DNA of 64,000 nucleotides from the NCBI GenBank assembly GCA_001244265.2, contig CDLV01000005.1:930001-994000 (forward strand), read 5' to 3'. Below the pieces are notes generated by a model. The model did no database searches and was not told where the DNA came from. It saw nothing but the letters and a program-made list of their open reading frames with translations. The translations under genes and the position numbers were made by a program. Source of the DNA: Microbotryum violaceum (taxonomy: Eukaryota). Numbering within the stretch: position 1 is the first letter of the stretch; each line of letters starts with the position of its first letter. This document shows, in pieces, positions 1-64,000 of this stretch.

Positions 1-1108
1 TAAATTTTCAAGGCCTTATTGAACCATTAGAGTCGGAATCCAGCCTCTCATTGCTTCTAACAGCTGTCCCGCGGTGCCAGAAAGATTTTGACCTCGGGCC
101 GTGGGGGATGACAGCACTCAGTCCGATACCAAGCGAAGGTGGCAGGGCACGACGACATTGCGCCGGGATCGACCATTTTCTTTTTTTTAAAAAAACCTGA
201 AAAATTTGACTAATAGTAGTGTAAATATATCAAAGCCTAGAAGAGTCGGAAAGGTCGCAGGATATGCATTCAGGCACATGTCTGGCCACTTTTTTGTCTG
301 CATTCCTTCCGGATGTAATCGGCTTTTCCAAAAAATATTCAACTTTTGAAAGCAGACTGAAGCGTCATTGAAAGCTCCGGGCCAAAACATCTTTTGAGGA
401 GGCAGCGGGAATTTCCCCAACTACTTATTAAATGATGGCGGCAGCACCGGTGCTCACTGGACACCGGTTTGAAAATGAGGGCCGTGCGTGGCCAGAGTTG
501 ACCGCACGTGACGATTTCCCAAAGCGACTCCGTGACGTACTTTTGTAACCAGAAAAAGCCAACTGTCGGTGTGATTGTCTGCTTGCAAAATCCATCGACC
601 ACGGTGAACAGACACGATGAGCCTGTGGATGCTGGACTCGCTATGATTGAATTCGCTGGCTCGGGAGTACCGCATCGATAATGCCAGGGCGAACCAATCG
701 ACGATCATAAGTCCCTCCGAGTGGATCGCCGCGCTGGAGCCGCGCGCCGCATTGCGAGCGCTTTTCGGTGCTTTCTCCGGTCCGTTATGCCTCGCCGCTC
801 ACCAGTTGGCTTGCTCCTCTCAGCGGGGAATCATTTCATCGGGCCGCCCGTCCAGAGGAAAAGCACTGGGAGATTCAACAGCCGAAAGTCTCCTCTTGGG
901 TCGGACTTCATGCTTTCTCCTTCTTTTCCTTCTTTCGTCCCTTACCTCTGACTTACTCTTCGATCTCTTCTCGCGACGAAGCGTTCAGGTTCGACTCCCG
1001 GTTCGGCCTCTCACGCACGCGCCCGCACTTTGACCCCTCTCGCTCCCAGCTCGCTCTTCGCAACGACCCCCTTTCCCCTACCTCTCCCACACTACATTTG
1101 CTCCAACA

Positions 1109-2636
1109 ATGTCTGACAGTGGCTCTGTTACCGGCGTCAAAGCTGCTGGACCCGATGTCCCGAAGCGACAACAATACTTTGCCTTTGGTCTCGTTACCTC
1201 CCTCTTCTTCCTGTGGGTTTGCTTCGGTAGGGCTCGCTGTCAATGCCGAGCGAACAGCTCCTGACCGAGACGCGCTTCCGTCCTGGTCCGGTTCTCTACA
1301 GGTGGGGGTTCTCTTACGGTCTCCTCGATGTGTGAGTATGACCCAAAAGGCTCTTCCGGGTAGTTCTTATTTCGGAAAGCTGACCTTCAGATTGTATGTC
1401 ACTCCACGCAGCCTGAACAAGCATTTCCAGACAGTCTTCGGGATCACCAAGCTCCAGTCGACCATGATTCAGGTCGCCTACTTCGGTGCCTACGTTGTCT
1501 ACTCACCCATTTGCGGTCAATTTATCTCCAAGTTTGGCTACAAGAAAGGTATCTACATGGGTCTTGGGCTCTACTGCATCGGCGCGCTCGGTTTCTGGCC
1601 CTCGGCCAAGTTCCAGAAGTACGGTGGCTTCGTCGCGTCGGCTTTTATCATCGCGTGCGGTCTCGCCACACTCGAAGTCTGCGCCAACTCTTACGTCACC
1701 GTCCTCGGCTCGCCCGAACAAGCCGCTTTCCGTCTCAACTTCTCGCAATCTTTTAATGGTCTGGCGTCGTTCGTGGGCCCATTGATCGCGTCTAAGTTTT
1801 TCTTCGGCGACGAGAAGGCGCGGAACTCGCTCGGCGCCGTCCAGTGGGTGTACCTCGCTGTCGCCTGCATGGGTGCTTCCGTCATGGTCCTCTTCTCCTT
1901 CGCGACGCTTCCCGAGATATCTGAAAGTGACATGATCGAGCAGCAAGCCGCCGCCGGTTACATCGATGACCGACCACTCTACAAGCGCCGCCACACCGTC
2001 TTCGGCTTCCTCGCGCAGTGGCTGTACGTCGGTGCTCAGGTCAACGTCGCGACCTTCGCCATCAATTACCTCACCGACAAGAACGACTTCACGACCTCGC
2101 GCGCCTCGCAGCTCTTCGGATTCATGCAAATCACCTTCATGGTTGGTCGCTTCGCCTCGACCCCTCTGTTGCGCATCTTCAACCCTGCCACTATCTTGGC
2201 TGTATACGGTGCCATGTGCTCCATCTTCACGCTCATCGCAACGCTCAAGGGTGGCAAGACCGGTCTCGCTAGCTTGTTCATCGTCTTCTTCTTCGAGTCG
2301 GTGTGCTACGCCACCACTTTCACCCTAGCGACGTGCAACCTCGGCAAGTGGACCAAGCGAGGTGGTTCGCTCATCGTGATGGGTGTGGGTGGAGGAGCCA
2401 TGTTCCCCCCTATACAAGGCGTGATAGCCGATCACAAGGGTACTCAAGTTTCCTACATTATTCCCTTCATTGGGTTCCTCTGCGTCTTTGCGTACGGTCT
2501 CGGCATGCGCTGGTACTTGGCCAAATTCGACAACCACGTTCCTAATCTCGATACGGCGATCCCGATGCTCGGCCGAATCGACTCTGACAAGGCGTCCACC
2601 GACGTGAAGGCCGAAGGGACTGAATTTCGACCATAG
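1109..2636 (+). CDS. MFS sugar transporter, L-fucose/glucose-galactose permease (FucP-like); 3 exons
   Basis: ATG at 1109 (MSDSGSVTG...FAFGLVTSLFFL) and two GT-AG introns give the spliced motif LFFLWGFSYGLLDVLNKHFQ. It continues with ...GLATLEVCANSYV...RLNFSQSFNG...LYVGAQV, typical of the FucP family, with many hydrophobic helices. Confidence 0.9.
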
Positions 2637-3019
2637 ACGCCTCCCAACTTTGTCCGCTTCTTCTGGGGTGTCCGTTTCTGTCTCTTATTCATATAGTAGT
2701 TTTCAGAGCTCTCGGGCGTCGGTGTCATTTTCTCGGATAAGTCAGACGGGGTCGGGTCCTTCCGGCCTGGTAGACCGGACCGTTACCACGTAGTGTGAGC
2801 TGCTTTTGGAGCCCTCGAAGCATGGGACATATTCAACAAATAAGGCATTTCATTTGCCCCATACACTTGAAGAGAGATAGCTTCTTGGACCTATGAGCTG
2901 AAAAACCCAGACAGCGCCTTGACGGGGACCGTGCGAGACTCTCGCGTGTCAAGGTGAGCCAGCGAGCTGTCTGTGTCTCGTCTTGGCTTTCGCCCCACCC
3001 CACCCCACACACTCCAATC

Positions 3020-3933
3020 ATGCCTGCAGTACGTACCTATCTGCCCAACTCCTAGAAGCGTCTGTCTGTACACAAAGCTGACCTTGCTTCCCTGCACCAC
3101 TGCCCGTCGACCCCCGACCGCGACCACGTCCAACCTACGCCCCGACCAGAATCTGTACCTGCAGCAGATCACCTGCGTCCTGCTGATCGACAGCGACTCG
3201 AACCGATTGTTGGCCAAGTACTACCAACCGGCGCAGATGGATGCCAAGGCGCCAGCGCCGTCGGGCTCGACCAAGCACGCGTTGCATTCGCTCAAGGACC
3301 AGAGAGCGTTCGAGCAGGCCATCTGGGACAAGACACGTCGAGCGAGTGGTCAGTGTACCGTCAATCACGGTCTGCTAGGTGGAGAGTCCGCCTGTGCTGA
3401 TACAGGTAGGCAATGTGCCCCCACAGGCGACATCCTGCTGTACAACAACCACCTCGTCCTGTACAAGCCTTCGATCGACCTTACCTTCTACGTGGTCGGC
3501 CCCGAGGGCGAGAACGAGTTGATGCTGCAGGGCGTACTCAACGCCTTCTACGACGCTGTATCGCTCTTGCTGAGGCACCAAGTCGAGAAACGCGCCATCC
3601 TCGAGAATTTGGATTTGGTCGTCCTTGCTTTGGACGAGACGGTCGACAACGGGTACGTGGCTGCGCGCCGAAAGGTCCCTCAGGGGGCTTTCTAAACCTT
3701 CCTTTCGGTGGCAATGAGCGCCACGAACCATCACGATGCTGACAGTCGACTCTGCCTTGTGTTTTCTTCACAGAATCATCTTGGAAACGGATGCGATCGC
3801 CATCGCCTCGCGCGTGTCCCGACCACGCCCCGACGCCGGCGTGAACCTCAGCGACATTACGCTCAATGAACAGACGCTCCTGGCCGCCTTTTCGAGCGTC
3901 AGGGATCGGTTGGGTCAGCGTATTCTGTCATGA
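3020..3933 (+). CDS. RET3: Coatomer (COPI) zeta subunit; 4 exons
   Basis: VLLIDSDSNRLLAKYY, QRAFEQAIWDKT, ENELMLQGVL...[32 protein letters not shown]...IASRVS is the clathrin adaptor small-chain/zeta-COP signature. Confidence 0.92.
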
Positions 3934-4278
3934 TGGGTGGTGTGGGGTGCAGTGTTCGCTTTCGTACGCCGAGGGGCGACATTTTCCGCCGGCGCGTGTC
4001 GGCCGGGGATGGGCCTGTCTGCACAAACGAGAATGTTCTCTCTGGATAACGAGCCATGTGTGTGTAATTCTACCTACCGATATGATGTAAACGATGTGGG
4101 GCAGTCGATGTAATCACGGACGCGTGCCTGGCCCGTCCGCGCTCGCCAGCACTCGCCGATCATCGATCATCCTAGAAGAGTCGCCCCCACACTAGACTTT
4201 CGCAACCGGCTCCGCTCCGCTCCTCGGCTTGCCTTGATCCCACGCCCTTCCTTCTCCGCCCAAGGCCCGACCCATTCA

Positions 4279-5909
4279 ATGGCATCAACTTCCTCCAACC
4301 CGATCCCACCCGAAGCCGGGTTCCCTCCCCTGACCAAAGCAGATGTGATCGCCTGTGCGTTCTCGTCCTGGTACCCGACCTTTCGACGGCACTCCCCCAA
4401 AGCGACGGTGATCGCGCCTCTTTCGGACGAGTTCATCGATTACTTGCAGAGCGATGGCGTGTTCTTACCCGAGGGAAGTGGTCCTATGGGGTTAGTCGGG
4501 CGAAGAATGATCAACTCGGCGTGCTTCAGCGACCGTGTGCTGATCGACTCAACTTCATCAACCCCCTGTCCCCGATGTCCGGAACAATCCGCGCACTCTC
4601 GACACCCCCACGAACTCGAATCGATCGCCAATCCTACAGGATCAGCGAATTGAGCGATTCGGAAGACGGCGAATCAGCGAATGGGACCGAATCGAGTGAC
4701 GATCAATCCTGGCAGGTCAGCTTCCCCAAACTCGACAGCGAGATTCGCGACGTCCTCTTCAAGTACGACGGGGCCGCGTTCCCGAAATTGAATTGGTCGT
4801 CTCCGAGGGTGAGTCCTGTTGGTTGGTTTCAGGCTATGAGAACGAAGTCGAAAACTTTGACTTTCCGGTTCATTTTGATTAGGACGCCGCGTGGATGCTA
4901 CCCGGACAAAATCTTAAATGCCAGAACCCAGCCGACGTCTACCTTTTGCTCAAATCGTCCGATTTCATCACCCATGATCTGGATCACGCTTTCGATCTAT
5001 GTGTCGAGCACACACCCTCAACGCTTTCGGACTCATGGGCGGCACCGGAGGAAGGGCTGACTGAGGGTGCGGGGGCTTTGACTCTGAGCGACGAAGATTC
5101 GGACGAGAAGCGCGAGGGACGACGAATAAGGAGTAGGGAAACTCATTCGTCGTATCCTTTCGAACTCGTGCTGAAGAAGTGGTACGATATTCCGACGTCG
5201 CAGGAGTGGAGGTGTTTTGTGCGGGATAAGCAATTAATTGGTGAGTGGAGTGGTGGTTCGAGCAGACTCGCGGAGGAAGAGATGATCGGTTCTTGCTCAT
5301 CACCTTACGTTACAATATGTGAACCCATCATACAGCTATTTCGCAACGGGACACGAACTACTACGACTTTCTACAACCCGACTCCGTCATGGAGGAACTC
5401 GAGGACCAAATCTCGGACTTTTTCGAAAAGGAGATCCAGCCCGTTTTCCCGTCCACGAATTGTGAGTTGCACCACGACTCGCACAACAAATTCAAGGGTT
5501 GCTGATTCAACTATCTAATATGACAATGAAAGATGTTTTTGATCTATACCTGACCCGAGCTGGCGATCGTTTCTTTATCCTCGACTTCAACCCTTACTCG
5601 AGCACGACCGACGCGCTCCTGTTCACCTGGTCCGAACTAAACGAAATCGTCATCCCCACCTCCGATGGCTCGCGTACATCGACCCTTCCCGAGATACGCA
5701 TTGTCACCTCCGCAGCCATGTCAGCGAACCAAGCCTTGCCGGCTTTTTCCCACAACCGGTACCCGAAGGATGTCGTCGAATTGAGCGACGGGGCGAGTAT
5801 TGCCGAGTTTGCCAAAGAGTGGGCGGCCAAGTTGGAGAAGGGCGTTTTGGATGGGTTGAAACAGGACGAGGACGGACGTGACGAGGTGGAGGAGTTGGCG
5901 GGTCGGTGA
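4279..5909 (+). CDS. CDC123: Cdc123/D123 ATP-grasp protein (eIF2 assembly factor); multi-exon
   Basis: CAFSSWYPTFR, FPKLNWSSPRDAAW, DVYLLLKSSDFITHDL, ELVLKKW...EWRCFVR...ISQRD, FILDFNPY...TDALLFTWSEL. Confidence 0.92.
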
Positions 5910-6298
5910 TTCCTTTGGTGTGCGGTGCTTGGTTTTGGCCTGTAGCCGAGAGCATCGAGTCGGTGAAAATGAGAATGTGAATGAGAATTCCAGCTAGTCT
6001 ACAAAGAGAGACGACCCTTATCGGGCGCTGGTGGGAGGTGGTCAATTTTTCGACGAGCTGAGTGAACGCATTCAGCGAAAAAAACACGGTCTTCGACTTG
6101 GTTGGTATTCGACTTGGTTAGAATCATTGACCTTTTATTCACTGTACGTATCGCTTACAGGTCCGACGAGAAAACGCTAGTATGGGACTGCAACTTTTGG
6201 CCACCTTTGTATTTATAACCTTCGACGCTCGAGCGCTGAGCCGGCTCGTCCGTTCGCGTCCGACTAACCGCATCAACCGGGTGCGCACCCAAGCCACG

Positions 6299-9200
6299 AT
6301 GGCAGACCGGTCACCGTACGGGAAGCCACAGACACTGGCGAACCGCATGAGCTCCAATGCCGGCGAGACGTCGTACCATTTCCAAGTCCGACCCAAAGTC
6401 TACCATCAACAACCATCGGTGCCTCGCAGCGTCGGTGCCTCGGCGGGTAACCTGAGCTTGGGCAACCACTCGGTCGATGGGCGACTCGCACGACCTGCGT
6501 CGTCAACCCAGCCTACCTCGATCGCCGCCACGCCGGGCTCAGCGTTCAGCAAGTCGAGCACCTCGATCGTGCATCGACTGGACGATTTCCAGCCCAACGA
6601 AGGCACCATACGCACGAGCGCGCCTCCGCATATCGTCTCCGCCGCCGCCTCGACCTCCCACACAGCGGGCTCAGGCTCAGGCGCAGGCTCAGGCTCAGGC
6701 TCGGGCTCAGGCGCAGGCTCAGCTTCAGCGTCGACATCGACATTGAGCTCCTACAACGATTCGGCACCGTTGCAAATTGCGAGACCGCGTAACTCGGGTG
6801 CCAACTACAAGACAAACGTCGCCGGTGGATGGAACGACTCGGCTGTACCCCGCGCGCCCATCTCGATCAACGGCAACGCCAATGGCGGCAGCAGCGGTAG
6901 TCTGCTCGACCGGGTCACCGGTGGCCCCGGGGCAGCCTCGCCATCTCGTACGAACGGCATCGCCAACAGCAATGGCACCGATGTGGGTGGTCTGGCTAAT
7001 CGGATAGGCACGTCGAGGTACTCGCCCACGTCCGAGAGGCGCAGTCGTCCCTCGTCCCCCCATCGCGCGTCGTCGATCCCGCTCAAAGACCGCATGCCCT
7101 CGATCAGCCACGACCGAGCGCCTTCGAACCAGTCCTCTCGCGGCCCGACACCACCGCTTCCCCTCACGCACAATCCACCGGCCGCGACGACGGCGACGAC
7201 GGCGACGACGACGAGCACCTCCTCGACATTGCGCGATCGTCTTGCCGCCTCCATCTCCTCCAGCAAGGCCGATCGTCGCGACGACGAGGATTACGTCGAT
7301 CGACGCTGTCGCAGCCTGCTCGAGCGACACTCGGAGCTTGACAGCATCAACCCGCGCCGCTTGCGCGTCGTGACCGTGTCGAATCTACCCCCAAATGTGT
7401 CGCGTGATGATGTTTATGACAACATGTCGCTTTACGGTGACATTGACTGCCTCACTATCAACTCTGACCACGCTCAGCCCGGCCAGCCGCAGTTCAAATC
7501 CGCCGACGTCCGCTTCAAGCACGCCGACGATGCGGCCTGCGCAGTCAAGATCGGCAACATGAGTCGCTTCTGGGCCAGGTCAGCCACCAGTCAGTTCTAC
7601 AAGATTGTCAAAGTGACCTTCATGAAACCCGCTCCTCCCGGTGGTTCATCTGCCCCCTCGTCCCTACCACCTAAATCGACCGTCTCGAGCTCGGCGACGG
7701 CGACGGCCCCAAATCGCAACAGCACCTCGTCAGCGCCTACAAGTGCTCCACCACTCGTCCCGACTGAACCAGCTGCGTCAAAACCGATCTCTGCGACCAC
7801 GCGTGCTCCCGAGACTGCCCCTGCTGTGGTCGGTCAAAGGAGCCTCGTATCCGAGTCGGCCCCCTCTCGTCCGTTCGCACCAAAGCCCGCGGTCGGTCGG
7901 TCCCGCTCATCTTCGGGAACACCGCCGCTCCCCAGTGGTGACCAAATAACGACTCCAGCACGACCTGCCTCGGCTCTGCCTCTTCCTTCGCAACCCGCGG
8001 TGACGGTACCCCCTGGTCTATCGGCGCCTGCCCCTGTTGTACCGCCGTCCGTCGCTCGGTCGGTGATCGATCCCCAGCATCCGAGAATTGTGTTCCCGTT
8101 CTCCAAATTTCCGCCTCAATCTGGTTCCACAAACCCCTTCTCCAGTGCGCCGAATTCATCCAGTGTGGCCGAGCCCGCTGCCTCAAAAGGAGGCGCTGGC
8201 GCATCGTCAGCATCCGCGAATGGCGCGACTTCTGCTCCGAGACCTCCTCAGACGCCTCAAACTACGGTGAGCTTCACTCCTGCTCCGGTGAGCACAGCTG
8301 CTGCTGCGATTCCGCAGCCGACTCCTGCATCCGCGACTTCGAATCCGGCGCCTTCACCTGTCGCCGAGCCACAACCGAGCCAGCTGGACAAATTCACCGT
8401 ATGCGGGCACGACTTTGTCAAAGCCGCGGTGCCACCCGGAACTGCTGCTGTGTTGCCCAAAACTGCCACCCTTGCTTTCAGCTCTCCCACGTACAAGAAC
8501 GCGCATACCTCGATCGGATCCAAAATCGGCAACGGCATCTCGCTCCATCTCTCGCAGTGCGGATTCGTCGTCATGCGCATCTCATGGTGGCGCGACGTAA
8601 ATGCCCCGAAGCCCGGTCAAGGCCTGATGATTGCCCAAGTCGTACCCAAGTCGGCACCGGACCAGATTATGAGAATGGCGAGCGCTGCATTCAACAAGGC
8701 CAACAGTGCTCCGCCCGCTGGGATCCCTATAGCGGTACCTTCAAACTCCAGCAAACGGCCTCGAACTGGTGGCTTGGCGTCTTCGACTGTTTCGAAATCG
8801 ACCCCTGTCACCAGTAGCGACAAGCGAGCTCGGATAGGCCCTGCACCCATGGCTCCAGCGACACCCGTCGAAGATGTGCCGATGATCATGCTCGACGACG
8901 ACGCTCGTATTGTGCGCATCGAGCTACCCGAATCGGCGCGTGGTCCGACTCCCGCCGCGGCCAAGGCACGCAAGGTGCTGCGCAAGCAGCATACGAAGAG
9001 GATTAATTCGGAGGGGACGATCGTTTTGAGCGCTGTGTGAGTTCCCACCACAGCGGGGATCCGAGCTAGCTGGCCCAGTACTGACGAGGACCACTTTTCA
9101 TCACAGCTTCAAAGGCGATGTGCTCGAGATTGCGTACGAAGTCGATGACGACGACGAGGAGGAGGTTGAGGGCGATGTGGCGCAACCATCGGCAGCCAGT

Positions 9201-12200
9201 GCGACCCCGCAACAACCCGCGCCTGCGGTCCTTGCGACCAGAAGGGAGTCGTCCGTCAGCAACGTCGATGAGGATATCAAGCCCGATAAGAACGCTCTTT
9301 CCCGCGTTGACCCAAATGACGAAGAGTTGGATATGATCATGTCTGAGCCAGAGATACCCGAGCCTAACCCCGTCTACTTCCCTCGCGAGATCAGGGTCGT
9401 CTGCACCGCTGACTCGATCGAGACTCAAAAGGCCGTCGAAAGCTTTATCGACGATTTCTTCACTCGCTTCGATTCAGATCGGGTCTCGCTACAATACCTC
9501 TACCACCTCGAAAGCGCGTTCTCGGTTCGCGTTGTGCCGAATGTCCCGCCTCGCATGCAAGGGATGTACCAGCACGTGCATCCTTTCCAGCGCAAGTTTA
9601 TGGTCGCGGCGGGCAAGACCTACCTCACCCCGACCGCCATCGCCAATGCGATCGTCAAGCTGCCGGCCGGGTCCCACGACATTGGGAACCTCATCTACGA
9701 CGCGCGCGTCGTCAGTGATCTCCGACGTGGTCTGCCGCCGAGTCGGCTCGTTCCCATCGTCCTGCATCTGCATGGAACGTTCGAAGAGTTCCCCGAGCAC
9801 ATTGTGCGCAAGATCACTCGCACATTCGTCCTCGTCCCTCGTGACGCCAGCACCGGCGGGCTCAACATGCAGCGGTCGCCCTACGTCATCAAGACGGATC
9901 AGCTCGTCTTTTCGCACTACGACCCTAAAGCGCCGACGCAGCTTCTCGTCGACCCTGCTCAAGGTCCCTTCGTCAAGAACCAAGGGCAAGGGAGCGGCTC
10001 GCCGAGGAAGAAGCGGGTCAGCGAGAGCGCGAACACCGGCCCGCCTTCGATGGGAAACGCGCCCATCTCGCAGGTGCCTACGTTCCGCAAGCAAACACCT
10101 CTGCAACCGCTCGCGCAAGCGCCAGTCCCAGGTCCAGAACCACCTGTTGCCGTGGCTTCCGGCACCCGTGGCTCTGAGACGGTCGAGCCTAACAATGCCC
10201 CCGTTCCGCAAGCCGGCCCCTCCAACCCTACCCCCGCACCTGTCTCGGGGCTCGCTCCTTCCCTCTTCAGCGCTCGCACGACTCCTGCTCGCGCGAACCC
10301 TGATGTGCTCGTCATCTCGGACTCGTCCGACGATTCCGACTCGGGCAGTGATGCCGCCAGCTCGGGCACGCCAGAACCAGTATCTCGACCCCGCGTACCT
10401 GTGCACTCGCCGCCGAACCCACTTCAGGGACTTCCGCCCCCGATCCTGCGCCCTCGAGGTACATCTGAGTCTTCTTCCTCTTCTCGACAAGAATCGATGC
10501 CTGTGGACGAGATCGACGATGGCGACAGCGACACGCCGGACCAGCCGAGTGTCGACGTCGGCAAAAAGAAGAAAAATAAGTCGGCTGTCACCCCGGTAGC
10601 TACATCCACGGTGACGCTCTCGGTACAGCAGATGGAGCGGTTGGTCGCGAAGCAGGTGCGAGCCGTGATGCGGGAACAGGAACGCGAGCGTGAGCGCAAG
10701 AAGAAACGGAAGCGTCGCCGCGCGCGTTCTGACTCGGATGACTCGGACGACGACAGTGACAAGGAAGCCGATTCGGATGACGATGACTGCAATGAGGATG
10801 AGGAGGAGGGGGATAGTGACATCGTCATTGCTGATGGTCAGTTGGCATCGGTTTCAGGTCATCGCAGCGACGTCTCGTCGACGGCGCGTGCAAAGAAGCG
10901 ATCCAAGGACAAGAACCACTCGGTTGCGACCGCGGCCGCGAATTTGGCCAGTCCTTCCGGCAGCGATGGTCGTATTGCCATCTCGATTGGCACTTCAGCC
11001 ATGCCGCACGGCTACGATGGCAAGAGCAACAAGATGCGATGGATGATTGACATTGGATCCTCTTTCTTGGGTGTCTCGATGTGGGGGGACGTGATCGAGT
11101 GGACGGGCAAGGTCGGCCCGAACGCCGTGCGCAAGTTGCATGAGAGCAAGGGCAAGACGTTCGCCGTCGACGACATCGCTTTCTCGCGCAACAAGAACGT
11201 GCTGGTCGTACCTTACCTTGGTGGCAAGATCGACAAGGCCGGTACCACGCCAAAGAATCAGGTCACGTTATACGAGCGCAAGGTCGATCGTCAAGGCCTT
11301 TCCAAAGTGATCGAAAGCCCTCTTTTTGCGCAACCACATGGTAGGGGTGGTATCACAGCAACAATGGTTCTCCCTGGTGCCGCGTCGGCTCGATTGCAGT
11401 TCATCACTGCTGGTGAAGACAAGATGTAAGTGCCCACTTTGGTCGTCTGCTTCGGAGCCACTGAAGCCTCATCCCAAGTTCGTGCACTATGGTGCAGGAT
11501 GTACCTTTGGACGCGCGCTCGTTCCGACCGCTCAATCTCGACCGAACGACTACCTTGCGAACACACGTCGACCATCACCTCCCTTGATCACCTTGCATCG
11601 GACAGTTGGCTGATCTCGGGAGGCGCCGATAAACGAGTGAGTTTGGATGGCGAGCGTATTTTCTCGATCGTAAATTGCCCATTGACCATTCGTTCCTTTG
11701 TTGTCTCGTGCAGGTCGTCGCAACGAACATTGAACAAAGGCGAAACATGTGGTCGGCTCTGCTCCCGAATCCCGTCTACTCGGTCGAGCCTTCGTGAGTT
11801 TTTCAGCGTCATGATCTGGGCTGTCTGCCTTATCTCGAACTAAAAACCCCATTTTTATTCGACGCAGACCTATTAACCCACACCTCATCCTTGCGCGGCA
11901 AAGCTCATCCTCGGATCAGTTCCGTCTGTACGACACGCGCCAGTCGGGAGCGGGACCGGCAGTGTTGACCTTTGGATTCCCTCTCGCGCCACGGGCGATC
12001 TCGACTTCGAGTGTTCCGGTTGCGCCGAATCTGGGCCGGTACTACGCGGGCTCGCCCTTGCGCGAGTTTGCTTATGCGTTCCCAGACTTGCAGCAAGGGG
12101 TCAAACTGTGGGATCTGCGCAAGGCAACGAGCGCGATCGGTGGGGATGGAGCGGGTTCGTCTTCTTTGGTGCCGAGGATGCAGAGCATGCACGGTGTGGC

Positions 12201-12288
12201 GAGTAGCAAGGTGGTGCAGGTGCTGTGTCGCAACGACGAGCTTGCTTTGATGGAACAGCAAGGTTTCACCTCTGTTCGGATTCGATAG
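6299..12288 (+). CDS. Large (~1,900 aa) protein: disordered N-terminus + RRM + NXF1/Mex67-type NTF2-like domain + acidic/basic NLS region + WD40-like C-terminus; 5 exons
   Basis: ORFs 6182-9040 and 9120-11429 join in frame through intron 9037-9106 (GTGAGT...CACAG), with further introns near 11426, 11637 and 11795. RRM: VVTVSNLPPNVSRDDVYDNMSLYGDI...ADVRF. NTF2L: FIDDFFTRFDSDRVSLQYLY...HGTFEE...RTFVLVP...IKTDQL. WD-like: HTSTITSL...LISGGADKRV, VKLWDLRK. Confidence 0.8.
6668..6723 (+). repeat. (GGCTCA)n-type hexamer repeat encoding a Gly-Ser linker
   Basis: ggctcaggctcaggcgcaggctcaggctcaggctcgggctcaggcgcaggctca translates as GSGSGAGSGSGSGSGAGS. Confidence 0.85.
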
Positions 12289-12705
12289 GCGGCTCGGTCC
12301 GTTGGGGCACACTTGGGGGTGTCGTGCCTGCTTTTCTTCGTTTTAGCTCACAGGGGTTGCTTGGTCTGTTTTTAGATTTGCTAACTTCTGATTTATGTTA
12401 TGTTATTTCTGTTAGTTTAGGGGGTAGTGCTTGCACAGGCTGCGCTCAGAAGTTGTTTTTTGCACAATGTCACGTCCCATGTTACGATAGTATTTCATCG
12501 CGAGATACAAGCCTTATGTGACGATGTGTTGTACTCTTGAAGCCAGCACCATGTGAGACGTGAGACATATCTTGCGACGCGCGTCGATTTGTGAGCGCGC
12601 GCCGGAAACAGCCGTCGCGTTGACTTCGGCTCTTCCCCCTCGGTCCCTCTGTCTCCGTCTTCGTCTCCGTTTGCCCGTTCGACCTTCGCGGGCTTGGATC
12701 GGGTC

Positions 12706-15394
12706 ATGACTTCTATCTTGTGCGACGTGACGAATGTAGTCTCCGCAGGACAATCGACCAGTCCTTCGACTTCTGCAGCTGCTTCTGCGTTGAAGCACAG
12801 GTCTTCGTCGTCTTCGTCTTCGCCTCCCGTCGCGGCGCGCCTGGCTTCGTCATCGTCGGCGACAGGCGCCAGTTCGATCACGGCGCGTCGTCGCGGTGCA
12901 GCACGTCCTCCCGTTCTTCGTCAAACCAGCTTGGACTTCTTCGCCCCTACTTGCACACCGCCTGTCGCAAACTCGTCTTCGCATCCGGGATGGAGCTCAC
13001 GCGCGACTCGCGTCGACGACGCGAAAGAGAACGAGACGCGCGCGCAGCATACACCTCCGCCGACGCAGCCGCACGCGCCATCCTCGTCCTCGCCAGCCTG
13101 TGCTGCCTTCGCCTCGTCCCCAGCAATGACCATCACCTCCGCCAGTGGTAGCTCGTGCCACGATGACGGATCGGATCAACGATCCTCTCCTCTCGCGTCC
13201 CGTTACCTTACTGCACTGCAGCACACTCGCGACGAAACCGATTCGAGCATGGACATTGACGAGGACGACGCGTTCCTTTCATCGCGCAACGTTCTCAAGC
13301 GAGCTAGGAGTCAATTCGGCGGCGACGGCGAGGAAGGCGAGCAGGAATCGCTCGGCGCTGCTCGATCACGCCACCACTCGAGTCGAGTTCCTACCCCTCC
13401 CGTTCAAGTCCACTCTTGGTCGACCACGTCTAACCCGACGAGAATGATCGAGTCGATTTACAATATGCCTCAGCGCACCCTGTCGGTCCACGAGATGCTC
13501 CGCCGCAGGGCTTTGGGAATGAACGTCAGCATGCAACAAGGTGAGTACGAGAAGAAGTCAGTGGTTGAGTACATATGTAATTCGACGCTGATGGTGCATT
13601 CATTGTCTTCGTAGTCTCTCTTCGACCCGTTTTACTTGACTTGGTGTCGAGCAATGAGCACCACGTCGTGCGCTGCCCTTCCTCGAGATGCGATCGCATC
13701 CTGGCGTATCCGTTTGCGTCCAAGTTCAGCAATGGTCAGTCTCGTTGAATCCTTTCAGTTCGTTTAGACTGTATCCACGTAGGTTTACTGATGCGATTCG
13801 CTCTCATTGAAACAGCTGCGAAAGCTGGAGGCAAGCAAATCCTTGCGATTGGTGACGAGGAAGGCGGTTTGACCTTTATCGATGCGAGCAAGCAGAGCCA
13901 GTGGGATACAGGTGAGCGGCATGATCGGGTTCCCTTGTATCTGCAAACGGTTACTTAAATGCCCCTGCCCCTACTTCGAATTCGTAGACACCTCGCGCAC
14001 TTCGTTTCAAGCTCACGACAACGCTGTCTTTGACATTGCTTGGAGCTCGGACGATCGCACAATCGTGAGTGTACCGCGAAGAACCCGCTTGATGCACTGT
14101 GTTCCAGAGGACTGACGCCCCATCGCGACCATGTCAGACCACGGCCAGTGGTGATCAAACAGCCGTTTTGTGGGATGTCGAAACCATGACGTGCACGGGT
14201 AGGCTCTTAGGCCACTCCGGCACGATAAAGAGTACCCAGTGGGATCCCAAGAACCCGAGTACGTATTTTGTCCGATGGGGTCGTGCGAGAATATCTCAGC
14301 TCAATCCTCGCTCGTATCGTGCAGACCTACTGGCCACAGCTTCGCGTGATGGCGCGATCAGGATCTGGGATCGACGGATCGACAGCCGAGGGGAGGATGC
14401 TCGTAACCATCAAGATGGCTCGGCGATTGGCTGCGTCAACATGATCAGAAATGCCCATGGAGGGGCGAAGAAGACCAAGGAGGTGCGCATACCCATCGAC
14501 TTGATTTTCTCGATGTAAATGCTGACGTTATGTAGCACTACACATTGCAGTCACCCAAGAGTGTCACTGCCGCAGTGTTTTTGCCGCAGTCTGACAACCT
14601 GCTCGCTTCGTCTGGGTCTGCAGACTCGTGAGTGCTCGAGCGATTAAGTGCTTCTCTGAAGCTCTGACTGACTCGACTTTATGTCGCCTTACTTTTTTTT
14701 TGGCAGAGTGATCAAAGTCTGGGATCTGCGTCGATCCCATTCTCGTCGGGTCAACCCCGCCTCGTTCGAAACGAACGAAATTGCAGTCTCGAACACGTCC
14801 TCGAAGCGACCGCACGGGATCAGTTCGCTCGTTTTGTCCCCGGACGGCAGAGCACTATATTCGCTCGGAACGGACGCTGTGTACGTCCCGAGCTTCCCAC
14901 ATTGAGCATTGTCCTCTAAGCTGACATACTCACGCTCTTCAACAGCATCTCATCCTTCAAGCCGGGCAACTTGACCCATTCTTATCCCCTGGCGACGTAC
15001 CAGCACCCCAACCTGGTCGTCAACTCGTTCTACATCCGCTTAGCCGTCTCTCCCGATTCGAGATTCATCTCGTGTGGTTCGACCGATAACGCCGTTTATG
15101 CTTGGGACACGTGCGCCGCTGCGGACCAAGGGGTCAAAATGGTCGGGCATGAGAAGGAAGTCAGTTGTGTCGATTGGTCCGCTCAGGGGGGGGTGAGTCA
15201 AACAGTGCTGTGTCCCCCGATTCGGGGAAGGCATAAGTTGACCTTTTCTTGTTCCACGCGCTGTGCAGTTGGTTTCCTGCTCCGATGACGGCTTGGTCCG
15301 ACTGTGGTCGAGCGATCGCGAAAAGGCGCGTAGGATTCGTTCAAACGAAGTCGAGGATCAGGAGATCGGTTGGAGATGGTGTGGAGCAGTATAG
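12706..15394 (+). CDS. CDT2: WD40 protein of the Cdt2/DTL family (CRL4 substrate receptor); many exons
   Basis: ILAIGDEEG, FQAHDNAVFDIAWS, TASGDQT..LWDVE, GHSGTIKS, LATASRDGAIRIWDRR, IKVWDLR, RPHGISSL and NSFYIRLAVSPD...SCGS match the Cdt2/DTL WD repeats. Confidence 0.85.
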
Positions 15395-15997
15395 CTGGAA
15401 TTTATGAGTTTAAACTTTAAACTTTAAAGGATCTGCTGTCGGTGAAATCGGGGACGATATTATTTCTATACCAAGTGCATCCATGTCTTTTAGTAAACTC
15501 CAACTTTTGATGTGTAGTCAACCTCCCTTGGTATTTGTTTTACCATGCTTCGCAATTTTTTCTCAAGGGCGATTCGCTTCCCCGGTGCGCCGTGTCATGA
15601 CCGCTCGAAGCTTGGCCTATTGAGCTGACGCAACAAGGTGAGGGTTGATTTGTTGGACAGTGAGTCGGTGGTCGGAAGTGGAGGCGCCGAAAAAAACCGC
15701 CAACGCGGCGTTTGGAGGCAGGTCGGGTCGCAGGCGGCCATCATCTCCATGGATTGTCACCGTTTGTGGGTTCCCTCTCATGGGGCACACGCTGCCCTGC
15801 TCTCGATTCTCAATGGGCTGGCCCTCCTTGAGCGCTGCCCCTCGTTCTTGGTCAAATGAGTGGAGCTCGAAAGCTGCTGTTACTGTTACAATGTTTATTG
15901 CAGCGCCATCCCCAAGTCGTGGCGAGTTTTGGTGAGAGGGATACGAGTCGAGCGTCAGTGGTTGGGCACAGAAGAAGGTCGGAGCGGGTTGTGGAGA

Positions 15998-16636
15998 TCA
16001 AGCGTCGGCTGCTCGGATGCTGCGAAGTGCGGAAGAAAGGGCAAATGAGGAAGGAACGGTGTGTGAGCTAATATACAGCTGTTGGGTGGGTCAGGGAGAT
16101 TGCGGGAATGGGACTGACTGGAGCACGTTGTTACACCTTTCAGGCAGCAGGCACCAGGCAGCAGGCACCAGGCAGCAGGCAGCGAGGGGTGGGTCGGGTC
16201 AGTCGCTGCGGGACTCGGCCATACGCGCGTATCGCGGACGGACGTACCGGATGAAGACCTCGCCTAAGGATCCTACACTGAGGCCATCTTGGTACTCTTC
16301 GGTATTTGCGAGCTGGGGTGGCCAGAATGGTGCGAGGTCGAAAGCCCAGACGGTCAGTGAGCAGTGCGCTTCTCCAAACAGGGACGGGGCGGGGAGGCAA
16401 AGAGTTGCACTGACCTGCAAGTTCATGTAGCCATCCGTCGAGACGAGGTAGCCCTTGTACTCCATCCCCCACTTGAGGCGGACCATGACGGGCTTGCCGG
16501 TCAGCTCGGACAGGAAAGGCTTGGGGTTCACCGGTTGTACGAGCTAAAGGGGGGAGGGGAGGGAGGGGTGAGTTGTGCGGAAGAATGGACCGTGGAAGGG
16601 GGGGGGGGGGAGAAAGTTGCCCCTACTTACAGACAT
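15998..16636 (-). CDS. SMX3: Small nuclear ribonucleoprotein Sm F; 5 exons
   Basis: The spliced product is [79 protein letters not shown]. Confidence 0.93.
16141..16183. repeat. Intronic 7-mer tandem repeat (CAGGCAG/CAGGCAC) in an SmF intron
   Basis: caggcagcaggcaccaggcagcaggcaccaggcagcaggcagc. Confidence 0.8.
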
Positions 16637-16923
16637 GCTGGAGAATGAGATGGCGCGGGAGGGTCAGGAAACACAGAGAGAGAGAGAGAGAGAGAGAGGG
16701 GGCCTGCGCAGGTAGAGCGCAGGCTGGCTCAAGGCTGGCCGCAAGCTGCCGCAAGTGATCGGATTAGTAGCGGATTGTTCCTATTAGTAGCGGATCATTG
16801 GCGGATCAGTATTGAAAGCTATTGAAAGTTCCACGCGCCTTGCGACGGTCTCCCCACACAGCTTCTGCTTCCGCTTCCGCTTACCATCTACACCTACCCC
16901 TAGCTTCCACGCCTTGCCGCGCC
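16637..16923. promoter_or_regulatory. Compact bidirectional promoter between SmF and NC2-beta, with a (GA)n tract and duplicated motifs
   Basis: Divergent ATGs are 287 bp apart. It contains (GA)n at about 16674-16698, ATTAGTAGCGGAT twice and TATTGAAAG twice. Confidence 0.6.
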
Positions 16924-17733
16924 ATGGACTCGGACGAGGACGAACGAGTTGGAGCTGGCGCCGGAGCAGGAGCAGGAGGGCTCTCGGTCGGCGGCGATAC
17001 GGACGACGTCTCGTTGCCCAAAGCGACCATCAACAAGCTCCTGCACGGTCAGTTTCGCCCCCCGCGCGTCGTTCGTGGCAGAGGCGGCGCTGATCTTGGC
17101 ATCTCGACCTGGTACAGAACTACTACCACCGGGTTACTCGGTCGCCAAGGAAGCCAAGGATCTGATCGCCGATTGCTGCAAAGGTACGTCCTTGTACATC
17201 TCATTCACCCCACTTGCGCACCAGATTGATCCCTGTCTCTCTTGCTCCGGTAGAGTTCGTCCTCTCCATCGCATCCGAAGCCAACGAGATTTGCGAAAAG
17301 GACTCCAAGAAAACGCTCGCTCCGGATCATATCATCAAGGCGTTAGAGGTGCGCGACGACCTTACTCGCGACTGCACAAATCACCCAATCAGCTCATCCC
17401 TTCCTCTCATACCGACAGGCCCTGGGATTCGAGGATATGGTCCAACATGTATCGGACCAACTCGTCGAGACAAAGATATTGGCAAAGGTAAGAATCGATC
17501 GCCTGCCTACACCAGCCACGATCAATCCCCCTAGCTCCCCAATCGGTAACAATTCTTCTCATCCGGCACAACTTGCATCCCTCGCACAGGACGAACGACA
17601 CAAGAAAGCCAAACGGGCCAAAGGATCGGGCATGTCAGCCGAGGAAGCCGAACGAATCCAAGAAGAACTCTTTGCCGCAAGTCGCGCACGCTTGGCCGCG
17701 GGGGCAGCTCCGAGTTCGGCTGGTCCGCCTTGA
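16924..17733 (+). CDS. NCB2: Negative cofactor 2 beta subunit (Dr1/Ncb2, histone fold); 5 exons
   Basis: DDVSLPKATINKLL...VAKEAKDLIADCC.EFVLSIASEANEICEKDSKKTLAPDHIIKALE.LGF...SGMSAEE...QEELFAASRAR. Confidence 0.92.
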
Positions 17734-18007
17734 GGACGGCCGGCTCATAAAGAAAGATGGGCGATGGGGTTTGTCTGTTTTGGTTCGTGTATTCCTTGAC
17801 GTCCTTGTGCAATGCCTATCGCACTTGTTGTACTCATCATCGGATCCGACGTTTGCGCGCGAATCCGAGAAGTTGGCACGGCGGAGGGCTCTCGGACATA
17901 TTACAACATAGAAGAACGATCTTGAAGATTCCGGAACTAATTCCAAAGGAATGCCCAAAGGATCCTGTCGCAAGTCGAGACGAGACGACATGATGCAAGA
18001 AGGACGT

Positions 18008-19473
18008 TCACGCAGGCGAGCGCAATCGCATCTCTTTGAGCCTGTCTGCCGGCAACGCCCCATTCCACAGCTCATTCCCTCCCTCATCCAACGTCATCGA
18101 AGGCAAGCCAAATTGTTCGATCGTGAAAGAAGCCTGCGGACACAAAAGAGTCGATGAGCGATAACTCTGTCGAACGTCTCGACATGCGCTCAACACTCAC
18201 CGAGATAATTCCCATCCTCACACTCTCCCTCAAGCTCTTCCCCTGCGCCAAGCCACTCATCAACCCCCCCATGAAACTATTCCCTGCCCCCGTCACATCC
18301 TTGACCTTACCTCGCTCCACACCAACCACTTTCTCATAGCCATGATAAGGGCCCATCCAGAACGCCTGCTCAGGGTGATCTCGTTGTATGGCATAAGCGC
18401 CCCAAGCGCCCGAACGAATGACGACATAGGACTTGCTTCCTAACTCGAGGAAACGGTGCGCCAGCTCTTCAATCCCTTTCAAGCCTCGGTCGATGACCTC
18501 GGTCGTAGAAATACCGAAAAAGGAAGACGCTTCTTCGTGATTGGGCGAAAAGACGTCGATTTCGCCTAGCACCTGTTTGAGCACGTCAAGTTCTTCGGGG
18601 ATGCAACGATCGGGAATCGGTTCGTAAAAGGTTAGAGGTCGGACCGGGTAGGTCGGCGTGGGTTCGAGTTGGGATATGATCTCGAGGGCGCGGCTGGGTG
18701 AACAGACGAAGTGCAGGGAGTGAGCGGAGCGGAGACGTGGAGGGAGGACGGAGGGGTCGAGTCGTATTCGAGGGGTGAGGTATTTGAAATCTGGGGGCGA
18801 TTGGAAGGTGAATGGGTTAGCACGTGCCGAGTTTTCGCCCGAGCGGGTGACAAACTCTGCCCCTGGCTCCGCTTGAGCTTGGATGATCGCATCTCAGGTA
18901 TTCCACCCTTGTGGTGATTACTACCGTCCTCTCGGCACAAGTCCTATGGCTCACCCCGATGTTCCCCCCGGTACAAATTCAGCGCCTTGCACGTCTCGAC
19001 GTCCTTCTGATCCCTCCAAACCCACATTTCCTCCCCAAACTTGGCCAAGCTTTTCTCCACTTCCCCCAAACAATCCCAATCATTCCCTCGATCGACGATG
19101 ATACCCAATTGACGAGGAGGTAACCACATCCGCGCACCTAGGATCGCGTAGGTGCCTCCTCCGCCGATAACGAGGTCCGAACGACGGAGGATTTGGGCGG
19201 GGTGGGTGTTGGATCGCCATTCGAAGGTGTCGAGGATGAAGAGGCCTAGAGTGGCTACGAGGACTTGGTCGTCGGCGCTGACTGGGGTAGCGTTATTAGA
19301 GGAGGTCGTTGTAGACTGTGCCGTCGTCGTCGTGGCAGGATCAGGATCAGGCACAGGCACTCCAGCTACAGCAGCCACGTCGGAGGATGACACGGATGCC
19401 TGTGCGAACATCCTCGACGGGTTCAGCTTTCGAGTTCGATAGCCGAGGGGCCGGGCGAAGGTATGCTTACCAT
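18008..19473 (-). CDS. PfkB/ribokinase-family carbohydrate kinase (Mak32-like)
   Basis: LGLFILD...IGGGGTYAILGARMWL...IVDRGND, IDVFSPNHEEA, VVIRSGAWG, the anion-hole motif VKDVTGAGNSFMGG, and ASFTIEQFGLP. The first coding exon is probably ATG only (19471-19473). Confidence 0.85.
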
Positions 19474-19788
19474 GCTGCGATGTGTGAGGGCGACAGGAGG
19501 ATCTTCGCAGCGAGCGGCCGACCTGCCTCGGATATGGGGCGCAAGGTAGCAAGACTTAGCAAGATCGGTCTTGCTCGAATTCTGTCCTACTGGCATTCCC
19601 TATGGTTTCCGGCCGGATACCATCCACGCTGGTAAGCCAAAGTGATACCAGTGGTTCGATGGAATTCAAAGTGACAAGCAATACGGGTATGTCATTGAGT
19701 ACACTGAAGCTGTATATAAAATTGATCAGAGAACTTCTCAGGATTCTCCACCTTGGCAGGTTCAACCTCGAACGTTCTCCGAGCCATA

Positions 19789-22285
19789 TCAAGCCATCTC
19801 CTCCTCCTCCTCCACCTCAAACTTGAGCGTCGTCTGCTTCGCATTCTTCCCCTTCCCCAAACCCTTCCCACCCTTCGTTTTAGCCTTCTTTGCCGTCACT
19901 GCTCCCTTCCCCTTGGCATTCTCTCCCTTCCCCTGCGCGGTTTTGCGCTTGGTCCCGATCGAGACTTTCTCGTCCGTTTCCTCGTCCTTGACCTCGGCAT
20001 GTTTGGGCAAAAATGACTCGACGTATGCGTTTGCTGTGCCGTCCAATACTTTGGGATCGTCGCCTTGTAATTTGGCTGAATAGGCGGCTTTGATCAACGT
20101 GAGCGCTTTGGCTTTGGCGACTTTGTCGTCGACCATTCGCTTGAGGAGAGAAGCTCTCGGTCAGCATGAGAAGACTCTCCAACACGACACCGCGGTAACT
20201 CACTTCAGGATATGTTGTGCCCAACACGACCTTGGCCTTCTTCAACTCTGCCGGACTAGCATTCCAAGGTTCGTAAATGTACTTGTCGCTCAATCCATCC
20301 AGCTCGGGACAATACTTCCGAATCAATGCCCCGGACTTGTCGCTCTTCTGGCCATAGGTCGCAGGTGAATACACACGAAAGTATTGCGAGAAAAACGCGG
20401 AAGCCGATAACCACATCCAGTTCCCGGCGTTGAGTGCTGGGTCCCAATCTATCAAGTAGCGATCAAATACATCGGCACCGCGTTCCCATGAGATGTAAAG
20501 TTGGCCACGCGTGAGGAAACAGGCGAGCGAGTGGCGTCCGAGATGGTGAACCCAGCCCTCCTGTCGCAGTTGTCGCATCAATGCGTCCTACGAGCCGGAG
20601 GACTGCATCAGTCTTTTGCTGATGAAAATCACTTCACCTGCAGCATGACTCACGATCCACGGGAAACCGGTTCTGCCCTCTTTCCAAGCTTGAAACTGCT
20701 CAAAAGCTTTGGACTCTTCTTCTCTCCAGATCTTCTCCATCTCGGCTCGGGGAAGTTCATCGCCTTGTTCGTCGTATCGTGTTTGTAGCGACCAAGTGAT
20801 GTATCGAGAGGCATTGTTGCCACGGATTCGATTGAAGTACGGAGTGGCGGCTTGATTGGCGTGATAGAACTGGGCGAAGGAAGGTCAGGTCAGTCACGAA
20901 AGATAGCGACCTCGCGCACAGCCTATGCAGCTCCGTACTCACCTCGCGCCAAAGAAGCTGACCTATCAAGCTCTCAGGAGGCGTTGCATGGGCTTTGAAT
21001 TTGGCCTCAATCTCTTTGACGCGGTACCAGAAGAGCCGACAGCTCAACGTCCCAAACTTCATATGCGGACTAAGCTGGGTCGTGGCCGGTGGCTGGAAAG
21101 CTGCAGGAGACGTTTTGGGCTTTTCGAACATCGCGACCGTTTTTTCGTCTTCCATGAACGCTTCGAAGGTTCGCAAGGCATTGTTTTCACCTCCACGAAT
21201 CGTCGTCGTTGCTTCCATGCCCAGTTCTTCCATCGTCGGCACAGAAAAGTCCCCTTTCGGTCCAGCGAATTGAGTTTCGTACGTACGCTCTTCCTGCGTC
21301 GTACGCCCTTTGCGTGATTCATGATTGACGTCGCCCTTGCGCCAAGTCGAAACGTCGTGTGCCTTCTTGTTCTCCTCTAAATCCTTAAGATCGGTCGGCC
21401 CCGGATCAGGCAATTTCTTCGGTGCGTCGATCGGTTTCGAAGGGGTTGTGGCCGAGGTGAGAAGTTTTTGAAACCCTTGCAAGGTGCGAGGGAAGTGTGT
21501 TGCTGTTCCATGGGCTTTGATGAGCTCCTCAGAGTCCCAGAGGGTGTGGCCGAGGACGGTGTGGACGTTGATGCCTGCCTGGGTGGCGAGTCCCCTCACG
21601 GAGGCATCTCGAGATTGCGTATAGGGGTCATCGTCCTTTTCCCTGCGCACGGAAGCCGAAAGTAGCTCGTCGTGTCAGTAAAAGCCGTACGAGTATTAGA
21701 TGAATTTACAGCCGGCACCCACCAAACGATGTCGGTGATCTTCCACTGCTTGAATAGAGCCGGTAGCACGGTCGTTGGCGGTCCTCGGACGACAAAGAGC
21801 TGAGATTTCTTGTTGATCTTGGTGATGCTCTCGGAAACGTCCTTCATCGAGTCAAGTCTGGACAAGATATTAATACGATACGTAATTAGAACCGAAGTTG
21901 GGTCGAATCGATGGCCAATCAGGGGCTGATGTGCAAACGTGCAGAAATTGCCATCGATTTTCCCCGACCGACTGGGAGTAGACGTAATGTGGGCTATTGT
22001 AGAAAGTCAGGGTCGTGAGTACTTTCATCCAGAACATTGTTTGCTGTCTGCACTCACTCCCATGTCCATACGGGGTACAATACCTCGGGTCTGAGAGCCA
22101 GAGCAGCTGCCAGAGCGGGCGAGTCTGCCGCCAGCCGTGCCGATCGAGTTCATTAGCAGCGCGATCGACAGCTGGGCCAGCGATCGATCGATCGTCGGCG
22201 TCGAAGGAGATGCAAACTCACCATGTAGCCTGAGATCGGTCCTGAACCAGTAGATGACCCTCTTTGAAGCCAAGGCGGATGCCAT
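19789..22285 (-). CDS. (6-4) photolyase / animal-type cryptochrome family flavoprotein; multi-exon
   Basis: VIYWFRTDLRLH, RWQFLLDSM, TTQLSPHMKFGTLSCRLF, SLIGQLLWRE, MRQLRQEGWVHHLGRHSLACFLTRGQLYISWERG and NAGNWMWLS. The HH..RH and WMWLS motifs are typical of (6-4) photolyases. Confidence 0.92.
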
Positions 22286-22761
22286 GGTCCGAATGAGAGG
22301 TGCAGCCGCCAGATTCAATTAGTGAATGGTCGAAGGACGAACCCCGATTCCGGAAATTGCCTTCTGGTCGATCGCCGACGCGAGCACGCGCCCCACGTCA
22401 TGGCGCATGGCGCCAGGCTGACAGAGGCTGCCTCCAGGCTGCGGTTTGGCAAAGGCCGGGCGGCTGCTCCCGAGTCACTCCGAGTCAACGCGCTGCTGCT
22501 TCTTGGGCTCTGCCTGCCTCTTTTCCCTTCACGCCTTTCATTCCTGCATGCCAGTGGTCAGTTGAGCTCGTACAGCCATGTACGCAATTCACCAAAGCTG
22601 ATATCATGTCTCTCCCCTGCCAGCCTCGCCTCGGTGGAACCTCGTCGTCGCTTCTTTCCCTTTGTCATCGCAACCCCTTCCCCACGTGGACGACCACCAC
22701 ACACTCGTTACGGCCGAACATCCTAGCGCCAACCCCAATTCCCCATAGTCAACACTCCAGC

Positions 22762-23556
22762 ATGAGTTCTCCCACTCCCCAAGCCCAAATCAAGATTGAC
22801 AACCACGAAACCTACCTCTCGCAAGGCATTCCCTCCGCCTCTTCCCTGTCCCCGGACCCGATCGCCCAATTCCGCGAATGGTTCTCCTCCGCCCTAGCCG
22901 ACAAGGACGTGATCGAACCCGAAGCCATGGCCGTATCGACCGTTTCGGCCGAAGGGATCCCTTCGACTCGCGTCGTGTTGCTCAAACAGGTCGATGATAA
23001 GGGTTGGATCTTTTACACCAATTACGAGTCAAGAAAAGGAAGAGAACTCTTTCCCCAGACCGAAACCGAAGCAGAGACCGGAACCGAGACGCGGGGAAGC
23101 TATGCGAGCCTCGCGTTCTATTGGAGGGCCCTCCATCTGAGCGTCAGGGTCGTTGGACGAGCTGAAAAGGTGACGCCGCAAGAGACCAAAACGTACTTCG
23201 ATTCGAGACCGGTCGGATCCAGGATCGGCGCATGGGCTTCCAAGCAGTCGAGCGAGTTGTCGGGTAGGGAAGAGTTGGAGGAACAGGTCAAGGCGATGGA
23301 GTGGCAGTTTGGTGTTCCCGAGGGTACATCGATAGGGACTGCATCTGCGGTCGCCGCTGGACCCAAAGGGCAAAACTCGTCGAAGGAGGCAGAGAATGTC
23401 GACGTTTCCGTGCCGCCGTTCTGGGGTGGGGTGCGCATCGTGCCTTTCGAGGTCGAGTTTTGGGCAGGTCGACCCAGCAGGCTGCACGATCGATTCAGGT
23501 ACACGAGGGATGAAGGCTCAGACGGCGCATGGAAGATTGTCAGACTGTCCCCGTGA
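22762..23556 (+). CDS. PDX3: Pyridoxamine/pyridoxine 5'-phosphate oxidase, intronless (possible upstream start at 22606)
   Basis: DPIAQFREWF, EPEAMAVST, PSTRVVLLK, FYTNYESRKG, YFDSRPVGSRIGAWASKQS, WGGVRIVPFEVEFWAGRPSRLHDRFRY, WKIVRLSP. Confidence 0.95.
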   Translation: MSSPTPQAQIKIDNHETYLSQGIPSASSLSPDPIAQFREWFSSALADKDVIEPEAMAVSTVSAEGIPSTRVVLLKQVDDKGWIFYTNYESRKGRELFPQTETEAETGTETRGSYASLAFYWRALHLSVRVVGRAEKVTPQETKTYFDSRPVGSRIGAWASKQSSELSGREELEEQVKAMEWQFGVPEGTSIGTASAVAAGPKGQNSSKEAENVDVSVPPFWGGVRIVPFEVEFWAGRPSRLHDRFRYTRDEGSDGAWKIVRLSP

Positions 23557-23806
23557 CGGAAGGCTGGGATGAGACGTTAGTGCCTACACGGCAGTACCTT
23601 GTGCAATCGCAATTCGCTCTGCTTATTGACTTTTTCTTAAGAAGCTCCGACAAATTAATCACAGCAATCTGAAAAATGTACATCGCATTGCGAGCCCAGT
23701 AACTTCCAGTGAAACACTTGCATATGGCGCTAAATCGAAAGGAGATAGATACGCTAAGACGGAACATTAAGAGACCCCCAGGAACTCGGCACACAGAGAC
23801 ACCTGC

Positions 23807-26176
23807 TCAGACACGCTCTTGGTACTCGACCGCACCCTTCTCCGCCTCGCCATCCAGACTTGGGTTCGATCGCGCGTCCTTGCCTTCGATCTTGGTGTGA
23901 CCCCTGGGTTCAAAAGCCGCCTTGGCGTTCTCGAAATGGGCCGAGTGGTCCTCGGAACCAAAGATGCAGCACAAGATGATCCAGGCCGCGACAACACCGA
24001 TGAGGATCGCCGAAACCTTGCCGTAGTCGGGTAGTCCGCTCTTGGTCTTGATGTTGGCGCCGGCGGTCGACTCGATCTGTGCTGAAGCGGAGGAAACCAT
24101 ATTGCCCAATTGGTACATGAGACTCGGGGCCGTGGCACGGAACGCGACCGGCGAGATCTCGGTGAGGTAGATCGGGATGACACCCCATGCGCCTTGGACA
24201 CCAGTCTGAACGAAGAAGGCTCCTGTGGGGTGGATCAATACGGCTACGTCAGTCATTGGAGCTTTCTAACCGGCAAAATCCTTCGTATAGCAGAACGCAC
24301 CGGCGGCAAGAGGGCCGAACTTGTTGGGCAAAAGCCACAGCGGGATCCAGAAAATTGTCCAAATGCAGCAAATGATGATGGTGATGCGGCGACCGAGGCG
24401 TTGCGAAACGGCTCCAGCTATCGTACCACCGACGATGGCACCGCAATTGCCGATGATGGTGGCGACCGTACTGTCGTGAGCGGAAAGACCTTTGCCCTTT
24501 TGGAGGTAGGTAGGGCTGTTGAAAAATTGGTGAATAGAGATGTTTAGCCCATAGCATCTAAGTGGGGGGAATATTGACAGAAATTCCTAACTTACTAGAG
24601 ATCCTGGGAACCGTGGGAGAAGAAGTTAAAGCCGGACATGAGGAGGACCTGAGGAGACAGATACCAACAAGGGTTCAGCGGGGTGTTGCGCAAGTGGCGT
24701 CTCACACGCGAAACTCACACCAAAGACGAGACGGCCCCAGTCCGTCTTGAAGGCGTGGCCGATCTCGCTGACGAAAACTTTGGACTTTTGTGCAGACGAC
24801 ATCTGGTGCCCACTAGCTTTCTCGGCCTTCTGTCGCTCGACGAAGTAGGTCGACTCCGGCACCAACGCGCGCAGCACGGCCGAACCGGCCGAGATTCCGG
24901 CGGCGACATAAAAGAGGACGCGCCAATCGTTGTAGTGCGGGACGACATAGAGGTTGAGAACGGCGGCAAACAAGTAGCTATGAATGGACGAAACAACAGG
25001 ATGGCGTCTGCGGCTCAGCAAAAGAAACCGGAGCAGCTCGTATAGTTGCGAACCCGGACTACTCACCCCACGGCGTAACCTGGAGTATCGAAAGGGACAG
25101 AGGAGGAAAATGAAAGGTACCGGAGAACGGTCAGCAAGCATGCACACGAATCGTCGAACGGCGTCGCAGACATCATTCGGCTTACCTTGCTGCATGATAC
25201 CACTGAAAAGACCACGGGCCTCGACAGGTAAGTTCTCCAAACCCAGAGAGGCAGCTTGACCCCAGATACCGCCCATGGCGATCTGTTGCATCAGAACAGT
25301 GGCCACGTTAGCTCCAAGGTCACTGAACCACTCATGAGAGACGAAGTTCGAGCAGCTCACACCAAAGAGCGACCGCACGGCCAAGAATTCGGAGAACGTT
25401 CGGACGAAGCCCGTTCCAAGGGAAAGGGCGGCGCAGACGAGCAGGTTGGCGATGAGCGGCCATTTGCGCCCGTAGCGATCGGACATGAGACCAAAAAAGA
25501 TTGCACCGAGGGGACGGAAGAGGAGGGCCAACGTGATCGAGGTCGTGATCTCCTTGGCCTCGTTGTTGAACGTCTTGGCAAGTCGAACGACGGTGAGCGA
25601 GACGGCGAAAAAGCTGCGCATCGGATAAACCGGACAGAAACTTTGCTCAGCACGCTGCGCTGTGTTGTACTACGGCGGCGGTAAATCCAGCCTGTGCAGT
25701 AGGACTCACTCAATAGCATCGCAAAACCAAGCGAGCCATCCACCTGAAGTAGGAAAAGTATCGTTCGGGTAGGGGCACCGATGTCAGTAAACAAGTCTCA
25801 TTAACAGAAGGCTGTCCGTGCTATTAGTAAATGCGTTCGGACGAGTCCGTTCGAGACAGGGTCACGCGACGACCACCGAATTGCTCTACTATGCGCGCGC
25901 CTCCGGCCACGGGAACTTACAGAGGAAGAAGGCCCATTGCAGCGCCGTCAGCGAACGGAAAAGGGTGAAAGGGTTCGTCGAGGCCTTTTTCTCTTGCTTC
26001 GGGGGAAGGCGAGGCAAGTTTGCGACTGTTGCATCACGCGTCGAAGCGGTAGTCAAGAGGAGCCGAGAAAAGCAGCGCGGTTAGCGAGCCTGGCGACGAG
26101 AGGTGGCGATGTGCCCGAGTGCGAGCACCAGGGCAGCCCAATGCAGCTTACCGATGTTGTTTACGAATCGATCCAT
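23807..26176 (-). CDS. JEN1: Jen1-family carboxylate:H+ symporter (MFS, SHS family); many exons
   Basis: Spliced GWLAWFCDAIDFFAVS, ITLALLFRPLGAIFFGLMSDRYGRKWPL, AMGGIWG, LENLPVEARGLFSGIMQQGYAVGY, HGSQDLYPTYL, QGAWGVIPIYLTEISP.AFRA...YQLGNMVSSASAQIE. Confidence 0.9.
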
Positions 26177-27861
26177 CTTGACGAAGCTGTCGAATGAAGG
26201 AGAAGTGGGTAGGATGGGATGGAGAGATGGAGAAAGAGAGGTGGAGAAAAGGGAGAAAACAGAGGAAGCCGAACTTGAAGGAGGACAGAGTTTCGAACTG
26301 GTTCATCCCGTCACTACTACTGCTGTAGGGGCCCCATCTCACGCATGCGTGGTCGGACCGCCATTTTCACCTCAGGCCAGCGTTCTGATTGGGCCGAGGC
26401 CGCTCGTACGCGTTCACAGTCGGGAATAATCCACGGCCGAGTGCTTGATCCCGTCGGCCCCCGGGTTTCCCCCCACCCCCCACCCGCTCCCTAAAGGAGC
26501 ATACTCGGCGCTAACCATCTTTTATTAGCGCGTTTTGGACCCGCCTCGCCCAATCGTATGAGGGCAAGACGCATGCCCGATGACGTCCTTTTCTTTTTCG
26601 GCCCTGTATTCCTGTATTCGAGCAGGGTTTTAGCCCCGTTCTTCTCTGGACGCTGGTCTTTTTACAGTTCGGGTCTGGCTTTGCTACGGTAGCAACCTCG
26701 GTTGCCTAGGCCCAGGGGCCAGTTGCCAAATGTCCCTTCCCACGATGTGTACCGAATGTGAGCAGCACCTCAAGTAAGTAAAGATACTGGCGCTTACCCT
26801 GTGTAGAGGCTTTTGATGTGCTATGCGCCGTCTGCAATGATGCGTCGCGTGGGCAATGCTATCCACCGAGCTGCTGCTTGTAACGGGACCGCGGAGATCT
26901 TTGGACGGGCCAGCGCACCGGTCATCCGCTTATTAGGGGCTTTGCTGGCGTGTTCACCGAGATCACGTACGTACGTCTAGTACGCCAGGTACACACTCCA
27001 ATGTGGCTTAGAAAGAAAACTCCAAAGGCAAAGTCCGGCATCTGGGCGATAACTGCCACGACGATCACAGTTTTTGGCAGCTCGCCCAGAATGATTGATT
27101 GGGTTTGGACGCTAGCGGCCTGTCGGGTCTCATCGATCTCATCAGTCACATCCACGGGGCTCTTGATCAGGTTTGTCGTCGAAGCGCGACATGAGCTTGA
27201 CTTGGTGCCCGGAGTAATCCCGAGCGAGGTTCGTATCGCTCGAGTCGGAGGTCATCGGTCGGAACGAATCGGGTATGACTACAGGGCTGGTTGGTCGGTG
27301 TCGGACGTCGGATAGCGCGCGATCATTCGGCAAATTGCGAAGAATTGAGCCAACTTTACCACTACTGCTGAGCTAGTTTTTTGGGAAGGGAGGGGGAGGG
27401 ATGTTGAGCTTGATCAATTTGTTGGTAGCTGAGAGCTGCACAGTCATTTCTGCGTAAATGAGCAGTACTGCCTAGTAGCGGGGGCAAGTGACCCAAAAAA
27501 TCCGAACCCTGACGTAAGTATCGATCTTGGTAGGCGAGAAGATTGCTTGTTGTAACATGGCAAGGCAGGACTTATTTCTACATAAGAAGCAATGCGAGTG
27601 TAATATATATGTCGGTGAAAGGAAAAGGAAGAACGATGGTAAGAAGTGCCAATGCTGTGGTGGGAGCAGACTTAAGGGGAGGGGTTTCGGACAATACGAA
27701 GTAAGTAAAAAAGGGGGGTGCCGGTGAAAACCGGTCCGCACAGAGATGTGCCCGACGTCATTTGGGATCGTCGAGTCGTCGAGTTCAGGAACAAGTTTAG
27801 GAATACTCATGGGCGTTTCGGAGGGGAAGCGTGCCAACTTACTCCTTGCGCACCACCCAAA

Positions 27862-30800
27862 TTAAGCGGCCCCGGCGGCTTGCGGAAACAGACCTGCGGG
27901 TTGGGTCGGAAAGTGAAATGCGCTAAGCGTCAGCTCCTTCGCAAACCTCGATTTCACCCGATTCGACACCGTCGAGGACCACGAGATTATGTATGGTCTT
28001 ATCGGTTTCATCGTTGATCCAAGCATGTAACGCAATGTACTTACCGGCACGTCTTCGCATCACAATCTGTTGAGACCCCGCGGAGAGCGCAGTGCAATAT
28101 TATCCGTCAGCTCCGCGTCGGGACATCACGCAGCACAGCGACAGAGCGACGCATTGGGGATCGTGGAACCGACCTTGTTGATTATGGCCAAAAGGTCGGG
28201 CTTGCGCAATGGCTTTGTGAGATAATCGTCTGTACAATCGCAACGGCAGGAGTCTGAGGGTCAGCGATTGGCCGAAGAAAAAAAAATGGCGGCGCGCTTG
28301 TGCGCGTCGTAGCCTTCACTCACCCATGCTGTGTTGTGCGGAGCCGCCGTCAATGCCAAGCCATCGTCAAGTCAGCGTTCGGAAACCGTTTCTCGCACCA
28401 CAGAAGTTAAGAACCGCCACTGGATACGTACCCAGCCTCGATGCACTTCTCGCGGTCACCGAGCATAGCATGTGCGGTAAGCGCGACGATCGGTAGGCGC
28501 TCCAATCCATTCGTCTCTTCAAACCGTCGAATGATTTGAGTCGCCTCCATTCCACTCATCACGGGCATGCTAAGATCCATGAGGACGATGTCGTAGAAGC
28601 CACGCTTGACGGCCTCCAACGCGAGTGCACCGTTCTCGACGATCTCGACTTGGTGACCAGCGCTTTCGAGGAACTTCATCGCCACCTTCTGGTTCACGAC
28701 GTTGTCCTCGGCGAGCAGGACCTTGAACGAGGCATCGCCTCCCCGCTCGGTCGGGATGCGGTTGCTGGCCTCGAGCGCCGGCAATAAGGCGTTGCACATA
28801 TCCTGTGCGTTCGTCGGGGACTCGACGCAGTTGGCGACACCAAAGTCGAGGCAGTACTTGAGATTGAGCTGGGGGATCTGAGGGGTGATGAGCACCAAGG
28901 GGATGTAACGCAGATGGTCGACATCGCGCAGACCTGACACCACATCTAAGGAATCGACGAGCACCGTGTCGAAGTAACCCATCTGGGCCTGGTCGAGCAA
29001 TCGGGCTTCCTCGAGCGAGTCGACGACTGTGATCTCGAGCCCGAGTTGCTCGACGGACTCGATGACGCTCGGGTCGTGGTGCAACGTGTCGATGAAGAGG
29101 ATGCGCCGACCGGGGTGGGGGATGAGTGTCTTTTGTCGTACAGCTTCCAGATTCCATTCCCCAATCTTGCATTGGATGGTGAAATAAAAGTTGCTGCCGC
29201 GCCCGAAGTGACTCGTCACCCAGAGCTCGCCGCCCATCAGCTGCACGAGCCGCTTCGAGATCGTGAGCCCCAGACCCGTACCGCCGTACTTGCGCGTAGT
29301 TGAGCCATCGGCTTGGGCGAAAGTGTCGAAAATGAGGTTCAGCTTGTCGGGCTTGATTCCGATACCCGTGTCGCTGATGCAGAACTCGAGCTGGTACGTT
29401 TGCTCGTCGAGGTCGGCGGTTTGCAGCCGGCACGAAAGCGCGACCTGCCCTCGCTGCGTGAACTTGATAGCGTTACCGACGAGATTGGTGATGACTTGTC
29501 GCAAGCGGAAAGGATCGCCGACGAGCAGGTCAGGAATGTCCGATTCAACTGCATACATGAGGTCGAGCTTGCTCTGGGTCGCCTTAACAGCCAGTGTTTT
29601 GAGCACCCCAAAGACGGCGGATCGAACGCTGAAGGGGATTGTTTCGACAGTCATTCGACCGGCCTCGATCTTGGAAATATCGAGAATGTCGTCGATGATG
29701 AGTAACAATGAGTTGGCGAGGTTTGATACAATCATGAGATTCTCCCGCTGCTGTCGAGTTAACTCGGTCTCCAGTGTCACGCCTGTTAGGCCGATGATAC
29801 CGTTCATCGGAGTTCGGATCTCGTGCGACATGTTCGCCAAGAACTCGGACTTAGACCTGTTGGCTAGCTCGGCCGCTTCCCTCGCCATCGTGTTCTTCTG
29901 CAGACTATCGCGCAGCGAAAAGACCATCTTGTTGATCTTGGTTTTAAGCGAATCCATCTCTCCGCTGGCTTCGACTGTGACGAAGGAGCTGAAGTCACCC
30001 TCGGTCGCGGCCGCCGAGATCTGAGCGAATGCGCGCACTTGGGATGTCAAGTTCGTCGCCATCGTGTTGACGTTCGAAGTGATCTCCTGCCACGTCCCTT
30101 CGATGTTATCGACCTTGGCCGTCACACCGAGATTGCCTTTGGTCCCCACTTCGTGGGCCACGCGCGTCACTTCAGCAGCGAAGGTCGCCAAACGGTCGAC
30201 CATCGAGTTGATAGTATCCACCAGACGCAGGACTTCACCATCAGCGGCGATCGTCACTTTTTGACTCAAGTCACCTCGAGCGACGGCAGTGGTCGCTTTT
30301 GCAATTGACCGCACTTGATCCGTGAGGTTACCGGCCATTTGGTTGACCGAGTCAACAAGCGATTTCCATTCACCCGAGACGTTCAGCACGTAGGCCTGTC
30401 CACCGAGCTGTCCATCGATACCGACCTCCTTTGCGACTCGAGTGACCTCGGCTGCGAAGAGGCGAAGCGAGTTGACCATGTTGTTTACAGTTCGCTATAT
30501 AGGCGGAGGAAATGACGTTAGTATTGCCAGTCGGCCAGTTCCCTTACCCGTCGACAGGGTCACTTACCTTGAGATCTAGCATTTCACCCCTGACTTCCAC
30601 CTCGATCTTCTTCGATAGGTCGCCTTCCGCGACAGCTCTTGTGACGGTCGCGATCGACCGCACCTGATCGGTCAAGTTGCCAGCCATCTGATTGACCGAA
30701 TCGACGAGCGACTTCCATTCCCCTTGCACACCTTCGACATTCGCCGTTCCTCCGAGCTGCCCTTCGGTGCCGACCTCGAGCGCGACCCGTGTCACCTCGG

Positions 30801-32725
30801 CGGCGAATCGACGCAACTGCGCCACCATGTTGTTGACCGTCATCTTGAGGTCGCGAATCTCTCCCGAGGCACCGATGTTGACCGTCTTGGTGAGGTCACC
30901 CATTGCAACGGCTTTGGTGACGGACGCGATCTCACGCACTTGCTCCGTCAAATTCGAGGCCATGCGATTGACATTCTCCGTCTGTAAGAGATTGAGCGTG
31001 TGAGTGAGCGGCTATGTTCGAAGACATGCAGTGTTTGAAGTGCTTACCATTTCTCGCCATGTACCCTCGACGCCGTTCACCACGGCCTGGCCCCCTAGCT
31101 GACCCATTGTTCCGACCTCGAGGGAAACACGGGTGACCTCGGACGAGAACACGCGGAGTTTGTAGACCATGTCGTTGACCTGACATTAGAAATTCGTCAA
31201 AAATGGAAGCCTATACGTTCATTTCAGTCAGAACTCACCGTCTCTTTGAGGGTAGCCATTTCACCCTCGACCTGGGCATCGATCGTTTTCGACAAACTGC
31301 GCGCAGTGAGCTGTCAGCTTCGTGTTCGAGCTTCGAGCTGGTAAACCGGGTCGCAACTCACTCTCCATGGGCGATTGCGGACGTCACGATGGCAATGGAC
31401 CTGGACGGCAGGGAGAGGCAGTTGTCAGCCGGACGGAATGCCCGCCTCGGGCTGCCTTAGGGGTAGCTCACCGAACTTGAACAGTAAGATTGGTCGCCAT
31501 TTGGTTGACCTGTCAGAGATGGAAGCGTCAATGACCTGAAATGCTCTACGCGCAAACTTGCATCAACAAACCGTTTCAGTCACTGTATGCACGCGGAGAA
31601 AGGTGTGTCAACTAGATGAATCGTGCCACTAAGAGCTCGCATCCACGACTGACAGGTCTTCCAGGTCCCTTCAACCCCAGTTACGATGGCTTGACCACCC
31701 AATTGACCCATGGTTCCGACATCGAGAGACACGCGCGTCACCTCGGACGAGAAGAGCCGCAGCTTGAACACCATTTCATTGACGGTCTCCTTGAGCATCG
31801 CCATCTCGCCTTCGACCTCGGCATCGATCGTCTTGGACAAGCTGCGTGAGGGAAGCGATCGCATAAATCAGCAAACGAGGGCTTGAGCCTTGGAATCAAG
31901 TTCGACAAGTCGGGATTCGGAATACTGACTCTCCACGTGCGATTGCTGAAGTAACGACGGCGATAGATCTGAAGGAATCATGAGCACCATCAGCTCCCAT
32001 TCCTTTGGCAACAAACCCGAGGACCCCAAGCAGACTACGGACCTGACTTCTTCGTCGTGGGAAGCTTGGGCTCGATGCAATTCTTCGGCATGCAGCATCT
32101 TGAGGGCTTTGATCTGGATTTGGGCCGATTTCCGCACCTCTTCGACCGAGTTGCCCACGACGGTAACCGCTGCCCTCGACTTGGCCAACCTCTCCACGTC
32201 AGTGAGCTTGAGGTCGACCTCGTCGTCCTCGTCGTTCTCGTCGTCCTCATCCTCCTCCTCGTCGCCGATGCCGTTGTTGGCGGTATGGTCGTTGTTGTTG
32301 GTCTGTTCGTCCAGCTCGGCCGCGGCCTTCAGGTTGCGGATTGAGTCTGGCTTGGGCCCACTGTGACTCTCACGTGCCGCACTGACCGACTTGCGCGGGG
32401 CGCCGTTAACTTTCGCGCGCTGGAGCTGCAGTTGCTCGGCGATCCTCGACAGGCTGTCGATGATGTCGTCCGTCTCCTGGGGTTTCCCCTCGGGCAAGGC
32501 GGAGAAGGTTGCTGGAGCGGCATGACTGGCGCGTAGGTTGGCGAGATGATGCGCGAGCGAGGTCGGGTTCGCTTCGATCGAGGTCAGCAGCGAGAGCAGA
32601 AACGCCGGGAACGAGTGGATCGCGGTCGCAGCCGAGGGAGACGGCGACGATGCCGACAGCGTTGAGGAGGTGGGCAAGCTTATCATCACCGAACGCACCA
32701 CAGCTCCTCCATCCCCACAGCTCAT
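27862..32725 (-). CDS. NIK1: Group III hybrid histidine kinase (Nik1/Os-1/Tco1 type): ~5 HAMP repeat units plus a terminal HAMP, HisKA, HATPase and receiver; start uncertain
   Basis: Repeated ~92-aa units VRSIA.VT.A.A.GDLSK...[21 protein letters not shown]-box [17 protein letters not shown]-box [11 protein letters not shown]-boxes DTGIGI and GGTGLGL, receiver VLLAEDN...[10 protein letters not shown]...AGMDDYLTKP. The last exon ends [10 protein letters not shown]. Confidence 0.93.
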
Positions 32726-34680
32726 CGTGGTGGTCTTCGTGTTGAGGTGGCTGTGGTCGTCGTCGCCGCAGTTGCCGCTGTCCTGGTGCTGAGACTATCT
32801 GCTCGGAGGCTTTGTCTTGCCTCCGCGGTCGGTTCCAACTCGCAAAGGGGAGGGGGCCAGACGCAGCACGTTCGACGCTTGTCGGTTCACTCGCTCGTTC
32901 CAACGCCTCCACTGGCTCGGTACAGATACGCAACGCGTCTGCAGAGGAAAAGGGGCGATGGGTCTTCGAGCGGGTCGGCGTTTTCCTTCGCGAGATAAGT
33001 GGGGGGAGAATAGAAAAGGCGCAACAGCGCGTTGACGACAGTTTGATTCCCTCGGGAGCGCGCGCCAAAGCTCGCCCGTCCGAGCGGCGCAGCAGTACTG
33101 GTCGGCCAGGCACCCAGCCGCGACGACGTAGATCGTTTCATTTTACAGACTCCATAACAGCTCGCCCCTTTAGCAAGTTTCAAATCACGATCTAGGTGTC
33201 ATCTGGAGAAGAAAAAAACCAAGGAAGTGGAGAAAAATCTCACGCTCGGGCGCCTGGTGGGGAAGATCGTTTCCTTAGCACCGAATCAGGACTTAGCAAG
33301 TTAGTTGAGCACGACCTCCTTTTGTTGTGTTTCGCGCGCCAGTCGCACCGCTCGGTCAAACGCGCACCCGTTCGCCGAGAAGTTTTGAGTCGGCTTACGG
33401 GGGCGAAACGGGTGAGACCTCCAGGGATATCTCCTGCGAACCCCTGAAACCTTACCACGTTCATTATGAGGCGCGTCATACCATTCGTCTGTCTCTTTCA
33501 AAGGGAGTCTACGCCAGGATTAAGAACTGACACTGCACGCTGTGCGGCGTGTTCAATTAATAAAAAGTCTTTGGATGAGGAGCTCGAGCTCGCGCTAGAG
33601 AAGGAGCTGCTAGCTGCTGGCGGGCAGTGGTGACTGGTGAGGAAACTAATGGCCTCAGTGTCAGCTTGACGTGCCTGCACGGGCCGCGTGCGCTCCCGCG
33701 GTAAAAGGAAGACTAAAAGAAAATACCCCGAAATGGAGTCCAAAGCGATCTACGCTACCACAAGCTGCACCTGAACCCTGCCCAACGTGCGAGGTTGCAC
33801 CGCGTGCACTGCAAGCTATTTTCGAGATGTCGGTAGATCTTGCGTGGATAACGATGTCGCCCCGGTGAGAGTGAGTCGCGTGTTCATCTTGCTTGTCCTT
33901 CGTGGTCTCTGGCACTTGTTGACTCCTCAGTGTTGGTTCTCTCATGCTCAATTTCGCGAACACAAAACATTTTCGTTTTTCCGACTCTTGTGTTTGCTCC
34001 ACTTTGCCTTGGGCTCTACATTTTTGTACCTGCTAAAACGGTCGGACCGTTTCGAACGCCATGCACTAGTGGGACTGTTGACCGGCCGATGCCGAGATCG
34101 AGAGGGAGCCGTAAAAAAAAATCTGGATGCCGATCCATGCATGTATCACCGAGGCGATGCACAACCGATACTTGTGAATGAATGGGTACGTATACCCGAA
34201 AATAAGGAAGGGAGAAATAACATGGTACCATAGGTGCAATGCACTGGTCGCGCGATCTTACCCACCGCAGGACGCCGGTCGATCGGCTGGTTCTGGCGCG
34301 AGGGCAGTAGCTTGGCGCGCGGCTGTGATCAATCATACCGAAAAAGCTACCGAAATCATACCGACCACATTCGAAACAAGGCCCGTTGGCGCGCTCGGCT
34401 CTTGTTCTTGCACCGACGACACTCGAGCTCACCCAAATCGACAAGACCTCGGCGCGACTCCTCGCCGTTCAGCCATCAACGTCCTTAGGTGTTGCGGCTG
34501 TTATTTCCGTGCCGTTCCCTGTGGTCGTGGTCCCTGCCGCCAACGTCGTCGTCGTGCTTCTCTCTGCTCGAATCCGATCCCTCGGGTCGCGCTCTAGCGT
34601 GAGACAGCCGCAGCCGTGCGAGCGACCAAGCATCTGCTCCTCGTCCTCGCCCCTGTGCCTACCCAAGAGTGTCGCCCACA

Positions 34681-35457
34681 ATGGTCTACTATGTGAGCTT
34701 GGATGGAGCCGGTACATCCATCCACCACACGACGACTTTTCGACCCCCATCGTCGGCCGGGGGGGTCGCTGTGTGTGGTGGGCAGGCTACGACGTGTGCC
34801 TTTGTTGCGGGCGTTCGAACGAACCCGCAGCTCCGTACGCGCTCAACTGATCGCATTGCCTACTCTCCTCCCATTCCAGATCTGCCCGCAATGCCAGACC
34901 CGTTCCCCAACCTATGACGAGTCGATGCAACACTGTGCGTTTCATCTCCCACCAGCGTTGAGGCGTTTGTCGCAGCTTGGTTCTGTTTCTGCACCGCGCT
35001 GGCCGGCCGCTCTTGCCGAGTCCGGCGTCGAATCACCTTGGGTTCACAGTCTTGGCGGATGTGTGGGGGGTTGTTGCCCGTTCAGGGCGTCGGGCAATTC
35101 CTCAAGGGTGGCTTCGGGGAAACATACCAGGCAATGTTGAAGTTGACTTTTGACATGGTCGTTGTGTGAACAGACACAAATTGCACGGTCGTACGACCTG
35201 CCAACATCGACGCCTTGGGGCGACCGATCGTACCACCACCGGGTCGGAAAAGCGACGGCGACAAGGACAAGGACAGCGACGATCTACGGAACGAGGACGA
35301 GGCACACAATCCGTCGTCGCAGCAGCATCAGCAAACATACCAGACTCAGAGCGAGACCAAAGGAGACAACGCCACACGGGAAACTTTAGCAGACTCGAGA
35401 CCGGACGAATCAACGCACCCCCAGTCGCAGTCGGTGCAGGAACGGCAAGATCCGTAG
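34681..35457 (+). CDS. Predicted 116-aa microprotein with an N-terminal CCHC zinc finger (C-x2-C-x12-H-x3-C) and a disordered acidic tail; exons 34681-34692, 34880-34934, 35174-35457
   Basis: Canonical donors (GTGAGC, GTGCGT) and acceptors (TTCCAG, GAACAG) with consistent phases (0 and 1) give MVYYICPQCQTRSPTYDESMQHYTNCTVVRPANIDALGRPIVPPPGRKSDGDKDKD...ERQDP*. Confidence 0.7.
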
Positions 35458-36243
35458 TGCCGCACTCGGTTCCTCCTCCCTCTCACGGCACCAAGCTCGT
35501 CACGTATCATTCGCCCTTTCGCATTGTTCTCGTTATCGCATCTTCTACTTTTCGCTTTCGTCGGCTAGGCTACGACTTCTTTCCTGCTTCATGCGAACGT
35601 TCATCCAGAGTTCGGATGTTGTTTTTCTTTCCGTTCGGTTTCTCGTTTCAGTCTGCTCTCCTTTTGCGCTGCGTGAGTTGCATCGCTGATCAGCACGAGC
35701 CCTCTAGGCCCCAGTCTGACTCCGGCATTTCGCCATCGTCGTACAGGTGCTGGGTGGCAAAATTCTGCCAGTTTGTGGGCGACCGGCGTTGTCGCTAATT
35801 TCTCTTCCTCTTCCTGGTTTCCCCCGTGGTGGTACCCCGCTTATTTGTTGACCCGTGCGACGAGGTGACCGTTCACTTCGATCAGATGCACTCCGTAGCT
35901 TTCCTTTCCATCGCTCGCAAAGCAGAGGTTGGGAAACAAGTCGGTGCATTCGTTTCGATTGCACACTTGAGAGCTCTTGCTTATGTAATAGATGAGGCCC
36001 GGTATTTCTCAACTGCACTCCACGTGATGTTAATGTCGACAGTGTGCCCTACTTGTATGAGCATGTGTACCGACGCGGCCGAGCTATTAACGACAAAGCC
36101 CCGCATTGATAAGCCCTCTCGGAGTTGGTAATCGCGAATTGGAACCGCATGCGATGCCCACGCACCGGCTGATCTCGCCCTCCGAGTCCCCTCTTCTCTC
36201 TCTCTCCGTCAGATCCCTCTGGAACAAGACAATTGACTCGACC

Positions 36244-39200
36244 ATGGACAATGTCTCTGATTCACCCAAGGGCGCAGGAGCCGAGAAGGTCTCCAATCCG
36301 GTTGTTGAAGTGACACCCTCGTCGTCGTCCTCCACGGCCGGCGACGACATTCCATCGTCATCGCCATCGTCATCGTCATCGGCGTCCACCCAACCCTCCA
36401 CGCTAATCGGAATCGGAATCGGAATCGGAATCGGAATCGGAATCGGCGTCGCGCCCCCCGCAGCCTCCGAATCAGCGACCCCGCTGAACCCGACCGAACT
36501 CTTCCTCGACGCAACACGAGGTTTCGACTCTCTGCTCAACAACCAACTCGACGAAGGCAAACGCATCTTTGAACGCTACCCCGACTCGGCCGCGCACAGT
36601 GTCGGACACGGCATCTCCGTCTTCTTGCAAGCCGCTCTGGGGCAGGAAGATCAGGCGCTCTATGGCGCTCTCAATGCGTTGATGAAGGCCGAGACGTTGT
36701 CCACCAAGGAGGTCAATGCCAAGAGGAGTGTCGGAGCCGGGGTGTATGCTCCCGGTTTAGAGTACAAGGTACGTCGCACGAGGTGGATCGCGTTCGATGC
36801 CCGCAAGTGGGGCGCAGTACCGACCGATCCCCCCCGCTGCGGTCACGCTCGAGCACCTTTGCAGCATGAGCGGGACGAACACCAGGCTCACCTCCGCCAT
36901 CATGACCCCGACAGGCTCTCGTTTCGGATGCGGTCATGAGTCAGGCCCTGTGCCATGTCCTGACCGAATCTTATGTGTCAGTCCTCCAGCGCCTCTCGGC
37001 CCGGCCTAGACTGTGCACAGCAATCTTGGTGATTTTGAACGCTGACTGGAACCTTGTTTTGGAATGTACAGAGAGTTTATGAAGGCCATATACAAACTCA
37101 ACCGAGCATACAAAGGCTTCAAGTCTCTATACACGGTGGGTCGGGTCTCGGAGGCCGGTGAGCGCGTGCAACTGAGCCGTAACTCGTTCTCCTCCGACTT
37201 TAGGTTGTCTTTCCCGACGGAGTCAGCGAATCCGACTCGCTTGAGTCCATCTTTACCAAGCTTAATTCCAACTACCTCGCCAAGACCGAAGGCGCACAAC
37301 CGTCTTCAACTCCGGGGCGATTGACCCCGAACGGAGCCTCGACTCCCACCTCGGCCACCACGCCAACGCCTTCGACCTCTTCCTCTCCTTCTCTCTCCTT
37401 CTTTGGGTCTTGGGGACGAAAGAGAGCCGATCCAAACGCAGCGGCCATAGTGGATGTCCCGTCCAACCTCTTACGGCATTCGTCCTCGGCCGTCACCTTG
37501 CCCTCGCAAATCTCTAAGCTCGGGAAAACCGACGAGAAACCTAACATCAAGATCGCCACCTCGACACCAGGGTCCAACTTGGCCAGTCGGAGTGCCAGTT
37601 TCGAGATTCTCAAGGGACAGAGGATCGAGCAGGGCGTCGATGGATCTCACCCCGCCCCTCTGTGGAAGGACGATCCGATCACGTCCCTCGTCATCGGTGG
37701 AGCTGCTTTCGGTTATGGACTTTTTGGACTGATGTGAGCTACAAGATCATCTTTTTCCAAGCTCGATCGCTCTCCGACCTAATGCACTGCACTCTGCCTG
37801 CAGCTTCTCTCTGCTACCGCCCAAGCTGCGAAAACTCATCTCGTGGTTCGGCTTCGGCAACTCGAATCGATCGGCGGCGCTCAAACTGCTGACGGTCGCC
37901 GCCTCGACCGGCAACGACACCCATGCCGCTTTCGCATCCTTGACTTTGCTGACGTTCTATTGTGTTGTGCTACTAAGTGGGTCATATTATACGAGTCGCA
38001 TGAGGACCATCAGCTGACGTTGCACATCTTCGATTATCTACAGTGAGTGGATGGCAGTCGGACGAGGAATACCTACTCAGTCAATGCGAGATCGTACTGG
38101 AACGCGTCATCGAGCGTTTCCCCGAAGGCACGCTGTGGATCCTACAGCGGGCCAAGATCGCTCGCATGCGCCACGACGTCCACACCGCGATCCAAGTCCT
38201 CGAGACGTCCTTGTCGCAAGGCTCGTCGTTCCGGGAAGCCGATTCGTTGCTTCAGTTTGAATTGGGGTGGTGCCTCCTCTCGGACGGACGGTTCGTGGCT
38301 ACGGCTGATTCGTTTGAAAGGATGTGCGAGTTGAACAACTGGAGTCATTCGACCTACGTTGCGATTGCTGCGGGTGCGTTGGTCGATGATCGAAGGCTGA
38401 CGGGTGGATCGGAGGAAAAGGACCAGAGGATCGAAGCGGCGTTCAAGAGGCTTGAAGATTTGTTGGTCGGTGGTAAGAGCAAGAGGATGATGGGTGAACC
38501 ACCGACAACGGAGATGTTCCTCAACCGGAGGCTCAACAGCTACAAGGCCAAGCATGCACGCTGGATCGAAGAAGGACGCTTGCCCAAGACGAGCAGTTAC
38601 TGGGAAGCGGTGCGCATGACTTCGGCGATGGAGCTAGGCTTCGTTTGGGCGACGATTGGGGGAAGATCCCCTCCTGCAGCGATCAGGGCGCAGATCGACT
38701 ACTTGGCTTCGTTGACGCCTTCGCCTGCTTTCGGACCGCATGCCCAACATCCCGCTTCGCCCTCTCCGCTACGACGTTGCTCGACCTCGGATGATCTCGA
38801 CACACTGGACGAGATTGCGACGAGGTCCTTGCTCCTAGGTGCCTTGTATCGCTCGCTCGACGACGGACCATCGCTCCATATCGCACGCGAATTTCTGCAG
38901 TCCATTACCAAGCACAAGGAAGGGATTAAAGAGGAGAAATGGGTCCCTAGTTTCGCCTTGTTCGAGCTGGCCGTTGTGGAGTGCAAGGAATGTGAGTTGG
39001 AGACGAGGAGGCTGGAGAAAGAGGGGGTGGAGGGGAAGGTGGTGGTGGGGAGGTGGAAGGATGGATTGGGCAAGGCGGAGAAGCTGATTGAAAACCTGTT
39101 CGCGAGTGGAGAGTATGATTTGAAGAGTGAGTCTTGCAGGTTCTTTGCGAGTTGAAAAAGGGATGCGGGACTGATAGCTGAGATGCCTGACTGTGTTCTA

Positions 39201-39272
39201 GGTCGGTTGGAGTCGAGGACGACGCAGTTGAGAGACGAGATTGCGGCCAAGAAGAAGAAGTTGGGAATCTGA
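36244..39272 (+). CDS. IML2: Iml2/TTC39-family TPR-like protein (DUF3808); multi-exon
   Basis: GFDSLLNNQLDEGKRIF, FLQAALGQE, LTESYVEFMKAIYKLNRAY, GAAFGYGLFGL..SLLPPKLRKL..WFGF, RFPEGTLWIL, FELGW, NNWSHSTY, PSFALFELA, EYDLKSRLE. Confidence 0.85.
36406..36447 (+). repeat. (ATCGGA)7 microsatellite encoding (IG)7 in the Iml2 N-terminus
   Basis: atcgga six times followed by atcggc, in frame. Confidence 0.9.
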
Positions 39273-39411
39273 GCAAGATTCTACCCCGTTTTATATTGTA
39301 CCATCTTTAGGTTCACATGTATACCTAGACGTCTAGCGCATAAATCACCCATTTTCTTTTCCTTCTGACGAGATACAACACTATTTTAAACACACAAAAT
39401 GTCTTTCGCCT

Positions 39412-40091
39412 TCATGGCCACGCATACAAACTCATCCTGACCCTCCCCCCCGAATTGGCACCTCGAAAACCCCAGCCATCATGGGCCTCGCCTCCCCGAG
39501 CCGCAGGAGCTCCATGGGTGCGTTGTGGAGGCTGATCGGGGATATCGTCGACTTGGACGCCTTCGGCTATGAGCCATTCCGCTTGACGCGCAACGGAGAC
39601 GTCGTTCATCCGGGGGGAGATTTGACCGTTCGAACTGACGACTCGATGCCAGGGGACGAAATCTGGGTTCAGGTCGGGTTCGGCGAGGGGTGCATCGGCG
39701 TCGGCGTCGGCGTTAGCGTCGAGTGGGGGGGAAGGTCGTTGCGGTAGATGAGGGGAGGATAGGTTACGGGGGAGGAGCTTGAGTGCTGCGCCTACGTGGC
39801 GGGAATGTTTGGGGTGGCCGATCAGGGTCGCGATCCGACCGTAGGAACTGACCTGTGTTGGACGTGGAGCAAGTCAGCTATCTTCGTAGTAGATAGGTGA
39901 ACAAGATATCAAGAGCCGCTCACCCTTCCCTCCGGTATAGACCTGACCGCATCATACACGAGCCGATGGAAGTGCAGGTCAATCTCCACCCGAACCGCAC
40001 CGTCGCGGGGTGGGGGTGGCGTCGCGAGGCGGAGGTTTAGGTCATCTCCTCGGTTGGCTGCTGCACGTCTTGGTCGATTGACGCGCGGCAT
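39412..40091 (-). CDS. ATL1: Alkyltransferase-like protein (ATL; MGMT fold with Trp replacing the catalytic Cys); 2 exons
   Basis: FHRLVYDAVRSIPEGRVSSYGRIATLIGHPKHSRHVGAALK...VPWHRVVSSNGQISPR...RQAEWLIAEGV. The motif is PWHRV rather than PCHRV. Confidence 0.9.
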
Positions 40092-40782
40092 TTGAGGAGA
40101 AGAACACAACGGTGACTTGGGAGCCTTACTGATTGTACGGGGAGAGACCAGTTCGGGAGCAAAGAAAGTGATGAACTGCGCTCGGCACCTAAGCTCCGCA
40201 GCCGCGAGCTCTCTTCTGCTCTCTTCCCCGACTTTCGTCGCCCGTTTGAGACCCGACTCGTTTATGAAAGTGAACATGATACATATGCAAAGAATAATCG
40301 ACTCACAAAAAGCCCCACGGCGGCGGCGCTGACAAGCACACCAAGTCTTCTCGGTAGAGTCAAGTTAGGGTGCACATGGCCCGGGGGCGTCTGAGAAAAA
40401 TCTTACAGAAAGGAAGAAGACGGAGGCGTATTTCTGGGTCTTGTTCCGGAGGGTTATGCCCACACAGGAAGAAACTCCTTGATCGCCCTCCTTGCCCAAG
40501 TAAGCGCAGCAGAGGGGAAAAGCGTGGCCGCGAATCCCGCGATCACTTTTCGAGGCCATGCGCACCGAGCAAAGTGGGGCTCGGTGGTGGTTCCAGGTTC
40601 GGTGAGCGGAGCTGTCAGCTCACAGTACATCGCGCTCGTCGCCGTTCGACACTTTTTGGTCTCTACTCATTCCGAACCTATTTGACCACTCGCATTTCAC
40701 TTCTCCGGGCGGTGCATACCTCTAACCCTCGAGCAACACGCTACAACCCTTACCGACTTCAAAACCCACTTGCCCCCGCACG

Positions 40783-42557
40783 ATGAGCGGCAAACTACCG
40801 TCGCCGACCACACCCCTCGCTTCATGTTTGAACCTTCATGACATCGAAAAGGTCGCTCAACAGACGCTCAAGCCGAAAGTACGTCACTCCTGGCATGGCC
40901 ACCCCCAGCTCGACCTACAGCTGAGCCAGCCAGGCGCCGACAACTTCAAGTTCGCCGGCCCGGAGCAACCGGCCCCACTCCTTCAAGTTGCCTCCGCTCG
41001 CCCCCACTGACCTCCACTTCCCCGCACACAGAGCTGGGCTTACTACCATTCCTCCGCGGACGACTCTGTCACCATGGACAGGAACCGCTCTGTCTACTCG
41101 CAGATTCGCTTCCGGCCACGTGCGCTGAAACCGGTTGCGCAGGTCGATACGTCGACCTATATCCTCGGCTACATATCCAACTATCCGTTTTTCATTAGTC
41201 CGGCGGCGATGGGCAGTGCGTGTGACGAAGAGTGGATTCTTGTTGGATTGTCGGGTTTAGGTCCGGAACTGAACCTTGCTTTGATCGCTTGGTACCATTC
41301 CGCTTCATCAGAACTCGCACACGAGGATGGAGAAATCGCTCTCGTCAAAGGAGCCGCTCGAGTGGGGATCCCCTATGGCTGTTCGACCGCAGCCTCCGTA
41401 AGCCCGCTTGACATAGCAGCTGCGGGGAACGAAGATCAGACACTTTTCTTCCGTGAGTCTTTCATACATCTTGAAGGTGGGAGATTGGTTCTGACCTTCA
41501 AACCTGGATCTCCGCGGGGAACGAGAATCTCACTACGTCAGAGCTCTACATGCTCAAGGACAAGCAGAGGGTCGAGATGGTCCTCGGGGTTGCCAAAGCC
41601 ATTGGTTTCAAAGCCATCCTATTCACAGTTGGTCAGTCGTCATCGCCTCGTTGCTTCCTGTCGGATCGTGCTGATCTCCGACACCGAGCTCGTTCTTACA
41701 GACGCCCCCGTGCCGGGCAAGCGCGAACTTGATCTCCGGACGGGCCTCGACGAGAACACAATTGTGCTCGACGAATCGGCGGGCCAGATCGGAGAGAAGA
41801 AGTCGGCCGTTGCCGAGTCATCCCAGTGAGCTATTGATAAAGCTGTCACGACAGCACGAGACCACTTCTGACCAAGATGCTACCCCTTCTCGCCCAGACT
41901 TTTGACCACGAACTTGACGTGGGATCTCATCGCTTGGATCAAGGAGAAGAGTGGGTTGCCCGTCGTCGTCAAGGGAATCCAGTCGTACGAGGATGCGGTG
42001 CAATGCGAGAAGTATGGTGCCGCTGCCATCATGCTGTCGAACCATGGTCAGTCCGTTGATGTCCCGAGGTGAACGCAGCGCATCTGTTTTGATCATCTTC
42101 CTCTCGCTTGATTCATAGGCGGTCGACAGCTCGACACGTGAGTGACATGCTCCCGTTGATACTATCTGAGACCCTTCCATGCTTCTGACACGCAACTCCC
42201 TTACTTGTTTACAGAGCATCGACCCCGATCGAAACCCTCCTCGAGATCCGTCGATACGCCCCTGACCTCCTGACCTCCTCCATGCAAATCATCGTCGACT
42301 CCGGCATCCGCCGTGGCACCGACGCCGTCATCGCCCTCTGCTTAGGCGCCGACGCCGTTTCCCTTGGTCGACCGTTCATGTATTCTCTCTGTTATGGTGA
42401 GGAAGGCGTTACGAGGTGTGCTGAGATCTTAGGGGAGGAAATTGCGAGAACCATGAGGTTATTGGGTGTTAGGAGTGTGAGGGAGTTGAATAAGAGCTTG
42501 GTCAATACGACGAAGGTGGAGAGGTTATTGTTTGCCGAGGGGAGTGTGAAATTGTAA
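40783..42557 (+). CDS. FMN-dependent alpha-hydroxy acid oxidase/dehydrogenase without a cytochrome b5 domain; many exons
   Basis: CLNLHDIEKVA...WAYYHSSADD...IRFRPRAL, PFFISPAAMG, TVDAPVPGKRELD, LPVVVKGIQS.EDA, SNHGGRQLD, DSGIRRGTD..IALCLGA.AVSLGRPFMY. Confidence 0.9.
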
Positions 42558-42729
42558 TCGAGGCAAATGGTTTTTGCACGGACTTTTTTTCAGGGGTTCA
42601 CTTGGTGCGTGCGTCACCTGTCGACAGGTGCGCCACTCGAATGGGGGTTGAGCGTGATTACATCAATAGATCAACGTCAAACCCAACCAAAGGAACACCT
42701 ACAAGTACCCCACACCGTTACCGAATTCG

Positions 42730-43362
42730 ATGCCCAAAAGATCTGCGACAAGTCGACCTCCGCAACCGCTTTACGCTTCGGGTCTGCAAAATGCATCGTC
42801 CACTGATGAGTTCATGGTGAGTCAATGACTCGACGACCAAGTTCTACTACGGTAGCGTGCCGACGCATTGTCAAAAGAAAATGTTTGGGATCCTCAATGT
42901 TAGTGTTGGAATAAATCATGTAGTTACTGATTGCGACTTTCACAGGGCCAAGGCCTTCGATGCGCAGTGGAAGATGACGATGGACAGGGTCATGGGCACC
43001 GAGGCGGAGAAGTGAGGTGAGTCGCTCGATGGGAGTATCTTTAGAACCCTGGGAGTGCCTATACTATCGAGCTGATACCGCGTGCTCTCTCCATAACAAA
43101 TGTGAATATCGCAAGTGCCCCGGCCGACTGGGCCCAATCCATGGCCGGCTACTCAATTTTCGCCACTCGTAAAGAGTCCGCCGCCGCCCCTCGCTTGCTC
43201 GCAATGTTCAGCGGCAACGAGACCTCCTCTGACAACTCGACTTCTTTCACCTCCAATTCGACGACCCCGTCCAAATATTCGACAGCTCCTTCGGGAACTC
43301 GCATTCGACGGAAGAGTGTTCGCGGGGAATCGGGTTCTCCTACTACTGCTTCGGAGTCCTAA
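42730..43362 (+). CDS. Possible 134-aa Ser/Thr-rich orphan protein; exons 42730-42816, 42946-43016, 43116-43362
   Basis: Two GTGAGT donors, CACAG and GCAAG acceptors with CTGAT branch-like sites, and consistent phases. No recognisable family. Confidence 0.4.
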
Positions 43363-43777
43363 ACCACTCAATGGGTTGAGTTGGGGAGTGAGTCGAGGGA
43401 CCGTCAATTCTTCGTTCTGAATCGGCGTCGCACTCGTCGGGTTTGTTGCGTTCTCGCAATAGTGTTTCATGTTCAATAGATCGACAAGAACGACCTACTA
43501 GGGACGGGTGTGTGCCCGCACCTCAGACCTTTACGCTTCTGCCTTTCGTTTTGGGTGCTAGTTCACTCCCTTGTTCGCATTTGATGTGACCCAGTTATCC
43601 GTTTAAAGACCGCTTTTGTTGATCGATAATAGATATTGACTGGCTCAAGACTTTGAGCGCATGTCATCGTGCCCTTGAGAACATGTTTGATTTCGTGTTC
43701 GTCATTCTCGAGATGCCAACAGGATGGTGTGGAATAGATCTAATAGGTTTCGCAAACTACACGTGGATAAATATAGC

Positions 43778-43854
43778 AAGAGATGGGAAGACAGTTTTCA
43801 AGAATCATGATAGAAGAGATGGGAAGACAATTTACAAGAATCCTGATAGAAGAG
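43778..43854. repeat. 36-bp tandem direct repeat (2 copies plus a partial third) downstream of the TPT gene
   Basis: aagagatgggaagacagttttcaagaatcatgatag and aagagatgggaagacaatttacaagaatcctgatag differ at 3 positions. Confidence 0.85.
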
Positions 43855-43905
43855 CTAAAACCACTTCCGAGTGCCCCGGACGAAGCCGTGATCTACTTGG
43901 TTCTG

Positions 43906-45632
43906 TCACCCTTGCATCTTGAACATGACCAAACCGGTAAGAGCGATGATATAACCAAAGATTTGAGTCCCGGTGATGGATGAACCGAGGATGAAGTAAC
44001 TTCCACTGATGAGCAGGATCTGGAGGAAGGAAGGAAGGGGGGGGGGGATCTGATCAGCATCACGCGTTCCTTGGAACGAGGAGAGCTGCCAGAAAGTCTC
44101 ACATCTTTAAGTACGCCAGAGAGCGTCAATACCAAACCACTTGCTTTCCCGATCAACCACACGGATGACAAGTTGAGAGCAAAGGTCATGCAAGCACTGC
44201 GGGGATCAAAGGCGGATTAGCTCAACCGACGCACACAAGTGAAGAGCACTGGCTCGTATGGTGTTCGGGGACTCACTTTCCCAACAGCATAGGAATGCCA
44301 ACTTTCTCGATCGCATCAGAGAAGACGGAGAACCCTTCAACAGGCAAGAGGATGATCGAGTTGATGACGAGGCAGACGGGGGCGAAGTAGTACAACGAGG
44401 TCAGAGGGTCAAGACCCATGCCTATTTAATTTGAAGAGCAAATTATCCGAGGTCAGCACGAATTACGTTGTATCAAACAGACCCATAGCTTGTACCTTGG
44501 AGCAAGATTTGGACGAGCACAAGTCGGCACGACTCGATCGCGATAGCCAGAGCCTACCGGTACACAACTCTGCGTCAGTTCGGAGCGTCTCATCCTCCCA
44601 AGATGATCCAAAAGCCCACCTGTACAAGGAACCCAATCATCTCGAATTCAATCTCGGCGAACGAAGCGATTGCCACGCCCAATGAGATGGCCCCGACGAT
44701 CCCCATGATCTTCCTATTGAGTTCTTTCAGACCGAAAGCCGCCGAGACAAGCAAAACGGATACTGGGGTGAAAGCTTTGATCCTGTAATAAAAGGTGCGA
44801 CAGAGCGTAAGAAGTAGGTAAATGCCCAGCAGTAGCGAGAAGCCCCCTGCATACATTTGAATGAAGCTAACGGTCAATCGCAGGTAGACCCAGTTGGAGA
44901 GCACGAGCGAGGCGGAAAAGAGCGCGCCGACGGGGACGATCTTGCGAATGAAGACGTCGCGGTTCATCTTTCCTGTCGCTTCGAGTTCCTTGGCCTTGTC
45001 GACGAGAGGCGTATATCTGCGTAGAGCACGAGTCGCAAGTGTTTGGAACTGTGGTTTGGCGGCCGAGGACGAACAATGCGAGTCAGACGGCCCTCATTCA
45101 CATCAAGAAGAACGCCAACGAGATGCATCAATGACGTACAGTCAAGTGGACTGTTGTCAAAGCCTGTAAGACATACCAAGAGGGTGAGCAAATAAATTCG
45201 CGGCTCGGTCGTGAAAGTCTTGCCGACTTACGACAGGGTGATTGAACTTGAGGTCGTAGAGGATGTACTTGTTTTGGAGGATAATGAAGGAAGATGTCCC
45301 GATCCAGCAGACGATTCTGTGCGGCGACATGACTTGGTGGTCAGACCTTGGCAAAGTGTGAGTCGATCTCGGGGAAGAATTTACGGTACCCAAGCGGGGA
45401 GCCTCTGCCAGAGCGGTCGATCGAGCTGTTGCTGCTGCTGCAGCTGCGGGTTGTTGGGTTCCTCGTCGACCCTCTTGCGATCGAACTTGAGGGCATTGAC
45501 CTCCCTCAGCGGACGTTGGTTGAAGGGCAACTCGCGTTCACTCTCTTGGAAATAGCTCGTGAACGAGAACCCACCCGCCGCGGCTCCTGCGCCGCTGCCT
45601 CCCGCCTCGTTGCTGTTCGAGTTGAAGGCCAT
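43906..45632 (-). CDS. Triose-phosphate/nucleotide-sugar transporter family (TPT/DMT; SLC35E-like); many exons
   Basis: [117 protein letters not shown]. Confidence 0.88.
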
Positions 45633-46311
45633 CACTGGCTCCGAGCGGGGCTGGCTCGTCGTGCAGGGCGCTGATGATTGGGGTTCGAGCGTCGAAGCAC
45701 CGAATCTTGGAGGGGATGACGACGGCGAGAAGCCAATAGACTGCGGAAAGGTGATCGGCGGCTCAGTTTACAGCCCGCGCAGTCTCGGTTAGGTGGGAGA
45801 GAGGGCTATCTGGGGAGAAGCAAGCACGAGGCCGGCCGCAGCACGGTCGCCCGAGACTGACGGGATGTGGACGACTGCGCTCGACGAGTCCTGTGGTGGA
45901 TCCAGCTTGAACAGCGCACACAGGATATAGCGCACGGGTCCGGCAGTCGCGAGATCGGGTAGGCAGGCACCACCAGAAGGGAGAAGGTTCCGAGGAGCGC
46001 GTGAACGCCGACAACGTAAAGTGCCGAACACGTTCAACATTCGCACGGACCGCTTGTTGAACGTGCCTGAGAAGAGATCACCTACGGTGGCCCTGCACCT
46101 GGGTTCTCCAGTGATGTCTCTGTTTTCATCAATTCACGCTGGCAGTATACAACACAGTCAATTACAAATGTACCCTCGAAGAAGAATTAGAGCCTACGCA
46201 GGCGAAACTCTGCCGAAACCGGACAAGCGCTGCGAAATCGTGCGCAGCTCACACAGCACACCACCACATCTTGAGCCAGAGCGAACAGCAATGCAGAAAC
46301 CCGAACGGGGC

Positions 46312-49300
46312 TCAGTTGAGGTATTTGCGGCACAGCGGGTGGCCGCACAAGCAAGGAATCTTGACCTCTTCATGAGGGAAATGATAATCTGAGGAAAAAC
46401 TCGTCAGCGATTATCCTCCGATCCTGATTCAACGTAAGACGCGTCCACTGACCATAAGTGACTTCTTCGCCCGGCTCAATGTCCGTCTTGGCGTAAATGA
46501 CAATCTTCTTGACGCTGTTGATGGTGATGATCTTGGCCGTGCAGTTGGGCGCGCAACAATGGTTGATCAAGCGGCTGGGTGAAAAAATGTGTGAGTTGTC
46601 GGCCGTCAAGAGGACACAGCGAGCAGGGGGAACTCACCCTAGGTTACCCTTCTTCGTCGCATCGACCACTAAATCATCATCGACTCGGAAAAGGTAACTA
46701 CTACCGATACCTTGCCTCTCGTACGCCTTCTCGCGACGATCGGCAACTTGCTGGCGGATCAATTCTCCGACATACTCGATCACCATCTCGCCGGCGGGGA
46801 TGTGTCTATAAGTCGCCGGCGACGATTGGTCAGCTCAATCATTCGTGCGTGGTGTTCGGCAAGCAAACTTACTCGAGTGCAAAGAGACCATAACCTTCGA
46901 TGCCCGAACGCGAGAACGTGAGCTGCTTCTTGCGTGTCCTCAACTGGTTGAATTTGAGCACGTCCGTATCGGTCTCGGTGACCTTCTTGTGCAATTCCAT
47001 GCCGCGCACCAGTCCTCGCACATTCGCGCGAGCGGACCTTGACACTGAATGCCCCGATGCCAGCGTAGGAGCGACGACACCATCCGTCGCAGCGACTTTG
47101 GTTTTGCTGCCCGTGTAAGCCGGGCGATTCGCCATCTTCTCCGCGACCGACACTTGGTAGTAGCCTTCCGTCTTGGCGGCACCGGTCCTATGGACTTTGC
47201 GCACCGGGATTGGTTTCTCTTTGACTGCGGCACCCTCGCCTTCGCCCTCATCTTCCGAAGTAGGAGGGGTGGGGTGCATCGCCGCCCCCGCACGCACACG
47301 CTCGATCGCCATCTTGACGTAGTAGAGATCCTCCTCGTCGGCCGCCAAGCCATCCTGCCAAGGGTCAAGAGGGATGAGGCGTTCAGCAGCGCGTCGGACG
47401 TGCCAGACCTTCTCGGCGCGACGTTCGCTTCGGGCGTGCTTGCGATCGGCTTTGGCCTTCTTCCACAGAGAAAGCTGCACTGGCGTCGGGATCGGGTTGA
47501 GGTACGCGGAGGAGTACAGCTCCGGCTTGGCGCTCTTCGACCACGATCCGATCGGCTTTCCATTGGCCGCGTAGCGAATGCGCTCAAAGTTGACGGAGAC
47601 GCACTTTTCGGTGAAGTCAGAAGAAATGGGGCGGAGACTTTCGAGCGCAGAACTGAGCGCCTCGTACAGCGTCTCGCGGGCACCGGCGAACTTGCTGCTG
47701 GTCTGGCCAGAGGTGTCCTGATGACCCCTACGTGCGAGTCGGTTCTGGGCAGAAGGTCCGCGAGAGTTGGGCAGAGCGTGAAGCTCAGGCGAAGGGAACT
47801 CGCGGTTGCCGAGCTCGGGGCTACCGTTGCGAGTCGATGCAGCGTCAACATCGACATCTTGGACCACGGGGACAGCAACGTCGAGCGCCGGAGTTACGAT
47901 GTCAGCCGTCGAAAGACGTTGCTTCGCCTCCTCGTCCTCGGTTTCGTCTTCACTGCTGGTGTAGTCGAATTGCGTCCTCTTGGCTTTGTAAGCCGTTGGA
48001 ACTTTCCCTTTGGTTCTCGACCTGGCGAGTGCCTTCTTCTTAGTTGGCGATGACTTGGCGATCTCCTCGATCTGGCTGTCTTCGGCATCGGATTCAGAGT
48101 CGGTCGATTTTGGGCGCAGGGTCTTTGATTTGCTGTGTTTACTCGGCGAGTTGACCGATGCGTGCACACTCTCGCTATCGGACTCTGGTGCCGAGGCCGA
48201 GGGAGAATCCGAACTTGCTCGCGAAGAAGCTCTGCGGAACACACGTCCTGCCAGCGCTGCGGCAGTGCGTTTGGCTTCCTCCGGAGGTGGCTTGACGCGC
48301 CGAGAGAAAGAAGGCAACGTCTTGAGCGCGGAGGTAGTCACCAAAGCGGTCGTAGGGATCGCCGTCGGCACAATGGATCGAAGAGATGATGCATCCGGCA
48401 AAGAGGCTTCTTCCTTCGGCTTGACAGGGGAAGGCGGAGCACTTATAGCATGCACCACCGTCGTCGACTCCCAACTCGCGACATGCTCGACAATCTTCGG
48501 CATGACGATTCGGCTCTTGAGGTCTTTCTGGAACGCTTCCAAAAGATCCTGCACAACGATGTCGCGCGCCTCCTGGAGCAGCTCTGCATCGGTCCAGCTC
48601 GTCTTCTTCGGCTTCGCAAGGGTGGCGTGTGCGTTTGACGGAACACTGGCAAGAGCAGAAAAAGCTTTGTGTCGACTCGGAGACGTCGCATTGTTCGTTA
48701 CGGCGTCGTGAAGTTTGAGTTCAAGAGGGCCAGCGATAAAGATTCGCCCCTGGCCGTGATCGTGCGCGCGTTTGGCGCCGGTCATTGAAGTGAATGTGAC
48801 GAACCACGCATCTTGAGTCGAGAGCGTCTGCGAACCAGGAATGGAGGGTGGCCCGTCAGAAGCAGGGTAATCACTTGTCACTTGCAGGAATAACTTACGC
48901 GATCGAGTCCAAACCGGTCAAACACCCCTTCAAGCTCTCGGGCGTTCATCTCGGCCCCACGATGGAGTCTGCGCGCCGCGGCAAACTTCTTCTTGTCGAT
49001 CGACACAAAGGCATGTCCATTTGCAGCTAGAGCTTCTTGCAGCAGTCGCTCGGTGGCCATGAAAGCGAGCGGCGTCTGTCGAGCATCACGACTCTGGAGT
49101 AGGCCACTCGCACGCCCCGATTTGACGGGTGAGTAAACGACATCAAGTCGATCATCCTTCTCTTCGTCGTCGTCGTCCCCGTCGCGCCTGAGCCCCTTGG
49201 CTTGATTCTGCTTCATGCGCTTCTTGGCTTGCTCAATCACGTCTTGAACGCTGTACGACGAGAAGCGGCCGCGCTGCTGAACCGGCGGGATCGGGTTCAT

Positions 49301-51607
49301 CGAGCGAGCAGGCCCAGGTCGACTCGGTAACACAGGTGCAATTCCGTTGGTTCGAGGCTGAGCAGACGACCAGGCCGAAGCTTTGGGCGGGAGTGCGGGA
49401 TGTTTGATGGGCAACACGGGCGGTGGTGGCGGTGGCGGTGGGGCATTGGAAGGTGGAGGCAAAGCATTGGCGTTCGCAGCTCGAGGCGTCGACGTGGAGC
49501 TCGACAGTCGAGTCTTGGCATCGAGTGCGGTACCTCCTGCTCGCGCCGAGCTCGATGTAGGAGCAGCTGCTGCAGGGTATCGCAGCTTGAGCTCGGCATC
49601 ATACGCCGCTCTGCACTTGGACCCGTCCTTGTCGATCTCGACCTTGATCCGCGAGCCATCGAGCAGCATCCTCATCCCAACCTGCGACCCGTTCCCCTTT
49701 TCGACCGCGTTCACGGCAGAGGCATTCCCATTCTGCGCCTTGCCCGCCTTAAGATTGGCCTGATACTGCTTCTTGACCTTTTCCTCGGCATCGGTCATGG
49801 GGCAATCATCGACGTATTTGATCCAGCACATGCCGAGATTGCCTCCCGTACGTCGATCGATCTTGACATCAAGAGTTTCGATGCGACCATAGAGCACAAA
49901 CGACTTGCGTAAATCTTGTATCGTCGTTTGCGAAGGGAACCCAGTGACGAGAACCGCCGAGGGTGCTCTCGAAGGCGCGGAGCCGATCGAGTTGTTGTCC
50001 CACTGCGAACTCACCATGGGTCAGCAAAGATCGAGCGGTCCGAATGATATTACCAAGACTGACGAGATAATGCAGCCGCCTCAGGGGTCGCTTTGCGCGC
50101 TCAGAAGCTTTCGCGCGACGCTCGATTGACTCAGTATCCTTGCGTCGAGGGTCCGTCACGTGACTCGCATCGATGCCTTCGCCGTCGTAGCGCGTCAGCA
50201 CCTCCTTGCCTTTCTTGCTCTTGTCGGTCTCTGGGTCGTACAGCACAAAGTAGTCCTTTACCCCCAAGGGCTTGTAGTGGAAAGGTACAATCGGTTTGCG
50301 AGGACTGCTCGGCTGTATCGTGCGAACTGGCTCCGCAAGTGTTGTCGACGAGGCGCGCTTCTCGGGGGAGACGGGCGTCTTCGACGACGAGGTCACCATG
50401 GGATCAGAAGCTTTAGATGGCAGAGGCAGGGGTGCGGAGGGTCTTCCTCGGGGTGGTGACCGGTCGCGATCTCGACGGGAGGAGGAAGCGGTCGGTCCCG
50501 GGGTCAATGAGTTTCGGTCTCGGTCATCTCGGGGACGGGTCGGATGTCGATCGTCGTGTCGGTGATAGGAATCGGATCGCCTTCGCCGCAAGAGCGGGGG
50601 CGTGTAGGAACGCTCCCTTCGACTCGAGTAGTAATCATCATCTCGCGAGTAACGATACCGACGGTCGTCGTCGTAGTCGTCGTAGTCGTCGTAGTCATCG
50701 TAGTCTCGGTCTCGGTCACGGTCTCGGTCTCGGCGATCGCGGTCCGACGGGTGGTAGCGCCGCGAGGATGGCGGTGGGGGTGAGCGCGACGAGTAACGCC
50801 TTCCGCGGCGGTCGCGATCATAGTCCGAGTCGTAGGCGTAAGGATCATCGCGGTAGTCGTCGCGGTAGTCGTCGCGGTAGTCGTCGCGGTAGTCGTCGCG
50901 GTAGTCGTCGCGGTAGTCATCTCGGTAGCGCGACCTCTTGGAAGGGCGGTAGGGCGAATAGCCTTCGGACGGGGACCGCTCCCTCCGACTGGACTGGCGC
51001 AGTGGAGGCGGCGAGCGCGAGTCACGGTATCGCCTTGATACGCGGGGGGAGCACGACGGCGACCTGCGTGACGAGGCCGACGGTGGAGGAGGTTTACGCG
51101 CTGACGAAGGACGTGAATCTGCTGAGGCCACATCGGAGTGAGAAGCTCGAGGTCCGGCGGAGGAGGTGCCATTAAGGCCAGGCGCGGCTGTCCGAGTTTC
51201 AGATCAAGCAGCCGCGCGTTCGAGAGAGCGACCGAGAGTGCACGAGACAAGAACAAGTCAGGACAGCCACGGTGGGAAGACTCCGAGAGGTCAGCAGGCT
51301 CATCGGAGACCATAAGAACCTTTGCCTGCATTTCTGAGCCGAAAGGAGACCTACCCGGGAATGTGGTGGCTGCAGCAGCCGACCGATTCGCGCTCGAGGC
51401 TGAACGCGCCTCGCTCGTCGTCGCAGCCGCCGTGAGGGTGGACTTCGCCGCAATAGTGGATGTTGCGGCAGCCGTCGAGGGCCGAGAACGCGTGGAGGAG
51501 CTGGATGAGGATCTGCGCCGTCGGGATGTCGAGGCCACCGGCCGCCACTCGTCCTCAACGAAGGGCGCCGGCTTGGCTGGCAGCGACGCGAGCCCACTCA
51601 AGCCCAT
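46312..51607 (-). CDS. SET1: Histone H3K4 methyltransferase Set1 (RRM, N-SET, SET, post-SET); multi-exon
   Basis: RRM VLVTGFP...[77 protein letters not shown], and the C-terminus [13 protein letters not shown]. Exon 1 runs from ATG 51607 and is spliced in phase 1 at about 51355 to 51188. Confidence 0.95.
50664..50930 (-). repeat. Coding tandem repeats in the Set1 N-terminus: 12-bp unit encoding (YRDD)~7, plus (RD)n and (DDY)n
   Basis: cggtagtcgtcg units lie at about 50851-50928, and tagtcgtcg and tctcgg units at about 50664-50735. Confidence 0.9.
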
Positions 51608-52044
51608 CCTGGCTTGAGATAGAGACAACCCTGTACCAGATCAGGGATGATACCTCTCCAAAGGTGGGCCAACCTCTTTCTTGGACCTCACTCCGGCAGA
51701 ACAGCCAAGTGTGAGACCCTGAACGGCACCGCAGGCACTGGTCGTTTGTGGTCAAGCACAAGGCCACAGCGCCGCCGAGCCGAACGATATTCAATCGCGC
51801 GTCGAGTGAGCAAATCCGGCCGCGTCGGCTTGGTGTTCTGCGAAACGAAATACATAATGATGAAATCCCGGCTCTCCTGTCCCGTGAGAGTTCGATATTC
51901 ACTTTTGTATCCTTGATCAACACGTTCTTGACAATTTTTACTAATCTCAAAATAAGGGGGAAAATTTACACCCCCTGACCCCAAGTTTCTACCTCCAAAG
52001 TACTTTCCGGCGACATGCTGGCGATGAACTCCAATCCAATACGT

Positions 52045-55000
52045 TTAGTTGACCCACTGTCGAGCGTTCTCAAAGATACGCATCCAAGGGCCCCTTCCTT
52101 GCCATGTCTTGGCCTCTCCGACCGGGTACCAACTGTTGCTCTCAGTCGTGACGACGCGTTCAGGGTGAGGCATCAACGCCAACACGCGGCCTCCGAGTGC
52201 TTCGACACCCGTCACGCCTTCGGGCGATCCATTCGGGTTAAAAGGGTAGACCTCCGTTGGCTGGCCGTGCGAATCGACGTAGCGTAACGAGATCGTTTTG
52301 AATTTGGCCGCTGTTGCACCAGCTGCCCAGGTCGCTCGACCTTCTCCATGGGCGACCGCGACGGGCAAGACGGACCCGTTCATTCCGCGCAAGAAAACGG
52401 ATTCTTCACCGTGGTTCGAAGCAACCTCGACCATCGAAACGCGGCCTTCGAATCGACCAGAGACGTTTTGCTTGAACAGCGGCCACTCCTCCGCTCCTGG
52501 GATCAACGACTTCAGCTGGCCGAAAAGTTGGCAACCATTGCACACGGCCAACGCGAACGTATCCTGGCGTTGCTGGAAGAAGGCCGTGAACTCGTCGCGC
52601 GCACCTTGGTGTAGGAGAATCGATTTCGCCCATCCGTTGCCTGCACCGAGAACGTCACCGTACGAAAACCCACCGCATGCTGCGAGACCCTTGAAGTCGG
52701 CGAGAGTGACCATACCCAAGATGATATCGGACATGTGCACGTCGATCGCGTTAAAGCCAGCGGCGTGGAACGCCCATGCCATTTCGATGTGGCCGTTGAC
52801 TCCTTGTTCTCGCAAAATCGCAACCTTGGGTCGATCGTTAAGCGTCGTGCCGAGCGAAAGGTAAGGGTCCGCGACATTCTTTGTCGGGTCGAAAGCAAGC
52901 TTGTAGAAGAGGCCCGTGTTGGACTCGTCGACGATGTTGTCAAACTCCTCCTGCGCACCTTTGGGGTCGTCGCGAAGGGTTTGCATCTTGTACGACGTCT
53001 CGGCCCATGCTCGCTGCAAGTCGGCACGCGTCGACGACCACAGCAAAGAGCCCTCGGCGGCAATGCTGATCGCTTGATCCGAACTGTCGACTCAGTTGAA
53101 ATTTCTTGTCAGATCCCAGGCCGAGGTACACAATGTATAATCATCAGGCCACAAGGCACTCACCGATCAGTAGCGACGCGACCAATGACGTGAATCAAGG
53201 TCGAAGGGAAGCCACTCTTGTTAAACGCCGAGCTTAATGTCGGTGCGTCCGATTGTCTAATCTGGACAACGGCGCCCAACTCCTCGTTGAAGAGCGCCGC
53301 AATGGGCTCACCTTGACCCCTGAACGAATCAACCATGATTTCAGCTCCGACGCGTCCAGCGAAGCACATCTCCACCACGGTCGTGAAAAGACCACCGTCG
53401 GAGCGATCGTGGTATGCGAGCACCACCTCGGGGTGGTGCTTGCGAATGCTCTGACAGCCGTTGAAGAAAGCCTTGAGAATCGCAGCGTCTTCGACATCGG
53501 GTGCCTCGGAACCAATTTCTTTGAAAACCTGGGCCAAAGCCGAGCCACCAAGGCGTTGCTTGCCTTTGGCCAAGTCGAAGAAGACCAAGACGGTAGGCTC
53601 GCTCTGGTCGGTGCGGAGCTCGGGGGTCCACGTCTCTCGGATCGACGCGACGGGTGCGAAAGCGGTAATGATGCACGAGATGGGTGAAGTGACGGTCTTG
53701 CGAGAACTTGTCTCGGCATCGTCCCAACCCATCGACATCGACATCGAGTCCTTACCGACGGGGATCGCAAGTCCAAGCTTGGGGCAGAGGTCCATACCGA
53801 TCGCCTGAACGGCTTGGTACAAGCCTGCGCCTTCGTTCTTGTACGATGCAGCGCACATCCAGTTCGCACTGAGCTTAACGCGCTCGAGTGAGTCGACCGA
53901 GGCCGCGGCGAGGTTCATGATCGATTCGGCAACGGCCATCTTGGCCGAAGCAGTGGGAGACAGCAGGGCGAGAGGTGTCCGCTCACCCATTGCCATCGCC
54001 TCACCAGTGACGACATCGAAGCCATACGAGGTTCGCGTGACGGCGACATCCGCGACGGGCGCTTGCCAGGGCCCGACCATCTGGTCTCGAGTGACGAGAC
54101 CCGAGATTGTACGGTCACTAATGGTAATGAGGAACGACTTTGACCCAACGGACGGTAAATGCAACACGCGATCCACGGCTTCGCTAATCAATTCCCGCGG
54201 CGATTCAGCTAGCGACGGAAGGTATGAACGCAGTGTCGAGTCAAAGGGACGGAGAGCGGGTCGAGTCGTCTCGGATCTTCTAGCCATCTTGGGCGGCTTG
54301 CCGAATAGGACCGACATCTGCAAGCGAATTGCATCTTGACCCAGCAATCGGTCGGTGACGACCAGTTCTTGGGCCTCGGTCGCGACACCGACGATGGAGT
54401 AAGGGCATCGTTCACGCTTGGCGATGCTCTCGAACTGGGCAATGTGCTCAGGTCCGACGGCGAGTACGTATCGCTCCTGCGACTCGTTGCACCAGATCTC
54501 CATCGGCGACATGCCCGGATCATCGATGAGGACGTCGCGGATCTCGAAGATGGCGCCGAGGTCGGCATCGTGAACAAGTTCGGGCAAGGCGTTCGAAAGA
54601 CCGCCTGCGCCGACATCGTGAACGGACTGAATCGGGTTCTGAGGTCCGAGTGCAGTGCAGCTGTCGAGCACTTGCTGGCAGCGTCGTTGCATCTCGGGGT
54701 TCTCACGTTGCACGGAAGCAAAGTCGAGGGCGGCAGAGCTTGAACCCGAGGCCATGGACGAAGCGGCACCACCACCGAGTCCGATGAGCATGCCGGGTCC
54801 TCCAAGAACAATCAAGTGAGCGCCCGGCGTAATCTTGTCCTTGAGTGCAAACTCGGGTCGAACGGTGCCGAACCCTCCTGCAATCATGATGGGCTTGTGG
54901 TACCCTCGAACCTCGGTCTTTCCTTGCTCGATGGCGGGTACCTCTTCGGCGAACGTGCGAAAGTAACCCGTGAGTCCCGGTCGACCGAACTCGTTGTTGA

Positions 55001-56264
55001 ATGCGCTCGAGCCGAGGGGGCCCTCGATCATGATGTCGAAAGCGCTGGCGATGTGGGCCGGCTTGCCGAAATTAGTCTCCCAAGGTTGCACAAAATCGGG
55101 GACGAGCAAGTTCGAGACGGTGAAGCCGGAGAGACCGGCCTTGGGCCTCGAACCACGTCCAACCGCGCCCTCGTCACGAATCTCTCCACCGGAACCAGTT
55201 GCAGCTCCGGGGAAGGGAGACACAGCCGTCGGGTGATTGTGCGTTTCGACCTTGATCAGGATCGGCATCGCTTCCTCCTTGGCCGAATAGACTGACATTT
55301 TGGCGTTCTCTGAAGCCGGTGCGGCCGCAAACCGAGGGGCCGACGAGCCTTCAATGACGGCAGCGTTGTCAGAATATGCCGAGATGGTGTGCTGAGGGGT
55401 AATCTTGTGCGTGTTTCGGATCATCGCAAAGAGCGAATGGTCCTGCGCGGCGTCGTCAAGAGTCCATGCGGCGTTGAAGATCTTGTGTCGACAGTGCTCC
55501 GAGTTGACCTGGGCGAACATGAAGAGCTCGACGTCGGTAGGGTTGCGCCCCGAAGCCGAGGAAGCGACAAAGGCATCGACGAGATAGTCGAGCTCGTCGA
55601 CGGCGAGAGCCAAGCCGAGTTCCTGATTCGCCTTGATGAGGGTCGTCTTCGCCTGCTCTCGATCTGCAGAAGCCGACTTGTCCCCGAGAATATCAATTGT
55701 TCGGAGAGGCGCGGGTGAGCCCCGCTCGAACATGGACTTTGCGGCCGGCTTGGAGTCGAGCAGGAGCTGGGTCATGCGGTCGTGAAGATGATGAGCCACG
55801 GGCGCGAGGTCGGCGACGGTGAGAGAGTCGCTGGCGCGGAAGACGAAAACGATGCCACGCTCGATGCGTTGCACGACGTCTGCGAGCTGGCACATCCGGG
55901 CGATGTCGGTCGCCTTGCTGGACCAGGGCGAGATGGTCCCAGCGCGAGGAGCGACGAAAATGACCGAGCTCGACAGAGAAGTGGTCGAAGCTTCAGCCGA
56001 CGAGCCCGCCAAGGCCGCCGCTACGGCATCCCGAGTCCCCTCGAGAGCGTAGTCATCGCCATAGTCGAGCAAAGTCTTCAAGATGGCCCGCTCGGAAGAG
56101 GACTCGGAATCGAGCTTGAGTGCGGTGTCGTCCGACCGGGCGGCGACGTAGTGAACGTAGACGGCATCGACCGAGACGAGCGAAGGCAACGCGATCGACA
56201 ACCGATTGAACAGAGCCGAGCGCTGGTTGGGGTGGAGCAACGAAGCACCGGGAAAAGCCAGCAT
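52045..56264 (-). CDS. ADE6: Phosphoribosylformylglycinamidine synthase (FGAM synthase, large PurL type); 2 exons
   Basis: [65 protein letters not shown], and the glutaminase domain [25 protein letters not shown]. Confidence 0.97.
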
Positions 56265-56789
56265 CTATTTGAATCGGGAGCGTAGAGGAGAAGAACCGAG
56301 GGCGAACAGCGGAGATGAATGGCAGGGTAGCAATTCCAGTACGGGAGCCGGAGACGAAGGCGGTTGCGAAGAGCAAAGGGGTGGGGTGGGCACCGAGTGT
56401 CAGTGCTTACATCGAGCGCCGCATTCTAGGACCACCGTGATCGCTCTCGGTAGCTGACCTTGCTCAGACCCAAGGTACAGGCTCGAAGGTGACGAGGCTG
56501 GTGAAGATGATGTAGCTGCCTCGAGTCGATCTAGCCAGTGCGAGGCTGTAGCTGGGCGCAGGCTCAGCCCAAAGTCAGTCCAAGGACCAATCGCCGTGGA
56601 AGCACAAGTATTGAGGCTCACAAGATGATCTGATCGTCTACCGAGTAAGAGTTGAGAAGCACCCTCCGGAATCCACAGTACAGCGCCGAGAGCACGAACG
56701 CGTTGACTCGTCGGGAGACTAGTACCGAGGTAGTACCGAGGTGAGGACCACCGACCGACGACTTGGCGAGTCAACGACTTCAGCTCAAC

Positions 56790-56862
56790 GTGCGCGGCGG
56801 CGGTGCGCGGCGGCGGTGCGCGGGCGGTGCGCGGCGGCGGTGCGCGGCGGCGGTGCGCGGCG
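56790..56862. repeat. 13-bp GC-rich minisatellite (GTGCGCGGCGGCG) x ~5.5, intergenic
   Basis: Units start at 56790, 56803, 56816 (11-nt variant), 56827, 56840 and 56853 (partial). Confidence 0.9.
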
Positions 56863-57202
56863 AGAGGCGCCGACCAAATCACTGCAGGGACAGGCAGGGG
56901 CACGGTCCATCCAGCACAACGCGCGGTCCAGCATCATCAACGCGTCGCCTTCGGACTCGTCAATCTTTTCTGCCCATATCGAACCATGGTACATTACACA
57001 GCAACTTGCAGAGGGAATATGCCGCGAGAAATGCAACAGCTATGGCATCTCTTGATTCAGGACGCCTGCCAAAAACCCACAATAGAATTTTCCAATCCCG
57101 GTCGATGTCCTGCATCTGGGTTACCCTTCAATTATAATTCTTGTACACTTCGTAACAGTCCCTCATCTATTGAATTGACCAACAGACATGCTTCGCCTGC
57201 AT

Positions 57203-58452
57203 CTACTTCTGCGTCGGCTTGCCCTTGGTCGTCGAAGCGAGCGCTTTGGCAATGTTGAGCGCGTTCGTCGGATCAGAGGCGGGTTTGACACCGATGTCTT
57301 GCTCGGCCAAACGTCCGCCCTTCTCAATCACCCAGTGGCACCGTCTGAAGCAGGATTGGAAGAATAGTCGTCAGTGTCCTTTGAGCCTCGCCTTGGCCCT
57401 GGAACGCTGACCTACTTCTTCGCATCGGTGGCACCCAAACGAGACAACAGCTCCTTCTTGGGATCCGACAACAACGTGTACGGAAGGTTCTTGACCTTCT
57501 TCCAGTTCATCTGAGCACCCGGCTTATCCGTCGAGAGGCCAACGACTTGGAAGCCGAGCTCGATGAACTCGCCGTGGATGTCACGATAGCCGCAAGCTTG
57601 GTTCGTGCAGCCCTGGACGTCAGTGAATGTCAAAGTTCGTGATGTCAGTCTCACCAGTCACGACGACGTGGAGGGAGGGGGCGTGCTTCGTCGGGACAGG
57701 GTGACCATCCGGCCATCGTCGATGTTATTTGACGTGCCCCAGCGTTGTCCTCGTTAGAAGTGGTGTAACTCACGGGAGTGTTCGCTCGAGGGTACGAAAA
57801 GATGACAAGTCTTCATTCACCGGAGTCAATCGGAGCGTTGGTCACGGGGCACATGAGAAATGGTCAGCGGTCAGAACGAACGAGGTACTGTTGAACAGTC
57901 ACATATTGTGTAGAAGACCGGTGTCGTAGCTTACCCGCTGGCATCATACAGGGACTTGAGTGACACCGGAGAATTGTTCTCTGTGGGGTCCATGCCAACA
58001 CCGGAGAGATTCTTCAGCAAACTGGTGCCGCGCACTCCAAGGCAAACACCCTACGTAAAGTGGAACCGACCATCCTGGAGCACGATGTCCTCAATTATGT
58101 CGTTGCGCTTGTAGACGCCATCCTTCTTGGCCTTTTTCGCAGCGGGTTCAGCCTCCTCGGCGGTTTGCTCGATCTCACCAGCCTTGCTAGCCTTGCCAGC
58201 CTTGCCAGCCTTGCCAGCGCCAACCTTGCTTGCCTCGGCGTCCTTGGAGGTCGACTGGGCCTCTTCTCCTTTCTTGTCCTTTGTACCGTTGGACGAGGTT
58301 TTGGTTTGCTCTTCATCTTTGGTAGGGGAGCTCGTCGCACCACCGGTGCCTCCTAGGCTTGAGCGCGTCGAACGGCGGGAGTGAGCCTCGGATGGAACGG
58401 GAGGAACAGACGACGAGTCTGCTGTCGAAGTCGAAGGTCGCTTGGGTGCCAT
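57203..58452 (-). CDS. DOT5: Peroxiredoxin Q/BCP with a basic N-terminal extension (nuclear Dot5-like); multi-exon
   Basis: Spliced [40 protein letters not shown] (peroxidatic C-x4-C), VVGLSTD, LPYTLLSDPK. The N-terminus has MAPKRP...PAAKKAKK. Confidence 0.9.
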
Positions 58453-58890
58453 GGTTGGGGAGCCGGGGTAGGTCTCTGCGGCGTTGTCGGAGGCGGGTGG
58501 GTAAAGAAAGGGCCCGGGGAGTCGAGGCTGCCCAGGTGGGGGTCAAACTGCTGGATCTCGTCACGTCGTCACGTCAGTTCCTGTCACGCCGCATGGTTCC
58601 AATCCATGTAATTCACCGCGGCTGAGAAACCGGAGCCCCCTCCATTCTGAGAAATCAATGTTCTCTTATACGAAGCACTATGCGTTCAAGACATGGTTTC
58701 AATGAGACCCAAAGTATCCAAGATTCTCCAGCTGAGCCACCGAAACACTGCAACCGTCACTGCTCGACTCCACACGAACTCACTACAGAATATTATGACG
58801 AAAGTTCCGACCAACCAAGACAAACTAGGAACACAATATCAGAAATCAAAGTACAGTCCTCTCCTCTACAGCCTCAAGAACGGATTCGCA

Positions 58891-61296
58891 CTACCAAACG
58901 CTCTCCCGGATCTTGAGCCAGGCGTAGCTCAAGTGACCCTTCTCCGCCTTGAGCAACCTCTTCTCCTCAGCATCCTCTGCCTTGACCGATTGACCTGCAC
59001 CGGCACCCCAGACGGCACCGGTATCAAAGTCGCATTCGAGTAAGGGGACCAAAAGCGGGCGGTCGGACTTCATCCAGAATTTATGCCAGATGCAGTAGCC
59101 GACAAAGAGGATGATGAAGTAGACGAGACCGATGTCTGCGCGCAAGAGAAGACCCACGCGCGTCAGCCCATTGGAATACACACTCGACCCTTTGCACCAT
59201 CACTCGTCACTCACAGACTGCGACAAGGTCTTGAGCCATCTTTCCATCCTCGTATGTCGTCGCGGCCCAGCCTTGGGCACCAAACATCGCAGCTCCCAAC
59301 ACCATCGCCAAGACTAGATCGGCACACGTTCAAACACCTGATCAGCTTCCATACCTATCACCGCATCTCAGCCAACTCACCCGGTAGCAGAAGTCCGAGA
59401 GGAGCACGATACGGGAGGTCGGAAACGTCTCGACGCTGTGCCTTGAAAGCGGCTCGGAAGCGGAGGTTGATCGCCGCGATCGAGATCCAGGTTACCAAAC
59501 TCAAGATGCCGGTGATGGAGAGAAGCCAGGTGAACGTTGCGCCCGTACCGATCGCCGAAGTGAGGAACGTTAGGAAGGAGATAAATAAGGTGAGGAGCAA
59601 AGCCGGGATGGGCACTCCTCGCTTCGTCGTCCATCCCATGATGGCAGGCGCCTTGTTCTCGCGGGCGAGGGCGGTCATCATTCGAGATGACGCGTAGAAG
59701 CACGAGTTCGTGGCGGACAGGACGGCCGTGAGGAGCACCGCATTGACGACGTGAACTGCAGCGCCAAAGCCTGCTTGGCGGAAGACGGTCGTGATGGGAC
59801 TAGCGGCGACGTCCGAGTTGTCGTAGGCCGAGAAGAGCGAAGGGTCGTTGCGGTTGATGCACAATCCGACGACCAAGACGGTCAAGACGTAGAAGAGGAC
59901 AATTCGGATGAAGGTCGCTTTGATCGCACGAGGAATGCTCTTGTGAGGGTTTGCACTCTCACCAGCGGCAAGGGCCACGAGTTCGACACCTCCGTAACTG
60001 TAGAAAGCGAAGGTGAACGACTTGGCGACACCGGAGAAGCCATCGAAGAATGGTCCATCACGGAAGTTGCTCAGGCCGGGGCCGGGATGCCCGATCACTC
60101 CGCCCCAGTCGTATATTAGGCCTACGATAATGAAGAGCACGATCATGATAACCTTGATGAGCGCGAGCCAGTATTCAGACTCTCCCCATGCCCTTGTGCC
60201 GAGGCAGTTGAAGGCAAAGACGGGCAAGATGACTGTGGGCGAGCAAAAGTGTGTCAGGACAGGAACCACCGCTGATTCGTCGACAGGTGAAGTACTGACT
60301 GATGAGACTCCATTCCCACGTCTTGAGCTTGTCGGTCCAATAGGATAAGCTGGAGTAACACGGGTGGGGTGTCAGACAGGTGTCTTCGTCACAGCGAAAC
60401 ATGACAGGGACGACCGTTGGCCGCCACGTACATGATCGAGGCTGCGATGAGCTCGGAAGGGATGGAGAAGGACCATTGCAACCAATAAGACCTTAGAGAG
60501 TTTGGGTCCTAGACTCAGCCCTCGCACAATGACAATCCGGGCGAAACCACTACTTACCATCCCAGCGTAAATCCAAGAGCGGGCGAAACGAAGCGCGAGC
60601 CAAAGGTCGAGAAAGCGCCCGAAACGGGGATCAAACTCGCCATTTCACCCAGGGTAAGGACGACGGCGAAGCAGAAGATGCCTGGAAGAGAACGTAGAGA
60701 TTGTTAGAGGTAACCGTGTCATTTGTTAGGCGCCCCGCGATCTCTTGCGTTGAAGCCGTATCATCCCCACCTCGTCTCTGATAGACTCACCGACGAGGAT
60801 GTAGGCGACTAGGGCGCCTCCGGCACCACCTGTTGCGACGACGGATCCAAGACTGAAAAAGATGCCCGTCCCTGTGGTCCAAGAAACATCCGGTCAGTTG
60901 CGTGCTCATTCCCAATCAAAATTTAAGCGTGTCCGTGTGCGATTGCGATTGCCCCGCGGCGAACCCGAAACATCTAGTGCAGCTGCGGGTGGGTTGTTTC
61001 GGGTCGACCGCCCCGTTCGATGAGAGCTAGCACCAGCCTGCCTCACCAGCGCACACAGCACGGGCACGCAATGACTCATTCATAGACAGGAACTAACCGA
61101 TAGTTCCTCCAATCGCAACAAAAGACAGATGCCTCGGCTGCAACGTCCTGGGCAGTGGGGCCTTATTCCCTTCGCCGAGCAACTTGTGGAGCGCTTTGGT
61201 GGGCGCTTGGTTCTCGCTGGCCGACTGCGAAGATGGCGAGCGTTCCAACGAGTGTTTCTCGGCCGAACCCTCAGCGGCGTCGATCGGTGACGACAT
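58891..61296 (-). CDS. Amino-acid permease (APC superfamily, YAT family); many exons
   Basis: LPRTLQPRHLSFVAIGGTIGTGIF, LGEMA...PVSGAFSTFGSRFVSPALGFTLGW, WGESEYWLALIKV, YSYGGVELVALAAGESANPHKSIPRA, NAVLLTAVLSATNSCFYASSR. Confidence 0.92.
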
Positions 61297-61692
61297 GCTT
61301 GTCCTATGCGGGGCTGCCCGTGAGTTCTTGAGAAGGGAGTGATCAAGAGGGGGAGGGGGAGCACAGTCGAGTCGGTGGCCGGGAGAGCGGACGCCGGAGG
61401 GAGAGGACGGAGGCCAGCTCTGGCCAACTTCGCAATCGTGTCCCGTGCGAGGCCGCGAGGAGCGGCCGAGTCCCCGAATGTCAATCACGCAACCGAAGCC
61501 GAGCTGAACGTATGCACTTTTTTCTGTGCGGTGTTTGATCAATTCCCACATAGACGATAGTGGATCAGCGCAGCACTATATAAAAGCACAGTGATGTTCT
61601 CCAAGATGTCGATTGTGCTCACGTGTATTGCATGTTTTCAAAGTGTACGAGTAGATGCAAAGGGTACACCGTCCGAAGTAATTACATCACGA

Positions 61693-63649
61693 TCACGACG
61701 AATTCGACCAAGGCACCGGCAAATTGAGCTCAGCCGCCAGTCTTTCCACGACCGCCTCATGCGTTGCCTTGAACCGTTCGTTCGAGGTTCCCCAAGCATC
61801 AGAGACATCCTTCCACAGTTTTTGCTTCATTTCGGTGTGCATAAAGAAGGCGCCCTCGCCACTGCTCCCGTCAACCGTCTTGTTCGTCAAAGTTGTCGAA
61901 CCGTCAAAGACCACGAGCAAGTTCCAGAGCACGCTCGACATCTTGATCGCGTTCGTCTGGCACATCGCATCTGTCGTCTCTTGCAGAGTGAGAGTTCGGT
62001 ACAGGTCGTAAGCTTGTTGCTGTCGGGGTGATAGCTTGGAGACTCGTGCAGTGGCCGGCGGCTTCGGAGTGGCGGCGGTCGACTTGGCGGTTCCAGTGAC
62101 GGATCGAGGGGTGGCTCGGAAGGATGATGCGGTGCTCATATCGTGCGAGACTTGGGACATAATAGCATGTGCTGGTCCAGCTAGCGATTCGAGGAAGCGA
62201 AAGACGAGAAGCGAAGCCCAGACATCATTTGCGGCATCTGCGGTTGCAGAAGAAATTGATTTGAGTAATGTACATACGAACTTGGACGATCGACGTAACC
62301 CGAGACCTACAATGCTGCTGCTCGGCTCCGATCGTACCACTCCACTTGCCACACCTCACGGCCCCCTCCTTGGGTAAGTACATGTCCAAATACGTCCCCG
62401 TCATCTCTTGCAACCCGATGAGGATCCGACCGGCATACCTCGGACCATCAACCAGCTTGCCAACGTTATTGAGCTCTAGAAGCCCACGCGGCGTATGACC
62501 AAAATCTCTCGACAGCTTCCTGGCATCCCCAGCAATCTGGACCCCAAGCTTCACTTTCGTGGGGTCTTCGATGAAGTCCTTGAGCGCTTTGGGGAATGTC
62601 GACATTCGGGCAATGTGAACGAGCAAGATCGTTTGACCGTCACAGACCTGGGCCAAAGCGGTCGGATTCTCCACCCCTCGCCTCTTGGACGGTTCCCACT
62701 CGAGGTCGAATCCGTAGGGCCCGTCGTCCATTGCCTTCAAGACTTTGGCTACCTCGTCTGCCGAGTTCGTGTAGATCAAAGTCGGCTTCGTCCTTCCGCC
62801 CGTGCAAGTAAAGTCGAACACGGTCTTGTGCTTTTCGCGCAGGCTTCGGTCGGCCTCGACTTTGCGCTTGTGTTGAGCCGCCTTTTGGGCTCGGGGGCCT
62901 AATTTGGTTGGGGCTTCGTTGACAGGCGGCAGTTTCGCATTCGAGGCGAGAGATTCCTTTTGTTTAATCGAGTCAGGTTTCGCGAACCACCTCTGATGTC
63001 TCGTGGCGGTTGTGTTAGTCGATGTCGCTGAAGCAGCCACGGCAGGGGCGGAAGGCCCTGGACTCTTGGCCGTCTTCGGTTCGACAATTTGGATGGAGTC
63101 GTCGGACGCGAGACTAGACTCGATAGATACGTCGCTGCTGATGTCGATGAATTCCATGAAACTCTCCAGTCTTTCGGGCGACATCTCCGGGGCGAAACTT
63201 GACGATCGAGCACGCGAGGCTTTGTCCTCGTTGGCATCGAGGCTAGGGTGAGCTGATACCAAATAAGCGCGAGGTGGCGAGACACGCCTGTAAGTGGAAG
63301 GGTCGATGTTGATGCGATTCGACGTTGCCAACGGGCCGAGCAAGGTTCGTGGACGCGGGGCAAGGTCCCACTCTAGATCGGTAGCTTTACCTTTACCCTT
63401 CGCTTGACCCCTCGACGCCTCTTCCCTGCGTTTGGTGAGCTGGACCAGTCTCGAGATCTCGACTTCGAAGCTCGTTCCCGACTCCTCTTCGACGTCACTG
63501 AAGTCTATCCCTTCGACCAGTTGATCCATCTCGGCTTGCGATACGACTGCAGGTGATGCGGGGTAGGTGGACGATGCCGACGACGACGGTGGTGCACGTG
63601 CCGAAGAGGAACCTGCTTCGGATGAAGGTGTGATAGCACACACACACAT
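61693..63649 (-). CDS. WRN-type DEDDy 3'-5' exonuclease without a helicase domain; start uncertain; at least 2 exons
   Basis: ExoI GFDLEWEP...ALAQVC, ExoII KLGVQIAGDARKL, and ExoIII W...QQHYAANDVW formed across the intron near 62230-62310. Confidence 0.85.
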
Positions 63650-64000
63650 GCTGTGCGGCGAATGCTGCGCTAGCCTGGTTCCGACCAAGTGGTCTCCCTT
63701 CTCCACGCGTGACGAAGGAAATGCCGCCACAGGGGAGGCATTCCATTTGTGAGCGAGGGGTCGATAAAAGCTCGAGGGAGGGAAGAAGGTCGTCCTGGGT
63801 CGATGTGGCGAGAGGTGAGCTATACCAGACGCCGAATGATCGGGGCATTTCTGCGTGAATATCATTTGCTGGGAGCTGCTCAGCATCCAGTTACCTGGAA
63901 ATTAGCAAACGCCCTGGAACTGAAGCATCGGCTCCCTGACGACCGCGACAGCGTCGTCTCTGCACACTGACCGGAATTCGCGGCTGGGACATTCAGACGG

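Follow-up and report, generated by a model that had tools for sequence, protein, structure and literature searches.

The gene located at nt 6299–12288 on the + strand of the window, a 64,000-nt stretch of Microbotryum violaceum contig CDLV01000005.1 (positions 930,001 to 994,000), encoded a large protein, disordered for the most part, combining an RRM, an NXF-type NTF2-like domain (NTF2L) and a WD40 propeller, and the RRM-NTF2L-WD40 protein family to which it belongs is designated here as LONG. With roughly even confidence, LONG is read as an RNA-linked adaptor of the nucleus whose core is a dimerisation module derived from NXF. It is probably not itself an export receptor, since the UBA-type FG pocket, which NXF1 requires for pore passage in addition to that of the NTF2-like domain, was lacking. 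As an adaptor acting inside the nucleus, LONG would be linked to RNA or an RNP by its RRM, or by a partner on the degenerate Microbotryum RRM; dimerisation and docking would fall to the NTF2-like domain, which would pair either with an Mtr2/NXT1-type protein or with a second copy of itself, and the recruitment of a further complex to the propeller and the conserved linear motifs.

The gene consisted of five exons that formed one ORF after splicing, with a CDS of 5,697 nt specifying 1,898 aa and a TAG stop (Table 1). Four ORFs on the + strand, extending from stop to stop at 6131..9040, 9030..11429, 11430..11843 and 11815..12288, were linked via four short introns, all of which had GTGAGT or GTAAGT at the 5′ end and CAG at the 3′ end. 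The annotated M. saponariae protein P0001 was identical to the 1,898-aa protein in 1,814 of 1,906 alignment columns. For transcript evidence, contigs were taken from four public runs of one study on a close relative of the source species (about 95% identical), the RNA status of the runs being a guess from the record ("RNA? (a guess)"). In each run, a single contig of 5.7–5.9 kb covered the gene from 6288 to 12318 or 12477, and the joints 9036>9107, 11425>11498, 11636>11714 and 11793>11868, all GT..AG, were bridged in all four. The initial annotation, made from the sequence alone, had proposed one spliced ORF of about 1,900 aa with a junction at 9037–9106; both were borne out by these contigs, and the peptides it quoted were present in the ORF translation. 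The 12 indel rows listed between the relative's contigs and the window summed to multiples of three. Exon 1 was covered at 6288–6661 and 6750–9036; an intron in the gap at 6662–6749 was considered and rejected, the gap being a skipped (GS/GA)n repeat. The 3′ UTR extended to about 12477, where one contig (X4) ran on into a stretch of A residues, and 87 nt of the relative's contig upstream of 6288 had no match to the window. The contigs were read as cDNA because they were intron-less and poly(A)-ended, although intron-less contigs may also represent a retrocopy in that relative. The locus is one expressed gene giving one spliced message.

Table 1 Features of the LONG gene and its predicted product in the window
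Feature	Position (nt)	Strand	Remarks
Exon 1	6299..9036	+	ATG at 6299, start shared with annotated orthologues P0001 and P0002; disordered N-terminus, RRM, Pro/Ser/Ala-rich linker, middle alpha/beta module, first half of small domain
N-terminal linear motif	6575..6628	+	consensus RxEDxQPSEA...R..PP; invariant columns in family alignment
(A/T)GGW motif	6815..6841	+	NVAGGWNDS in disordered N-terminus; conserved in family
RRM	7361..7627	+	degenerate in Microbotryum; clear in orthologues
Middle alpha/beta module	8465..8695	+	beta-alpha-beta-beta-alpha; residues 33–111 of P0001 AlphaFold model, pLDDT about 70–82
Small conserved domain	8903..9149	+	beta-beta-alpha-beta-beta-alpha, across intron 1; model residues 176–247, pLDDT 92–97; family-wide
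Intron 1	9037–9106	+	70 nt; donor GTGAGT
Exon 2	9107..11425	+	joints 9036>9107 and 11425>11498 in 4/4 runs; remainder of small domain, acidic linker, NTF2-like domain, disordered region, basic/acidic tracts, first propeller blades
NXF-type NTF2-like domain	9372..9971	+	Pfam core 9435–9908; AlphaFold model, pLDDT mostly 90 or more
Helix-like segment with basic cluster	10617..10721	+	LSVQQMERLV...REQERERER and KKKRKRRR; conserved in family
Seven-bladed WD40 propeller	10965..12285	+	interrupted by introns 2–4; AlphaFold pLDDT 85.6, pTM 0.86
Intron 2	11426–11497	+	72 nt
Exon 3	11498..11636	+	propeller; agrees with P0001
Intron 3	11637–11713	+	77 nt
Exon 4	11714..11793	+	propeller; joints in contigs
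Intron 4	11794–11867	+	74 nt
Exon 5	11868..12288	+	propeller; stop TAG 12286–12288

The long disordered linkers that set the domains apart, and the fragments present among database entries, could suggest an artefact of gene modelling, with two or three neighbouring genes fused into the long ORF. Such a fusion is extremely improbable and is already contradicted: the NTF2-like domain and the first propeller blades lie in one open frame, intron 1 falls inside the conserved small domain, an intron-free contig covers the whole gene in every run, and the domain order is identical in 19 independently annotated relatives.

That order was N-terminal peptide motifs, RRM, two alpha/beta modules, NTF2L, basic/acidic tracts and WD40 propeller. 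LONG was found in 16 named species, all Microbotryomycetes, from three orders, with red yeasts and smuts among them. Among 19 full-length relatives, Pfam matches were obtained to NXF_NTF2 in all 19, to a WD40-type model in all 19 and to RRM_1 in 16. LRR_NXF1-5 (PF24048) and the UBA-like TAP_C (PF03943) were absent from the window exons at E<=1 and from all 19 relatives in Pfam, and the 518-residue model, which covered the residues before and through NTF2L, contained no solenoid; the statement in the initial annotation that no LRR or UBA was visible is supported by these results.

A canonical Mex67 of about 650 aa, sought in the genus and class via protein databases rather than in the source assembly, was present in 14 species that also carry LONG, that is, within the genus in M. 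intermedium (P0104) and in 13 others. The canonical proteins of the class matched NXF_NTF2 with about 145 bits and also TAP_C, while LRR_NXF1-5 was detected below its cut-off in both proteins scanned. Because these 14 species have a canonical Mex67 as well, LONG would be additional to the export receptor rather than the receptor itself. In the tree, the LONG clade had a support of 100/100 and a long branch, and its branching mirrored that of Mex67 from the same taxa; LONG appears to have been inherited vertically within Microbotryomycetes beside a normal Mex67. LONG fell outside all fungal Mex67 in the free tree, and its constrained placement as sister to the class's own Mex67 was not rejected (AU p 0.20), so that no claim is made here for a duplication at the level of the class or for an origin further back.

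The NTF2-like domain is predicted to possess an NXF-type fold. With the window exons, Pfam NXF_NTF2 (PF22602) matched residues 110–267 of exon 2 (E 3.5e-19, 69.9 bits, cut-off 27), whereas the match to NTF2 (PF02136) was much weaker (E 0.013, under its cut-off). The best Foldseek matches to the model were Mex67, TAP, Nxf1 and Nxf2, and VIA gave Z scores of 17.3–19.2 against these proteins and C. elegans NXF2 (NXF1 19.2, Mex67 17.3–17.6, Drosophila Nxf2 17.8) versus 13.5–15.5 against NTF2, G3BP, Rasputin and Bre5. Since phmmer with the window domain alone against solved structures returned only non-significant Mex67 matches (E 0.54 and 0.97), the NXF-type assignment is drawn from the match to the Pfam profile and from fold prediction, and both agree with the NXF1/Mex67 pattern noticed earlier at about 9430–9920. 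G3BP, Rasputin and Bre5 resemble LONG in having an NTF2-like fold, an RRM and long disordered regions, but in G3BP and Bre5 an N-terminal NTF2 domain is followed by the RRM, the reverse of the order in LONG; the LONG fold is nearer to NXF (Z 17–19) than to this group (13.7–14.4), and G3BP-type proteins have no propeller.

The RRM scored just below the Pfam cut-off of 20.7 bits in the window (RRM_1, E 5.9e-4, 20.1 bits, nt 7370–7549), was clear in the orthologues (E 1e-9 to 5e-13), and with the family profile matched solved RRMs at E values down to 2.2e-16, supporting the distant RRM that had been proposed at about 7365–7625. In the alignment, the aromatic RNP1/RNP2 positions of the window RRM were occupied by Thr, Ser and Asp, and this replacement together with the sub-cut-off score makes RNA binding by the RRM doubtful in Microbotryum. 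The LONG RRM was of the general RRM_1 type and not of the NXF type, RRM_9, that was detected in a canonical Mex67. As regards the term "NXF paralogue" used in the initial annotation, only the NTF2-like domain can be traced to NXF, because the RRM is of the RRM_1 type and the LRR and UBA are missing. A safer label would be "protein with an NXF-derived domain".

For the small conserved domain, no usable match was obtained among the atlas look-alikes, and in the wide VIA search with the 518-residue model, matches to the NTF2-like domain took up the whole list, so that neither the middle module nor the small domain was assigned a fold. The basic cluster KKKRKRRR was located at nt 10698–10721 and was followed by an acidic Ser/Asp tract, the initial annotation having placed it in an acidic tract, and the segment containing it is a candidate NLS or nucleolar-type tract.

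The C-terminal 370 aa were modelled as a closed seven-bladed WD40 propeller, with the protein ending in the last strand, in agreement with the beta-propeller-like C-terminus noted earlier. Pfam WD40 detected one repeat in the window (22 bits, below the cut-off of 27), while the predicted fold matched WDR91, WDR5 and EED in VIA with a Z of about 29 and an rmsd of 2.4–2.7 Å over 290–300 residues. WDR5, EED, WDR91 and DDB2/DCAFs share the closed seven-bladed propeller with LONG, but identity to the structural matches was 11–16%, all matches were tied, and no specific family stood out among them. The atlas look-alikes were only tied generic WD40 clusters, and since no family-level match came from the Foldseek, VIA, atlas and relatives searches, no specific partner is indicated. 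The generic matches included DDB2, DCAF4, WDR12, a pre-60S particle chain and NOL10, together with the Pfam models WDR3, Utp21 and WDR55. No standalone propeller orthologue was present among 26 shorter-protein matches, which comprised 25 family fragments and one generic WD40 protein (E 1.4e-8). Two invariant DxR boxes, at nt 11920–11943 and 12100–12123, corresponded to D257-x-R259 and W316-D317-x-R319, located in the model and alignment at strand ends of consecutive blades.

Division of labour in export is known for metazoan NXF variants and for trypanosome Mex67b. By analogy, LONG could be a specialised export or pore-docking adaptor, paired with Mtr2 via its NTF2-like domain and bringing a subset of RNAs or RNPs to the pore or through it, alone or beside Mex67, a reading that is unlikely but the least so of the functional alternatives. 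Like Mex67/NXF1 (TAP), LONG has an RNA-binding-type domain N-terminal to an NTF2-like domain that is NXF-type by profile and predicted fold, and LONG and canonical Mex67 had 21 conserved alignment columns in common. According to PMC12774637, Mtr2 is common to all three trypanosome Mex67 paralogues. The domain scored 48–76 bits in LONG versus about 145 in the canonical proteins, however, and lacked an insertion of about 20–25 residues conserved in canonical fungal Mex67; LONG is also three times longer, has the propeller and two additional small modules, and lacks an NXF LRR and UBA/TAP-C. The absence of UBA/TAP-C in 19/19 relatives argues against export, since NXF1 loses nucleoporin binding if the FG pocket of either NTF2L or UBA is mutated, as stated in bioRxiv 10.1101/609693, citing Braun 2002.

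A second alternative would place LONG in the nucleolus. LONG contains acidic Ser/Asp tracts and Lys-rich tracts, both of them typical of proteins found there. The propeller matches include the ribosome-biogenesis proteins WDR12, the pre-60S chain, WDR3, Utp21, WDR55 and NOL10, but these lack specific signal because they were tied with WDR5, EED, G-beta and beta-TrCP. Also against this alternative, the insertion missing from LONG may correspond to the Mex67 loop that helps 60S binding, and core factors of ribosome assembly are unlikely to be confined to one class. A precedent is nevertheless provided by Trypanosoma brucei Mex67L, which, according to PMC12774637, is a divergent 108-kDa protein without UBA, carries additional long regions at both termini, occurs beside a canonical factor, and has a non-export role, being needed for 60S maturation. 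LONG is likewise large, UBA-less and found alongside canonical Mex67, but TbMex67L keeps its LRR, has coiled coils instead of the RRM and propeller, and belongs to an unrelated lineage. Its 60S role is not transferable to LONG, and a TbMex67L-like part for LONG in the nucleolus, as a factor for pre-ribosomes or snoRNPs, would be a slightly less likely reading than an export adaptor.

GW/WG motifs in a disordered region are known as Argonaute hooks, and two DxR/WDxR boxes in consecutive WD40 repeats mark a DDB1-CUL4 receptor (DCAF), although WDxR is frequent among WD40 proteins. Of 23 LONG family sequences, 15 had GW on the N-terminal side of the RRM, with one to three GGW motifs each, and most of the remaining 8 had short N-termini. 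These motifs, the two invariant DxR boxes and the presence of DDB2 and DCAF4 among the generic propeller matches would fit an RNA-guided silencing or ubiquitin-ligase adaptor, in which GGW hooks Argonaute and the propeller acts as DCAF. Within the genus, Dicer, RdRP and two Argonautes that are expressed have been described for M. lychnidis-dioicae (PMC4469406). Against this reading, the GW motifs are few, no Pfam match to Ago-hook was found in the LONG relatives scanned, and the DxR box is a widespread one; the reading is improbable. It would tie nascent RNA to chromatin modification and is close to the Nxf2 analogy of the initial annotation. In its most extended form, which is a little more improbable again, LONG would link nascent RNA, Argonaute and a cullin-4 ligase within one polypeptide: transcripts bound by Argonaute would be captured through the RRM and the GGW hooks at the N-terminus, the NTF2-like domain derived from NXF and freed from export would mediate dimerisation or docking of the complex, and the DxR-box propeller would bring DDB1/Rik1-CUL4 to chromatin. 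If true, this would be an independently evolved fungal counterpart of Drosophila Nxf2-Panoramix, and the fission yeast RITS-to-CLRC link in one protein.

The initial annotation had cited Drosophila Nxf2 (SFiNX/Pandas/PICTS) as a precedent for a repurposed NXF protein. The likeness stands for an NXF-derived domain in a non-export reading, with an NTF2-like fold matching at the Z score given above. According to bioRxiv 10.1101/609693, Nxf2 retains duplicated RRM-LRR units, a Panoramix-binding UBA and Nxt1 pairing; because the RRM-LRR units and this UBA have no counterpart in LONG, the analogy weakens when details are compared.

A single Mex67 is generally assumed for fungi, and with LONG a further protein containing an NXF-type domain is kept across a fungal class, Microbotryomycetes. 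No characterised homologue was found in protein databases, hence no match to a known protein of the same architecture, and no paper on the RRM-NTF2L-WD40 architecture, or on Mex67 in these genera, was found in open-access and bioRxiv text; we thus found no earlier description of this architecture in the literature or in protein-database names. The Rhodotorula toruloides orthologue is listed as "proteophosphoglycan ppg4" and as "nuclear mRNA export, poly(A)+RNA binding protein"; both names mislead and are corrected by the assignment to LONG. As LONG is present in genetically tractable fungi such as R. toruloides, an NXF NTF2-like module can be tested there apart from pore passage. LONG would be a third independent reuse of the export-factor fold, after insect Nxf2/Nxf3 and trypanosome Mex67L.

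Translation of the window gave four stop-to-stop frames which, when joined across four introns that all began with GTGAGT or GTAAGT and ended with CAG, yielded from the ATG at nt 6299 a spliced CDS of 5,697 nt encoding 1,898 aa followed by TAG. Over an alignment of 1,906 columns, the predicted protein, here called LONG together with its family, agreed with the annotated M. saponariae orthologue P0001 (1,895 aa) in 1,814, which places the window in a Microbotryum species. Each of four runs of a single study, from a relative with about 95% identity, contained one contig of 5.7 to 5.9 kb; these contigs spanned nt 6288-12318, one extending to 12477, where it entered poly(A), and omitted exactly the four introns, all GT..AG. 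None of the runs was recorded as RNA, and the contigs are read as cDNA. The sole gap in cover, nt 6662-6749, was a (GS/GA)n repeat skipped in the comparison, and the 12 indel rows shown netted to multiples of three, as expected for coding sequence. One spliced ORF of about 1,900 aa, including the junction at intron 1, had been proposed in the initial annotation; since a single contig per run bridged the whole gene and lacked this intron, both points were borne out, and it is extremely improbable that LONG is an annotation artefact.

Features of the LONG gene and its neighbours (window coordinates)
Feature	Position (nt)	Strand	Detail	Basis
CDC123/D123-family gene	4883-5909	+	end near 5909	Pfam D123, E 1.4e-29 and 2.1e-19
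Stop-to-stop ORFs	6131..9040, 9030..11429, 11430..11843, 11815..12288	+		window translation
LONG gene	6299-12288	+
(GS/GA)n-coding microsatellite	6665-6718		exon 1
RRM_1	7370-7549		20.1 bits (cut-off 20.7)	Pfam
Introns 1 to 4	9037-9106, 11426-11497, 11637-11713, 11794-11867	+	70, 72, 77, 74 nt
NXF_NTF2 (PF22602)	9435-9908		69.9 bits (cut-off 27)	Pfam
Basic cluster KKKRKRRR	10698-10721	+	followed by acidic Ser/Asp tract	sequence
Ser/Ala/Pro-rich open frame	12595-13614	+	339 aa
Beta-alpha-beta-beta-alpha module			pLDDT ~70-82	predicted model
Beta-beta-alpha-beta-beta-alpha domain			small, spans intron 1; pLDDT 92-97	predicted model
NTF2-like domain			pLDDT mostly >=90	predicted model

Over nt 6662-6749, the contig of the relative was about 12 nt longer, an in-frame length difference. 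In X2, one of the four runs, 87 nt located 5' of nt 6288 had no match in the window (about nt 6200-6288) and may derive from an intron in the 5' UTR or from 5' UTR sequence that has diverged. The window also contained an ATG in frame further upstream (MGLQLL...), but orthologue annotations began with MADRSPYGKPQ. The annotation of M. intermedium LONG (P0002) read in frame through intron 1, with 28 extra residues (columns ~1049-1076 of the family alignment A1); because the relative's contigs spliced out this intron, the P0002 model probably retains it. The upstream CDC123/D123 gene was spread over at least two frames and therefore contains an intron, and the downstream open frame had no Pfam match at E<=0.01.

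The window's NTF2-like domain matched NXF_NTF2 at E 3.5e-19, and only one WD40 repeat was detected, its score under the cut-off. Among 19 full-length members scanned, NXF_NTF2 and a C-terminal WD40-type match were found in all and RRM_1 in 16 (E down to 5.5e-13), and a five-member profile matched solved RRMs (E down to 2.2e-16); the RRM proposed earlier was thus recovered in relatives, although the window's own copy fell slightly below the Pfam cut-off. The claimed absence of LRR and UBA agreed with the searches: neither LRR nor TAP-C families appeared at E<=1 in the window's protein, and neither LRR_NXF1-5 nor TAP_C in the 19 members. The basic cluster and acidic tract were both present as described.

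When long proteins were searched, five relatives were recovered, from the genera Microbotryum, Rhodotorula and Sporobolomyces, the latter two belonging to Sporidiobolales. An exhaustive phmmer search of 1.84 billion representatives with the NTF2-like domain returned only 59 proteins at E<=1e-3, comprising the LONG family (E 1e-126 to ~1e-15, mostly 1,300-2,000 aa) and, past a gap, canonical NXF/Mex67 (570-690 aa, E 1e-6 to 1e-3); one entry was a false, low-complexity match. All 16 named species with LONG were Microbotryomycetes (Microbotryales, Sporidiobolales, Kriegeriales). Six or seven unnamed fragments branched beneath the named members in a quick tree, so the true range may be wider. Members were named "hypothetical protein" except in R. 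toruloides, whose orthologue (P0011/P0063) was called either "proteophosphoglycan ppg4" or "nuclear mRNA export, poly(A)+RNA binding protein", depending on the record; both names are automatic and unsuited to the architecture, of which searches of open-access and bioRxiv text found no published description. P0006 (Microbotryomycetes sp. JL221, 1981 aa) carried, behind the family-type propeller, an extra strongly canonical WD40 region (residues ~1627-1968, E 1.4e-32), and may be a gene model fused with its downstream neighbour.

In a predicted model, the 518 residues up to and including the NTF2-like domain formed three folded parts with low-confidence linkers. The NTF2-like model best matched NXF1, Mex67, Drosophila Nxf1 and Nxf2, and C. 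elegans NXF2 (Z 17.3-19.2), whereas NTF2, G3BP, Rasputin and Bre5 scored lower (Z 13.5-15.5); by sequence alone, solved chains were matched only at E 0.54 and 0.97. Together with the Pfam match, this fold supports the NXF-type assignment made previously. For the C-terminal 374 residues of an orthologue with 96% identity, structure prediction from an alignment of 20 rows gave an all-beta model (pLDDT 85.6, pTM 0.86) superposing on the seven-bladed WD40 propellers of WDR91, WDR5, EED and COP1 (Z ~29, rmsd 2.4-2.7 A over 290-300 residues), all tied at 11-14% identity; the predicted fold is thus consistent with the beta-propeller-like C-terminus first suggested. A search for shorter proteins gave same-family fragments and one generic WD40 protein, with no standalone propeller orthologue.

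A search with a canonical match gave 33 proteins of ~570-680 aa, most with precomputed LRR_NXF1-5, NXF_NTF2 and TAP_C; in two that were scanned, NXF_NTF2 scored ~145 bits, TAP_C exceeded its cut-off, and LRR_NXF1-5 was detected at a score below its own. Fourteen species, including M. intermedium (P0104 and P0002), had both canonical Mex67 and LONG in protein databases, so a separate MEX67 exists at genus and class level. LONG and 30 canonical domains shared 21 columns conserved in both groups, whereas an insertion of ~20-25 residues conserved in canonical fungal Mex67 was missing from LONG. In a maximum likelihood tree of 53 NTF2-like domains, LONG formed one clade (100/100) and Mex67 of the same class another (100/98); the Mex67 portion tracked fungal phylogeny, with LONG attached at its base via a long branch. 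Branching inside LONG mirrored that of Mex67, and for the same species pair the path was about twice as long (1.9 versus ~0.8, summed branch lengths). Forcing LONG as sister of the class's own Mex67 cost 7.4 log-likelihood units and was not rejected (AU p 0.20), so LONG may stem from a duplication within the class or be older.

The N-terminus carried a conserved RxEDxQPSEA motif. At the aromatic positions of RNP2 and RNP1 in the RRM, Microbotryum had Thr, Ser and Asp, and Sporidiobolales kept Tyr/Phe at two of three. Fifteen of 23 sequences had a GW motif N-terminal to the RRM, most of the other eight having short N-termini, and two DxR boxes at strand ends of consecutive blades were invariant in 20 sequences. 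One report describes Dicer, RdRP and two Argonautes, expressed, in M. lychnidis-dioicae (PMC4469406); that LONG is an Argonaute/CUL4-linked silencing adaptor is very unlikely. According to a preprint, NXF1 needs the FG pockets of both its NTF2-like and UBA domains, and Nxf2 has lost nucleoporin binding while keeping RRM-LRR units, Nxt1 pairing and a Panoramix-binding UBA domain (bioRxiv 10.1101/609693); a specialised export adaptor is an unlikely role for LONG, which lacks a UBA. TbMex67L is described as a large, UBA-less protein that still binds Mtr2 and is required for 60S maturation (PMC12774637), and a nucleolar or pre-ribosomal factor of this kind appears quite unlikely here. The initial annotation had seen in LONG a repurposed NXF paralogue acting as a nuclear RNA-linked scaffold; its architecture, paralogy and novelty stand, and the function stays a proposal. 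As LONG lacks UBA and LRR and occurs beside a normal Mex67, it is read, with about an even chance, as a nuclear RNA/RNP-linked adaptor in which the NXF-derived NTF2-like domain would be a reused dimerisation module and the WD40 propeller would serve as a platform.

What the first reader, a model, noticed from the sequence alone, without database searches (positions are those of the whole stretch)
34681..35457. Hidden 3-exon microgene encoding a stand-alone CCHC zinc finger spaced like the NEMO/optineurin UBZ finger
Seen: in a 3.5-kb gap that looks intergenic, exons of 12, 55 and 284 nt splice with canonical sites and correct phases. The product is MVYYICPQCQTRSPTYDESMQHYTNC followed by about 90 disordered D/E/Q/S-rich residues (116 aa). 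The fourth ligand Cys appears only after splicing, which argues against chance. Known: aromatic-x-C-P-x-C-x12-H-x3-C is the spacing of the ubiquitin-binding CCHC fingers of NEMO and optineurin, and resembles UBZ fingers generally. Inference: this is an easily missed microprotein that may act as a ubiquitin- or protein-binding adaptor or decoy. It is transcribed divergently from the NIK1 histidine kinase.
Basis: partly seen in the sequence, partly recalled or inferred. Interest (0 to 1): 0.7.

Follow-up and report, generated by a model that had tools for sequence, protein, structure and literature searches.

The report
Conserved yeast zinc-finger microprotein family
This is a real, spliced small gene for a one-zinc-finger protein shared by anther smut fungi and red yeasts; it is already listed as 'hypothetical', has no named family, and lacks the usual signs of a ubiquitin-binding finger.

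Summary
The gene is real. Exons and phases check out. Both predicted junctions occur in spliced contigs from two studies, and a fourth, non-coding exon was missed. It is not hidden: the product is identical to annotated hypothetical protein MVLG_04710 of Microbotryum. Orthologues of 77-170 aa occur in three orders of Microbotryomycetes; no named hit lies outside the class. Fifteen of the first 30 residues are invariant in 17 of 17 aligned proteins, the tails are unrelated, and both intron positions are kept. AlphaFold gives a beta-beta-alpha C2HC finger. No Pfam zinc-finger family matches. The ubiquitin (UBZ) reading rests on spacing only: similarity to the NEMO finger is not significant (E 0.2; the EEA1 finger scores as well), and the acidic or D-A-L determinants of three UBZ groups are absent in 17 of 17. 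Most likely a stand-alone protein-binding finger with an unknown conserved partner. It stays near NIK1 in 4 of 4 testable lineages, but the R. toruloides locus is non-essential and does not copy NIK1 mutant phenotypes. Verdict: undescribed class-restricted microprotein family of a known fold; moderate interest.

The parts
34394..34680 (+). 5' leader of exon 1 (start at or before 34394-34422; no upstream ATG)
   Evidence: contigs X6 and X12; no ATG in 34394-34680
34681..34692 (+). coding part of exon 1 (4 codons, M-V-Y-Y), phase-0 donor
   Evidence: same 12-nt coding exon in 7 of 8 metagenome loci
34693..34879 (+). intron 1, 187 nt, GT..AG
34880..34934 (+). exon 2, 55 nt: C6, C9, helix and H22 of the finger
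34935..35173 (+). intron 2, 239 nt, GT..AG, phase 1
35174..35457 (+). coding part of exon 3: Y23, C26, conserved V-V-R extension to residue 30, Microbotryum-conserved stretch to residue 56, then fast-evolving disordered tail and stop
35458..35672 (+). 3' UTR part of exon 3
   Evidence: joint in X2 and X12, approximate in X6
35747..36040 (+). exon 4, non-coding; end approximate
   Evidence: annotated locus length 1645 nt fits 34394-36040
28407..32725 (-). NIK1-type hybrid histidine kinase gene (HAMP, HisKA, HATPase, receiver), divergent neighbour; 3' end runs somewhat below 28407
   Evidence: Pfam; first Met of the N-terminal ORF at 32725, 1956 nt from the microgene ATG; MVLG_04711
36246..39155 (+). 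IML2/TTC39-like gene, downstream neighbour (not conserved as neighbour); 3' end approximate
   Evidence: Pfam PF10300; MVLG_04709

Best explanation
A single-copy, four-exon gene of Microbotryomycetes makes a small unsecreted protein whose working part is residues 1-30. SHOWN: splicing, conservation, purifying selection on the N-terminus, free drift of the tail. PREDICTED: C6, C9, H22 and C26 bind one zinc ion in a beta-beta-alpha fold. INFERRED: the finger is a protein-docking module. Its invariant non-ligand residues (Y3, Y4, P7, R12, Y16, S19, M20, Y23, R30; Y16/M20/Y23 at i, i+4, i+7 on one helix face) form a surface for one conserved partner other than ubiquitin. Having no catalytic or second domain, it would act as a small accessory subunit or competitive blocker of that partner, with the tail as a passive disordered extension. 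The role is modulatory, not essential.
For: 15 of 30 N-terminal positions invariant in 17 of 17 full-length proteins from two orders, 11 of them not zinc ligands; 0 of 56 N-terminal against 23 of 55 tail positions differ between P0005 and P0004 (Fisher p 5e-9); in X6 the 3 listed changes in codons 24-56 are all synonymous, while codons 57-116 have 9 non-synonymous, 3 synonymous and a 6-nt in-frame deletion (40 of 75 differences were listed). AlphaFold pLDDT 83/86/77 for residues 1-30, below 50 for the tail. Nearest sequence matches among solved structures are all protein-binding single fingers: EEA1 (E 0.13), NEMO (0.2), TAX1BP1 (0.37). The base-contacting positions of DNA-binding fingers (-1, 2, 3, 6 = residues 15, 17, 18, 21; numbering from established knowledge) are mostly Glu, variable, variable and mostly Val, and there is only one finger. 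All full-length relatives found are small stand-alone proteins with the finger at residue 1.
Against: No partner was identified and no binding was tested. All structural and sequence matches are below significance (Foldseek E 1.6 or more; VIA Z 3.0 at best). Invariant Tyr and Arg residues also fit RNA binding. The R. toruloides model at this locus (RTO4_10296) is absent from the proteomics sheet, though that model seems to be a different reading of the locus (194 aa over 582 nt, no NP11 match). Searches for fused or longer forms were limited: searches covered at most 203 aa; only one search covered all lengths, with a three-sequence profile.
Confidence: 0.5

Rival explanations
1. One reading: a stand-alone UBZ that binds the Ile44 patch of ubiquitin through the helix face Y16/M20/Y23, acting as a ubiquitin decoy or adaptor.
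For: Same C-x2-C-x12-H-x3-C spacing as NEMO with 8 identities over 23 residues; best VIA-align row is the optineurin finger 5AAZ (Z 3.0, rmsd 1.4, 28 aligned; identity of 5AAZ from PMC5010046); NEMO finger 2JVX rmsd 0.9 over 25 columns.
Against: Matches are not significant and are tied with non-UBZ fingers. FAAP20/Pol eta D-x-H-x-A-x-C-L motif (PMC4267625): 0 of 17 have D, A or L at these places. Acidic residue at H+2 (CEP55 E460, RAD18/WRNIP1 mode; PMC6817665): 0 of 17. NDP52 D439 at H-1 (PMC5010046): 0 of 17. Acidic residue at H+3 as in NEMO: 1 of 17 (all). No Pfam UBZ family for 18 of 18 members. The NEMO-specific similarity (Q8, Q10, P14) is Microbotryum-only; the family profile finds no UBZ in the PDB.
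Confidence: 0.12
2. An RNA-binding single finger (like U1C/matrin, JAZ or GTSF1 fingers) that uses invariant Tyr and Arg residues, as a small subunit of a ribonucleoprotein.
For: Four invariant Tyr, invariant R12 and R30, R32 in 14 of 17; JAZ-dsRNA, TUT1-U6, GTSF1 and spliceosome chains are among the tied VIA rows (Z 2.2-2.5).
Against: Few basic residues in the finger, acidic residues common at 14-18; Pfam RNA-finger families not matched; core RNP subunits are usually wider than one class and often essential, and this locus is not essential.
Confidence: 0.15
3. A dedicated modulator of the NIK1-HOG osmotic/fungicide pathway, kept beside NIK1 for co-regulation; the S/T-P site after the finger would be a MAP-kinase site.
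For: Within 1-4 kb of NIK1 and facing away from it in the window, L007 and L008, and numbered and placed next to NIK1 in R. toruloides: 4 of 4 testable lineages, while the gene on the other side differs (IML2, RAB4, enoyl-CoA isomerase). S/T-P in residues 31-45 in 13 of 14 Sporidiobolales proteins.
Against: An aldehyde dehydrogenase gene lies between the two in L007. In R. toruloides, RNA levels do not correlate (r 0.04, 13 conditions) and fitness barely does (r 0.31, p 0.12, 27 conditions); NIK1 mutants gain 3.0 on p-coumarate, RTO4_10296 mutants 0.24. In planta NIK1 is in the differential-expression table, MVLG_04710 is not. S/T-P absent in 3 of 3 Microbotryum. No background rate of adjacency conservation was measured.
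Confidence: 0.1
4. A Rab5-family GTPase-binding finger like that of EEA1, acting as a free effector competitor.
For: EEA1 finger is the top phmmer row (E 0.13; 9 identities over 21 residues); EEA1 binds Rab5-GTP through this finger (PMC5902227).
Against: Not significant; fourth ligand is Cys, not His; no coiled coil or FYVE; much of the identity (Q8, D17, E18) is Microbotryum-only. Not modelled with a Rab.
Confidence: 0.05
5. Not a protein-coding gene (chance ORF in a non-coding transcript).
For: No proteomic or ribosome-profiling evidence was found (one search has no row for the locus model).
Against: Protein-level conservation with synonymous drift and conserved intron phases across orders.
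Confidence: 0.01

Closest known systems
MVLG_04710 / UniRef100_U5HC20 and orthologues (RHTO_06839, BQ2448_4703, BMF94_2314 and others)
   Same: Identical protein; same place between IML2 (MVLG_04709) and the histidine kinase (MVLG_04711).
   Different: All are labelled hypothetical, with no domain. Several models look wrong at the small exons (P0012, P0023, P0025, P0026, P0028; inferred).
NEMO / optineurin / ABIN2 / CEP55 C-terminal UBZ fingers
   Same: CCHC ligands with 2-12-3 spacing, aromatic residue two before the first Cys, C-P, predicted beta-beta-alpha fold.
   Different: Here the finger is N-terminal and alone, with no coiled coil or UBAN; Ser where NEMO has the core Leu three before His; no conserved acid next to His; no significant sequence match.
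EEA1 N-terminal C2H2 finger (Rab5 effector)
   Same: Best, non-significant sequence match; single protein-binding finger near the N-terminus.
   Different: C2HC rather than C2H2; no coiled coil or FYVE.
MYST-family C2HC finger (MOZ, TIP60)
   Same: Fold match in the tied rows (1M36 Z 2.4; 2OU2 rmsd 0.9); C2HC ligand set.
   Different: Those are embedded in an acetyltransferase domain; no sequence match.
Classical Kruppel C2H2 DNA-binding fingers
   Same: Fold and 12-residue spacing; language-model neighbours are zf-C2H2 clusters (score 0.94, 139 of 256 features shared, under the 170 typical for members).
   Different: Single finger, Cys as fourth ligand, Ser at both canonical core positions (S13 16 of 17, S19 17 of 17), no basic base-contacting residues.

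Membership tests
beta-beta-alpha (C2H2-like) zinc finger, C2HC type | C-x2-C-x12-H-x3-C ligand set, conserved | tested here: met
   C6, C9, H22, C26 in 17 of 17 full-length proteins (left out: P0012, which lacks C26 and may be mis-spliced, P0023, and fragments P0024-P0026); also in 7 of 8 metagenome loci
beta-beta-alpha (C2H2-like) zinc finger, C2HC type | hairpin plus helix fold | tested here: met
   Predicted only: pLDDT 77-86 for residues 1-30, helix 16-25; rmsd 0.6-1.1 over 23-27 columns to many solved fingers, E not significant
beta-beta-alpha (C2H2-like) zinc finger, C2HC type | binds one zinc ion | not testable with these tools
   needs metal titration
classical DNA-binding C2H2 finger | aromatic at C+4 and Leu at H-3; tandem fingers; base-contacting residues at -1, 2, 3, 6 | tested here: not met
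   S13 (16 of 17) and S19 (17 of 17); one finger; positions 15/17/18/21 acidic, variable or Val; consensus from established knowledge
NEMO/optineurin UBZ | 2-12-3 CCHC spacing and fold | tested here: met
NEMO/optineurin UBZ | significant sequence or profile match | tested here: not met
   phmmer E 0.2 for 30 aa; family profiles find no UBZ at E 10; no such Pfam family for 18 of 18 members (HMMER filters drop most matches above E 0.1)
NEMO/optineurin UBZ | C-terminal finger of a coiled-coil/UBAN adaptor | tested here: not met
   N-terminal finger in 77-127 aa proteins with low-complexity tails; architecture of the family from PMC6817665 passages
NEMO/optineurin UBZ | residues of the NEMO finger that contact ubiquitin | tested here: inconclusive
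   No paper listing them was found. By alignment the family has Y, M, Y where NEMO has M, Q, V on the helix, and an acid at H+3 in 1 of 17
UBZ domains generally | binds ubiquitin | not testable with these tools
   needs NMR, ITC or pull-down
UBZ2/UBZ3 (FAAP20, Pol eta) | D-x-H-x-A-x-C-L / D(-4)-A(0)-L(+3) motif | tested here: not met
   M at H-2 (17 of 17), T/N/S at H+2, T/D/K at C+1; motif from PMC4267625 discussion
UBZ4-like (RAD18, WRNIP1, CEP55) | acidic residue at H+2 | tested here: not met
   0 of 17; CEP55 E460 between H458 and C462, PMC6817665
NDP52-type UBZ | Asp at H-1 (D439) | tested here: not met
   V/Q/I in 17 of 17; PMC5010046
EEA1-type Rab5-binding finger | C2H2 finger on a coiled-coil/FYVE tether; Rab5-GTP binding | tested here: not met
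   C2HC, no coiled coil or FYVE; binding itself not tested
LYAR-type C2HC fingers (resemblance recalled from memory) | match to zf-LYAR | tested here: not met
   no match for 18 members; the genome's zf-LYAR match lies on another contig

The most novel reading that the evidence does not exclude
A class-wide, stand-alone zinc-finger microprotein that works as a free competitor of a conserved signalling interaction (ubiquitin through a non-acidic, aromatic helix face, or a component of the NIK1-HOG phosphorelay next to whose gene it has stayed across three orders). It would be a new binding mode or the first small-protein regulator of a fungal group III histidine kinase pathway, testable in R. 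toruloides.
Probability: 0.15. Interest if true: 0.7.

Novelty: new member of a known kind. Interest (0 to 1): 0.38.

Why it matters
It defines an unnamed, strongly conserved 30-residue finger family in red yeasts and anther smuts, with an unusual serine-rich core, that gene finders often model wrongly because of its 12-nt and 55-nt exons. An invariant surface on so small a protein points to one conserved partner, and R. toruloides offers genetics to find it. If the partner were ubiquitin or the NIK1 pathway (the target of fludioxonil-type fungicides, from established knowledge) it would be a new regulatory device. As it stands it is a well-supported orphan family of a common fold, already present in annotations.

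Tried and rejected
Complex prediction of residues 1-33 with the fungus's own ubiquitin and zinc: no verdict (score 0.01, mark 0.34, alignment not used, controls not folded); not counted for or against. Word-based homologue searches with single sequences reached only Microbotryum; the tblastn-confirmed metagenome scan found nothing because of the introns. No listed run was on record as RNA; spliced joints show that X2, X6 and X12 hold RNA-derived contigs. First AlphaFold run (3 sequences) was too weak, as was its fold search. No VIA-align row reached Z 5; unlisted families are not excluded. Pfam zf_C2H2_10 found no candidate in the genome, a weak test for a finger split over three exons. Rfam: 0 matches in 32700-36400. 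ESM Atlas: unnamed or zf-C2H2 clusters, no family assignable. Literature: 0 papers for MVLG_04710, RHTO_06839, RHTO0S05e08372g and neighbours; 0 for NEMO contact residues; 1 irrelevant hit for a family description. RHTO_06839 is not in the RTO4 mapping table. L011 rejected as a chance match to the motif (no exon structure). Intron-retained C2H2 isoform rejected: His at H+4 in the window only, in none of 7 related loci. Secreted-effector reading rejected: no hydrophobic N-terminus (sequence directly). A profile-based paralogue search of the genome was not available; single copy rests. Earlier scan findings were not available. Files 13-24 of PMC4469406 were not searched and may hold expression data.

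Full report
OBSERVATION. The three exons are at the stated coordinates, with GT..AG introns of 187 and 239 nt and branch-like sites, and splice to a 116-codon ORF. Four public runs were laid on 34000-37300. Two, from different studies, hold contigs with both joints exactly as predicted: X12 (near-identical to the window, depth about 260) and X6 (a relative with about 6% differences, depth 48). X2 covers only exon 3 onwards; X1 shows unspliced low-depth pieces. The same contigs splice the neighbouring IML2 introns, so they are RNA-derived. They add a leader from 34394-34422 without upstream ATG and a 74-nt intron at 35673-35746 in the 3' UTR, so the gene has four exons. That is chance, as none of 7 related loci has it.

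IDENTITY. The product is letter for letter MVLG_04710 (KDE04849.1), a hypothetical protein of Microbotryum. The genome paper's table lists it, 1645 nt long and without domain, between MVLG_04709 (IML2) and MVLG_04711 (response-regulator domain) (PMC4469406, supplement 2; I saw the search listing and three table rows; 12 of 24 files were not searched). So it is not hidden from annotation. It is single-copy by protein search of the genome.

FAMILY. HMMER over 1.84 billion representatives gave 8 hits at E 0.001 or better, all with the match starting at residue 1: M. intermedium, three Rhodotorula, two Rhodosporidiobolus, Sporobolomyces and Leucosporidium. A profile search gave 20 proteins at E 1 or better among 8000 scored candidates of 42-203 aa; 17 are named and all are Microbotryales or Sporidiobolales; the 3 unnamed are Rhodotorula-like fragments. 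In 17 full-length proteins (3 Microbotryum, 14 Sporidiobolales; P0012, P0023-P0026 and duplicates left out) 15 of the first 30 positions are invariant: M1, V2, Y3, Y4, C6, P7, C9, R12, Y16, S19, M20, H22, Y23, C26, R30. Tails are 47-86 aa and share only low complexity. Between P0005 and P0004, 0 of 56 N-terminal and 23 of 55 tail positions differ (p 5e-9). A motif scan of metagenomes gave 8 loci; 7 (about four lineages) have the same 12-nt coding exon 1, 55-nt exon 2 and C26 in exon 3; L011 is a chance match. No Pfam family reaches its cut-off for 18 of 18 aligned members; the weak rows are zinc-ribbon knuckles. Absence outside the class is limited by sensitivity for a 30-residue, three-exon domain.

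STRUCTURE. With 8 sequences AlphaFold gives pLDDT 83, 86, 77 for residues 1-30, a hairpin and helix 16-25, and disorder beyond residue 40. Foldseek overlays it on many beta-beta-alpha fingers at about 1 A, none significant. VIA-align ranks the optineurin finger first (Z 3.0, rmsd 1.4, 28 aligned), tied with DNA-, RNA- and MYST-type fingers (5AAZ identified from PMC5010046, passages). With the 30-residue core, phmmer lists EEA1 (E 0.13), NEMO (0.2) and TAX1BP1 (0.37). The family has Ser at both canonical core positions of classical fingers (consensus from established knowledge), and invariant Y16, M20, Y23 in i, i+4, i+7 register.

UBIQUITIN TEST. The spacing is that of NEMO, but the determinants of characterised UBZ groups are missing in all 17 proteins: the D-x-H-x-A-x-C-L motif of FAAP20/Pol eta (PMC4267625, passages and discussion), the acid at H+2 of CEP55 and the RAD18/WRNIP1 mode (PMC6817665, passages), and Asp at H-1 of NDP52. 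The acid that NEMO has at H+3 is present in 1 of 17. The identities to NEMO beyond ligands are largely Microbotryum-specific, and family profiles retrieve no UBZ. I found no paper listing NEMO's contact residues, so a hydrophobic NEMO-like mode stays open. I put ubiquitin binding at about 0.12.

NEIGHBOURHOOD. The gene faces away from NIK1 in the window (1956 nt ATG to ATG), L008 (about 1.2 kb) and L007 (about 4 kb, with an aldehyde dehydrogenase gene between). In R. toruloides the orthologue RHTO_06839 is numbered next to NIK1 (RHTO_06840) and RTO4_10296 occupies that place. The other neighbour differs: IML2, RAB4, or enoyl-CoA isomerase then NPT1 (the last two named by my reading of ORF translations). 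Of the 24 other R. toruloides genes seen, only a 3'-5' exonuclease family recurs among 102 window ORFs scanned (small exons would be missed). Function data do not support a pathway link. RTO4_10296 is 'not essential', with fitness within 0.52 of zero in 27 of 27 conditions (PMC7873862 supplements 3 and 4, rows; PMC5922974 supplement 1, row: 18 insertions). NIK1 mutants gain 3.0 on p-coumarate against 0.24; RNA correlation is 0.04. In planta NIK1 and IML2 are in the differential-expression table and MVLG_04710 is not (PMC5919739 supplement 2). Caveat: RTO4_10296 is a 194-aa model over 582 nt without NP11 match, probably another reading of the locus, so its data are positional only, and no osmotic or fungicide condition was among them.

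MECHANISM. Shown: a spliced, expressed gene under purifying selection for 30 (in Microbotryum 56) residues. Predicted: one zinc-bound beta-beta-alpha finger. Inferred: a docking surface for one conserved protein partner, acting as accessory subunit or competitor, non-essential in culture (0.5). Rivals: RNA binding (0.15), ubiquitin (0.12), NIK1-pathway modulator (0.10), Rab binding (0.05).

NOVELTY. Known fold, annotated gene, but no named family and no paper found under its locus tags (the library lacks most subscription papers and searches main text). It works like single protein-binding C2HC fingers; it cannot be filed as a UBZ. New member of a known kind; interest 0.38. The boldest reading not excluded, a free microprotein regulator of ubiquitin or NIK1-HOG signalling, has probability about 0.15 and would merit 0.7.

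Noticed in passing
window 36084-36165: An X12 contig skips 82 nt with CT..AC ends, i.e. a GT..AG intron on the minus strand: a spliced antisense RNA between the microgene's 3' UTR and the IML2 start. One contig, one study.
   Followed up: partly
window 35673-35746; L005, L006, L007, L010 just after the stop: 3' UTR intron in the window; donor-like sites 14-48 nt after the stop in 4 of 4 related loci checked (shuffle P 0.03-0.11 each), suggesting a conserved non-coding last exon. Acceptors not confirmed.
   Followed up: partly
family residues 31-45: S/T-P motif in 13 of 14 Sporidiobolales proteins, absent in 3 of 3 Microbotryum, which keep a different invariant Pro/basic stretch to residue 56.
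   Followed up: no
L006 and L008 against R. toruloides scaffold 12: Gene order suggests that NIK1 and the microgene were inverted together relative to the NPT1/enoyl-CoA isomerase pair.
   Followed up: partly
public models P0012, P0023, P0025, P0026, P0028, RTO4_10296: Several database models of this gene look mis-spliced or extended at the small exons.
   Followed up: no
window 36406-36447: GGAATC hexamer run encoding an Ile-Gly repeat in the IML2 N-terminus; shorter by 6 nt in X1 and largely absent in X6.
   Followed up: no
window 19883-20587 (-), 39415-39873 (-), 46872-51203 (-), 52048-56264 (-), 62228-63901 (-): Ordinary neighbours by Pfam: photolyase/cryptochrome FAD domain, alkyl-guanine DNA-binding protein, SET1-like, FGAM synthase, 3'-5' exonuclease.
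   Followed up: no
R. toruloides RTO4_10295 (NIK1): NIK1 mutants gain fitness on p-coumarate (+3.0), galactose (+0.9) and ferulate (+0.8) in published data.
   Followed up: no
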